Shown: piece by piece, positions 1 through 64,000 of the stretch
How the letters are laid out: each line of letters starts with the position of its first letter
Numbering within the stretch: position 1 is the first letter of the stretch
Assembly (NCBI RefSeq): GCF_018977255.1
Contig: NW_024704742.1
Location: 18,354,001-18,418,000, forward strand
Length of the DNA stretch: 64,000 bases
Direction of reading: 5' to 3'
Source of the DNA: Callorhinchus milii
Taxonomy: Eukaryota
The notes under the pieces: model-generated
Told to the model about the DNA's origin: nothing
What the model saw: only the letters and a program-made list of their open reading frames with translations
The model's database searches: none
Program-made: the position numbers and the translations under genes

Positions 1-929
1 AGACCCTACATTTTTACTAAATGAAGCACTTTGAGAAGCCTCTCAACATGAAAGGATTATTATTATGACAATAATAAACAGGTATTCATTTCAGTTACCA
101 GAATTGCATCACACCAACCTATAGGAACACCAGTATTGCAAAATCTATTTCCCGAGTACAGTTCTCATGGGTTGTTGGGAATTTTAACAGGATTCCTTAT
201 TAAGGAAGGAATCCATTACTACACTAATTCCTTATTAAGGAAGGAATCCTGTTGAAAAAATACCTCCAATTTAAACGCTTAAAATGAAAGGATTTCAGTA
301 ACATAAACTGGAAGGAGAGGGAAGAAATAAACCACCCAAGAACACAGTCCTCTGGCAGCTGTACTCTACACATGTCCCTTATCACTGTCATTTATTTTGG
401 TAACATTGCTGATGTTATTGGGGAACATGTTAATAGTCCGCAGGGAACTTATTTTCTTCCATTCTTCACAAAGTGCTGCTTTTCATTTTTTTTCAGTTGA
501 CCGTCAAAATAATTCTTTGGGGATTCCATTTTTCGTTTCATTGTGGACTATTTTCTATATTTGCGAGCCCTGAGCTGTCATTCATTTGTGCAGAATCAAA
601 TAAAATGCTTTTTTGGAGAGTTTCTGCAATCTGTGATGATTAAATGCACATACGTAGACCAGAACTAGAAACCTGAATAAGAAAATGTGTAATTATCTTG
701 TATTCAGATTGCATTTGTCTAGCTCTGGGAGATATTTTTAGGAAAACGGTTCTATTCTGAGTATCGCTCAATTTTAAGCCCATCAGCTGCTTGATTTATC
801 TGCGTATTGCCTCTAGCCAATGTGCAGCATAGTTATTTGTAGTTTTTCTGCTTCAGTTCCTAAGCAATGCTGACAGGCAGGAAGCTAAGTAATGACTGAC
901 AACAAAGTGCTGACATTTTATAAAATGAG

Positions 930-1055
930 ATTATAATAATAAAACTTGCATTTGATAAAGCAATTTATCACATCTTCAAGATGTCTCAAAGTGCTTCACA
1001 GAATATACTGTATATTTGAACTGACTGTATATTTTGTGGGTGAGATGATTTGGTT
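930..1055 (-). mobile_element. SINE 3' tail fragment
   Basis: cttgcatttgata...tcaaagtgcttcacagaatatactg...gactgtatattttgtgggtg. Confidence 0.8.
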
Positions 1056-2454
1056 GAAAAGTAGCTATTTCTTGACATGAAATTGCACTTTGATGTACAG
1101 ACAAAATATTTTCACCAGAAAATGTAAGACACTCATTGATGGTGATCTTAAGGATAAACATTATTACATGGACTTGCTCACCACAGTGTAACCCTCCAAG
1201 AAGCAGAATGCATCAGCCAAAGTAGCATCAGATGATTGGTGTTAAGTTGATCTCCATCTGACTTTCTTAATTCGTGAATGGTGACATCCTGGTACAGTAA
1301 ACAGGACTGGTAGATATTTAGAGGGTGAGCAGGAACACAGCACACTATGATAACTAGACCACGTGATATTTATTTTTAAATGTATTGATGTCCTACATGT
1401 ATTTGACCTCAAGTTGCAGAGTGATGATAAGTGTATCTTGACTCTGAGACATGGGATTATTTTCTTTTTCCTGAACGCTCTTGACTGTGAATGGGTGTTG
1501 AAGGGGCAACTTCTCTCTACTCTAACGTGCCTGTCTACTGCTGATTTTATATTGATTAAGTGGCGGCATTGAAACTATTTTATTGTTAGAAATCCTGGGT
1601 TTGGCGATTTTTGTTTCAAGTGTTTGGAGAATTTATTATAGCCTTAGAATATCAGTATAATAATATATTTTTATTATATATTATTATGTTAAGAATGTTC
1701 CCTTAGCCTATGTTTCACAAGTAGGAATATAATGGCCACTATTTATCTATAATTTTTGGTACCTAAGTCAGGAATGCCTTTTTAAATAGTTTTACACAGT
1801 AAAGATCAATCGGTCATGTGTCCACAGTGGGTGTTTGTTTTGCTTATTTACTCCGTGTGAGGATAGTGGAGCAAAGTTAATTACGCAGATCAAGTGGTTA
1901 ATTTCTAGTTGTTAGGGCAGCAGTTGCCATTAATTAGCACTGAAGTCAGAAAGAATGTCTTATTTGTCTTGGAAGAAAAGTTTTGTGTCATTAAAAAGTG
2001 TCTTTTGTGAAGAATATCAAGTGTATTGCCTGAAAACCAATTACAAAGTGCCTTTCCAAAACACAGCATCAACGATAATGTCCTCTTCATTGTCTGTCTA
2101 TTTTTGTTTGTGCCAAAGACCTGCAGGAGTTGCCAGTGGGATTGTAAAACTCATTCTGGGAGTTAATGATGGGAATCTCTAGAATCTATTGAAATACAAA
2201 GCCGTGAAGCTTTTACTGCAATTAATCAAAATGATAAAACTGAACCATTAGGCATTATGTTTAATTTGTTTCACAATCCTGTTCACGCAGAATTTCTCTC
2301 AATGTTTTAAAATCTCAACTATGAATCCTGACTTTTAATGTAATTGGAACCAACGTTTCATTATTTAACTCTTTTCAACCTTAAAATAGTTGTCTCATTT
2401 ACCACATTACATTGTTTTTATTAGCAAATGTAGTTGGAATGCTTGTTTTTTTGA

Positions 2455-2990
2455 TCATCCAGATGTCTGACACATGCAGCAAACCACCATCATGTTTAAG
2501 AATATCCGAACCAGTCCCTGCATGTTGCGTGTCTGAAATGTGATGCATACTCTCTCTCTGGAGGGATTCACCTTGCTTAACTAATCCCTGAGATATTAGG
2601 TGCAAGTTGACAAGAGCCAAGTCTTGAGGACCCCAGCATATTTTCTGGAGTTCAATCAACTATCGCTGCACAGTTTGCCATGGATAGTTTGCCTGGAAAG
2701 CTTCCTGCTGCTTTTCGAGTGGAACCACTCTATCTACCCATTAGGGATTTGGCTTGCAGGAGTAAAAGGATCCAAGTGGGAAGAATCCCTGCTCCCAGTG
2801 ACCAATCTGCCTGAACAAGTCCTGCCGATCATCAGCAGTGCCCTGGAGTACTGTAGACCTTCCAGACTACCGAGACTATTACAGAGAGTTCACTTGATTC
2901 TTCTATTCCACTGCCAAGCATGTTGCTCGCAAAGGGACACCAATTACTTTCCTCCCCCCCCAATGGAATACTGCACATCCTAGTCTTCAG
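2455..2990 (+). repeat. Unclassified interspersed repeat family A (other copies at 21890-22110, 23420-23690, 45830-46340)
   Basis: Shared blocks tgtctgacacatgcag, ctgcttacctaattccaga..gtattagg, caagagccaag, ctggagttcaatca. Confidence 0.75.
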
Positions 2991-3289
2991 ACCATTGTGT
3001 ACAGTTTTAGTTACCTTACCTCTAAAAAGGATTCAAGGAAGAACAACGCCAACTTGTCTGGGTCTTTGAGAGGTAGAGCTGAGATTCCTTTCAACAGAGA
3101 AAAGAAAATGGTAGGGGATTTTAAAAGGCTGACATAGATAGTATAAAATAGATGAAAGCAAACTTATTGACTAAGACCATACCATAAGCATAATGACAGA
3201 ACCAAAAGAGATAGTCAGTCTTACATTTTAAATTCTCAAGTAACACTGGTAATTAGAAAGCTCTTCCCATTCCCTCTCCACACATGTAG

Positions 3290-4145
3290 AATGGCGGATA
3301 TGAGATATTCTGGTCTCAACCACCATCCCGGCAACCTGTTTCAATTGTTACTTGCCACTGGATAAAGAAATACCCCTGTTGTCTGTCCTGAAATTTTTCT
3401 TTGTAACCTTAAATATGTGCTCTTTTCTACTTTCTCAATCCCACTTAAAATCTTGTATACTTGTGGAATCCTGTAACTCAGTGGTTAGAGCACTTGCCTT
3501 GCAAGCAAGACAATTCCAGGCAGGGCGAAAACTTGGGCAAGTTTCCTTACTCCACACGCCTAATAATAATCCCTCCAAAACAAAAAAAAACAAAAATTGG
3601 TCAATTTCAATCCACGACTGTTTGTGGGACACTGCTGTGCACAATTGGCTGCCGCATTTCACCCACAAATATAGTCAATTCACTTTACAGCATATTCTGT
3701 GAAGCACTTTGAGACATCTAGAAAATGTGAAAAGCGCTATATCAAATGCAAGGATTATTATTATTATTTATTATATACTTGTATAAGGCTCCCTCTAAGA
3801 CATCTCCTTTCAACACTGAAGAGTCCTCATCTGACTAATTGCTGCTCAGAGCACAACACTAGGAATCATCCCGATTGTTTGTCTCTACGCTGTCTCTATG
3901 ACCTGGGTAATCCACTTATGTCACATCGACCACAGTTGTATACAGTATTCTAGAGGTTGCTTGACCAGAGAACAGTACAGCTTCTGTATAGCTTCTGGAT
4001 CTGAACTCAACAGTATTGACAACATTGCCCAGCATGCTGTTTCTCTTGCTTTTTGCTGCCTCACCCGGTTTTGAAATGGTGAGCGATGGTTCAACAAACA
4101 CTCTTTGATCTCTTTCAGCTTCCTCCTTGACAAGTTCTATCCCAT
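3290..4145 (-). mobile_element. CR1 3' fragment, interrupted by the SINE at 3465-3773
   Basis: Minus-strand ORFs read LYCSLVKQPLEYCIQLWS; sequence resumes after a TATACTTGT duplication. Confidence 0.75.
3465..3773 (+). mobile_element. tRNA-derived SINE, short subfamily
   Basis: tRNA-like head, cttgggcaagtttccttactcc block, tail tcaaatgcaagg(att)n; TSD TATACTTGT at 3456-3464 and 3774-3782. Confidence 0.92.
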
Positions 4146-7100
4146 CTATGTACTTGTACTGTGTGCGTATAGGAAGTACCTGTGTACTGTGTACTGCAAC
4201 TGTACTGCACATAAGACGTTTTTTTTTACTTCCTATATGCAGTACTTTGCACTTAAAGGTATTGACAGTCATCAGTCCATGTGCATACCCTATCAAGCTT
4301 GCTTGGTGAGACCTTGTTTTTTTTTGATAGTATTATGAATTGCAGGATTAACCATAGATGAAGAGAAGTAGCAACAGCAGGCCAGAAAAAGACTGTCTCA
4401 ACGACTCACTGAAGGAGTCATAAACTACATAAGGCAATGGCTCAATAGAAACCTACAAGCCTAGCTCTAACAACAGAGACTGTGGTAGAACTGCTGGGTT
4501 TTATGAAAAATGACTTGCAAGGAAGATGATCTGATCACATAGCATTACCAGCTGCTATGAAAATTACTACTGCATTCAACGTTTATGTAAATGTCTCCTT
4601 CGAAGCTGCAACTGAGGGTCTTTTTCATTATATGGCACTATTTGAAAAGAGAAGGATTTTCTTTCTCCCAGTCCACAGTTAATCCTTTTTACAGTATATC
4701 CTCTAAAGTGCGTTGAGACATCTCAACCAAGCGATAAGGCACTATATCAAATATAAGGATTTTTTTCAGAAGTGAGCCAACATGCTGGGTTCTGCTGCAA
4801 TGAAGAAAAAACTATTGCTTTGTTCTCTACAGCCTAACATTGTATTTATTTTGCCTGCACAGACAAGCACAGAATTTGTTTTAACTATTGCCAGGTTCCT
4901 ACTCTAAAAGGATTTGATTTCGCCCATGACCTTTAGGCTCTCTTCCTGCATTCAGCATCTTATTTTAACCGCTGGGAATTTTACTAAGTAAACGCACAAC
5001 TGTTATGTCATCAAGTGGTTGTATTGTTCAGGTAAAAAGATCAACAAGGTTATTGAGGGTACATTTATATCTAAAAATAGCAGTTTAACTGTAGATTGTG
5101 AAATATAAGCCTGTTATTGAGGACTGCCAAGATCAGGAAAGTAAAATTTTGCATTGTGGCAGGACACATCATGGCAACATGGCATGAGTTCATAGGTTAA
5201 CCCTGCAAGCCAAAGCTCTAATGGGTTGGATGGTCCAAGTTGGACAAGCAGAGGGAAAGCTTGCCAGATGGGAGTAGTATATTATTTTTCCATTACACTA
5301 TACTTACCTATATAAAACCAGCAAACATTTCCTAACCTTAAATTTCTACTCCGCTGATGAGCACATAACATATCTAATTTACAGAATGTAGGAACAGGAA
5401 GTCCACAGTGATATGCACAAAGGAAATGTGAATAAATTGTCAGCTATTATACATTATGCAGTGTGTATTACTCTCCGATTCACATCAGCAACACACGGAG
5501 ACTTAGAGTACTCATATTAATGAACCAATCCATTCTAAAGATTAATTTTACTAGATTGATAGTAAAACATTACTTAATATCTTTTACCTGACATTCGCTG
5601 CATTTTTTCCCATTTGATGGATTTAAATTATTTATACCCTTTAGGTTACGTGATAGCAAATAACTGAATTTTCCATATTTCATTCATAAAATGTTGAGTA
5701 GTAATAATAATCCTTGCATTTGATAGTATTAGAGTAGTATTAGATTACAACGCAAATCTCGGCTTCAAAATGGCACACAGGGATGTAAACCAGGCCAAAT
5801 CCTCTTTATTCCTGTAAAAACAGTTGTCCCATGAACCCTCGGGCAGTGTCAACAGTGCAGTTCCTCCAGTTTATTTAATGTCAGTCTGCCAGTAGCTGGC
5901 GATAATCGCTCAATGCGAGATTGTTCTTTTTTGTAGACATGAATTACTTTGTAATCAGAGGCTGATGGAGTTGTATGGAAGGTATTTTACTAGAAAGCTC
6001 CACCCCCTCACACACAAGCAACTAACACTCTCTTTCAATAAACTAGGAGTTTTGTCACTTTTAACCAATGTATATATATTTTTGGAAAACTTAGTTGCCT
6101 ATAAAAATGAACAATGTGGATTATGGCATCAGAGAAGATAGTATTTGCTTGCTATTACATTTGCATAGTTTGCACCATCTGATGAACAAATCTGACAGGA
6201 ATCAATTGTAAATTAGTGTAAATCAGATATTGGCACCTCTACAATGGCATTAGTTTCTTAGCTTTTTGATGACAGTGACCTGACTGGGGCACATCTATAA
6301 CATTTTGTAAGAACAATTCACCTTTGTGTTGTATAGCCACTGATACAAAATAGAATCTTTTTATTACACAAAGAAACTAACACTCGCTTCCGAGTGTTAA
6401 ACAAAGCCTTTATGTACATATTTATTTAGAAAACACTGCATTGTCAGAGGCAATGTTGTTTGGATGAAATGTTAAATCCATTTGTTTGTTTAGGTGGATG
6501 TTCACGAACATATACTACAGTTCAGTCCTGTGGAAAATCCTGCTGTTTGGTGATGTGATAAGGTGTTGCATCAAATGAAAGCATTATTTTAAACTAAAAT
6601 ACTATCTGTTTGTTCAGGTGGACATTAAAAATCCATGGTATTATTCGAACATAGAAAAAAGTTTGTCCTTTGGTGTCTTGGCCATCAATCTGCCACAAAA
6701 AAAATGATATTTCCTTCATTGTTGTTTATTGGACATTACACTGCACAAGTTAGTTGCTGTGGTTCCCGACACATCCTCTACAGTTTCCTCTTCATTGTTA
6801 ATATCGCCACTACCCCCATTATAGTATTCTACAGCATTGTCTTCCCATGTGAATAGAAATTAACCATGGGTTAATAATGCAGTTAGCATCTGCACACAAT
6901 TCTTTTTCAAATATAAGGATCCTTTTCTGTTAATGCATAATGTTAAGGAATGCTCAATATCAAGTATTAATGTCTACAGTGGTTTCATTTCAAAGTCTAT
7001 TAAAAAGTTAATTGCGAACCTCAGGAAAATGCTAAACTGAGAAACTGTATATTACTTATCCAGCTTGTATTGTTCTATTTCATTAGACTTTTGGCTCACA

Positions 7101-7273
7101 GAGCTGAAGATCTGACTACATTTTCAAGTCTAATTGATGAGGGAGACACGCTGATTCACCATCAATGAATTTTAACTAACTGAAGTATCAAACAAGCATG
7201 CACAAGTAAGTATGTTTTCTGTAGAAATCTAGATGAAGTTGAGCTTTATAAGTACAAATTGTTGTTATTGTTG

Positions 7274-7600
7274 AGGTCCTGTAGTGTAGCAGTTAACACA
7301 CTCGACTCGCAAGTGGGAGGACCTGGGTTTGATTCCCCGGTAGGGCGAAATTTTAGGCAAGTTTCCTTACTCCTTATGCCTCGGTTTACCTAGCAGTATG
7401 TAGGAACCCAGTTGTTAGTCGATTGTCGGATCACTTTTCCGGGGATAATAATCCCTTAAGCAAAATAATAATTAATTGGTCACTCAATCCATGACTGTTT
7501 GAGGGACACTGCTGTGCCCAATTGGCTACCATGTTTCACCTACAAAAGTATATTCTGTGAAGCGCTTTGACATGTCTTGAAGATGTGATAAGGAGCCATA
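7274..7600 (+). mobile_element. tRNA-derived SINE, long subfamily
   Basis: Same head and tail plus central gcctcggtttacctagcagtatgtaggaacccagttgttagtcgatt...cggatcacttttccgggg. Confidence 0.88.
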
Positions 7601-7604
7601 TAAT

Positions 7605-7725
7605 AAAAAATAATCCTTGCATTTGATATAGCGCTTCTCACATCTTCTAGACTTCTCAAAGCGCTTCACAGAATATACTGTAAAGTGAGTTGACTGTATA
7701 TTTGTGGGCAAACAGTCGTGGATTA
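7605..7725 (-). mobile_element. SINE 3' fragment, inverted relative to the neighbouring copy
   Basis: taatccttgcatttgatatagcgc...aaagcgcttcacagaatatactgtaaagtg. Confidence 0.85.
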
Positions 7726-7769
7726 TTTGTGTTGGAAGGCTGTTTCAAAGTACTTCACTTTGAACTCAC

Positions 7770-7930
7770 AGACTTGGCTGACACTCCAAAGCAGTATTGG
7801 GGAATGCTGCATTAATGGAGGTACTTTGGCTGAGACGTTGAATTGAGTTCCCATCTGCCTGTTTAATTGCACGTTATGATCCTATGGCACTATTCAAACA
7901 GAAAAGGGGATGTCAAATGTAAGGATTTCT
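7770..7930 (+). mobile_element. Deu-domain-like SINE relic
   Basis: gctgacactcc...ggaatgctgca...tgagacgttgaattgag...gatcctatggcactattc. Confidence 0.6.
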
Positions 7931-8049
7931 GTTATGTTTTCCATTTCATCCTATTTTTTGGCTTTTCTGCATACTCTTTTATATTTCTTGTTTTTAGATA
8001 TTTATCTACCTCCCTCTTGAAAGCTAATATGGAAATGCCTCAACCAATG

Positions 8050-8400
8050 TTATAAGTGGTGCATTCCACATCCTAACAACTCTCTGTATCATGAAAAAAA
8101 ACTAACCTCCCTTTTGGTTCTTTTGGTAATTAGATTAAATTTATGCCTTGTCGTCACTCACTCAAGGACCAGTTAAAATAATTTCTTCCTGTTTCTTTCA
8201 TCAATAACCCTCATGATTTTAAAACCCTGTATTAGGTCTCCACTGTTCAAGAGAAAACAGCCTCATTTTCTCCATTCTTTCCTTACAAGTAAAACCGCTC
8301 ATCTCTGATATCCTAGTGAATCTACCCTTCACACCCTATTGTGGTCTTGACATCCTTTCTGTGATGGGATAGACGCAATACTCCTACTGTGACCTATTGT
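8050..8400 (-). mobile_element. Degraded CR1 3' fragment
   Basis: cattccacatcctaacaactctctg...gattttaaaaccctgtattaggtctcc...gagaaaacagcctca resembles the reverse of the CR1 3' coding end. Confidence 0.55.
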
Positions 8401-8442
8401 GACAGTGTCATTTATTCTCTGCTGGTCGATCAATTTAATATT

Positions 8443-8712
8443 AATAATCCTTGCATTTCATTTAGTGCCTTATCATACCGTTGAGACGTCTCACGGGATA
8501 TACTGTAAAATGTAGTGGCCGTGTATTTTGTGGGTGAAATGTGGCAGCCAGTTTGCACATTTCAATATCCCACAGACAACCACGTTTGCGACCGATTTTA
8601 TTCGGGAGGACTTGTTGGCCAGGGAGAAACTTTTCTTTTCGAATAATGCCATTGGATCTTTAACGTCCACCTGAACAGGCAGACAGGAACCTCAGTTTAG
8701 CATCTCCTGTCC
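8443..8712 (-). mobile_element. Deu-domain-like SINE relic
   Basis: Reverse strand reads ...actgaggttcctgtctgcctgttcaggtggacgttaaagatccaatggcattattcgaaaag..., recalled as the Deu-domain motif (GTGGACGTTAAAGATCCCATGGCACT), followed by the shared SINE tail. Confidence 0.7.
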
Positions 8713-9030
8713 AGGACGAATTTACCCACAATTCGTTTTGGACAAGTTGCCAACTTCTTTAGCAATCCTTTAAGCGCTCTGAGACGCGACCCTGGGCGGA
8801 GGGCGCGATATAAGCGCAAGTTCTTGTTGTTGTGGACTGGGGCACCATCAGCAAATGCCGGAACCAAATAATTCTGGTCGGGCATAGCATCCAAACGATT
8901 TCGAAATAAAATGGCACAGGCGATGTTATACGCAACACTGCAGAGGACTTGAAGGAGTACCTCCTGTTACATCAGGTTGACAGAGAAACCAATTGGTTTG
9001 AGATTGCCTGAGTAAATTGCCCTTTTAATT

Positions 9031-9036
<6 letters not shown>

Positions 9037-9063
<27 letters not shown>
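9037..9063. repeat. (CT)n microsatellite
   Basis: Direct reading. Confidence 0.95.
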
Positions 9064-9067
<4 letters not shown>

Positions 9068-9276
9068 CTCTGATTTATTTTTTTTCGGTCGCCAGCAAAT
9101 CACCAGGAGAGGAGGATTGAGGCCATTTGCTTCTCTCGCCCTCTCTTCCCTGATCTCCCAGACCGTGGGAATGCGAGTCACGGGTTTTAATGACGATCAA
9201 CGTTACATAACTCCAGTCGCCAACTCGCCCCGGAATGGTCCTGGGAATGGTTCGGCGCACTCACCAGTGTCAAGGA

Positions 9277-9288
9277 TGGGGAGGGAGG

Positions 9289-9333
<45 letters not shown>

Positions 9334-9461
9334 GAGGAGGAGGAGAGAGAGAGAGAGAGAGGAGGGAGGGAGAGAGGAGGGAGGGAGGGAGAGGAGGAGA
9401 GAGGAGAGAGAGAGGAGGGAGGGGGAGAGAGAGAGGGAGAGAGAGAGAGAGGAGGGAGGAG

Positions 9462-9495
<34 letters not shown>

Positions 9496-9535
9496 GGGAG
9501 GGAGGGAGGGAGGGAGAGAGAGAGAGAGGGAGAGG
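9277..9535. repeat. Purine-only (GA/GGA/GGGA)n tract
   Basis: ~260 nt of only G and A on the + strand, upstream of GUCY1A1 exon 1. Confidence 0.97.
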
Positions 9536-9738
9536 CGATGTGATGTGATGTGATGAGGCTTTAAAAGGACAGACACGAACGTGTCAGCGTAAAGGTGCTG
9601 TTTTCGGGTCAGTTAATGGAGTGCGATCGTCACGAATGAATGACCACTGAACCGCAGAGGCTGGTGAGAGGCGGAGAGGGAGAGGCGGCGGATGGATGGA
9701 TGGATGGGTGGATGGTGGATGGCTGTCCGGCCGCGGCG

Positions 9739-10013
9739 ATGTCCTGTGAGCAAGTGACGACGGAGCTGAATGCCCCCCTCGGGTGTCCGCTGTCCAGGGC
9801 GGTCCGAGGGGCTGAGCCGGAGCCGGAGCCGGAGCCGGAGCCCGGGGTCTCCGCGGGGCCCCGCGCTGCCCGTCCCGATGTGCCCGGCGGGGAATGTGCC
9901 GGTTTCCCGGGAAGCCGAGCAGCAGGAAAGGCGGCGGCGGCGGCGGCGGCTGCAGGACCCGAGGCAATCTGCACACCCTGGGAGCGGGGATCCGCAAACT
10001 GATCTGCCCCGAG
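9739..10013 (+). CDS. GUCY1A1: Soluble guanylate cyclase alpha1, coding exon 1 (contains an apparent 1-nt frameshift)
   Basis: ATG 9739 (gcggcgATGt) reads MSCEQ...GCPLSR, like the sGC alpha N-terminal GECPF/LS motif. The 3' part, in another frame, reads RTRGNLHTLGAGIRKLICPE (human alpha1: [20 protein letters not shown]) and ends at donor GAG|gtaacc. CpG-rich. The 5' boundary is uncertain. Confidence 0.7.
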
Positions 10014-10107
10014 GTAACCAAACCCGCTGCTGCCCTCCACTCCGCACAGAATCGCCAACCTCTCAGTCCCGCGGGTGATGCGTCCGCTGTGTGTTGTCTG
10101 CGGTCCT

Positions 10108-10220
10108 CACACACACACTCTCACACACACTCACACACACTCTCACACACACACACACTCACTCACTCACACACACACACACACACTCACTCACACACAC
10201 ACACACACTCACACACACAC
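10108..10220. repeat. (CA)n/(CT) compound microsatellite
   Basis: Direct reading; GUCY1A1 intron 1. Confidence 0.95.
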
Positions 10221-10332
10221 GCGGGTTTGGGTTCGTCTGCGGTTTAACGCTCCGCATCGCATCACTCAAAACTCGGGATTGTTTTCTACCACTGGTGCGG
10301 CGGCGTGAAATGTTGTTATCTGAATAATGATT

Positions 10333-10484
10333 CCCCCCCCACTCCCCCCCCACACCCCCCCCCCCACACCCCCCACACCCCCCCCCCACCCCACACCCCC
10401 CCACCCCACACACCCCCCCACCCCCCACACACACCCCCCCCACCCACCCCCCACCCCACACCCCCCCCCACCCCACACACCACC
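10333..10484. repeat. C-rich (CnA) low-complexity tract (G-runs on the minus strand)
   Basis: Many C4-C10 runs separated by A/ACA. Confidence 0.95.
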
Positions 10485-10634
10485 AGGATCTGCTTCCCTT
10501 TTTCTACTTTAGCAGGGGGTGGGGTGGGGGTGGGGGTGGTCAAAAAAAAAATTCAATGTATCCTCAAGGCCAACCCCACAATTACCTTAAAAACAAATTG
10601 ATTGAATTTCACACAGAGTGTGTGTGAGCTGCAT

Positions 10635-10661
10635 AATAATAATAATAATAATAATAATAAT
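10635..10661. repeat. (AAT)n microsatellite
   Basis: Direct reading. Confidence 0.9.
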
Positions 10662-11319
10662 GTGTGGCAAGTTGTCTGTGGTTTAGAAGGTGGTGATGCT
10701 TTTTGGAGGGGATCCTGCACATGGCTGTGTTTGAATTATTGAGCACTTGAGGGCTTGGTGTCTGCCTGTCCCTCTGGGGTCGCTGGAGCCACTTTACTTC
10801 CAACAAGTCCTGGGATTCGTTCAACTTCTTCCACTTGACATCTGCAGTTTTCGAAAGCAAATCTCGCCGGTTACTTTAGGGTTATTGCAGGGATCTTGGC
10901 GATGGGGGTGGAGGGGGGGATGCTCGATTTCTGATGCAAATTCGTTTGACCCCCCCCCCCCCCCCCCCACCCCACACACACACTTTTTTTTAATTAAGTA
11001 ACCGAGTTCCTTTTTTAGAAATCCAGTTGCAAATAGTGAATGATGTTTTAGGGAATTGGACTGGACATGTTGTTGCAGTTGTTGCAATGGCACTGCAGAG
11101 CTATCTATGGTGGGAGTCTCTGCACCAGGTGAATTCTGAACTTCTTGATATTATTGAAACTCCGGGCTTGGTTTCATTAAAAAATAGTTACAAAGCAATC
11201 GTGGGTTCAATTTGACAGCGACGTTTTAGCCTCTGGTTCAACCGCAGCACCACCGGCCCAGTGAAAGGATTAATGATCAAGATGTTAGTTTATTAAGACA
11301 ACCTTTATTTTCTCGACAG

Positions 11320-11381
11320 TTCCAACGATTGCACATTGCTTTGCAGAGAAGCGTTGAGAAATGCAAACCAAAGGATCAAAG
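11320..11381 (+). CDS. GUCY1A1: sGC alpha1 coding exon 2 (FQRLHIALQRSVEKCKPKDQ)
   Basis: Acceptor ttttctcgacag|TTC, donor AG|gtatgt, 62 nt, phase 0 to 2. Resembles human [20 protein letters not shown]. Confidence 0.92.
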
Positions 11382-12091
11382 GTATGTGTATGGGGACTCC
11401 AGACTGTCCAGTCTGAATTCTTTACAACTCCTAAACTGCGGATACTTTATTGTGAGAATATTTCTCAGTCCATCCAGCTGTGAGTTTAATCTGAGCAGAG
11501 TGACTTGTACCTTTTTTTTAATGTAGGGATGCAAATGGAAAAAAAAAGTTGTCCATTTTGTTAAGGACCTGTTGCATATCAACGCAATTTGTTGTTGTCA
11601 CTGTCGAATGCCATTAAAGAACCAGAGCCTCAGGATATCTCACTATATCTCATTAAATCTCTAACAGTAAACTTTCCAGATAATTCATTCCCATTATAAA
11701 TGTGGTACTAAACCAATACCCCATTGTTTCTATCCCTCATATTAATTAGTAAAAGGCATATGTATCAGTACTCATATTTAGAAATCAAGTTCCTGTATCT
11801 CAGAGTTGAATGGTTTCACATTTTTAGTAAATACTTATTGGGAATGGTGATGATATAAAATTCAACTCTGCGGTCTTTATAAATGCCGCAATCTCACGAA
11901 ATTTGTTAGTTATTTGTCTATACACACACACACATACATACATAACAGAGGAATAGCTCGAATGGTCTTAAACATCAATTAGAATGAAGGCAAACCTTGG
12001 CGATCTGAAAATATTGAATATCAACAGGCTGTCAATTGGCCTTTGGGAGTAGAAACTGGGTAGTGTTTGTGGTATGACCAGGGTTCTGAAG

Positions 12092-12373
12092 ATTTTCTTT
12101 TAAACTATTCTCCCCCACCTGAAAAAAATAGTTTCAAAGAATGTCAAAGAAACTAAAGTTGATACAAATGAATTCTATCAAGATTGACTTATTATTCTTC
12201 ATATTTAATTCATATTTCTTTTAAACTATTCCCCCTGAAAAAAATAGTTTCAAAGAATGTCAAAGAAAAAAAAATGTTTTTTTCCCTTTGATACAAATGA
12301 ATTGTGTCAAGATTGACATATTCGTCTTCTTATTTAATTCATAGGAATTGTATCAAAGTTGACATTCTTCTTG
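12092..12373. repeat. Imperfect tandem duplication, ~120-130 bp unit x2 plus partial third
   Basis: tttcttttaaactattc...aaaaaatagtttcaaagaatgtcaaagaaa...ttgatacaaatgaatt...tcaagattgac...atttaattcata occurs at ~12092 and ~12214. Confidence 0.9.
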
Positions 12374-13195
12374 TGTAGCTTTCTTACTTAAATAGCTCAT
12401 GGATTAGTTGAACGTTGTTTAGTTGTTCATAGCAAACACCCACTGAACCCACGGTTTGGGAAGACAGAAGGAAACAAATCCAGCCCCAATGCTGGTATCA
12501 GTGCCATCTGAACATTTCACGCACATAACTCCAGGCAACATAAAAAGTGAAATACGGCAGCACCTTCAGAGTTGTGTACCAAACATTTCTATATCCTGGA
12601 ACACTGCAACAGCGGCCAGGCATGCGAAGGAGAATACATTGTTTGGAGAACACATTGCCCGATAGAATGACGAACGGCGTTTCCCCGGGGGAATGGAAAC
12701 CACACGATTCCCCAACTCCACGACTAGTTAACTATGGAGCAGGGGAATTGTGTGGTTTCCAATGGTATTCTAATAATTCATTCATCTTTGCACAGAAGTT
12801 GTGCGGTTGGTGGAGAGTGTACGGATTTAGCTTACATTCGGGGGCGGGAGGCGGGGTGGTCATAAGTGGCAGGATGTTTTGTTGTTTATTTCAATGTATT
12901 TTTAATGCCCTTTCAGGCCCTGTTTCGATCATGCTTTTCCATCAAACTTGATGTGAAACTATAGATGTTACAAAGTCTCAGATTCTGTACTTTTATAACT
13001 ACAGTACCTGCAAATGCAATTTAAAAAGACCTTCATTGTTTACATATATCAAGTGGAATTTTTTAAAATGATGTACAATAAAACAGTTTTCTATACTCCC
13101 AATACTTGACAGCTGAGAAACATCCTGTGCAATCATTGTCTGTTTCTGGCTGTATATTTAATCCTTTCAATTTTTTTTGCATTTGATATAGCACC

Positions 13196-13216
13196 TTTAT
13201 TTATTTATTTATGTAT

Positions 13217-13247
<31 letters not shown>

Positions 13248-13248
13248 T
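13196..13248. repeat. (TTTA)n microsatellite
   Basis: Direct reading; just upstream of the exon 3 acceptor. Confidence 0.95.
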
Positions 13249-13262
13249 TGCTTCACTTGCAG

Positions 13263-13363
13263 TGCAGCCTTTGACCATCCAGAAGGATTCTGTGACAGGT
13301 GTTTGGAAAAGGAAAATACTGAAGATTTTATTCGCTTGTTCACATTGTACTCCAGTAATTCAG
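13263..13363 (+). CDS. GUCY1A1: sGC alpha1 coding exon 3 (AAFDHPEGFCDRCLEKENTEDFIRLFTLYSSNS)
   Basis: Acceptor ttgcttcacttgcag|, donor TCAG|gtaatt. 101 nt bridges phase 2 to phase 1 with no stop. Weak similarity to human LEREDFEK. Confidence 0.8.
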
Positions 13364-13457
13364 GTAATTATTTCCATTTTCCTGTTTCGTGCTGTTCAAT
13401 TTCACTCTGAATTCCTGGGAGAGTGACTAATAACCATATGCTGGGACTTAACCACAG

Positions 13458-14173
13458 GTATTAAAGCCGAGCAGCTAAGACAATCGCTTGGGGAGGAACT
13501 CTTCAAAATCTGTTTCGAGGAAGATGAGCAGATCTTGAAACTAGTTAGTAGGACACTCAGAGACTTCTTAAACAGTTTTAATACCCTTCTGAAACATGAC
13601 CAATCTCACCTGGAAGGGGATGGGGATGTGAAGGCTCTCCAGGAATCCTCTATTCTTTGCCTTGAGGAAAACGATGGACCTCTGAAAGTGTATTGCTTTT
13701 TCCCCAATGAACTAATTGGATTTATACTTCCTGGTTTGATCAAGGCAGCTGCCCAGATGTTGTACGAAGATGAGGTAAGGGTGGAACTGGTACCAAGGTG
13801 CTCAGAGGATGGGGTCAGTGACTTTCCAAACTGCACTTACCTCATGTATATTGTTTCTCAGACAAAGGTCAAGACAAATAGTTTGCCCCAATTGCGGAAC
13901 ACTTCAACTGTGGCCAATGTCCCTGTCTCCACCTTCTGTAAAACGTTCCCATTCCACTTCCTTTTTGACCGAGCGATGTGGCTGATGCAGATCGGAGACG
14001 GAATGAGAAGACTTTTGAACAAAAGAGACTTTTTAAAAAGGCCCAACTTTAACGAGCATTTCCAGATCATCACCCCTCCCATCTGCGGCTCGTTCAGTGG
14101 GATCCGGAGCATGTTAAACACACAGTTTATTATAAGAATAAGACAAGACCACACGGCAAAAGAACAGGAAAAG
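13458..14173 (+). CDS. GUCY1A1: sGC alpha1 coding exon 4 (pseudo-H-NOX and start of PAS/HNOBA)
   Basis: cacag|GT ATT AAA... reads SLGEELFKICFEEDE...TLRDFLNSFNTLLK...FCKTFPFHFLFD...MLNTQFIIR; donor AAG|gtgagc; 716 nt. Confidence 0.96.
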
Positions 14174-15729
14174 GTGAGCTTGTTTGAAAAGTATTATTGC
14201 TGCTGCTCCCAACCCCTAGATGTTGCCCTCCTTATAGTTCCTACATTATTTCAATGCATGCTTTGGTATCTTACCTTGAGTTGTATAAAGTAGGTGGTAT
14301 TCAAAAGTTACTTTTTTGTAACCTATGAATTACTAGTCTTCAAGGTTAGAATCTTCAGGTAAGTTTTACCTACTAACTCTATTAACTACCTCTTTGGTTG
14401 GTCAACAAAATAGATGTTTCTTGATTGAATATTTCTTGGTTTATGGTATAAATATATGCTATTTTATTATTTCTACGATTATTTTGTGATATCTAGTGAT
14501 ATCCCAAAACAACTTCAGAATAGTAAGCCTTTTACAGATATTTATTCACCATATATTATGGACCACATACTATACCCGTTTACCCCTTCGCCTATTTTCT
14601 TGCATATTTAGCAAGTTTTATTTGAATAGTAATATAAGGGAATTGGCTGACTGTACTAACCAGTGAAAGGGCTGAATTAACATTAGCTCCGACATAGGAC
14701 TGAAAAATGTGCTATGTGAAGTGATAATGATTATTGGTGGGAATTATCACAACCCATATTGCTTTTTGACCTCTACGTTACTAATCCCTTGGTGTTTCTG
14801 CTTTCGTCGCATACATTAACTTAGCCCTCACACAGTTAGAGGTCAACGTTTCCTCCCAGCCAGTTCTTGAAAATTTGCTGTGTGAACAAACATTTTTAAA
14901 TGACAGAAAACAAGATGTTGAAGTTATTTATGGCTTTATGCATGTGATAAAGGATGTTATAGCACAGAAATAGGGCACAATTGTGCTGGTAGTTTTCTCC
15001 ACATGAACCACATAATTTAATATTTTTCTCTCTCTCATTCTCTCTCATTCTGTCTCTCTAGTTCCCTTGCTTTTTCTTTGACGTTCACTTACCGCGTCTC
15101 CTGTGAAATCTATATAGTTCCAGTTCTCAGCTGCCACCTTTTCCTGCTCAAGCTCCAGAACATTAGCAAATAATTTATTGCTCTGCAATTCCACCTCAAA
15201 CTTATCAGGGAACAAGCTGTGATTCATAGACCAGATGTTGTTGTAGATGACAGCTAAATCATCCTGCTGGGGAAAAACTATTTGTTTAAAATTAATTTTA
15301 GCGCAATGTTTAAAACATATGCAGGTACTTGTCTCAGATAAATCAATCTTGAGGTGATTTGTGCCTGGCAGCTAACCTAAGAATTACGTGAGAGCACATA
15401 CTGGTCATTTCTGACACCAAATAAAATGGGGAGGATCTTTTAAAATCTCATGGTTTCATCCTAAATAAAATAACGGATTATATTTTTCAAACGAGTTTAA
15501 CATGTTTGGCACTACCTGGTAGTAGTGGAATACCAATGGAACTATAGTATAAAACCTCTGAAGTTGAACGTTTGTCCACTTGATTCCAGTTTCCTGGTTC
15601 AAGCAAATAATAGGTTCTGATTAATGATTGAGGAACCTTACTTATTCTGTATGCCACACAACCTTAATTTATAGCACTGCTTCAATAACACTCCTGGATT
15701 AAGAAAGTTTGCATTCACCACCTTATCTT

Positions 15730-15885
15730 TCACTCACTCACTCACTCACTCACTCACTCACTCACTCACTCACTCACTCACTCACTCACTCACTCACTCA
15801 CTCACTCACTCACTCACTCACTCACTCACTCACTCACTCACTCACTCACTCACTCACTCACTCACTCACTCACTCACTCACTCAC
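15730..15885. repeat. (TCAC)n perfect tetranucleotide array
   Basis: ~155 nt uninterrupted. Confidence 0.98.
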
Positions 15886-15892
15886 AACAGTC

Positions 15893-16710
15893 AGTACACC
15901 TCAGGCGATGACAGCATCAGCATCCAAGGCTGCACTCTCCACCTCTCAAAGCAGTCAGGAACCTCGGGGTTCTGTTTGACCCTGAGCTGTCCTTTCTTCC
16001 CCACATCCGCGCCACAACTGGCACCACCTTCCACCACCTCCGGAACATCGCCAGATTAACGCACTACCTCACCCCTCACGCTGCTGAAACTGGTCCACGC
16101 CTTTATCATCTCAAGGCTGGACTATGGGAACTCTCTCCTCGCCGGCCTTCCCGGCACCTCCCTCCACAAGCTGCAGGTCATTCAGAACTCTGCAGCTCAT
16201 GTACTGTCCCGCATGAGGCTTCGTGACCACATCACTCCCACCCTCGCTCGCCTCCACTGGCTCCCCATCCCCCAGAGGATCGAATTCAAGATCCTCACCC
16301 TCACCTACAAGGCCATTCACGGGCTTGCTCCCTTCTACCTCTCCGACCTACTATCCCCCTACCTACCTGCCCGTACCCTCTGTTCCTCTGGCTCTGGTCT
16401 GCTCCACGTCCCCCGCCCCAACCGCCCTACCATCGGTGGCCGGGCTTTCAGCCTCTCAGCCCCTAGGCTCTGGAACTCCATCCCCCAGTGCCTTCGCCGC
16501 CTCCTCCCTTTCCTCCTTCAAGGCCGGTCTCAAGATCTTTCTCTTCAGCTCCCCTCTCGACTCTCTACCCCCTCCTCGCTCCCTCCCTTTCCTCCCCTCA
16601 CCCTGACCATTTCCCCCCTGCTCGGGTCCCGACTCAACTGTCCAATGCCTTGGGACGTCCTCCCGACGTGAAAGGCGCTCTATAAATGCAATCTTGTTGT
16701 TGTTGTTGTT
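15893..16710 (+). mobile_element. L2-clade LINE, 5'-truncated young copy
   Basis: [24 protein letters not shown]...[17 protein letters not shown]; tail gacgtcctcccgacgtgaaaggcgctctataaatgcaatc(ttg)n. Confidence 0.93.
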
Positions 16711-17084
16711 GAACACAATTGTACTCATTTGTAGCAAATAGTTGTTGAGTGATTGTATAATTAACTTTCATTTGTTTCTATAAATAATCCACTTAAAAGA
16801 ACACCCAATTATGCTGGGTTTCTAAAGGTTGGAGACACCAGTTGACACAGGTTTAAGCTTTATCTCCTGGTTGAAACACAGTCAGACTGACACATTTGTG
16901 TCCTGTGGTTTGTACATGTGCTGTGAATGTATAGTTCAATTATCCAAACAATTGCAGTATCTGCAACAAATTCAGTGGCTGGTAACTGCTGTCATTCTCA
17001 CAATATAATGTTCTAAGGTTTATTATTAAATAAATAATAATAAAAATAGCTGATGGAGGGCAAGAATACTTGTTGTAACAATGA

Positions 17085-17445
17085 CTCAATACAATACAAA
17101 TTTCCATTTGTATAGTTCATTCATGTTGGGAGGACATCCCAAAACACTGGACAGTACAAGGTTTGCACTCGAGCTGGGGATAGAAGCCGAGGGGATGGGG
17201 GTGAGGAGGATGATGCGGAGAGAAATGAATGGCTGAATGCACTGTCAACGGGGAAGGTCTTGAGGCAGACCTTGAAGGAGCGAGGAAAGATGTGAGTCAA
17301 AGTGAATATGGCATGGAGGTCAAGAGAGTTGGACAGATATGACAGACAGATATGCTAAAAGGCTGACTACCGATGGATGGGCAAAGAATGTGCATCAGTC
17401 TAGTGCCCACTGAGTGGAGGGAGCAACCAGATTGATAGGGAGTCT
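17085..17445 (-). mobile_element. Degraded L2 3' end
   Basis: Reverse L2 tail (aatacaatac...ttgggaggacatcccaa) followed by gaccttgaaggag. Confidence 0.6.
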
Positions 17446-17755
17446 CACCTCTTTGTTATGTTTACTTTTCATATTTGACCAATTACTTGGGCATGGGCAG
17501 AAAAGCAGTCAACCTGGGAACAAATGCAGCTAACTGCTATCTTTCTAAGTCATATATTGTAGCTTCTATAGCACTTACCAAATCATATTCGTTGGGAGGA
17601 GTGGTCATCATTGCAGGAATTCCAATTGGTAATTCAGTATGATTGTGAGTTTTACCAAAAGAACCAGGGAAGCGTTTATATGATTTACATTCAAAATCTG
17701 TGTTGGAATTGTTGGGAACTCTTAGCTGCAATTACACCATGTAATAATTACACAG

Positions 17756-18241
17756 GTTATGGACATCAAAGGCCAAATGATTTATGTGCCGGAATCCAAA
17801 AGCATCTTGTTTCTGGGATCACCGTATGTGGATAAACTCGAAGAGTTCACTGGACGTGGCTTGTACCTCTCAGATATCCCTATCCACAATGCTTTGAGGG
17901 ATGTTATCCTTGTTGGAGAACAAACCAAAGCCCAAGATGGACTGAAGAAAAGACTGGGTAAATTGAAAGGTGCCCTTGAAAAGGTTCACCAGGCCCTCGA
18001 AGAGGAAAAGAAAAAGACAGTGGATCTTTTGTTCACAATATTTCCTGGCAAAGTGGCCCAGCAGCTGTGGCAGGGACAATCCGTTCAGGCCAAGAAGTTT
18101 GAGAACGTCACCATGCTTTTCTCGGATATTGTAGGCTTCACTGCAGTCTGTGGTCGCTGTTCACCAATGCAGGTTGTCACCATGCTGAATGAGTTATACA
18201 CCATGTTTGACTACCATTGTGGCGAGTTGGATATCTACAAG
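17756..18241 (+). CDS. GUCY1A1: sGC alpha1 coding exon 5 (PAS, coiled coil, start of catalytic domain)
   Basis: [10 protein letters not shown]...[16 protein letters not shown]...[13 protein letters not shown]...GELDIYK; cacag| and AAG|gtagga; 486 nt, phase 0-0. Confidence 0.97.
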
Positions 18242-18329
18242 GTAGGATTCGTATTACTATTATTATATTATTATCCTTGTTTCATTGCTTTGCCCTGGAA
18301 TAAGGTCACGGAACGAGTTGTTGCTTTGT

Positions 18330-19660
18330 TCCCTCCTCTCCCTTCATGAACCCCTCCAATTGAGTTTCCATGTTGCCCACAGCACAGAAACAGCCCTGGT
18401 CAAAGTGACAAATGATATTCTGTCCATCTGCAACCAGAACTCCCTCTGCCTCCTCGTCCTCCTTGACCTCTCTGCTGCCTTCGAAACTGTCGACCACTCT
18501 CTCCTCATCCACTGCCTCGCCTCTCACCTCAACCTTCACAGCTCTGACCTTGATTGGTTCAGATTGTACTTCTCACACCGCCTCCACTTCATCTCCACAA
18601 ACGGTTTCTCCTCTAGTCCTCACACCGTCTCGTGTTGGCTTTCCTCAGGGCTCTGCCCTCAGTCCCCTCCTCTTCAATACTTATATGCTCCCTCTTGGTG
18701 ACATCATCCGCAGACATGGGGTCAACTTCCACATGTATGCGGATGACACCCAACTCTATCTCTCTGCCTCCAACCTTGAATCCAGGACAACTCTGTCAGA
18801 CATCAAGTCCTGGATGAGAGCTAATTTTCCTTATTTGAACGTGAACAAGACCGAGGCTCTCCTGATTAGCTCCTACACACTCCACTCGATGCACACTCTA
18901 CCTTATTAAACCAGTCCGAAAACTTGGTGTCTTGTTTGACCCTCAACTATCCTTTCTCCTACACATCTGTGCCATGACCCGCTCTGCCTTCCCCCACCTA
19001 CGGAAAATCGCCCGACTCCGCCATTATCTCACAACGCAGGCCGCCGAAACCCTCATACACGCATTCATAGTATCGAGGCTTGACTATGCAAACTCCTTGC
19101 TTGTTGGCCTCCCCAACTCCTCCCTCCATAGGCTGCAGATCATCCAGAACTCTGCAGCCCGTATCCTCTCCCGCACCAGGCTCTGTGACGCTATTATTCC
19201 CATCCTTGCACGATTCCACTGGCTTCCCATCATACAGAGGATACAGTTCAAGATCCTGGCCCTCACCTTCAAAGCCCCCCATGGTCTTGCTCCCCCTACC
19301 TCTGCGACCTCCTAACCCCCTACCATCCTGCTTGCTCCCTCCACTCAGCGGGCTTTGGCCTGCTTCACATCCCCCGCCTCGCTCGCTCCACTATTGGTAG
19401 GCGGGCCTTCTGCCAATCTCCCCCCATGCTCTGGAACTCCATCCTGTGGTCCCTCCACCTTGCCCCCTCAATTGCCACCTTCAAGACCCATCTCAAGCCC
19501 CACCTCTTTGACCCTGATTTTGATCACCCTGCTTCCCCTGCTGCTCTCCACCCTCCTCAATCCCAACCCCCAGCTCGGGTCCAAAACTCTGACTGTCCAG
19601 CGCCTTGAGACATCCTCCCAATATGAAAGGTGCTATACAAATGTAATTTTGTTGTTTGTT
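18330..19660 (+). mobile_element. L2 LINE RT/3' fragment
   Basis: [48 protein letters not shown]2 tail. Confidence 0.93.
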
Positions 19661-20329
19661 TGTACTTCCGTTGAAGAAATTGGGTTTTCCATCAATTTTT
19701 GTTAAAATGCATGGTTGCTCCAAACATTCAAATTATTTTGCAGATTTGAAAAATGAGCAGTTTTGATCTTCTGAATATTTTAGAAAGGTGGAGAAAGAAT
19801 TTCTTCACTTTTAAAGCCTTCCGGGGATATACCAAACAATGTGCAAACCTTTTTCTCAATCAGAATTAAAGATACAAAAGTTTCAGATGCATTTCCCCAT
19901 TTGTAGTTTTTGGCCCATTGATATGTGATTTATTTCAGTTGCTTCTATTCTGAAATATAAATGTTGCAAAAATGTCACAAATGCAAGTCTGTGTGTTATA
20001 TCACATACTTGGGAAGAATGTTATTGTATTTTCTTAGAAATTCACAACAATGAGGATTTGGCAAATACTTTAATATGGTCTTAATTTTGAAGTCAGTTTT
20101 CTGTATATTCTTTTAAGAACTCAAAAAACAGTTTCAAGGATAAGACAGGATTTAAAAATTTGGCAAATTCTGCACATTCTGAAATACTAAGAAAATTGAG
20201 AAAACTTAGACCCAGATTGAATTTTGTGTTCACTGTATACGGAGTGAACAATGTTGGTTGTTTCTGTATAGAATACTGTCATATTATGAATTAAAAATTA
20301 GATTGAATGTAGGGTTTGTCTGAAGCAGG

Positions 20330-21355
20330 CAATACAATACAAAATTACATTTGTAAAGTGGCTTTCACATCGGGAGGATGTCCCAAGGCAAAGTGAAGGG
20401 AATGTGGGATGCAGTTCCAGAGGGTGGGGGCAGAGAGGCTGAAGGCCCAACCGCATGGAGCAGGCAGGCGCCTGCTGAGTGGAGGGAGCAGACAGGTTGA
20501 TAAGTGGTTAGCAGGTCAGGGAGGTAGGAGGAGGCAAGGCCTTGGAGGGCCTTGAAGGTGAGGACAAGAATTTTGAACTCAATCCTCTGATGGATGTGGA
20601 GCTAGGTGAGGGTGGGTGTGATGGGGTCACGGAGCCTGGTGTTGGGATCACCCCCATTCTTGCCGGATTCCACTGGCTTCCCATTCATACAGAGGATACA
20701 GTTCAAGATCCTGGTCCTCACCTTCAAAGCCCTCCATGACCTTATTCTCCCCTACCTCTGCGACTTTCTAACCCCTTACCAACCTGCCTGCTCTCTTCTC
20801 TCAGCGGGCTCTGGCCTGCTTCAAGTCCCCCGCCGCCCACCCACCATTGTCGGGTGAGCCTTCTGCCACTTTGCCCCCACCCTCTGGAACTCCATCCCGC
20901 AGTCCCTCTGCCTTGCCCCTCCTTTGCCTCCTTCAAGATCCATCTCAAGACCCTTCTCTTTGACCGTGTTGTCAGTCACCTTCCTTCGCATCCTCCTGCC
21001 CTCCACCCTCCCCGATCCAGATCCCCAGTTTGGGTCCGAAACACTGATTGTCCAGCAACTTAAAAGGTGCTTTACAAATGTAATTTTGCTGTTGTTGTTG
21101 TCTGGCATGGTGAGGTGGAATGTGCATCCATGGATTCTGATGCTACCAGTGCTTGAGGTGCGGAGGTTGCTGGTGTGAGTCTATCAGGAGAGCCTCAGTC
21201 TTGCTGACGTTCAATTGTAGAAAGTTGCCTCTCATCCAGGACTTGATGTCTGATAGGCAGCCTTTCAGGACATCAGTGGTCCTGGGGTCGCGGGTGGAGG
21301 CAGAGAGATAGAGTTGAGTGTCACCCGCTTCATGTGAAAGTTGACCCCATGTGTG
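20330..21355. mobile_element. Composite of L2 fragments: minus (20330-20645), plus (20646-21100), minus (21101-21355)
   Basis: Reverse tail at 20330, forward RIQFKILVLTFKALH and (ttg)n tail at ~21100, then reverse [10 protein letters not shown]...DIKSWMR. Confidence 0.85.
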
Positions 21356-21609
21356 TGGATCAAACCTGTTTGCATGATTTTTCAGTAATTCTTGATTGTG
21401 ATTTCTGAAGGCAATTCTAATATTTAGCATTTGTCATTAAAATAAAATCAATATAAACACCTTGGTCTTCATTGAAAAGCCCCATAGAAACAATATATGT
21501 TGATTCACTTGTGAATTGCATTGTCATGTATTCACAGATGATAGAGGGTTTATGTTTTTATCTCCTTTATCCCCTGATTATCTTTTGGTTGATGGGTTGC
21601 ATGAACAAG

Positions 21610-21753
21610 GTGGAGACTATTGGCGACGCGTACTGCGTAGCTGGAGGGTTACACAAAGAAAGCAAAACCCATGCTGTTCAGATTGCCCTGATGGCACTGA
21701 AGATGATGGAGATGTCAGACAAGGTGACGACTCCAGATGGTGAGCCTATTAAG
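21610..21753 (+). CDS. GUCY1A1: sGC alpha1 coding exon 6 (catalytic domain)
   Basis: [48 protein letters not shown]; 144 nt; donor AAG|gtgaga; the acceptor is a weak aag. Confidence 0.95.
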
Positions 21754-24284
21754 GTGAGACTCAGCTTTTTACTTATAAACAGCATAACTTACAGTTCCTG
21801 TTGTTAAACTTGTTTTGAAGATGAAGTACTGTTAAGTAAGTAGGAAATTACTTTCTGTAGAGTGTATTCCAAGCATTTTATTTTGGTTAACTGGGTGTCT
21901 GATACATGCGGATACCATGCTTAAGAGTATCCAAACCAAGCTGAGAGTTCCATACCTCTCACCTATGCATTGGAAAGTCCAGAAACGTTTATTGGAATGG
22001 AAAGTGCACTCTCTCCCCGAGGGACACATCCTGCTTACCTAATTCCAGAAAGTATTAGGCCCAGTTTGGCAAGAGCCAAGGGTTGGGGACCTCAGAATGT
22101 GAGTTGCTAAATATATCACCTTAGAGTCAGTTCAGCTCCAAGGAGACCCCTCTTACCTCCACCCAAGGAGGATAGTCACTAATTGGTTATTTGACATCTG
22201 ACAAGCATGGGTTTGACCCCTGACTAGGAGGATAGCAGGTACCAGGAACTCCCTACAAGCTTCCCGACGGGCAACGCAGCTCAGCATGAAATGCATGAGA
22301 GCATTGCCCACAGCTTGGACATATATCCCTTCCTATTAAGCGATGATTCCACCAGTTGGAAGTGCGGAGCTTGAGCAGCAGCTGTTTACCCATCTGCAAA
22401 CCAATCAAGCTGGATTTGAAGCATTGGATGTAAGAACATGTGTTCTTGAACTGAGACTCCAGATTACACCTTCTAGCAGCTGTTGCCCTTGGGCTCCGAG
22501 TTTCCTCATCAATTATCTGATGGACATCTCTCTTCAGTGTGGTGGGAGTACCTGTACAGGATGGCTTGTGACGTGCCAGCTACCTTGATGTTCTTGAAGT
22601 CCAATGCTGCATACCAGGCTTAGCCTCAGCTGCTTAAATCCAGGGCTTCATGTGAGGGCCTTTGGCAAATAGAAGGATCCACTGTGAAACCGCCTCCGCC
22701 TCTCGGGTGCTCAACAACAGGTCAGTATAGGCCGGAGCCCTCTCTCCCTGATTCCTGTGTTTGCCACAAATGAATCTCACTACTTAATCCTGGACTTTGC
22801 AAAAGGGGCATTCCCAGGAACGTGGATCCATAAAGGAGGACTGTTTGCAAATCTTACATGCTGCAAGCTTGACCTGCATTGAAACCTTGCTGTCCTTGTA
22901 GCGAGACAAGCATCACCAGAGTGCCCTTTGCCCCTTCTCTGTGTGGTCCTTCCGGACAGTGTCCAGGCAAAAGTTGGTGTTCACCAAATTTCAAGCATGA
23001 TATGATATCAGCCAGAAGAAGAACACTTTTAACATCCCTGAGACTTTATATATTTATTTATTTCAATTTTTATTCATCATTCTGAGGTAGTTTGGTCCAA
23101 TGGTTTCCTCCAGTATGTCAATCATCTTCTATTTTTGACTGCTTTGCTTCCATCGCATCTGTGATGAATTTGTTTTGTTTTTGCTCATGTTATAATGGAA
23201 CAAAAAACACTATTTTTGAGAAATTAACATAGCCTTATGTGTTGTATAATCTCATTCTATCCAACTGAATGGAACGTTCCTTTGTCTCTTGTGAAAAAAA
23301 GCCATTAGGAAGAACAAGAGCTATTCCTTTGTTGTAATCGACATGAAGTGCAGAATACAGAGGATGCGAACGGTCACCTGCTTTTAAATGTGACAACCTG
23401 CTTATCTAGTTTCATAAACACAGGTTGACAAGAGCCAAGGCTTTGGACCCCAGAGTGTGTGTTGGAGTAATGCTGAAGTTCAACTAGCTAAACCTACATA
23501 TCTTGCCATTTAGAGCAATGTCTGGCAATCTTCCTGTTGTTTATCCATCTAGGATCATCCAACCCAATAGGGCTTCAGCTTGCAGGGTTAACAGGAACTT
23601 AGTGAAAAGAATCCCTGCAGCAAGAAATCGAGTTGTACCTCAAAGGCCTGCAACTGAGCTGGGCTGGTTGATCTGTCATCAACAGTCCCTTTGAATATTA
23701 TAACTTATTCCCTCTTTGAAAATTGTGAGTCTTGCCTTGTATGAGAAAAATAATAGTTTCAGCAGAAACTGGTCAGTACATTTACTGATTCAAAATGTCT
23801 TTTCTTCCCCAATGGAAAGCTGACTATTCTTTAATTCACTTCTTTCTGTTAAGTAAACACTGGTGAGTAAGTCAAGTGTGGTTCAGTGCCTTCCCTAGGG
23901 ATGCTTTTAAATAAATGTTGTTGTTAGTGAGGATTCCATTATCATATCAAGCTATTTAAAGTTATCTAGCTGGTAACTTTATGTACTGTTTATGCAGAAT
24001 TTTACATACAGTTCCCAGCATCCAGACCATGAAAGGAACCAAATGTTCAGTGTAAGAAAGTTACTAATTGTAGAGCTAGAACATCAGTATTTACTGGACG
24101 CTGGATGTGATGAATGATCATTTCTCATTTCTTCTCTTATTGTTTCAAGTTCTTAATTTGCTGAATCAATGTCTATGCACATTTACACACACCATACCAT
24201 CTTTGCTCAGAATGTGAGTTAAAAATGGGTTCAATATTTATCACATTAAATTTGATGGTGACAGAATCACCCCCCATCCCCCAA

Positions 24285-25560
24285 CCTCCCATTGCCCCAG
24301 TCTCCCAGTGTCCTGTACCTCTCTGCCGCCTTCGACACTGTCGACCACTCCATCCCCATACACCACCTCCTCTTTACTTAATCTTCGCAAACCTGTCCTT
24401 TCCTGGATTGAATCCTACCTCTCTCACCCCCTCCACTTTGTTGCCTCTAACAGTCTCTCCTCCAGCCCCCACACTGTCATGTCTGGCATCCCCCAGGGAT
24501 CAGTCCATGGCCCTCTCCTCTTTAATATCTACATGCTCCCCCTTGGTGACATCGTCCGCAGACATGGGGTCAACTTCTACATGTATGCGGATGACACCCA
24601 ACTCTATCTTTCTGCCTCCACCCTCAACTCCAGGACCACTGCTGTCCTGACAGACTGTCTGTCGGACATCAAGTCCTGGATGAGGGCACGTTTCCTACAA
24701 TTGAATGTGAACAAGACTGAGACCCTCCTGATTGGCTCGCGCCAGCGCCTCAGCACCTCAGGCACTGGCAGCATCAACCTCCATGGTTGCACACTACAAC
24801 TCACCAAGCCAGTCAGGAACCTAGGTGTCTTGTTCGACCCTCAACTGTCTTTTCTCCCCCACATCGAAGCCATGACCCGCTCTGCCTTCTGTCACTTCCG
24901 TAACATCACCCGACTCTGCCACTACCTCACCCCTCAGGCCATCGAAACTCTTGTTCATGCCTTCATCACATCCAGGCTCGACGATGCAAACGCCCTGCTT
25001 GTCAGCCTTCCCAACTCCTCCCTTCACAGGATGCACACAATCCAGAACTCTGCAGCCCATGTTCTCTCCCGCACCAAACTCCGCGACCCCACCTCCCCCA
25101 TTTTCGCTCAACTCCATTGGCTCCCTGTCCTTCAGAGGATCCAGTTCAAGATCCTGTTCCTCACCTACAAAGCCCTCCATGGGCTCGCCCCACCCTACCT
25201 CTGTGACCTCCTAACCCCCTAACAACCCGACCGCTCCCTCCGCTCAGCCAGCTCTGGCCTGCTTTACGTCTCCCGACCCACCCACCCCACCATTGGCGGG
25301 AGAGCCTTCAGCCATTCTGCCCCCAACCTCTGGAATTCCATCCCCCAATCACACCGCCTCTCCCCCTCCTTAGCCTCCTTCAAGTCCCGACTCAAAACCC
25401 ACCTCTTCGACCACGCTATCGGTCTCGCCCATTCCCCTCCCCTTCCTTCTCCCTCCCTGACCCCAGCTCGAGTCTGAAATGCTGTACACTGACCAGCGCC
25501 TTGGGATGTCCTCCTGACGTGAAAGGTGCTATACAAATGTAATCTTCTTGTTGTTGTTGT
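24285..25560 (+). mobile_element. L2 LINE RT/3' fragment
   Basis: 304-aa ORF with [36 protein letters not shown]; (ttg)n tail. Confidence 0.95.
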
Positions 25561-25926
25561 GTCATTCCCAGTGACAACCTTCGAGAATCTGGGCTTCCAG
25601 TTTGAAGTTAGCAAACAAAAAGATTGAATAAACTGGGTATTCCTCTAACAGACACTTAAAGGCCGCGATGTAAGAGTTTGATGCCCGGCTTTGGGGACGT
25701 TGCGGTTGAGAATGGTGTGTGTGGGTGGGGGTGGATGTAGGAGAGGAAGGGTTACGCCTCTAGCCCATTCAGCACAGTATAATAGATATCATTAATTAAC
25801 CTTATGTTTGATGATTTGTTAAGATTACACAATATATATATATATACTGCATCATAACACATTTTCCTTTACCTCTCCTCCTGAACTTAGTAGAATGTAC
25901 TACATCTGCATTTCCTAAGCATTATT

Positions 25927-25963
<37 letters not shown>
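25927..25963. repeat. (TG)n(TA)n microsatellite
   Basis: Direct reading. Confidence 0.9.
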
Positions 25964-25964
<1 letters not shown>

Positions 25965-26155
25965 GATTTTCATTTTATTGCCTAATGAACATAAAAACAA
26001 ATACACATAATCACAAATAACAATGGAACTGAATGGGAAATTGCATCCCTAGAAAGAAAAAGGTGGAGAAACAAATTAATGAACATTAATGATGTTTTTT
26101 GATGATGTGAGACACTTGATCGCATTTTGATTTGTTTCTAAAATTGTTTCTTTAG

Positions 26156-26310
26156 CTGCGGATTGGTCTCCATTCTGGTTCTATTCTTGCTGGAGTAGTT
26201 GGGGTTAAAATGCCTCGATACTGCTTGTTTGGAAACAACGTTACTCTTGCCAACAAGTTTGAGTCAACCAGCTTTCCCAGAAGAATAAATGTCAGTCCAA
26301 CCACTTATGC
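26156..26310 (+). CDS. GUCY1A1: sGC alpha1 coding exon 7 (catalytic domain)
   Basis: tttctttag|[54 protein letters not shown]; donor GC|gtaagt; 155 nt. Not in the ORF track; translated by hand. Confidence 0.97.
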
Positions 26311-26660
26311 GTAAGTTTATTATTCCAAGTACAATCTTAATCAATTATATTTATTGACAGTTTAAAGTTGTTTTACATATTAAATGTGACTTCTTCTATT
26401 TTATATTGTGTAGTGTTAAAATATTTTGATGTTGGATAGATCATGTAAATTCCAAATATGATTTTTGGAAGGGATGTTTAGGGATAACTGTGATAATCAT
26501 GAAAAACAAACTTAGTAAATTAACAAGTTTTTAAGTTTGTGAATGTTTACCGCAGTGACTACTGTCTCTGGACTGACCATTTCTGCATATGTTTCGCTCA
26601 CTCATTGTGACACTGAAAAACTTGTGTTTAATTGTACACCTCTCTTTACAAGGACTTTGT

Positions 26661-26976
26661 GGAGTCCTGTAGCTCAGTGGTTAGAGCACTCGATTTGCAA
26701 GTGAGAGACCCGAGTTCAATTCCAGGCAGGGCGAAACCTTGGGCAAGTTTCCTTACTCCACACGCCTAATAATAATCCCTCCAAAACAAAAAACAATAAT
26801 AAATTGGTCATTTTCAATCTACGACTGTTTGTGGGACATTGCTGTGTGCAATTGGCTGCTGCGTTCACCCACAATATACAGTCAATTCACTTTACAGTGT
26901 GTTCTGTGAAGTGCTTTGGGGCGTCCTCCAAACGTGAAAAGCGCTATATCAAATGCAAGGATTATTATTATTATTA
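26661..26976 (+). mobile_element. tRNA-derived SINE, short subfamily
   Basis: ggagtcctgtagctcagtggttagagc (A box) ...gagttcaattcc (B box) ...(att)n tail. Confidence 0.93.
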
Positions 26977-27491
26977 CAAGTAGTTTGACCTCCATAAGCT
27001 GCTAGATGTCACTACTACTTTGGAGGGTATGCAACTTATCCAGTTTATGATACAGTATAGGGTACATAACATAATCAACATTAGCTCAGAGTATATCATT
27101 TAATTTTCTTTGAATTTGCATTTTATTTTATGTACTTATATTTTAGATAATTACCAATTTTTTTGTTCTCACTGTCCTAGATTTTTGCTTCCCTTACTTA
27201 AATAAACCATAGATCTTATACTAATTGTTTGGGCAGAAAATACAAAATGATCATTTTATCGATGGAATTGACAAAACTCTCAATGGGAAAGCTGTAAAGT
27301 TGCTGACTCCAGGCTTTCCTCAGCAGTGCTTTTCATCCCACTGATCTTTGAATTATAAAATCTTACTCACCGCATGTACTTGAGTTACTGTAAAGCAGCC
27401 CTGTACCACGAGTGTTAGTGATATTCACAAGTAACCATGCTTTGTGTTTACACATTAAACTTTCTACCTGTCTAAACCTTTTCTATTTTAG

Positions 27492-27693
27492 GTTATTAAA
27501 GGATGATTCTGGGTTCAAGTTCACACCTCGCTCTATAGAAGACCTGCCTCCTAACTTCCCAGATGAAATTCCTGGGATTTGCTATTTTTTGGATGCTCAC
27601 CATCCTATAGATGGGACAAACTTTTCCACTGGCTTAGAGGATGGGCACAGCAAACACAGTAATACTGTTTTTATGAGGAAAGCTACAAAGTAG
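27492..27693 (+). CDS. GUCY1A1: sGC alpha1 last coding exon
   Basis: ttctattttag|G; LLKDDSGFKFTPRSIEDLPPNFPDEIPGICYFLDAH...FMRKATK, stop TAG at 27691-27693. No alpha2-type C-terminal RETSL PDZ motif. Confidence 0.95.
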
Positions 27694-28104
27694 TGGATTC
27701 TACATCATATGCAAATCTTTCCTGTTCTCTGTATCGAATGGTGTGCTTGGGTTTGCAGTTTAATTAATTGAAAGTTAAAGCGTTAAAATGGGGAAGTTTT
27801 ATTTTGGTGGAAGGGTATTTTTTGTTAAAAGATTTTAAACAACATTTTACTGTCAGTAGACCACATTATCAACCTGGAGGGAAAGATAATTGTACATAAA
27901 TTTATAAATCACCACCGAATCTGCTTGAGTTTTTGTGATTTCTTAAAAGTTCTGTTCTGGTCAAATATCAATTCTTTTTAGCTTGCCTGCATACAAATCC
28001 CTTGCTATGGTTTGACAGATTCCATTTCTAGTTAATCAGAATTCACAAAGTAGAGTTTGCATTGATCAATTCTATATTATGCAGTCTTTCCTTTTTCTGC
28101 ACAT

Positions 28105-28352
28105 AAACAGTAGGAACCCAGTTGTTAGTTGATTGGCGATTGCTTTTCTGGGGTTAATAATTACTTAAAAAATAATAATAAATTGATCACTCAATCCACG
28201 ACTGTTTGTGGGACACTGCTGTGTGCAATTGGCTGCCACGTTTCACCACAAAAAATATACAGTCACTCCACTTTACAGTGTATTCTGTGAAGCACTTTGA
28301 GCTGTCTCAAAGATGTGATAAGGCTCTATATCAAATGCAACGATTATTTTAT
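28105..28352 (+). mobile_element. 5'-truncated long-subfamily SINE just downstream of the GUCY1A1 stop
   Basis: agtaggaacccagttgttagttgattggcg...gtttgtgggacactgctgtg...tcaaatgcaacgatta. Confidence 0.85.
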
Positions 28353-28439
28353 TGCTATGTCTGATTTGTATTCATTTAGGTCTCCAGATTGTATAAATAT
28401 CATGATCTTCCCAGGTAGCTCATTTTGTAAAGCCACTTC

Positions 28440-28790
28440 CTAGAGTGAGACTCAGACAAACAAGGCCAAAACACCCTGGGTTTAATCTCTGTCTGTAATT
28501 GTTAAGTGATCTTAACTAAGGGAAATGTTGGAGCATTGCAATTGGCCTTAGCATCCCTGAGCTTGTGAGGAAAAATTCCTATTCCTGAATATTATCCAAT
28601 GATCCTTGCTGTAAAGTGCCAGTGGGTGGATATCAGGGCAAGACTGGACTTGGCTGTGGTGCCCTATGGTCGAATTGCCTGCTGACACTCATTGTCTTGG
28701 CTCAACATAAAGCATGTCCATTTTGACATTGTATTGGGTGACATTCATGATTCTACACCTCAAGGAAAGTCAATGCCTTTGAGGAGAATT
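28440..28790 (+). repeat. Unclassified interspersed repeat family B (other copies at 57715-58040 + and 52575-52670 -)
   Basis: Shared blocks tgcaattggc, ctgc(t/c)(g/a)acactca, tggaactg(t/c)accc. Confidence 0.55.
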
Positions 28791-29264
28791 TGCTTGCATA
28801 AGGATTTCTGGTTTAAATATAAATACTGTATGAACTTGGTGGAGCCACGTTTCTCGCTTTTCTGTTAACAAAAGTAGGGTCAAAATGTATAAATAACACA
28901 ACATAGCCTATTTTGTTGGGACTTAGACCCAATGGAAAATCTTCTATTCTCCCCAAAAAATCTCCTGGCTAATCCCATGCTTCAGATGTATCCTGATAAC
29001 ACATACTCCCTGTGAGGAAGATACAGGGAATATATAGTGTGCTTGCTTCTGCGGGAAAGTGTTTAGAATGAAAATCTGATGAAAGAGTCATTAAAAAAGC
29101 AAGCAAGTGAGTGTGAGACATAATTTGCATTGAAAAAGGTCCAACCTATCCCAGTCTAATAATAATAATAATCCTTGGTTTGATATAATGCCTTATCAAG
29201 TCAAAGCGCTTCACAGAATATACTGTAAAATGAATTGACTGTATTTTGTGGTAGTCTATCCTGA

Positions 29265-30010
29265 TAACAGTCACCTGCCAGCAGTGATATTATTCTCGTA
29301 AAGCTACACTGTACTCTTTCCATTGCTGTCATATTCTTCTTGTAGTGTGGAGGCCAGAATTGGACACAATATTCCAAAGGTTTGTATAAAATCAATATCA
29401 CCTCACTTTTATATTCTATCCCTCTGGATATGAAGCCCAAGACCCCATTGGCCTTTTTCATAGCCTTATCTACCTGTGTAGTTACTTTTAGAGATTTGTG
29501 GATCTGAATCCCCAGTTCTCTTGCTCCTCTTAGGTTCCTACCATCTTCTTTAATTTTCCTGCCGAAGTGAATTACTTCACATTTTCATATACTAAACTTC
29601 ATTTGCCATCTATCTGGCAATTCTGCCAGCCACTTCATGACTTTCTACTTTCTTCTTCACTGTTTACCACACCCTCTCAATTTGGTTTCCTATTCAAATT
29701 CTGATAGCACACATCTAATACCTGAATCCTAATCATTTATGTATATGATCAACAGTAGTGGTCCTAACATGGATACTTGCAGAACATCACTTCCTACCTC
29801 TTGCCAGCCTGAGAAGATACCCTTAACCCCTACCCTTTGTTTTCAGTTTCCAAACCATTCTTTAATCATTCTTTACCTCTCCCACAATTCCATAAACCTC
29901 AATTTTAGTCATGAACCTCTCATGGGGCACTTTATCAAAGGCCTTCTTGAAATCCGGATACACTACTTCCACTGCAATTCCCTTGTCTAGCTCTGAGCAG
30001 TCCTTTTTCA
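29265..30010 (-). mobile_element. CR1 RT fragment
   Basis: Minus ORFs: KKANGVLGFISRGIEYKS...PLEYCVQFWPPHYKK and VVYPDFKKAFDKVPHERF. Confidence 0.85.
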
Positions 30011-30262
30011 CCATGAACTTCATAAAAAATAAATACCGTTCCAAACTAACAGATGATAACCTTAATCTTTGACTGGTGTGCTCAAAACTGAATATAGAAG
30101 ATGTTATGGACAAAAAACAAATTCAGAAGTAACTTGTTTGATATTTTATTGTGAATTTCATAATAAATGCACCTTTCTTTTCCAGTAATTCTTTTTAAGT
30201 TTTTTTAGTGGCACAGCGATATGTCTTGGCATTTCATTTTAGATTTTTGTTATGTCTTCCTC

Positions 30263-30455
30263 ATAATAATAATCTTTGCATTTGATATAGTGCCTTATCA
30301 CGTCTTCGAGACGTCTCAAAACATTTCACAGAATTTACTGTGAAGTGAATTGACTGTATATTGTGTGGGTGAAACATGGCAACCATTTGCGCACAGCAGT
30401 GTCCTACAAACAGTTGTGGATTGAGTGACCAATTTATTATTATTATTATTATTAT
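30263..30455 (-). mobile_element. SINE 3' half
   Basis: Reverse complement of the shared SINE tail. Confidence 0.85.
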
Positions 30456-31719
30456 GAAGGAATTATTACTCTTGGTTCCTCTTTGCCTTCCTAATGGTCT
30501 TTTTAACCTTATTCCTAAGATTGCTGTATTCACTCCTGTTTTCCTCTCTGTTATCTATTCTGTATTTTTCAGATGCTTTTTTCTTTAGCTGCAGTTTTAT
30601 CTTCATCTCTTTATTCATCCATTGCATGCCATTATTATTTTTTTTTCTTATTTCTTAATGGAATATATTTCTCCTGCACACCCTTTCTATCTCGTGCTTC
30701 AATATCTTGCGCTATCATGGACAAAGTATATTTATGCACACGGTCTCCTTCCTGCTGCCCATTCTGAATGAGCCACTTTACTAATTACACATAAAACACC
30801 TCCATCAATTGCTGTGATTCTATAGAATTCTATTATTAAGTTGCAAATTGCAGGGATTTGTTATTACAAATCTTCTGAATCATAACTGATTTTTTTGGTA
30901 ACTGATCTTTTGGTAACCTAAGTACAACACATAATCCCACGGGAAATATACTCAGAAAGTGGATCCTGCCATAGTTTGTGATGTATTTCCAGATTCCGTC
31001 ATTAATAACTCCTATTTGAAATTAATTTTACAATTACAATTGATTTAAAAGACAAAACTGGACTTTCTCTGCTAAATTGTTCAATCATCATTGGTTGTTT
31101 CTATTCCCAAAAAAATTTGTTAACTCGAGTTTGGAAATAGTTTGTTTACAACACATTTCAATGATAAACTAGCGTTACATTTGCTGGATGTCATGTGGGA
31201 ACATACTTGATTAATAGTATCACATATTTCAGATGAGTAAAGCTCCTGTTTTCCTCAGTGATAGTAGATGTCATGTGCATGTCTTGTTTCATTAGAACGG
31301 GTTGTATAGATTGATAGGCAGAAGATATGGCCTTTTTATTTAAACAATTTATCCAGTGCTGTTCAGTGAACATAATTTTCTTTTGACTTTTGTGGGTCCC
31401 TTTATCAATACAACAAAGGGTTTCTGTTCAGTGACATCTCAGAAATTAAACAAACATCAAAAACATGCTTATGCAAACTAAATTCTGAAAATATGTTTGC
31501 ATACTGCAAATCTGCAATAGCCAGAGTAGCTCTGACACAAGAGAGATACCAAACACTATTTGTATATGGCTGGTAAATAAGCCAGTAATGTTTGATTCAT
31601 GTCTGCTTGAAAGTAAAGGCAAAGAGGAGTCTAATGTATTTTATGTTCCACTAAAACTGCAAGAAACGATGAGACAGAATACCCATTAACTCTTCCCATC
31701 CAAGTTTCATCGATCACCA

Positions 31720-32102
31720 GTATCTCTGAAAATTGTGTGTAAGATCTCTATTCTGATTATCATATCCCTTCATAGTCTCACTGCACATTTCGTATTCAAT
31801 GTTTTTCAGTCCTACATTCTGCTCTGTACTCTGTACTCCTCTAGCTTCAGATTATTACTTGCTCCTCACTCACTTTGTTCCATCATTTCTGGCTTTGCTT
31901 CCAGTCATCGTGCCCTTGTCCTCCCAAAAACATTTTGATTCGTTGCTGCCTTCAGAATCCTCCTAAAAACAAACCTTTTCAACTGAAAATTTGGTAACTA
32001 TCTCCAAATGTCTAATTCCCCTTCCCAGTGTCCACCAATGCACTTGTCAAATGCTTTGAGAGGTTCTTTTACATGAAAAGTGCCATATAATGCAAATTGT
32101 TG
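31720..32102 (+). mobile_element. Old L2 3' fragment
   Basis: aagatctctattctg...aaatgctttgagagg...catgaaaagtgccatataatgcaaattgttg tail. Confidence 0.5.
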
Positions 32103-32146
32103 TTAAAACTGGTAAAGCACCATCTGGTTCTTCAATATGGTTCTTC

Positions 32147-35100
32147 AATGGTTGTTGTCATTGGGGATGAGACTATTAGACAGACAGACACAATCATCTG
32201 CAACCCCAATCAGAAGACCCAAAGGCTTTGTTGCCTCCCTGGGGCCAGGGTGAAGGATGTCTTGGCAGGGCTAGAGGATAATTCAAAGTACGAGGGCAAG
32301 GATCCGTTGGTGGTACTTCACAAAGGTACCAATGACATCGGTAGAGTTGGCCAAGATGACTTGAGAAGGGAATTCAAAGAGCCGGGGTCCAAATTGAAGT
32401 CAAGATCATCGAAGGTGGTAATATTGGGACTACTGCCTGTACCATACGACAATTGGTACAGGAACAAACAAATTAAACACTTGAACTCATGGCTAAAAGA
32501 GTGGTACGGAACTCAGGGGTTTCTTTTTATGGGTCATTGGCATGAGTATTGGGGGAAAAGAGAACTGTTTCAGAGAAATGGGCTGCATTTAAATCGGGCT
32601 GGGATAAATGTCCTAGCTAAATGAATTAATAGGGAAGTAAATAGGAATTTAAACTAGTAAAGGGGGGGGAATATATAGATAAGAGAAACCATAAGTTAGC
32701 ATTAGAAAAAGTAAAGATGACAGTGCAGAATAGCATGCCAGATAATAGGAATATGTTAACTAGGGGTAAGAAGCTTGGCAAAGCAGATAAGGAATCAGAG
32801 AGGAGAGGAAATGGTAGGAAATTAAAAATGTTATATTTGAAAGCGCAAAGCATTCAGAATAAAACTGATGAATTAAAAGCACAGATAGACACATATGGGT
32901 ACGATCGAGTAGCCATCACTGAAACATGGTTACAAGGAGATCTAGGGTGGGAGTTAAATATTCCAGGGTTCTCAGTTTACAGGAAAGATAGGCACTGTGG
33001 GAAACAAGGTGGGGGGGTAGCCCTGTTAATTAGGGATGAAATAAAACTAGTGGGAGGAAAGATCTGAAATCCGATGACCAGGTAGTAGAGATAATATGGG
33101 TGGAAATAAAAAATAAATAGGGACAGAAAATATTAATGGGAGTGGTTTGTAGACCCCCAAACAGTGATCACAATATAGCACAAGGTATTAATCAGGAAAT
33201 CAGTGGAGCATGTAGGAAAGGTAAAGCGATAATAGTGGGTGATTTCGATCTCCACATAGATTGGGAAAACCAAATTGACAAAAGTAGGTTAGAAGAAGAG
33301 TTCATTGAGTGTATGAGAGATAACTTTCTAGAGCAGCATGCCGAGAAACCAATTAGGGCCATCATAAACCTTGTTTTGTGTAAGGAAACAGGGCTAGTCG
33401 GCAGTGTAGGTATTAAGACTCCTCCAGGGCAGAGTGATCACAATATGATTGAACTCTGCATTAAGTTAGAGAGGGATATAGTTAATTCCGAGGCAAGTAT
33501 TCTGAATTTAAATAAGGCTAATTTTGTAGGTATGAGAAAAGATTTAGGTAAAATAGACTGGAGAATGAGATTAAGAGGTAAAAATGTAGACTAACAGTGA
33601 CAAATATTTAAGGATCAAATTAAAAGAAAAAGCTTATAAAACTGCCAAGAAAAGCAGCGAATCTGAAGATTGGGAACGTTTTAGAAACCAGCAAAAAAAA
33701 CTAAAAAAACTCATTAAGAGAGAAAAAGGAGTATGAGGGTAAGCTAGCTAGGAACATTAAGTCAGATTGTAAAAGTTTTTACAAATATATTAAGAGGAAT
33801 AGGCTAGTGAGGGTAAATGTAGGTCCACTTCAGTCAGAGACGGGAGAAGTTGTAATGGGGGATAAGGACATGGCAGAGTCCCTAAATGGGTACTTTGCAT
33901 CTGTCTTCACCCTAGAAGACACAACAAGTCTGCCAACAATAGAGATGCACCAAGGGGATAAGGACAGGGAGCAACTTAGGGAAATTTTCATTAGTAGAGA
34001 ATTGGTGCTAGGGAAACTGTTAGCACTAAAAAGTGACAAATCCCCTGGTCCGGATGGCTTGCATCCCAGGGTTTTAAAAGAGGTAGCTTATGAGATAGTG
34101 GAGGCCTTGTATCTGATCTTCCAAAATTCCTTGGATTCTGGAACAGTCCCCATGGATTGGAAGATCGCAAATGTCACACCACTATTTAAAAAAGGTGGAA
34201 AGGAAAAGATGGGGAACTATAGGCCAGTTAGTCTCACATCAGTGATAGGAAAAAATTTTGAATCGTTGATTAAGGATGTGGTAGTGCGGTATTTAGGGAG
34301 CACAATATAATTAGGCCAAGTCAACATGGCTTTACAAAAGGGAAGTCATGTTTGACAAATCTCATAGAGTGTTTTGAGGATATTTCGAGTAAACTAGATA
34401 AGGGTGAATCAGTGGATGTGGTCTATTTGGACTTCCAGAAGGCATTCGATAAGGTGCCGCATAAAAGGTTAGTCCAAAAGATAAGGGCCCATGGAATTGG
34501 GGAGCATATTAACGTGGATTGGGGAATGGTTAACGGGTAGGAAACAAAGAGTAGGGATAAACGGGTCCTTTTCAGATTGGCGGGATGTGACTAGTGGAGT
34601 GCCTCAGCTATTTACCATCTACATCAACGATCTAGATGAGGACATCGAAGTTAATATATCTAAATTGCGGATGACACAAAACTAGGAGGAAGTGTCAACA
34701 CAGAGGATGACATTAAAAAAATGCAGCGAGACATAGATAGGTTAGGTGATTGGGCAGGTAGGTGGCAGATGAAGTATAATGTAGGGAAGTGCGAAGTCAT
34801 CCACCTAGGTAGCAAAAACAGTAGAGCGGGTTATTTTTTAGAAGGGGAGAGATTGGAATGTGTTAGCGTTCAGAGGGACTTGGGTGTCCTTGTACACCAA
34901 TCAAAGAAAGTTAGTCTGCAGGTGCAGCAGCAATTAGGAAGGCGAACGGTATGTTAGCATTCATTATGAAAGGATTAGAGTATAAGAGTAGGGAAGTCTT
35001 GCTGCAACTGTTTAGGGCCCTGGTGAGACCACACCTGGAATACTGTGTGCAGTTTTGGTTTCCTTATTTAAGGAAGGATGTACTTGCCTTGGAGGGGGTG

Positions 35101-35580
35101 CAGCGTACATTTACTAGGTTAGTACCAGGGATGAAGGGGATGAGTTACGAGGATAGGCTGACCAATTTGGGCCTATATTCTCTAGAATATAGAAGAATTA
35201 GATGGGATCTTATAGAATAGATAGTGGGAGATTGTTTCCCCTGGCTGGAGAAACTAAAACCAAGGGTCATAACCTTAAAATCAGAGGCCAGCCCTTTCGC
35301 ACTGAGTTGAGGAAGAATTTCTTCACTCAAAGGGTGGTGAATGTATGGAACTCGCTACCCCAAAGGGCTGTTGACGCTCAGTCCTTAAACATATTCAAGA
35401 CTGAGATAGATAGATTTCTTATTGCAAAAGGGATTAAGGGATATGGGGATAAGGCAGGGTTAGGTTATTAGCTGGAGTTAGATTAAAAGATCAGCCATGA
35501 TTGAATGGCAGGGCAGGCTCGAAGGGCCAAATGGCCTACTCCTGCTCCTACATGTTATGTTATGCTATATTATGTTATGT
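32147..35580 (+). mobile_element. CR1-clade LINE, long decayed copy (ORF1 SGNH-esterase remnant, ORF2 endonuclease-RT, 3' tail)
   Basis: ORF1: VVVIGD.., CCLPGARVKDV, GTND, GLHLN. EN: AITETWL, GGGVAL, GDF, SDHN. RT: KSPGPDGLHPRVLKE, NYRPVSLTS, YLDFQKAFDKVPH, LVRPHLEYCVQFW, NFFTQRVVNVWNSLP. 3' gaagggccaaatggcctactcctgctcc plus (ATGTT)n. Several stops and frameshifts. Confidence 0.95.
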
Positions 35581-37439
35581 AATATATTTTTGTCTTTTGC
35601 AATGTAAACGATTGTTGGCAACATAGCGCCATCAATTTAACAAGCTAAAGCTCTTCAGTCTTGAGAGAGGGCATCTCAGAGGGGACCTTACAGACATGTA
35701 TAATATTGTTAAATGGAATTGAAAAAGTGAACCCAAAACAAGATTTTAGGATGCATTAAGACAGAAAAACAAGAGGATACATAGGTTTAGAGTTGCAAAG
35801 AGCAATTTCAGGATAGATACCAAGAAGATTTGTTTTGCTCAGAGGGTAACTTTACCAACCTGTCTGCTCTCTCTGCTCGGCAGGCACTAGCTTGCTCCAC
35901 ATCTCCCATCCTGCCCGCTCTATCATCTGTGGTCAGGTCTTCAGCCTTTCTGTCTCCACCCTCTGGAAGTCCAGACCCTCTCCACCTTGCTCCATTCCTT
36001 GACTCCTACAAGGCCAGTCCAAGCCCTGCCTCTTAGACCGTGGATACACTTGACCTTCTGAAAGTTTCTTCGGAGCAAGAGAATGATGATTCTGATGGAA
36101 AAAAGCAAACACTTCAAGCATTAACGTGTTTAGTGTGGAGTATATATCCTGTTTATAGAAGCAACCTCCCTTTCCCTGAGTGTGTAATGGGTAACACTTC
36201 CTTCACTTATAGACTAATTGAAATTGCTTGATCACAAGACACCTGAACTTTATTATGATCTTAGACTTAAGACAATTGTATTAAAGTTTGAGAACTTGCA
36301 GGATTTTGGAAAGTTATTTGTTACCTTTAGCCATCATTTGAAAGCTGAATTTTTCAGGCTATCACCATGTTAATTTCTGGCATGAACACGACAAAGAGGT
36401 AAGTTAAACTGTGCAATGTGCTCTGCTGTGTTCCCCCACTCCTCTCCCCCACACATACACCACCCTCAAAAATAATGTCCATCTTTAAAAATGGCAAACA
36501 ATACATTTAATTTATTGATCTTCAGTTCTTGAGGTGTCCTGCAGCAGAGTTTGCAATTTCCTGTCAGGCACTTTGAACACCAAGCAATTGGAATGCCTTC
36601 CAACCAATTATTGATCTTAAATGGAAAATGACAGTCAGTTAGCATCACAGAGGAATGGCACATCCGAGGTGACATAAGGAAGCAAAACCTTGACAAATGT
36701 CATTGTACCACAACAAATGCATTTAAAGCAACAATTATTTATAAACATGGCAAGAATTTAAGCGAATCCTTAACCACATTTATATCCAATTTTTTAAAAA
36801 AGATACAATTATATTATGAAATGCTGTTGAAAACATCTGACTCTAGACATTAAGCCATACCCCATTGTTTTCCAAGGTACACACAACACTTGCTCTACAT
36901 TAATATAAATCTAAGTTGTCATAATGTTTCTTTGAAGGCTGACAAGCTGGATAAATATGTATGAATTGCCTTTCTTTCTTATCACAATTACTCAAGCAAG
37001 CTTATTTCTCGTAATACATTATTACACAAACTGTACGCGTCCACACTTATTCACATTGCATTCTCTGACACAAATTCTGTTGAATTACAGCTAAATGTGT
37101 GCTATACAACACAAAATATAGTTTACTTTTGTCAGTAAAATATTGCTTAATTTAACTGTGTATGTTCAGGTTTGCTATGTAAAGTGTTGACACAGTATTA
37201 CATTTTCCAATATATTTGTGGCTAATTGAAGAAAAGCCAGAAATATGGTAGAAGATTTGAAAGAATATGAACATTTTTGAGGAAAGGCTAGCTCTTTGCA
37301 AGCATGTTTCTTTAAATCTTTACAATGTTTAGAATGAATTGTAGCATGTTCAATGCATTTGCTGTGATATTTGTTTAGACCCCACAAAAAATACAGTAAA
37401 CTCACTTTACAGTGTATTCTGATAAGGTGCTATATCAAA

Positions 37440-39025
37440 TACAACAATAACAAAGTACATTTTTATTGCGCTTTATAAGTTGGAGGACGTTCCAAGGTGA
37501 TGGACAGTCAAAGATTGGGAGTTTGGATCAGGGAAGGTGGAGGGCAGCGAGAATCAAGGTAGGAGGTAAACCGAAGGCGCAGTTGAAGAGGAGGGTCTTG
37601 AGACATGCCTTGAAGGAGGCAAGGGAGGGAACAAGGTAAAGGGACTGTGGGATAGAGTTCCAAAAAGTGGGGGCAGAGAGGCTGAAGGTCAGACCGCCGA
37701 TGGTGGGATGGGGGGGTCGGGCGGTGACCATGGAGCTGGCCAGAGCCTGCTAAGCAGAGGGAGTGAACAGATTGATATGGAGTTAGCAGGTCACACTGTA
37801 GGAAGGAGCAAGGCTGTGAAGGGCTTTGAAGGTGAGGATGAGGATTTTGAACTCTATCCTCTGAAGGATGGGAAACCAGTGGAGCCGTGTGAGGGTGGGG
37901 TGATAGGGTCACGGAGCCTGGTGCGGGAGAGTACACGAGCTGCATGGTTATGAATGTTCTGCAGCTTACAGAGGGAAGAGTTGTGAAGACTGACAAGCAG
38001 GGAGTTGGCCTAGATGTAATGAATGCATGGATGAGGGACTCAGTGGTTTGAGGGGAGAGGCAGTGGCGAGGCCGGGCAATGTTGCAGAGCTGGGGTAAGG
38101 CAGAAAGGGTCATGGCATGAATGTGGGAGAAAGGAGAGTTGCGAGTCAAACAAGATGCCAAGGTTCCAGACTGGCTTAGTAGAGTGGAGTGTGCATCCAT
38201 GCATGGTGATGCTGCCAGTGCCCGAGGTGTGGAGACGCCGACGGGAGCCAATCTGGAGAGCCTCGGTCTTGTTGACACCCAACTGGAGAAAGTTAGGTCT
38301 CACCCTGACATACTCTCAAGATGGCAGTGGTCCTGTCATCAAGGGTGGAGGCAGAGAGGTAGAGTTGGGTGTCATCTGCATACATGTGGAAGTTGACCCC
38401 ATATCTGCAGATGGTGTCACCAGGAGGGAGCATATAGATATCGAAGAGGAGACGACCAAGGACAGAGCCCTGAGGCACACTGCACAAGACAGTGTGGGGG
38501 CTGGAGGAGAAGCTGTTTGTGGAGACCAAGTGGAGACGGTTTGAAAGGTAGGATTTGAACCAGGCAAAGTGAGGACCATGAAGGTTGACATGAGAGGAGA
38601 GTCGGTGGAGGAGGATAGAGTGGGCAACAGTGTCAAAGGCAGCAGAGAGTTAAAGGAAGGTGAGGGGCAGAGGGAGCCCTGGCTACAGATGGACAACATG
38701 TCATTTGTGACTTTGAACAAGGCTATTTCTGTGCTGTGGGCAGCACGGAAACCTGATTGGAGGGATTTGTTGAGGAAGGTGCGAATCTGGGAAGCAACAA
38801 CTCTTTCAAGGACCTTGGAAAGGAAAGGGCGATTGGAAATAGGGCAGTACTTGGGAGAGCAGGGATGTTTTTTTGAGGGTGGGGGGTCATGATGGCTGTT
38901 TTAAGGGTTTGGAAATGTTGCCAGTTGATAAGGAGAGGTCGATGATGTCTGTGAGTAGAGGGGCAAGGAGGTGGAGCTGGGAGATAAGGAGTGGGGTAGG
39001 GATGGGATCAAAGATGGAGCGTGCA
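37440..39025 (-). mobile_element. L2 LINE RT/3' fragment
   Basis: Minus ORFs: [40 protein letters not shown]; reverse tail at 37440. Confidence 0.92.
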
Positions 39026-39266
39026 AGGATTATTATTAGGATTATCAGGAACAGTTGCTGTAATTTGGGGAAGTTTAGTCCTGCAAATGAGAGAGCTAGT
39101 GAACCTGGGCAAGGAGGCAGATGATCTCTGTACTCAGAGGAGGGTTGGCTGCAATGATGCTCCACTTACCAATGGGGAGGAAGGGTTGGAGAGTGTGTGT
39201 GGGGGGTGGGGGGGCGAATTGTCTGCTGTCATGACATTGTTCATTGGAGCTCTGTCCCTGAAGCCA

Positions 39267-40106
39267 GGCTGGGGCTGAGCTGAGCTGAGCTGGGGTTGAG
39301 CTGGGGCTGGGCTGAGCTGGGCTGGGGCTGGGCTGGGCTGAGCTGGGCTGGGCTGGGGCTGGTCTGGGCTGAGCTGGGGCTGAGCTGGGGCTGGGCTAGG
39401 GCTAGGCTGGGGGTGAATTGAGCTGGACTGGGCTGAGCTGGACTGGGGCTGGGCTGAGCTGGGGCTGAGCTGAGCTGGGGGCTGTGCTGTGCTGGGGCTG
39501 TGCTGGGCTGGAACTGGGGCTGGGCTGAGCTGGGGGTGAGCTGAGCTGGACTGGGGCTGGGCTGAGCTGGGGGTGAGCTGAGCTGGACTGGGGCTGAGCT
39601 GAGCTGGGCTGAGCTGAGCTGGGCTGGGCTGGGGCTGAGCTGGACTGGGGCTGGGCTGAGCTGGACTGGGCTGGACTGAGCTGGGCTGGGCTGAGCTGGG
39701 GGCTGAGCTGAGCTGGGGCTGCGCTGGGGCTGGGCTGAATTGGGGGTGAGCTGAGCTGGGCTGAGCTGGGCTGGACTGGGCTGGGGCTGAGCTGGGCTGG
39801 GGCTGAGCTGGGCTGGGGCTGAGCTGGGCTGGGCTGAGCTGAGGCTGAGCTGGGCTGAGCTGGGGCTGAGCTGGGCTGGGGCTGAGCTGAGCTGTGCTGG
39901 GCTGGGGGCTGTGCTGAGCTGGGCTGTGCTGGGCTGGGGGCTGGGCTGTGCTGGGGGCTGTGCTGTGCTGAGCTGGGCTGGGGCTGTGCTGGGGCTGGTC
40001 TGTGCTGGGGGCTGTGCTGGGGGCTGTGCTGGGAGCTGTGCTGAGCTGTGCTGTGCTGGGGCTGTGCTGTGCTGAGCTGGTCTGTGCTGAGCTGGGCTGG
40101 GCTGGG
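39267..40106 (+). repeat. Switch-mu-like G-rich pentamer array (GAGCT/GGGCT/GGGGT; GTGCT in the 3' part)
   Basis: Uninterrupted mosaic of 5-6 nt units; about 47 AGCT by hand count. Confidence 0.97.
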
Positions 40107-40420
40107 AAGAGGAGGCTTCCCTGCAGACTGGCGGCGTCGCCTGTCAATCAGAGCGGACGGCGGGGACTGAGACTGGGGCTGAGGCTCAGACTGTCGGAGA
40201 GGCTTCGCCGCTTCATCCTCAAACCATCCCCCAAACCCCCGACAGATCGGAGTCTGCAAACGCCGAAATGGTGAGTGCCGAGAAACACACACCGTCCGCA
40301 ACATTTGGAGGATTGCAACTGCTCACTGCGAGACGCCGCACACAGTGGCTTTTGTAACAGAGGGGAGAAAAAAAAAGGGGCGATGGTTGGGTTTTCGTCT
40401 CCTGACAAACGCGCGTTATT
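40107..40420 (+). promoter_or_regulatory. GUCY1B1 proximal promoter/5'UTR; CpG-rich, with TGATTGACAG (minus strand) at 40141-40150
   Basis: CpG cluster around the ATG exon; ctgtcaatca followed by a GC-box-like ggcgggg. Confidence 0.55.
40268..40270 (+). CDS. GUCY1B1: sGC beta1 coding exon 1 (ATG only)
   Basis: gccgaaATG|gtgagt, a consensus donor in a CpG-rich patch. Vertebrate GUCY1B1 exon 1 contributes only the start codon, and the next exon begins YGFVNH. Confidence 0.85.
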
Positions 40421-40431
40421 CCAATGCAATG

Positions 40432-40475
40432 TGAGAGACAGAGAGAGAGACAGAGAGAGACAGAGAGAGAGAGAG

Positions 40476-40508
<33 letters not shown>

Positions 40509-40618
40509 CACACACACACAGAGAGAGACACACACACAGAGAGAGACACACACACAGAGAGAGACACACACAGAGAGAGAGCGACACACACACACAGAGA
40601 CGGAGAGAGCGAGACACA

Positions 40619-40652
<34 letters not shown>

Positions 40653-40725
40653 GAGACGGGGAGAGAGACACAGAGAGAGAGAGAGAGACACACACACACA
40701 CACACAGAGACAGGGAGAGAGAGAG

Positions 40726-40756
<31 letters not shown>

Positions 40757-40941
40757 CACACAGAGAGAGAGACACACACACACACACAGATAGACAGGGA
40801 GAGAGAGAGACACACAGAGAAAGAGAGAGACACACACAGAGACACAGAGAGAGAGAGACAGAGAGAGAGACAGAGAGAGAGAGACACACAGAGAGACACA
40901 CACACACACACACACACACACAGAGACAGGGAGAGAGAGAG

Positions 40942-40972
<31 letters not shown>

Positions 40973-41255
40973 CACACACACACAGAGAGAGAGACACACA
41001 CACACACACACAGATAGACAGGGAGAGAGAGAGACACACAGAGAAAGAGAGAGACACACACAGAGACACAGAGAGAGAGAGACAGAGAGAGAGACAGAGA
41101 GACAGAGAGAGAGAGACACACAGAGAGACACACACACACACACACACAGAGAGAGAGAGACAGGGAGAGAGAGAGACACACAGAGAGAGAGAGAGACACA
41201 CACACACAGAGACACACACAGAGAGAGAGAGACAGAGAGAGAGAGAGGAGAGAGA
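40432..41255. repeat. Compound (GA)n/(CA)n array with higher-order duplication
   Basis: ~820 nt; marker block cagatagacaggga...gagaaaga recurs at ~40787 and ~41011; GUCY1B1 intron 1. Confidence 0.97.
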
Positions 41256-41851
41256 GGGGGAGGGAGGCAATGCTGATGGTGTTTTGTTAAACCTCTCACC
41301 TGCCTCTACAATGTGTTCGACTGCGATGTGCTGTTCTCTCGGAGCAATAATCGCAGGCGTTTGATTCGGTATAACGGAATGAATGTCCTTCTTCCTATTT
41401 GCAATGCCGCCCGGAGCTTTGGAAAGAGCAGAAGAAGAAGAATAAAAAAAAGCAGAAGCATTTGCACCATCCACAGTGTGTGAAATAACCCCCCCCCCAA
41501 ACCCCACAGTGCGGATTGCAACTGCAATGCAATGTGCATCAGCCGTAAAGAACAACAAGATGTTACAACGTTTGCAACTGCACTTGTCGGTGTTTTTTTT
41601 TTGTTGGGGGAGGGAGAGAGGTAAGAGGTTTAAGATGCTTTAACTGGGATGTTGTCTGGACGCCATAGCAGCACTCTTGGGCTGAGAGCACATCTCTCTG
41701 CCCTCCGCACTCTCACTCCCTCTCTCTCTGCTGCCTTTCCTTCTGTTGCAATTCACCCACTGCAATTATTCTATTGCAATTATTTTTTTTTCTCTCTTTC
41801 TTCCCCCCAACACCCCCTCCCCACCCCTCCCACCCTCCCCACCCTCCCCAG

Positions 41852-41925
41852 TACGGGTTCGTAAACCACGCATTGGAATTGTTAATCCAACGCAATTATG
41901 GATCTCAAGTGTGGGAAGATATCAA
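41852..41925 (+). CDS. GUCY1B1: sGC beta1 coding exon 2 (H-NOX start)
   Basis: ctccccag|[29 protein letters not shown]|gtaagt; 74 nt. Confidence 0.96.
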
Positions 41926-42859
41926 GTAAGTGAAGATCTCGTCGGCGACCTGAATGTGTAGCCCAAATAAAAGCCAGACGATTGGTACCCATTTTCCCTG
42001 TCTGCTCTGGTTCCATGTAGCCACATCCTACATCTGTTTGCAATTCTAAATGCTGTATCTTACATGTACTGTGCAATATCCTTAATCATGTATTGTATCC
42101 ATCCTCTGCATCTGTTTCATGTCCCCACATCCTGTGTGTGTGTGACATGTGTCCATGAATTAAATCTTTGCTGTTACTTGTCTTCTGCCTTTGTTGTATC
42201 TATGTTTCGCGTCTGCTACACATCCACATTGTGCTTCTGTTACTTGTGTCCATCTGTATTCTGTCTCTCTCACATATTCATATTGTACCTCTTGACACGT
42301 GCCCATATTATGCTATATTTTGTGAACAATTTTGCTTTCGGGTATTTTTGAGCCAAATAAATATTATTTTTGGATCTGATTAATTTAACTAGAACATGGG
42401 GATCGTGACAAGTAAAATGATTCAGTGGAAATTAGCTGCATCACTACTAAGGGTTGGTTTGAGCAAAGCCACTTCTTTGTGGAGTAATTTGGAAACAAAT
42501 CTACTTCAGTAACAAATGGGAATGTTCTTGTGCAGATGTGGAAGACTGACCTGGAAACGGACTAAAGGAGACAGAAAAGTATTTTATGGAACTTTTTATA
42601 TAACAGATGAAATGCCATACATGTGTCTTCCGGTGTAGCACGACCACTTAAGAAACTAGGAAGACAATTTAACTGGATAGCAAGTGCATGAGCTCCATAC
42701 TCTCGTGTTTAGGTCTTTGGCCCGGAAAAGCTTCTTTTCTGAGTTAAATGCTTTGGTTATCATTAAACATAAACATCATGCAGTGTCATTTTTTGATATT
42801 GTGTTTCATGCAGCCTTGTTAGTTGGATATATTTTAGTTTCTTTTGGGAACGTGATGAA

Positions 42860-43183
42860 TATAATAATAATAATAATCCTTGCATTTGATATAGCGCTTT
42901 TCACGTCGGGAGGACGTCCCAAAGCGCTTCACAGAATATACTGTAAAGTGAATTGACTGTATATTTGTGGGCGAACGCGGCAGCTAATTGCGCACAGCAA
43001 TGTCCCACAAACAGTCGTGGATTGAAAATGACCAATTTATTATTGTTTTTGGTTTTGGAGGGATTATTATGAGGCTCTGTGTGGAGTAAGGAAACTTGCC
43101 CAAGGTCTCGCCCTCTGCCTGGAATTGAACTCAGGTCTCTCACTTGCAAAGCGAGTGCTCTAACCACTGAGCTACAGGACTCC
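42860..43183 (-). mobile_element. tRNA-derived SINE, short subfamily
   Basis: Full reverse copy ending ...taaccactgagctacaggactcc. Confidence 0.93.
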
Positions 43184-44769
43184 ACATATACATAGAATTG
43201 GCAAGAACAGTGGAAATACTCATTTGTTTCAGAATTAAGTATTACCATATGTGTTTGTTTATGAAATTTGTTCACGTTCAACATTGAGACTCATCAGCTC
43301 TAAATCTATTTTATTAGTTAATTGAATTATCTATTACTTGGCTTGAGAGGAAACTCAAAATGTTTTTGTTGGCCTGCCAGCTCTTTTCAAAGTCAGCCCC
43401 TTGGGACATCCTCCCGATGTGAAACATGCTATACAAATATAATTCTGTTGTTCTTGTTGTCAGTGCAGATATTATGGAACTTTATAATTTCAATTTCAAA
43501 TAGATCGTATATATTTGTCACATTAGATTTGATTCACCAAAATGCAGATGGAAACATAGCTGCACATACAAATATGAGCATTGCTGTGAACTTTAATTTC
43601 TTTTGGATTTAAAATCATTTGTATATTGAAAGGTTGGTCTCAACAATTAAGAAACATAATTTTAAATTAAATATTTAAGATATAAAGCTCTGTATGAATC
43701 AATTAATTTCTAAGTGCTTGGAGACACTGCCCTGCATGGAAGGTGATATATAAGTGCAAGTTGTTGTGTTATCATTTTATTACATGAGTTGACAATATGC
43801 ACGTAATTTACAAATTAAAGTTGTACTTCGTAATATATTTGTGAGAATGAAAGACAGTAATTGTTAAGGTTTCTAGAGATATAAACTATTAAGCAGAAAT
43901 TCCACTTGGGTTTAGATTTACCCATTTAACATGACATTTCAGAATACCCAGAATTTGTTTGTATTCCTAAATACAGAGCTTAATTTGAAGCGGTTTTTCT
44001 GTAAATTTCTTTTAAAAAATAGTCTACAGATTTAAAATTGAATTCAACAACTTGCCAACTTCTGCAAACTGAAATGTTACATTAAAAGGTAAATCTACAC
44101 CCAGGTAAATGAGAGGGAAGCATAACATGACAGGAAAACATTTAATATTTGTCTGTGTCTTTAAGCAAGTCTTTATTGTTCATGATTTATATTATTTAAG
44201 ATTATTTAAGATTAATAGCTAGAATCGTTAAGCGTTCAATTTAGTTTGGGTTCAAGTTATATCAGGCAACTGGCACTCAGAATCATGATGAGTTACATTT
44301 GGATCAGAAGTGAGATTCATAAATCTGTAAGTGTGGCTTTACTAAACAACCATAGAAACAGATATTTTAGCATAGAATGTTTTTTGTCCAATCATGTCTG
44401 TGGAATCTGAAACTCATCATGAGTATATAATTTTAATATCACTCCAGTATACCTGTTTGTATTTAAAGGAAGTACTATAGTGAGGGTTTTGTTTTGGATA
44501 TTCTAAATTGTATAATGAAATGGCTAAATCATAGAAAAAAAAATGATACGGCATCTTTGACTAGGTGACATCCAAGGATTTGGTCCCTGTTCTCTGATCG
44601 TAAGTCATAAATGATCTTCTTAAAGGAACTGTATAAAATATGCCTAAGTTTGCAAAACTTAGTGAAAGCTGAAATAGAAGCGATTAAATTAAAAATCTTC
44701 AGAGATTTATAAATCATAAAAATACTGAAACTATAAATATTAAATTGCGTTCTGAATTTACAACTCAAT

Positions 44770-45510
44770 TCAATTTATATCGCCTTTCATGTTTGGGGGA
44801 CTCCGCAAAGTGTTTAATGCTGATCTCTGGGCACCCGAGCTGGGGGTAGAAGCCACAGGAGGTGGAAAGGCGAAAGATGATTGAAAACTTAGTTCAGGAG
44901 CTACACATTGAGATGGACCTTGAACAAGATGAGGGAGGGAGCAAGTTGGAGGGAATCCAGGATGAAATTTCAGTGTGTGGGGGCAGATAAGCTGAAAGCC
45001 CATTCACTGATGGTAGTGTGGATAGAGTGGGGATATGATGCTTGCAGGTGCTTGCTGAGCAAAAGAAGTGACTGGGTCGATAGGGTTCAAAGAGGATGCA
45101 AAGGTATGGTGGAGTGATGCTATGGAGGGATTTGAGGGTGAAAACGAGGATCTTCAATTTGATATGCAGCGGGATGGGGAGCCAATGGATCCAAGCAAGG
45201 ATGGAGGTAATAGGCTTGCAGAACCTGGCGTGAGACAGGATACGGGCTGCAGAGCCATGGATAATTTGCATGTATAGGGAAGAACTGAGGATTCTAGCAA
45301 GCAGGGCATCAGCATGATGAAAGCATGGTTGAGGGTCTCGGTGGCCTATTGGTGGAAGAGGGCAGTGTTACAGAGGTGAGGGAAAACTGAACTGGTAAGC
45401 AGATGGATGTGGTGTTAGAAGGACAGGTGGGAGTCAAACAAGACATTGAGGATCTGCACCAGCACTGATTCTGTATGGTGAAGTGTGCAGCCATACAAGT
45501 TGATGCTGTC
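44770..45510 (-). mobile_element. Diverged L2 3' fragment
   Basis: SAARILSHARFCKPITSILAWIHWLPIPLHIKLKIL; reverse tail at 44770. Confidence 0.85.
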
Positions 45511-46952
45511 AACTTCTGAGTTTAAAATGTATCTACATTTAATCTTCAGCACCCTGCAAAATAATCCATATACTCAATGAACAAAGTAAAATAGTCAGCG
45601 TGTATCAACAAATGACTATGTTCAGCACATTGAGTTGAATGGCCCCTGTTGTGAGATTTTTGATCTGGTAAATGTTCAGCTTAGTCCTATGCTAAAAAGG
45701 TGCATCGAACTCTGAAATATATGTGTCCAAGAAACTGGACCTTTTTACAATGCAATATATACCATATTGTAATAAATTTGAGAGTGAAATAACATACTGC
45801 TTCAGTAGTATGACATAGCAGTATTTTTCATGGCCAACCACGTGTCTGACACATGCAGAAACCCATCACCTTTAGAGTATCTAAACCAGGCTCGCAGTTT
45901 CACACATGCATGTGCCATCTACCCGTCTGGAATGGAATGTGTACTCTTTCCCGGGAGGGACATACTCTGCTTACCTAATTCCAGAGAGTATTAGGTACAG
46001 GGTGGGTGGCGACAATCAAGTGTGTGTTAGGATACTGCTGGAGTTTAATCAGTTATAACTACGTAGCTCGCACTACCCTACCCATTAGTGTTTTATCTTT
46101 CAGAGTTGGCAGGAGCTGAATGGGAATAATCTGTGCCCCGAGTCTGCCCTCCAAGTCCTGTTGACAAAGCCAGCCTGACTGGTCAGCATCTTAGAGGAAT
46201 GCGGATCAGAAAATAGACTGCTGAGAATTCCCAGTGGGTTGGCTCGATTCCAAAATTCTGTTGCCAAGCACGTAATCTAGAACTATTTTAACCTAACAGA
46301 GACTACACTTACCGCTTCCTCCCTTTCCCCAATGGCTCATCATTGAACATATGGCACTTTAGATTGTTGAGCTTGGAAGGTAAATTGGAAATACCAATAC
46401 ACAACAATCATCTGTTATAAATTAATTCAGCTACAGTGCATGTTTATCAATTATATTTTAATCCAGTATTGTTTGAGTATACAGGGCAAGACATTTCTCA
46501 TACGGTAAGTATATTGACTATTATTAACACAGACCGACTGCAGCACATCAGCAGTCATGGCTTTTTCAATTAAGCTTTAATGATCAATTAAGTTTCTATT
46601 AAAATCTTTGGGTTCTGAAACACCAGATAACCAGAGAGTGATGTCTAAGAATATTCCATTTATAAGAATTTTTTTAGGAACGATGGTGGGGAGGGCTACA
46701 AATTAAACATTAATTAAACACTTGATTACCTTAACAGTGTAACTTTGTAACAGAAACATGGATTATTAAACCACATTGCTGAGGTCTCTAACTTTACTAA
46801 CTAGTGGAGAATTGGACTGCTCACCAATTTAGAGAGTTGTGGAGTCAGGGTGTTGGTGTGTTCTTCAACCATGGAATATTTGTTGGCTCTGTACTTTTTA
46901 TCCAAGTCTTTCATTGGTCCAAGACTCAATTCCTTGAAACTGTTGTCCTTGA

Positions 46953-48775
46953 AACAACAACAACAAAATCACATTTATGTAGTGCCTTTCACGTCGGGAG
47001 GACATCCCAAGGTGTTGGACAGACAGATTTTTGGGCTGAGGGTCAGGGTGGGGGAGGTGGGAGGGCAGGGGAGGGGAGGAAGCAGGGAGATCGAAAGCAC
47101 GGTCGAAGAGGAGGGTCTTGAGGTGGGTCTTGAAGGTGGTGAGGGAGGGGGCGAAATGGAGGGACTGCGGGATGGAGTTCCAGAGGGTGGGTGCAGAGTG
47201 GCGAAAGGCCCACCCGCCGATAGTGTGGCGAGCAATGCAGGGGACGTGAAGCAAGCCGGCGCCCGCTGAGCAGCAGGAGCAAACAGGATTCTAGGGGGTT
47301 AGGAGATTGGAGAGGTAGGGGAGCAAGACCATGGAGGGCTTTGAAGGTGAGGACCAGGAGCTTGAACTGAATCCTCTGTGTGATGGGAAGCCAGTGCAGT
47401 TCGGCAAGGATGGGGGTGATAGGGTCACGGAGCCTAGTGCGGGAGAGGATACGGGCTGCAGAGTTCTGGATTATCTGCAGCCTGTGGAGAGAGGAGTTGG
47501 GAAGGGCGACAAGCAGAGCATTTTCATAGTCGAGCCTAGAGGTGATGAAGGCATGAATAAGAGTTTCGATGGCCTGAGGGGTGAGGTAGTGGCGGAGTCA
47601 GGCGATGCTACGGAGGTGAGGGAAGGCAGAGCGGGTCATGGCTTGAATGTGGGGGAGAAAAGACAGTTGAGGGTCGATCAAGACACCTAGGTTCCTGACT
47701 GGCTTGGTGAGTTATAGTGTGCGACCATGGACGTTGATGCTGCCAGTATCTGAGGTGCTGAGGCGCTGGCGCGAGCCAATCAGGAGGGCCTCAGTCTTGC
47801 TCGCATTCAACTGTAGGAAATTTGCCCTTATCCAGGACTTGATGTCCGACAGACAGTCTGTCAGCACAGCAGTGGTCCTGGAGTTGAGGGTGGAGGCAGA
47901 AAGATAGAGTTGGGTGTCATCCGCATACATATGGAAGTTGCCCCATATCTGTGGATGATGCCACCAAGGGGGAGCATGTGAATATTAAAGAGGAGAGGGC
48001 CAAGGACAGAGTCCTGGGGACCCCAGATGTGACAGTGCGGGGGCTGGAGGAGAAACCCTTAGAGGCAATGAAGTGGAGACGGTGAGAGAGATAGGAATCG
48101 AACCAGGTAAGGGCAGATCCGTGAAGATTGAGTAAAGTGGAGAGGCGATGTGTGAAGATGGAGTGGTTCACGGTGTCCAAGGCGGGAGAGAGGTCGAGGA
48201 TGACAAGGAGGCAAAGGGAACCCTGCTCACAGATGTTCAGAATGTCATTAGTGACTTTGACCAGGGCTGTTTCCGTGCTTTGGGCAGCGCAGAAGATGGA
48301 TTGGAGGGGTTGAAAGGGAATGGCGAGAGAGAAAGGAGCGGACCTGGACCTTGGAGAGGAATGGGAGGTTAAAGGTGGGGCGGTAACTGGAGAGGAGGGA
48401 TGGATCCAGGGAAGGTTTTTTCAGAATGGGGGTGATGACGGCTGTTTCTAGGGGGGTTGGGAACTGAACCGATGGACAAGGAGAGGATGATGACATCGGT
48501 CAGGAGTGGGGAGGGCCAGAAGGTGGAGCTGGGACGAGGAGAGAGGTGAGGATGGGATCGAGGGAGCAGGTGGTGGGTTTGAGTTTGCAGACAATAATGG
48601 TGAGGGAAGAGAGAGAGATAGGGTCGAAGGAGTATATGGGTGGATGGGTGGGGGGTGGGTCATGAGGGAAAGGTGATGTGGTGGTGGCTGTGTACGGGGC
48701 TGCGGTGGCCTCGATTTTAGATTCGAGGAAGTCCAGCATTTCCTCACAGTTGGAGTTTGAGGCGAGGATGGGTGA
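46953..48775 (-). mobile_element. L2 LINE fragment
   Basis: [48 protein letters not shown]; reverse (caa)n tail at 46953. Confidence 0.92.
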
Positions 48776-48809
48776 CTTATGGGAAGGTGGACGGGGGAGA
48801 CGATTAGTG

Positions 48810-49545
48810 GTGGAAATGAAGGCGTGTATGAGGGTTTCGGCAACCTGTGGTGTGAGACAGTGTCGGAGCCAGGCAACGTTGCGGAGGTGGGGGAATGCTT
48901 AGCAAAGTTGAGTGTGCAACCATGGATGGTGATGCTGTCAGCGCCTGAGGTGTGGAGGCGCTGACGGGAGCCAATCAGGAGAGCCTCGGTCTTGTTGACA
49001 TTCAACTGAAGAAAGTTAGCTCTCATCCAGGACTTGATGTCTGACAGACATTCTGTGAGGACAGCAATGGTCCTGGAGTCAAGAGTGGAGGCAGAGAGGT
49101 AGAGTTGGGTGTTATCTGCATACATGTGCAAGTTGACCCCATGTCTGCGGATGATGTCACCAAGGGGAAGCATATTGAAGAGAAGGGGACCAAGGACAGA
49201 GCCCTGAGAAACGCCGCACGAGACGGTCTGGGGGCTAGAGGAGAAGCCATTTGAGGAGATGAGGTCCAGGCGGTGTGAGAGGTACGATCTGAACCAGTCT
49301 AGGACAGAGCTGTGGAGGTTGATGTGAGAGGAGAGGCGGTCGATTAGGATAGAGTGGTCGACGGTGTCAAAAGCAGCAGAGAGGTCAAGGAGGAATGTCA
49401 TTTGTCACTTTGACCAGGGCTGTTTCTGTGCTGTAGGCAGCATGGAAACCCGACTGGTGGGGTTCTAGAAGGGAGTGGCAGGAGAGGAAGTAGCGAAGCT
49501 GAGAAGCAACAACTCATTCCAGGACCTTGGAGAGGAAGGGGAGAT
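48810..49545 (-). mobile_element. Second L2 RT fragment, tandem to the previous one
   Basis: [13 protein letters not shown]...[13 protein letters not shown]...YADNTQLY, a second RT core. Confidence 0.9.
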
Positions 49546-50384
49546 TTGATTTGAATCATATAACCATGATACAGTATATACAAACGCAGCTGTATGCAAT
49601 TTTAAATGTGATTGAAAAAGTAAATGCAAAACAATACTTTAGGATGCACCATGATAGGAGAACATGAGATAGATTTAAAGTTGCAAATAGCAATTTCAGG
49701 AAGCTTTTCGTTACTCTGAGGGCAATTACTGACTAGAACAGATTGCCAGGAAAGGTGTTAACACCAGGGCACTGGATTAATTAAACAAATACAGCTTGAA
49801 GATGTTGCAATGCGAGGACAGTAATGTGTGTATTCCGAAAGAATGAGATCGTATGGGCTGAAGGGACTTCTCCATCCAAACTAATCTTGTGATTTTGTAA
49901 TTTTATTAAAGGGATTTTATTCTGTTTTTTTAATCTGATCTGGGTTTGCTGCATTTTGGCAAAGTGGCACATGTGGTCGTAGAAAAGGCATAAATGCTGC
50001 TCCTGACTATTCTGTAAATGCTCAACACTAATCCGGTTACTTGTCCTGTACTGTGAGCAAGAAACTTGTGAACAAGACTCCAATGATGGTAGAGATTAGA
50101 CAAATTCCCTCCTCGCCCCAAACGAAGAAAAGTAATGTCTATGTGGAGAGTGTCTCTGCAAAACAGTATCTAAACCAAACAGGGAACTATATTAGTTTTG
50201 GATGGTCTTAAGCATAGTGTCAGATACCTGGCTAACCAAAGAAAAAGTAATCAGTGACTTTAAATGTTCCCTACCATGTGACATCATCGTGATGATGAAT
50301 TGTGGATTACTAAAAGGGCACTTTAAAAGGACTCTTAAAAATAGCAGCACATGTAAACAAAGACGTAAGAAATGCAAATAGATT

Positions 50385-50865
50385 CCTTGGTTTTATGTCC
50401 AGAGGAATAGAATATAAAAGTAGGGAAGTAATATTAAATGTATATAAAACCTTGGTTAGACTATTTCGAGTACCTATATATAGTCCTGGTCACCATATTA
50501 CAGGAAGGATATTGTAGCAATGTAGAGAGGGGACCTGAATAGAGTTGTTTAAGATTATGAACATATTTAATAAGGTGGATGTTGATATGCTAGTAAATCC
50601 AAAACAAGGGGGTTAAATATAAGATAGCTAGTAGTAGATCTAATGGGGAATTTAGGAGGAACTTATTCACACAGAGAGCAGTGGGAATATGGAACTCACT
50701 GCTGGAAGCTGTGTCTGAAGCAAAAAAAGCATCAGTATTTTTAAAAGACAACTTGACGCATACATGAGGGAAAAGGGAATCGTTATAGGTAAGGGGAATA
50801 GGATGGGTGGGGACTTGTGTACAGTATAAGCACCGGCACAGATTAGTTGACTTGCATCCGTACCA
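50385..50865 (+). mobile_element. CR1 3' fragment
   Basis: agaggaatagaatataaaagtagggaagta (RGIEYKSREV) ...ttcacacagagagcagtgggaatatggaactcactgc. Confidence 0.75.
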
Positions 50866-51877
50866 TATTAGTCATGCTAATGTATTTCATTTGTGAATGG
50901 ACACCTAATAGTCAAATTGCAGTATAATTACATCACTTCTGTTTTTTGCTTTCATCTACATGTCAGTATATCATGGGCAGTTTGTACTGTTATACAAATG
51001 CATATGCATTACTGATCATAAGCCTACATTTCACAATAACATTGTACAGAGACGTTCTTTTGATGCAATGGTGTGTAATAGAATTGCTTGCATTAAATGT
51101 ATGTACCCCATTGCTGTATATTACAGTCTTTGCCTTTATTATATTCTGAATTTTAAAATTCATCAATTCCTTTTTAGATGTAATGTGTGATTTTCAAACC
51201 ACAGCTCTGTTGTTTAAATTCCACACGTGTGAAATGGATTCTCAGATAAAGCTTTGTGTAAATTTATATATGCTGAAAATAAAGAGTTGGTGCTTTAGGT
51301 TGAGAGTTGTACATGCCACAAATCTAATAATGGGAAATTCGATATGTATGTATCAATTAATCCAATGGGCCACATGCTTTCCTGCTGCACTTTTGTTGAG
51401 ATTAGATCCACACGTAGCATTAAAAACAAAATAAACAATTTACATGTTATTTCCTTCCAGCTGCATTTACAGGATGATCAAAACAGGAAGCAACAGTGAA
51501 AATGACATGGGAGCATTAAAACAAAACTGTGTCATGGAATAAGTGAAAGCCAAAAAATAGTGGGCCAGTTTCTTGAAGCGAAAGTCATTGAAGCCAAATC
51601 ATCTGAAATAGGAGTTTTTCAAACTTCATCTCAATTGCCCCAGTTTGTCAGTTTCCCATTGTTTACTTGGTTCAGTATTCATTGGTGAAAGTGATTTAAT
51701 TTCCATTGTTTCACCTTAATACTGGAACACCTCATGACCAAAAAACATTGGTTTAAAGGGAGCAATGGGCAGAACACAATGCAGGGAGTAAAACTGAGTT
51801 TTCAAGCCGTATCTAACTAGAACTGTCTGGTTCCATTATTTGTTGTTCAACTTGTTCTCCTAAAAGTGAGAAATAAT

Positions 51878-52572
51878 GGAGTCCTGTAGCTTAGTGGTTA
51901 GAGCACTCGCCTCGCAAGCAAGAGGACCTGGGTTTGGTTCCTGGGCAGGGCAAAACATTGGGCAAGTTTTCTTACTCCACACGCCTCTGTTTACTTTGCA
52001 GTAAGTAGGAACCCAGTTGTCAGTCGATTGGCGGATCACTTTTCCGGGGGTAATAATTCCTTAAAAAAAAAATATTTTGGTCACACAATCCATGACTATT
52101 TGTGGGACACTGCTGTGCGCAATTGGCTGCCATGTTTCACCCACAAGATATGCTGGAGTCCTGTAGCTCAGTGGTTAGAGCACTCGCTTTGCAAGTGAGA
52201 GACCTGAGTTCAATTCCAGGCAGAGGGTAAAACCTTGGGCAAGTTTCCTTACTCCACACACTTAATAATAATGCCTCCAAAACCAAAACCAATAATAAAT
52301 TGGTCATTTTCAATCTACGACTGTTTGTGGGACATTGCTGTGCGCAATTGGCTGCCGCGTTCGCCCACCAATATACAGTCAATTCACTTTACAGTATATT
52401 CTGTGAAGCGCTTTGGGACGTCTAGAAGACGTGAAAAGCACTATATCAAATGCAAGGATTATTATTATTATTATAATGCTGTCAATTCACTTTACAGTAT
52501 ATCTTGTAAAGTGCTTTGGGACATCTTGAAGACGTGAATAGGTGCTATAACAAATGCAGTCATTATCATTAT
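51878..52572 (+). mobile_element. Long-subfamily SINE (51878-52154 and 52481-52572) interrupted by a short-subfamily SINE (52155-52475)
   Basis: Two heads and two tails; ATGCT duplicated at 52150-52154 and 52476-52480. Confidence 0.92.
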
Positions 52573-53019
52573 TGCCAGGGTGCAGTTCCATGGGCGTCAT
52601 CTGTTCTCCAGTCGCTCACTCAAGTGGTCATTTATAATGTCATCCTAGACTAGAGGGTGCTGGCACCCAATGCACCTGCCCACATTTAATCTGCTCAATC
52701 AGAAGGGTTCACGAAGTATTAATAAGGAGTGATAACTCTGGCTCATTTTTCTCCCTTCCAAACTCTGAAGTATCATTGCCAGTTGAATTATTGAGAGAGG
52801 CCAGATGTAACCAGAACTTTAAAAGCAAAAAACACAGTGACAAAGTGCCACTGAAACAACAGATATTGTAGAGATATCTATAATGGCACTGTTTGAAATT
52901 GGATAACAATTCAGCATTAACATAACTTTTATTGCTTTTTAATAGCATTAAGTGTCTGTAAATGCATAAAATACCATAAAGCTGTCTTATTTTGTGAAAT
53001 CATTTTCTCAATCCTGCAG

Positions 53020-53120
53020 AAAGGAAGCACAACTGGATGTGGAAGGGCAATTTCTGGTACGGATTATATATGATGATTCCAAAACATACGATCTAGTAGG
53101 TGCAGCAAGCAAAGTCCTCA
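53020..53120 (+). CDS. GUCY1B1: sGC beta1 coding exon 3 (H-NOX)
   Basis: tcctgcag|[38 protein letters not shown]|gtaagt; 101 nt. No exon 4 recognised before the window end. Confidence 0.96.
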
Positions 53121-53604
53121 GTAAGTATGTTTTTGACATAATGTTAAGAGTAATAATTATCACTTAAACAAGAGGAGATAATTTGTTTCATTCCAAATTG
53201 GGCGATTGAATAATGATTGAACCATAAATTTATTTTCAGTGATCATCATGTTAATTTTTATCTTAATTTAACTTAACTTAAACATGTTAATCTTGTAGTT
53301 AATCCCTCCTATCTGAGTCATCTTCTTCCTTTGCCATGCTTCCTGTTCCAGCACCTCAACAGTTATGTTTATTTTGCCTCTACCTGCCTGAACTTACTTC
53401 TTGTCACGAGAAGTTGGTAGATCCTTCCGAATATTTGATCGCTGACCTCAATTCCACATCTTCTTTCCTCAAACTTTGTTCACTTTGTTCGATCTCACAA
53501 GTGTCAGAAAAGCAGCTCCCAGCCTTTTCCCTGAGCTGCCTTTTCATCTTTGTTTTTGCCAGTTCAATCCTTGATTCTCGCTTTGTGCCATCTTTGATCA
53601 CTAA

Positions 53605-54315
53605 TGTGACAGCCTGGCTCAGTTAGTAGCGCTCTTGCCTCTGAGTCAGAAATTTGTGGGCCCAGAGTTGGGACTTTGATTAGCAACTAACATTTACATA
53701 GCGTCTTTCATGTGGGTAGTGTCTTGGAATGCTTAAAAGTGGTGTGGTTTGACACTGGAAAGAGAGGGCAGGTGACCGAAGGCATGTTCGAAGAGGAAAG
53801 CCTTCGGGTGTGATTTGAAGAGAGCGGAGAGGGGGCAAGACAGAGCGATTGAGGCAGGGAGTTCCAAAGATTCATGCTTAAAGTGGTTAAACTCATGTTG
53901 TCTATGCTGACACGCGAATAAAGTGCTGGGGGAATGCTGCACTTCACAGTGACATCCGGATGTGAAATTGAGGTTCCGTCCACTTGTTCAGGTAGACGTT
54001 AAAGATCTCATGGCACTTCTCGAAAAGAGAAAGGAATTTCTCCAGGCCAACGATCACCCCAGATAAAGTTGGTCCGTCACATCATGGGTGTTTGTGGGAC
54101 ATTGCTGCGTACAAATTGGCTGCCACATTCATCTGCAAAATCCATAATAATAACAAATTATTTCTATAATGGCTTTCACGTCTAGAGGATGACTCAAAGC
54201 GCTGGACAGTCAAGGATGTGCACCTGGTATCACTAAGTTTCTGAGTAAATCTTGTGAAGTGCTTTGAGATATTTTTCTGTAAAAATTCATCTAATGCAAA
54301 GGATTGTCATTATTA
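53605..54315 (+). mobile_element. Deu-domain-like SINE with tRNA-like head, interrupted by short L2 pieces
   Basis: Head tggctcagttagtagcgctcttgcctctgagtcagaa; body ttcaggtagacgttaaagatctcatggcacttctcgaaaagag; gtttgtgggacattgctgcgtacaaattggctgcc; tail. Confidence 0.7.
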
Positions 54316-54654
54316 TGAATAAAAATAATAAAAAGGTGAGAATGCCAAAGGCTTTTCAATTGTAAAGCATATATTCAGCATTGCCCACATCCCCAGATTC
54401 CTTGACCAAATAAAATCGATCAGGCTCTCAGTAACATCAACAGAAAACACATTCCATTGCTGCTGTGAGGCCGACTACATTCTTGCTTTACAGTCTGCCC
54501 CAATGATGAATGCAATCATGTTTCAGTTGCACTTGAACATCAGCTAAATCCGCTTTGCTCAGCCTCCTCAAACAGCAACCGTATTTGTATATCAGACTGC
54601 ATTTAATAGGAACTGCTCAGCCAGCCATCCAGATCAGCTTTGGATCAAACATAT

Positions 54655-56035
54655 CCTTTCCTCTGGCTTTATTCCCATTCCCTTAAAAACTGCCACCATC
54701 ACTCCCACCTTGAAAAAACCCTCCCTTGATGCGTCGCAGCTATCAAGCTACCGGCCCATCTCCAACCTCCCCTTCCTGTCCAAGATCCTGGAACGAGTTG
54801 TCGCCACCCAGCTGCGCTCTTTCATCTCCAACCATTCACTATTCGAACCCCTTCAGTCGGGTTTCTGTGCTGCCCATAGTACAGAAACTGCCCTGGTCAA
54901 GGTCACCAATGACATCCTGACCATCTGTGACCAGGGCTCCCTCTGCCTCCTCGTCCTCCTCGAGCTATCGGCAGCATTCAATACGGTCGACCACGCTATC
55001 CTCCTCCACCGCTTGTCCTCCCACCTAAACCTTCAAGGCCCTGTCCTTGAGTGGTTTAGGTCGTACCTCTCCCACCGTCTTCACTTTGTCTCCACAAATG
55101 GTTTTCCTCCGGCCTCTGCACTGTCTCGTGCGGTGTCCCTCAGGGCTCTGTCCTCGGTCCCTTCCTCTTCATCCTCTATATGCTCCCCCTTGGTGACATC
55201 ATCCGCAGACATGGGGTTAACTTCCACATGTATGCGGATGACACCCAACTCTACCTTTCCTCCTCTACCCTCAACTCCACGACCACCGATGCCCTGACAG
55301 CCTGTCCTTTCTTCCTGATATCCGCGCCACAACTGGCACCGCCTTCCATCACCTCCGGAATATCGCCAGACTACGGCACTACCTCACCCCTCACGTTGCT
55401 GAAACTCTGGTCCACGCCTTTATCACCTCAAGGCTGGACTATGGGAACTCTCTCCTCGCCGGCCTTCCCGGTACCTCCCTCCACAAGCTGCAAGTCATTC
55501 AGAACTCTGCAGCTCGTGTACTGTCCCGCACTAGCTTCGGGACCACATCACTCCCACCCTCGCTCGCCTCCACTGGCTCCCCATCCCCCAGAGGATCGAA
55601 TTCAAGATCCTCATCCTCACCTACAAGGCCATTCACGGCCTTGCTCCCTCCTACCTCTCCGACCTACTATCCCCCTACCTACCTGCCCGTACCCTCCGTT
55701 CCTCTGGCTCCGGTCTGCTCCACATCCCCCGCCCCAACCGCCCTACCATCGGTGGCCGGGCCTTCAGCCTCTCAGCCCCTAGGCTCTGGAACTCTATCCC
55801 CCAGTGCCTTCGCCTTGCTTCCTCCCTTTCCTCCTTCAAGGCAGGTCTCAAGACCTTTCTCTTTGACCGTGCCTTCAGCTCCCCTCTCGACTCTCTACCC
55901 CTTCCTCGCTCCCTCCCTTCCCTCCCCTCACCCTGACCATTTCCCCCCTGCTCGTGTCCTGACCCAACTGTACAGCGCCTTGGGACGTCCTCCCGACGTG
56001 AAAGGCGCTCAATAAATGGAATCTTGTTGTTGTTT
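54655..56035 (+). mobile_element. L2 LINE young copy with an internal deletion at ~55305
   Basis: [30 protein letters not shown]...QSGF...YADDTQLY; (ttg)n tail. Confidence 0.95.
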
Positions 56036-56319
56036 ATTTGTATTCTCTGATACTGACTCCATCTCCATTCTGTGGCTCCATTGATTCTGTAGATGTTGAT
56101 CAACTTCCGGTTCCTTACCTAAATGGCAATTTTAAGAGGGTCATGAGAGTGTATTCAATTGACTTGTTCTTACCTAACATCAATACACATCTTTTTCCTT
56201 CTTAATAGCACACAATTTAATTCTAGGCGATAGATTAATTTCATATCGCATTGTCAGCCCAATTACCCAATCTTTTCTTGTCTTATCTGACATTAGGGCT
56301 GTTCTTTTTTACAACAATA

Positions 56320-57290
56320 CCGACTTGCTGTTGCCTACCTTCATGTAGACTAATGTTTTGGAACACTTTAGAGAGATGGTGACAGATACCAGGTTGGGGT
56401 GAGGTGGAAAGTGTGGTTAGCATAGTCATGGTCAAAGACGAAGGTTTGAGGTGGCTTTTGAAGAGAAGGCTTGATGGAGAGTTTCAGAGGGAAGGCTCTG
56501 AAAACTTGTCCAACAATTGTGGGATAAAAGGAGGGGAGCAGACCTGAGTATTCTGAGTGGAGGCACCAAGCAGGAAAATGAGGCCGGGGAAAATCACAAA
56601 GGTAGGCAGGTTGAAAGGAATAAAAGGAATAGTAGGGAAGAGTGAGGATCTTGATGTTGATTCTTTGGGGACAGTGAAGTCTGGCTGTGATGAGCATGTG
56701 AAACTTCTTGTGGGTAAGGAAGCAGGGTGGAGTTTTGGATGAGCTGAAGCTTGTGGATGGTGTAGTTGGGTAGATTGGCAATGAGGATATTTGAAACGTT
56801 GAGTCTGGACTTGACAAAGGGGTGGATGAGGGTTTTGGAATGGTTGGCCTGCGGTAGGAACACAGTAGGTTGATGTGACAAAGATGCAGAGAGTAGTCTT
56901 GATCAGAGGCTAGATGTGAGGGAGAAAAGAGAGTTGAGGGTCGAACCGAAAGCAATGTTGTGCACTGATTTATTGAGTTGCATTGAGAGATCGGGAAGGT
57001 GAAGCAAGTTGGAGCTAATAGCAAGAGAGCTTCTTGATGGGAGCTGATGATGATGGCTTTCGATTTGTGAGCTGATGAAAGTTGAGGTTATCCAGAATAT
57101 CAGTAGACTTCAGGGTAAAAGAGGTAGATTTGGGTGTCATCCACATACATGTGGATATTAATCTCAAGTTTACAAATGATATCACCAAGGGAGAGCACGC
57201 AGGTAAGGAAAGGGAGAGGAATGAGGATAGAGAAGTTAGATACTACAGATGACAATGTAAGGGCAGGAGAAGAAGCTATTGAAGGAAACA
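56320..57290 (-). mobile_element. Old diverged L2 fragment
   Basis: NIHMYVDDTQIY; SRLNVSNILIANLP...KLQLIQNS. Confidence 0.75.
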
Positions 57291-57292
57291 AA

Positions 57293-57640
57293 GTGTCCCC
57301 CGCCCGGCCCGCCCCACCATCGGCATCCGGACCTTTAGCCTCTCTGTCCGCACCCTCTGGAACTCCATCCCACATTCCCTTCGCCTCGCTTCCTCCCTTG
57401 TTTCCTTCAAGACATGCCTCAAGTCCTTCCTCTTAGACTGTGCCTTCAGCTACCCTCCTACCCTTTCTGCCCTCCACCCTCCCTGATCCCAACCCACCCC
57501 ACCTCCCCGCTCAGGTCCTAATCCCTTACTGTTCAGCGTCTTGGGACGTCCTATTGATGTGAAAGACGCTTTACAAATGTAATTTTGTATTGTATTGTAT
57601 TCTGTTGTATTCTTTTGTATTGTATTGTATTCTGTTGTAT
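57293..57640 (+). mobile_element. L2 3' end with (ATTGT)n tail
   Basis: caccatcggc...ctctggaactccatccc...ttgggacgtcc...acaaatgtaattttgtattgtattg. Confidence 0.8.
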
Positions 57641-58067
57641 CGTGCACTTTGAGACGTCTCAACAATGTGATAAGGCACTATATCAATTGCAAGGATTATT
57701 CTTTTTATGTATTGTATTGTGCTGAGTTAGCGGATCCTGCTGGCACAGCAGTCACGGCACTGCAATTGGCTGTAATACCTTTGGTTATGGAGGAAAACAT
57801 CATACAGTGTTTTGACTCCAGGATTGCTATACAGATACTATTGCTTGAAGTTGCATGTGTATAGACATTTGGTTGCGAACAAGATTGTTCTCAATTGTGA
57901 CTCCCCCACAACCATCCGGCCACGAAGAGTCTGCCAACTCTCACTTTAAAAACACACCCATACAAAATGGTAATTTAGGAAATTTACTGAGGATGACCTG
58001 TTCTTGTGGAACTGTACCCCAGTAGAAGAAAAAGAGTCAAAGAGGGGACGGGTAAAAATGGTTAGAT

Positions 58068-60108
58068 CGGAGTCCTGTAGCTCAGTGGTTAGAGCACTGG
58101 CCTTGCAAGCAAGACATCTGGGTTCAATTTCAGGCAGGGCGAAACCTTGGGCAAGTTTCCTGACTCCACACGCCTAATAATAATCCCTCCAAAACAAAAC
58201 AATAATAAATTGGCCATTTTCAATCCACGACTGTTTGTGGGACACTGCTGTGCGCAATTGTCTGCCACGTTTCGCCCACAAAGATACAGTCAATTCACTT
58301 TACAGCATATTCTGTGAACAACAACAACAACAACAAGATTCCATTTATAAAGCGCCTTTCACGTCAGGAGGACGTCCCAAGGCGCTGCACAGTTGGGTCA
58401 TGACCCGAGCAGGGGGGAAATGGTCAGGGTGAGGGGAGGGAAGGGAGGGAGCAAGGAGGGGGGAAATGGTCAGGGTGAGGGGAGGGAAGGGAGGGAGCGA
58501 GGAGGGGGAAGAGAGTCGAGAGGGGAGCTGAAGGCTCGGTCAAAGAGAAAGGTTTTGAGACCGGCCTTGAAGGAGGAAAGGGAGGAAGCAAGGCGAAGGC
58601 ACTGGGGGATGGAGTTCCAGAGCCTGGGGGCTGAGAGGCTGAAGGCCCGACCACCGATGGTAGGGCGGTTGGGGCGGGGGACGTGGAGCAGACCGGAGCC
58701 AGAGGAACGGAGGGTACGGGCAGGTAGGTAGGGGGATAGTAGGTTGGAGAGGTAGGAGGGAGCAAGGCCGTGAATGGCCTTGTAGGTGAGGATGAGGATC
58801 TTGAAATCAATCCTCTGGGGGATGGGGAGCCAGTGGAGGCGAGCGAGGGTGGGAGTGATGTGGTCCCGAAGCCTGGTGCGGGACAGTACACGAGCTGCAG
58901 AGTTCTGAATGACCTGCAGCTTGTGGAGGGAGGTGGCGGGAAGGCCGGCGAGGAGAGAGTTCCCATAGTCCAGCCTTGAGGTGACAAAGGCGTGACCAGG
59001 GTTTCAGCAGCGTGAGGGGTGAGGTAGTGCCGTAGTCTGGCGATGTTCCGGAGGTGATGGAAGGCGGTGCCAGTTGTGGTGCGGATGTGAGGGAGAAAGG
59101 ACAGCTCAGGGTCGAACAAAACGCCGAGGTTCCTGACTGGCTTTGAGAGGTGGAGAGTGCAGCCTTGGATGCTGATGGTGTCAGCGCCTGAGGTGTGGAG
59201 GCGCTGACGTGAGCCAATCAGGAGGGCCTCGGTTTTTCGCACGTTGAGCTGAAGAAAGTTGTCTCTCGTCCAGGACTCGATGTCGGACAGGCAGCTGTCA
59301 GGACATCGGTGGTCGTGGAGTTGAGAGTAGAGGAGGAAAGGTAGAGTTGGGTGTCATCCGCATACATGTGGAAGTTAACTCCATGTCTGCGGATGATGTC
59401 ACCAAGGGGGAGCATATAGAGGGTGAAGAGGAGGGGACCGAGGACAGAGCCCTGAGGGACACCACATGAGACAGTACGGGGGGTGGAGGAGAAGCCATTC
59501 GTCGAGACAAAGTGAAGACGGTGAGAAAGGTACGACCTAAACCATTCAAGGACAGTGCCTTGAAGGTTGAGGTGGGAGGACAAGCGGTGGAGTAGGATAG
59601 CGTGGTCGACCGTATCGAATGCTGCCGATAGGTCGAGGAGGACGAGGAGACAGAGGGAGCCCTGGTCACAGATGGTCAGGATATCATTGGTGACCTTGAC
59701 CAGGGCAGTTTCTGTGCTATGGGCAGCACGGAAACCTGACTGAAGGGGTTCGAAAAGTGAATGGGTGGAAAGGAAAGAGCGCAGTTGGGAGGCGACAACT
59801 CTTTCCAAGACCTTGGAGAGAAAGGGGAGGTTGGAGATGGGCCGGTAGCTTGATAGCTGCGACGCATCAAGGGAGGGTTTTTTCAGGGTGGGCGTGATGG
59901 TGGCAGTTTTTAATGGAATGGGGACAGAGCCAGAGGAGAGGGACAGGTTGATGATGTCAGTGATATGTGGGGCAAGAAAGTGGAGCTGGGAGATAAGGAG
60001 TGGAGTGGGGATGGGGTCAAGGGGGGGGGTCAAGGGGGGGTGAAGCGCTTTGAGACGTCTAGAAGACGTGAAAAGCGCTTTATCAAATGCAAGGATTATT
60101 ATTTTATT
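58068..60108 (+). mobile_element. Short-subfamily SINE split by an L2 insertion (58068-58318 and 60040-60108)
   Basis: ...attctgtgaa | L2 | gtgaagcgctttgagacgtc...tcaaatgcaaggattatt. Confidence 0.92.
58319..60039 (-). mobile_element. L2 LINE young copy inserted into a SINE
   Basis: 271-aa ORF with intact [29 protein letters not shown]; flanked by GTGAA at 58314-58318 and 60040-60044. Confidence 0.96.
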
Positions 60109-60699
60109 AGAGAAATAAAGTCACTTTGATAATCAATGTATTGGCATTTCATTTTATCATTCATCTGTATGCTATTTATTATACCTTTTGGATATTATGG
60201 TGAACAATAGTATTTATTGTTTTAAAGCAAAAGCTTCTCTACTGAATACCAATGGTATCGATAACATATGGTTTGCATGTTAGCAGTTTTTTCTTGGGCA
60301 TGTCCTTTTGATATGACATTTATAAGTCTCTATTTAACTGCGCTGATATGATCTACTGCGCTTTATGCTTGCTCAAATATTGATGTAATTAATGACATTA
60401 CTTTTATTTTGTACAAAGTGTTCTGACCTATTTTAGGAGACAATGGATAAACATTAATCATTACCAGATTAAAACACATTGCGGAAATAATTTTTTTCCT
60501 TTATATATAGACAACATTAATGATAGCATGTCAATTATAAATCACATGCACAATATGGCACTTTAATTTCTGAATATATTTGTTTAATGCATTTTCCATC
60601 AGCTGTTTATACCACCCATTTCCTGTTGGTTTGATATTGATCAAGATCAAGTTGTCAGAAGACAGATAATGCTAGTGTTCCTTGTGTGGTAAAATTGTT

Positions 60700-61445
60700 T
60701 GCTCTTGTGCAGAATAATGGGGGAAGTATTGAGGGGAATGGCTCAGGGGTCTGCTCTGTGCCTGTACACACAATAACCTGGATTCGCTGACTCAGTGCAA
60801 GGTTATTAAATTTGTAGAAGCTGGTAAATTAGGATGAACTGTGGAATCAGAGAAGATAGCACATAAAGTACAACAGGTTATGCACCTGTACACAAGAATA
60901 TGCATAGCATGCAGTAAACAGAGTTTACTGATAAATTAAGTTCAATCAGATAAATGCAAGGTGCTGCACATAGGAAGTAAAAAATAGAAAGCACATGAAC
61001 TCCATTAATGGGATAGAACTTGACAAAGGTCGGGAAGGAGTTGAAAGAGACCTCAGTTATTTGTTGACTTGCCATTCATCATCTCCAAACAACATAAGGC
61101 AGCAATTAACCAAGCCAATAGTATGATGGATTACATTGCCAAAATAATTCAGTAAGTTATACTCAAGCTGTTCAGTGCTTTTGTTCGTCTCATCCGAAAT
61201 ATTGAAGGCAGTTCTGGTCACCACGACATATGGGAGATGCCTGAGCCTCAGAAGCAGTACAGTGGAGAACAGAGAGGCTGATCACCAGATAAGCTATGAA
61301 AAACAAGAAGATAGGCCAGGATTCTTCAGCCTTGAAACAAAATGTCAAACATTGGGATATTATAGAAGCATGTGAGATACTAAATGGGATAGAGCATATA
61401 AACTCAGAGCAATATGTTCAGATACTGGAAGGTCGCAGGATAAGT
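60700..61445 (+). mobile_element. Degraded CR1 RT fragment
   Basis: caggggtctgctctg...aagttcaatcagataaatgcaaggtgctgcacatagg...gcagttctggtcacca...ttcttcagccttga. Confidence 0.6.
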
Positions 61446-61477
61446 GGGAGCAGATTCATGATTATGAAGCACAATCC

Positions 61478-61762
61478 ATTCTTCGGATCAGACAACAAAC
61501 CGAAGCCCCATCTACCTGTTCAGGGGGACATTAAAGATCCCATGGCATTATTTGAAAAGAGAAGGCAGTTTCTTCTGGTGACCTAACCAACAGTCCCCCA
61601 ATAAAATTGATCACTGACCCGATGGCTGTTTGTGGGACATTGCCTTGCGCAACTTGGTTGACCCACAAAAAAGTATACTCACTCCACTTTACAGTACATC
61701 TTGTGAAATGCTTTGGGATGGCCTCCTGACATGAAAGGTGCTGTACCAAACGTAAGAATTAT
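61478..61762 (+). mobile_element. Deu-domain-like SINE relic
   Basis: cttcggatcagac...aaaccgaagcccc...ttcagggggacattaaagatcccatggcattatttgaaaagag...gctgtttgtgggacattg...tail. Confidence 0.7.
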
Positions 61763-62189
61763 TTAATTGTAGGGCAGACACATTTCTTTATACAGAGGGG
61801 ATTCAACAGCTGGAACATGTTATTTAGATATGTGGCTGAGGTCAGTATAGTGAACTCATTTAAGAAATAGCTTGATGCTGTATTTGTAAGATGGTGGGAT
61901 GAGGCCAAATGGGTCTTCTTCAACTGAATGTGACCTTGTGACTGTTCTATCAAGCTGTCATTGATAACCTCAACTATGCCTTGTTCCAATAGATTTGAGT
62001 GACACATATCCTTGAGGCAAGTCATAGTTTCAACTATTTGTGACTGGAAATGTTCAGCTTCTCAACTACTGCAGGCCTGCTTTAAGATCTGTACGCATTG
62101 TTTGTAGATCATACACAGCTTTACCATCACTTTAAGGATAAGCACTTTAACCCACAAATGGTGGAAATTCTACCTCGGAATATGTATTT

Positions 62190-63290
62190 GTTGTTGGCAA
62201 CCACTTTCGCTCTCACCTCTCCCTCCACTCCCTACTTGATCTCCTTCAATCAAGTTTCCACCCTGCCCACAGCACCAAGCCGGCGCTTGCCAAAGTCATA
62301 ATTACACCTCTGTCTCTGTACCTAGGGTTCCCTCTGCTTCCTTGTCATCCTGGACCTGTCTGATGCCTTCGACATAGTTGATCATGCATCCTCCCTCGAC
62401 CGCCTCTCCTCCCTCAACCACCTTAGGTAGACCTCACTCGCCTACTTACCCAACTGAAATCACTTTGTCTCCTCTCACTTTTTTTCTTCCAGCCCCTGCT
62501 GGGTTACCTGTGCCATACCCCAAGGTTCCATCCTTGACCCCCTTCATTTCCTCATTTATATACTCCCTCTCAACAGTGTCATCCGTAGACATGGGGCCAA
62601 CTTCCAAATGTATGTGAATAGCACCTAAATATACTCCGTCTCCGCTGTGACCCCAGGTCCACCAATGTTCTTCCTCTTGCTTGTCAGACATCAATAAGTG
62701 GATGAGCTCAACTTACTGCAACTGAATGATGACAAGGTGGGAACTATACTCCTCAGCTCCTGTCAATGCTTTTTCACCTATGGCTCTGACCTCCTTAACC
62801 TCCATGGCCTATCCCTCAGACTTACTGAACCTGTTTGCAAGGTTTGATTTCCAGTTATCCTTCCTACCCCACATCTAGGACCATTTTCTCCACTTCCCCA
62901 CATTGCCAGCCTCCGACTTTACCTCACACCCAACACAATCAAAATCTTTATCCACACATTCGTCACCTCCCGTCTCAATTATTCCAATGCCCTCTTTGCT
63001 GGTCTCCATAGTTCCATCTTTTATAAAATCAAATTAATTTGAAATTCTGTTGCCCGGATCCTCACTCCAGACTCCACTCACATTCGTGTATAGAACACTT
63101 CGTGCCCTGCCACCTACTCCCTCTCCAACCTGCTTACACCCCAATCCACTGACTGCCTGAAGATCTTACCCTTCGACCATGCCTACAGTCACCTCCCCAC
63201 AATCCTGGCAGCATCAACCTCTGCCATAGTTATGAGCTACCCTGTGTGAAGGGCGTGACATAAATGCAAGTTGTTGTTATTATTGTTGTC
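62190..63290 (+). mobile_element. Old diverged L2 fragment
   Basis: cacagcacc...ctggacctgtctgatgccttcgacatagttgatcat...gtcacctcccgtctcaattattccaatgc...aaatgcaagttgttg. Confidence 0.75.
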
Positions 63291-64000
63291 TTTCTTATAC
63301 ATTTGTCCATTTCTATTATTTATCACGTGACAATGCAAGTTTTTTTTGCGAGGAATTAATATTCATATATGAATTTAGCCTAATCACTGTGGAAATATTA
63401 TTTCACAGATTAAAAGGTAATTTTAATAATAAAGTTATTATATAAATAAAGTCCCCTTCCCCTCTCGGGTCCTAATCCAAGACTGTTCAGCGCCTTGGGA
63501 CGTCCTCCCAAAATGAAAGGCGCTTCACAAATGTAATTTTGTATTGAATATTTTACTCTTAGAAAAATCATTTTTGCAGTATACAATGGCTAGAACTCAC
63601 TTCCATATTAGGAATGTTGCAAGTGTATAGTGCATATGCATGATCTTGTCTAAAATCACAAGATTAAGAAATGTAGCTATATATTAGGTTACTGATATAT
63701 TTTCAGGTAAAACTGAAGTTGAAGGAAATACGTCATTGTTATCTTTAACAATATAATGGTGGGGCTGAGGTAAAATGTTTAACAGCCACAAGCTTATTAA
63801 TGTGAGGTTTGTGGTTCTGGAAAATAAACGTTGAAAGAGTTAATACCTAGTCATGTTTTATTTTGGGGTATGGGCATATCAAAGGATACGCTGCTTGTGG
63901 AATGTACCATTGGAACAAGTCTCCTATTCTCTGAGCTAAGATAGATAAGATTGTAGTAGTATGAGGACCTACAGGTTTGGCCTCAGGGAGAAATTAATTC

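What the first reader, a model, noticed from the sequence alone, without database searches (positions are those of the whole stretch)
39267..40106. Immunoglobulin switch-mu-like (GAGCT/GGGCT/GGGGT) array directly upstream of GUCY1B1
Seen: ~840 bp made of GAGCT, GGGCT, GGGGCT, GGACT and GTGCT units, with about 47 AGCT palindromes by hand count. The motif GGGGTGAGCTGAGCT occurs near 39532, 39570 and 39743. It is G-rich on the strand that is sense for both genes and ends ~160 bp before the beta1 ATG. The last ~200 bp switch to GTGCT units, implying local expansion with subunit turnover. Known: mammalian S-mu is built from GAGCT plus GGGGT/GGGCT pentamers; AGCT is the overlapping AID hotspot; G-rich non-template strands favour R-loops and G-quadruplexes; cartilaginous fish have AID but are not known to have canonical switch regions. 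Inference: a switch-like array at a non-Ig promoter could act as an R-loop/G4 regulatory element, an AID off-target or recombination hotspot, or show how S regions can arise from simple-repeat drift. A neutral satellite is also plausible.
Basis: partly seen in the sequence, partly recalled or inferred. Interest (0 to 1): 0.75.

Follow-up and report, generated by a model that had tools for sequence, protein, structure and literature searches.

The report
Variable G-rich repeat upstream of GUCY1B1
An 840-base run of five-letter G-rich repeats sits just upstream of the soluble guanylate cyclase beta-1 gene of what looks like a cartilaginous fish, but the genome holds many such fast-changing arrays and none was found next to antibody genes, so it is most likely an ordinary minisatellite.

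Summary
Window 39267-40106 is an 840-bp array of GAGCT, GGGCT, GGGGCT, GTGCT and GGACT units. It has exactly 47 AGCT sites and strong G skew, and it ends 161 bp before the beta-1 ATG.

It is not special to this promoter. A pattern of five consecutive GAGCT/GGGCT units occurs 813 times in the 0.99-Gb genome, against 6 for a reversed control, at many unlinked places. At least 8 other places are as AGCT-dense, and some of those are longer. The flanks of the other arrays are unrelated to this one's.

Four antibody heavy-chain clusters with a recognisable V end and J have background AGCT density between J and the constant exons. No array listed lies within 690 kb of any constant-domain exon listed.

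The assembly holds three copies of the whole locus. Their flanks are 99.4-100% identical, but the arrays are 840, 969 and 843 bp long and only 77-88% identical, so the array is hypervariable.

A spliced transcript contig starts at or upstream of 40206. The transcription start is not mapped.

Best reading: a member of a dispersed, fast-evolving G-rich minisatellite family that lies next to a promoter. A regulatory role (G4 element, length variant or pause site) remains possible but untested. The switch-region/AID reading is not supported.

The parts
39267..40106 (+). G-rich penta/hexanucleotide array (GAGCT, GGGCT, GGGGCT, GTGCT, GGACT units). G-rich strand is +. GTGCT-rich 3' quarter begins about 39890.
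   Evidence: It has 9 non-overlapping canonical G4 motifs on +, 0 on -. It is 840/969/843 bp in the three assembly copies.
40107..40270 (+). Unique CpG-rich segment with the beta-1 core promoter and/or 5'UTR and exon 1. Exon 1 ends with ATG (40268-40270) followed by a GT donor.
   Evidence: CpG o/e is 0.83 in the 300 bp after the array. A transcript contig of run X1 covers 40206-40270 and continues into exon 2.
40271..41851 (+). beta-1 intron 1, holding an 824-bp (GA)n/(CA)n tract at 40433-41256.
   Evidence: The tract is 824/813/817 bp in the three copies.
41852..41925 (+). beta-1 exon 2 ([25 protein letters not shown]).
   Evidence: The loose end of the X1 contig after 40270 equals the first 30 bases of this exon.
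53020..53120 (+). beta-1 exon 3 ([34 protein letters not shown]).
   Evidence: HNOB match. Best solved-structure match is sGC beta-1 residues 24-62, E 1e-14. Borders.
27490..27693 (+). Last coding exon of the upstream alpha-type sGC gene. Stop codon TAG at 27691-27693, 11.6 kb before the array.
   Evidence: Alpha identity: the exon at 17750-18067 matches sGC alpha-1 residues 362-466, E 1e-50. Domain exons.
37420..39010 (-). Old, inverted copy (72-74% identity) of the interspersed repeat also present at 24311-25555. It accounts for the G skew that starts well upstream of the array.
   Evidence: the same genomic places match both stretches, on opposite strands; skew.

Best explanation
The array is a hypervariable G-rich minisatellite, one member of a large dispersed family of (GNGCT/GGGGCT)n arrays in this genome. 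It happens to lie in the 12.6-kb spacer between the tandem alpha-1 and beta-1 soluble guanylate cyclase genes and abuts the beta-1 promoter. It grows, shrinks and swaps unit variants by replication slippage and unequal exchange or gene conversion. This mechanism is inferred from the pattern of differences between copies; it is not shown. Its likeness to the mammalian mu switch region is compositional convergence: GAGCT units and G runs. There is no tie to antibody genes or to AID. Any effect on beta-1 expression would be a by-product of position and is unproven.
For: (1) The family is abundant. (GRGCT)x5 occurs 404 times forward and 409 reverse, against 3+3 for the reversed control. The first 100 rows alone fall in 16 separate places on contig C1 (this one included) and 2 on C2. 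The array as a query gave 762 first-look candidates; 40 were scored, giving 136 matches on more than 20 contigs. (2) This array is not unusual within the family. Of 18 distinct other places among the 30 loci fetched, 8 have 38-83 AGCT per kb. Examples are C2:28.575 Mb (1471 bp, 63/kb), C3:86.32 Mb (1254 bp, 60/kb) and C3:30.22 Mb (857 bp, 83/kb). Two more have 26-31/kb, 6 have 10/kb or less, and 2 were not parsed. (3) The arrays are not carried by one mobile element. Of 29 other loci, only the two extra copies of this same locus share its flanks. (4) The array is hypervariable. Three assembly copies of the locus have flanks 99.4-100% identical. Their arrays are 840, 969 and 843 bp long, 77-88% identical, with 8-22 gap events. 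Unit order stays colinear, but units are gained and lost and G runs change length. (5) There is no antibody link. Six 10-kb stretches upstream of runs of C1-set exons have 3.4-4.1 AGCT per kb and at most 5 per 500 bp, against 29-30 per 500 bp in the array. Four of the six show a V end and a J segment with a donor site, so they are real heavy-chain clusters. TRF on 2 of the 6 found no such array. Comparing the lists by eye, the nearest array/C1-set pair is about 690 kb apart. (6) A review states that cartilaginous fish lack switch regions (PMC4279169, passage read).
Against: The array is placed strikingly. It ends 100 bp upstream of the most 5' transcribed base seen and 161 bp before the ATG, with its G-rich strand on the sense strand of both flanking genes. 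It holds 9 of the 18 +-strand canonical G4 motifs of the window. A second array (C2:103.47 Mb) is also followed on its G-rich strand by a CpG-rich segment, with an ATG and a signal-peptide-like reading frame ending at a GT. An association of the family with promoters is therefore not excluded. I could not test it, because no gene annotation was available and my CpG proxy proved unspecific. Conservation in other species was not testable.
Confidence: 0.8

Rival explanations
1. The array is a promoter-proximal length-variable regulatory element. It would form G-quadruplexes, bind G-box factors or exclude nucleosomes, and so tune beta-1 transcription in an allele-length-dependent way, as the insulin-linked polymorphic region does in the human insulin promoter.
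For: It lies directly against a CpG-rich promoter segment. It has 76 G runs of 3 or more and 9 canonical G4 motifs, all on one strand. Length and sequence differ between copies. Precedent: the ILPR is a VNTR in the insulin promoter that regulates transcription and forms G4 and i-motif structures (PMC11336075 and PMC2691825, abstracts in search listing).
Against: There are no expression or structure data. Most family members examined have unrelated flanks, so function is not needed to explain its presence. Fast turnover between copies argues against constraint on its sequence.
Confidence: 0.12
2. The array is a G-rich pause or R-loop element that stops read-through transcription from the upstream alpha-1 gene and shields the beta-1 promoter from transcriptional interference.
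For: Only sense read-through from alpha-1 would make G-rich RNA over the array, which is the orientation that favours R-loops (inference from strand). Precedent: R-loops form over G-rich pause sites downstream of poly(A) signals and promote termination (PMC3145960, abstract in search listing).
Against: The array is 11.6 kb past the alpha-1 stop codon. Many AATAAA/ATTAAA signals and interspersed repeats lie in between. Known pause elements sit close to the poly(A) site. No read-through RNA was shown.
Confidence: 0.05
3. The array is a switch-region-like AID target, either a proto-switch element or an off-target hotspot. AID would deaminate the AGCT sites during transcription in B cells and cause breaks or recombination.
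For: AGCT density is 56 per kb with a G-rich non-template strand. Mouse S-mu is (GAGCT)nGGGGT with n of 1-7 (PMC2193334, passages read).
Against: It is not in an antibody locus. The heavy-chain clusters examined lack such arrays. GGGGT occurs only 5 times. From the S-mu formula, AGCT density is about one third of that of S-mu (inference). Many equal or denser arrays exist elsewhere. Transcription through the array is not shown. Cartilaginous fish are reported to lack switch regions.
Confidence: 0.02
4. The array is an assembly artefact: a collapsed or invented simple repeat.
For: Simple repeats are error-prone, and the locus is present three times in the assembly, which shows assembly redundancy.
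Against: All three copies carry the array at the same place with the same order of landmark units. A 399-base contig of run X15 spans 40107-40432 and runs 73 bases on into the array. That run may not be independent of the assembly.
Confidence: 0.01

Closest known systems
Mammalian immunoglobulin mu switch region (S-mu)
   Same: Both are tandem pentamers including GAGCT, with G runs, a G-rich strand on the sense side, high AGCT density and kilobase scale.
   Different: S-mu is (GAGCT)nGGGGT, about 3 kb long, in the JH-Cmu intron and transcribed from the I-mu promoter (PMC2193334). Here GGGCT/GGGGCT/GTGCT replace GGGGT (5 GGGGT only). The length is 0.84 kb. The site is an intergenic spacer next to a guanylate cyclase promoter. 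Transcription through it is not shown. The genome has many look-alikes.
G-rich hypervariable minisatellites of vertebrates (Jeffreys-type; recalled, not from a call)
   Same: Both have strand-asymmetric G-rich short units, interspersed unit variants, a dispersed family with a shared core, and very fast length and sequence change relative to the flanks. GCTGG (chi-like) occurs 77 times.
   Different: The unit length of 5-6 bases is at the border between micro- and minisatellites. Germline mutation rate and polarity were not measured.
Insulin-linked polymorphic region (INS VNTR)
   Same: Both are G-rich, G4-capable, length-variable arrays immediately upstream of a promoter (abstracts).
   Different: The ILPR unit is a 14-mer (ACAGGGGTGTGGGG) and has a documented effect on transcription. 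No effect is documented here.
G-rich transcriptional pause/terminator elements downstream of poly(A) sites
   Same: Both are G-rich on the non-template strand for the upstream gene and lie between two same-strand genes (PMC3145960 abstract).
   Different: This array is 11.6 kb from the upstream stop codon and far longer than known pause elements. No R-loop data exist.

Membership tests
Immunoglobulin switch region | Lies in an Ig heavy-chain locus, upstream of constant-region exons (J-C intron or between C genes) | tested here: not met
   It lies between sGC alpha-1 and beta-1. By eye, the nearest pair of a listed C1-set exon and a listed array is about 690 kb apart, on another contig, and no C1-set match is listed on this array's own contig.
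Immunoglobulin switch region | Kilobase-scale tandem repeats rich in AGCT/WGCW with a G-rich non-template strand | tested here: met
   840 bp, 47 AGCT, GC skew about +0.5. The density is about one third of that implied by the mouse S-mu formula (inference).
Immunoglobulin switch region | (GAGCT)nGGGGT unit organisation of S-mu | tested here: not met
   There are 5 GGGGT against 47 GAGCT and 69 GGGCT (overlapping counts). The 15-mer GGGGTGAGCTGAGCT occurs 3 times here.
Immunoglobulin switch region | Germline (sterile) transcription through the repeats, with AID-dependent breaks and junctions | not testable with these tools
   Only assembled contigs were available. They cover 40206-40270 and the exon 1-exon 2 joint. 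No B-cell data were available.
Hypervariable G-rich minisatellite | Head-to-tail array of short G-rich units with interspersed variants | tested here: met
Hypervariable G-rich minisatellite | Changes far faster than its flanks (length and unit-map variation between alleles or copies) | tested here: met
   840/969/843 bp. The arrays are 77-88% identical against 99.4-100% for the flanks. Whether the three copies are alleles or recent duplicates is unresolved.
Hypervariable G-rich minisatellite | Member of a dispersed family at unlinked loci with unrelated flanks | tested here: met
Promoter VNTR with regulatory effect (ILPR type) | Array length or sequence alters transcription of the adjacent gene | not testable with these tools
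   Only position and G4 potential are shown.

The most novel reading that the evidence does not exclude
A genome that lacks antibody switch regions already carries a dispersed family of AGCT-dense, G-skewed pentamer arrays. This is the kind of raw material from which tetrapod switch regions could have been recruited. This particular member, held between two co-expressed same-strand subunit genes, would work as a G4/R-loop-forming boundary. It would stop alpha-1 read-through and set beta-1 promoter activity in a length-dependent way, so that array length tunes the alpha/beta subunit ratio.
Probability: 0.06. Interest if true: 0.55.

Novelty: new member of a known kind. Interest (0 to 1): 0.15.

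Why it matters
As it stands it matters little. It is one more G-rich minisatellite, useful mainly as a polymorphic marker and as a warning that switch-like composition arises easily outside antibody loci. Two facts are worth keeping. First, a genome reported to lack switch regions has many AGCT-dense G-rich pentamer arrays. That bears on how easily switch regions could arise. Second, exon 1 and the core promoter of beta-1 are a 326-bp unique island between two purine-rich repeat tracts of about 830 bp each. That makes the locus a natural test case for repeat effects on a promoter.

Tried and rejected

2. Own-genome searches with 19-kb flanks were swamped by interspersed repeats and did not show the duplicates. 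The duplicates were found through the array search and then by fetching stretches.

3. I wanted an unbiased sample of all pattern-hit places on C1. I stopped there and used the 30 loci already held.

4. CpG-island proxy for promoters. Only 1 of 14 other arrays has a flank meeting GC >= 0.5 and o/e >= 0.6 in the adjacent 300 bp. With 200-bp windows the criterion also fires at 14 segments of the 64-kb window, many of them in repeats. The proxy is unspecific and the promoter-association question stays open.

5. Reads.
- All runs offered were assembled contigs, so no start site can be read.
- Run X1 has no cover over 40107-40205. X3 laid nothing. X2 covers only 40368-40432, next to the GA tract. 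None of this is evidence of absence.
- The roughly 0.24 word shares in metatranscriptome runs of other organisms most likely come from the (GA)n/(CA)n words. I do not use them.

6. Rfam found no family at gathering score in 36000-43000.

7. Earlier findings of this scan: nothing for this genome, and one unrelated archaeal hit by sequence.

8. Literature. Searches with GAGCT + minisatellite, GAGCT + GGGCT + repeats, Callorhinchus milii + tandem repeats + satellite and soluble guanylyl cyclase + promoter + tandem + medaka listed no paper describing such arrays in cartilaginous fish or at this promoter. Only the listings were seen.

Full report
WHAT IS THERE

Window 39267-40106 is a tandem array. 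Tandem Repeats Finder reports period 5 with 158 copies and score 618; the same span also scores at periods 16 and 21. Its 840 bases are G 441, T 183, C 152, A 64.

Cutting after every CT gives these units: GAGCT x41, GGGCT x37, GGGGCT x24, GTGCT x19, GGACT x8, GGGGGCT x7, GGTCT x3, and a few longer oddities.

AGCT occurs exactly 47 times, out of 257 in the whole window. That is 56 per kb against 3.3 per kb outside the array.

GTGCT units are concentrated in the last quarter, with 15 in the final 210 bp. GC is about 0.70 and GC skew about +0.5.

One correction of emphasis is needed. GGGGT, the second unit of mouse S-mu, occurs only 5 times.

THE GENES

The downstream gene is soluble guanylate cyclase beta-1.
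- Exon 1 ends with ATG at 40268-40270, followed at once by GTGAGT.
- Exon 2 (41852-41925, after an AG) reads [25 protein letters not shown].
- Exon 3 (53020-53120) matches Pfam HNOB. Among solved structures it best matches beta-1 residues 24-62, E 1e-14.

The upstream gene is alpha-type.
- HNOBA exons lie at 13916-14173 and 17750-18067. Cyclase exons lie at 18083-18244, 21601-21762 and 26063-26341.
- The best solved match is alpha-1 residues 362-466, E 1e-50.
- Its last coding exon ends with TAG at 27691-27693.

Both genes are on the + strand. The spacer from stop codon to ATG is 12.6 kb, and the array occupies its last 0.84 kb but for 161 bp.

The G skew begins at about 37400, well before the array. 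That part (37420-39010) is an old inverted copy, 72-74% identical, of the interspersed repeat also present at 24311-25555.

TRANSCRIPT EVIDENCE

Only assembled contigs were on offer. In run X1, a 2840-base contig ends with 65 bases equal to window 40206-40270. It then continues with the first 30 bases of exon 2. This confirms the ATG|GT splice and puts the start of transcription at or upstream of 40206. The start itself is not mapped. Whether any RNA crosses the array is unknown.

A 399-base contig of run X15 spans 40107-40432 and runs 73 bases further into the array. The array/promoter junction therefore exists outside this assembly copy, with the caveat that the run may not be independent.

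IS IT SPECIAL? THE GENOME SAYS NO

The window lies in a 991.5-Mb assembly.

With the array as query, the first look found 762 candidates. The 40 that were scored gave 136 matches on more than 20 contigs. Several are multi-kilobase blocks: C877 13-22 kb, C708 37-43 kb, C582, C11 380-385 kb and C3 97-101 kb.

The pattern of five consecutive GAGCT/GGGCT units occurs 404 times forward and 409 reverse. The reversed control gives 3 and 3. The first 100 rows fall in 16 separate places on C1 (this one included) and 2 on C2. By simple proportion the genome holds on the order of 100-150 such places; this is an extrapolation, not a count.

I parsed the 30 loci fetched. They hold 18 distinct places other than this locus and its two copies.
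- 8 places have 38-83 AGCT per kb. Examples are C2:28.575 Mb (1471 bp, 63/kb), C3:86.32 Mb (1254 bp, 60/kb), C3:30.22 Mb (857 bp, 83/kb) and C1:136.9 Mb (about 1.5 kb in three blocks, 43-50/kb).
- 2 places have 26-31 per kb.
- 6 places have 10 per kb or less. These are built of GGGCT, GGGGCT, GGGGGCT and GTGCT only.
- 2 places were not parsed by my expression.

Flanks are unrelated. Of the 29 other loci, only the two copies of this same locus align beyond the array. The family is therefore not carried by one mobile element.

The exact S-mu-like 15-mer is rare. It has 13 matches genome-wide, and 8 of them are in the three copies of this locus.

NO TIE TO ANTIBODY GENES

A search with Pfam C1-set listed 150 matches. 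Comparing that list with the array list by eye, the nearest pair is about 690 kb apart, on C5.

I fetched 10 kb upstream of six runs of consecutive C1-set exons.
- AGCT density there is 3.4-4.1 per kb, with at most 5 per 500 bp. The array has 29-30 per 500 bp.
- Four of the six stretches show a V-region end (…EDTA[TI]YYCA…) followed 1.3-3.2 kb later by a J segment (WGxGTxVTV plus GT donor). They are therefore genuine heavy-chain clusters.
- TRF on two of the six found only ordinary microsatellites.

The multi-cluster layout fits a cartilaginous fish. A review states that the cluster organisation and absence of switch regions preclude conventional switching there (PMC4279169, passage read). Mouse S-mu is (GAGCT)nGGGGT with n of 1-7 and a mean of 3 (PMC2193334, passages read). 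That implies about 150 AGCT per kb, roughly three times the density here (my inference).

THE ARRAY IS HYPERVARIABLE

The whole locus is present three times in the assembly:
- C1, which is the window;
- C8 near 23.83-23.91 Mb, same strand;
- C44 near 82-160 kb, opposite strand.

Long alignments are 97.8-99.9% identical. Both genes are present in all three copies.

In the 2 kb upstream and the 326 bp downstream of the array, the copies are 99.4-100% identical. The arrays are 840, 969 and 843 bp long and only 77-88% identical in global alignment, with 8-22 gap events. The unit maps stay colinear: the same landmark units occur in the same order. Differences are gain and loss of units, changes in G-run length and, in C8, extra blocks in the GTGCT-rich 3' part.

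Two of the three differences seen in run X15 (40201 G>A, 40205 T>G) are the C8/C44 states. This hints that the copies are haplotypes rather than fixed duplicates, but it is not settled. Either way, the array changes tens of times faster than its flanks, which is the signature of a minisatellite.

HOW IT MOST LIKELY WORKS

Shown: the array is a member of an abundant, dispersed, fast-changing family of G-rich pentamer arrays. It has no antibody context.

Inferred: it arises and turns over by slippage and unequal exchange or conversion, and its position at the beta-1 promoter is incidental.

Not excluded: a by-product or co-opted effect on the promoter.
- The array has 76 G runs of 3 or more and 9 canonical G4 motifs, all on the + strand. 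That is half of the window's 18 on that strand.
- It abuts a CpG-rich segment, with o/e 0.83.
- R-loops need G-rich RNA. Here only sense read-through from alpha-1 would make it. Upstream antisense transcription from the beta-1 promoter would make C-rich RNA (inference).
- Precedents exist for both ideas. The insulin-linked VNTR sits in the insulin promoter (abstracts). G-rich pause sites lie downstream of poly(A) signals (PMC3145960 abstract). This array, however, lies 11.6 kb past the alpha-1 stop codon.
- A second array (C2:103.47 Mb) is followed, about 430 bp on along its G-rich strand, by an ATG with a signal-peptide-like frame ending at a GT, all inside a CpG-rich segment that starts just after the array. 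This is one anecdote. My CpG proxy proved too unspecific to test an association.

VERDICT

This is a new member of a known kind, the G-rich hypervariable minisatellite. Interest is low. What I could not do is listed under next steps: test enrichment at starts with annotation, compare other species, map the start, and see RNA or R-loops over the array.

Noticed in passing
whole window; G000:C8 about 23.83-23.91 Mb; G000:C44 about 82-160 kb: The whole alpha-1/beta-1 locus (at least about 76 kb) is present three times in the assembly, with long alignments 97.8-99.9% identical. The copies may be uncollapsed haplotypes or very recent duplicates. Two SNP states in run X15 match the C8/C44 copies.
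   Followed up: partly
window 40433-41256: An 824-bp (GA)n/(CA)n tract lies in beta-1 intron 1 and is 813 and 817 bp in the other two copies. Together with the upstream array it leaves exon 1 and the core promoter as a 326-bp unique island between two purine-rich repeats of about 830 bp each.
   Followed up: partly
window 58317-60000 (and 54655-56034): An interspersed repeat has dozens of copies 97-100% identical across the genome, which suggests a very recently active mobile element in beta-1 intron 3.
   Followed up: no
window 32148-35583: Another high-copy interspersed repeat (92-95% identical copies on many contigs) lies in the alpha-1/beta-1 spacer.
   Followed up: no
L008 (G000:C2:103470074-103473871), reverse strand: A 774-bp GGGCT/GAGCT array is followed on its G-rich strand by a CpG-rich segment. 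About 430 bp after the array that segment holds an ATG and a 23-residue signal-peptide-like frame ending at GTAGGT. It may be a second promoter-adjacent array in the same orientation.
   Followed up: partly
G000 contigs C877 (13-22 kb), C708 (37-43 kb), C582 (0.5-5.7 kb): Multi-kilobase arrays of GGGCT/GGGGCT/GGGGGCT/GTGCT, virtually without AGCT (0-8 per kb), fill small unplaced contigs. This is the satellite-like end of the same family.
   Followed up: partly
window 8651-10481: A cluster of CpG-rich segments, a (GA)n tract (9281-9534), a CA-rich tract (10108-10220) and a 149-bp C-rich tract with several C-strand G4 motifs (10333-10481) lies about 3.4 kb upstream of the first alpha-1 exon I located (13916). 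Its meaning is unknown.
   Followed up: no
L044, L046, L047, L048 (G000 contigs C102, C57, C52, C29): These are antibody heavy-chain clusters with a V end, a J (…WGQGTAVTVT + GT) and runs of C1-set exons, spread over many small contigs. The sequence between J and the constant exons has background AGCT density.
   Followed up: partly
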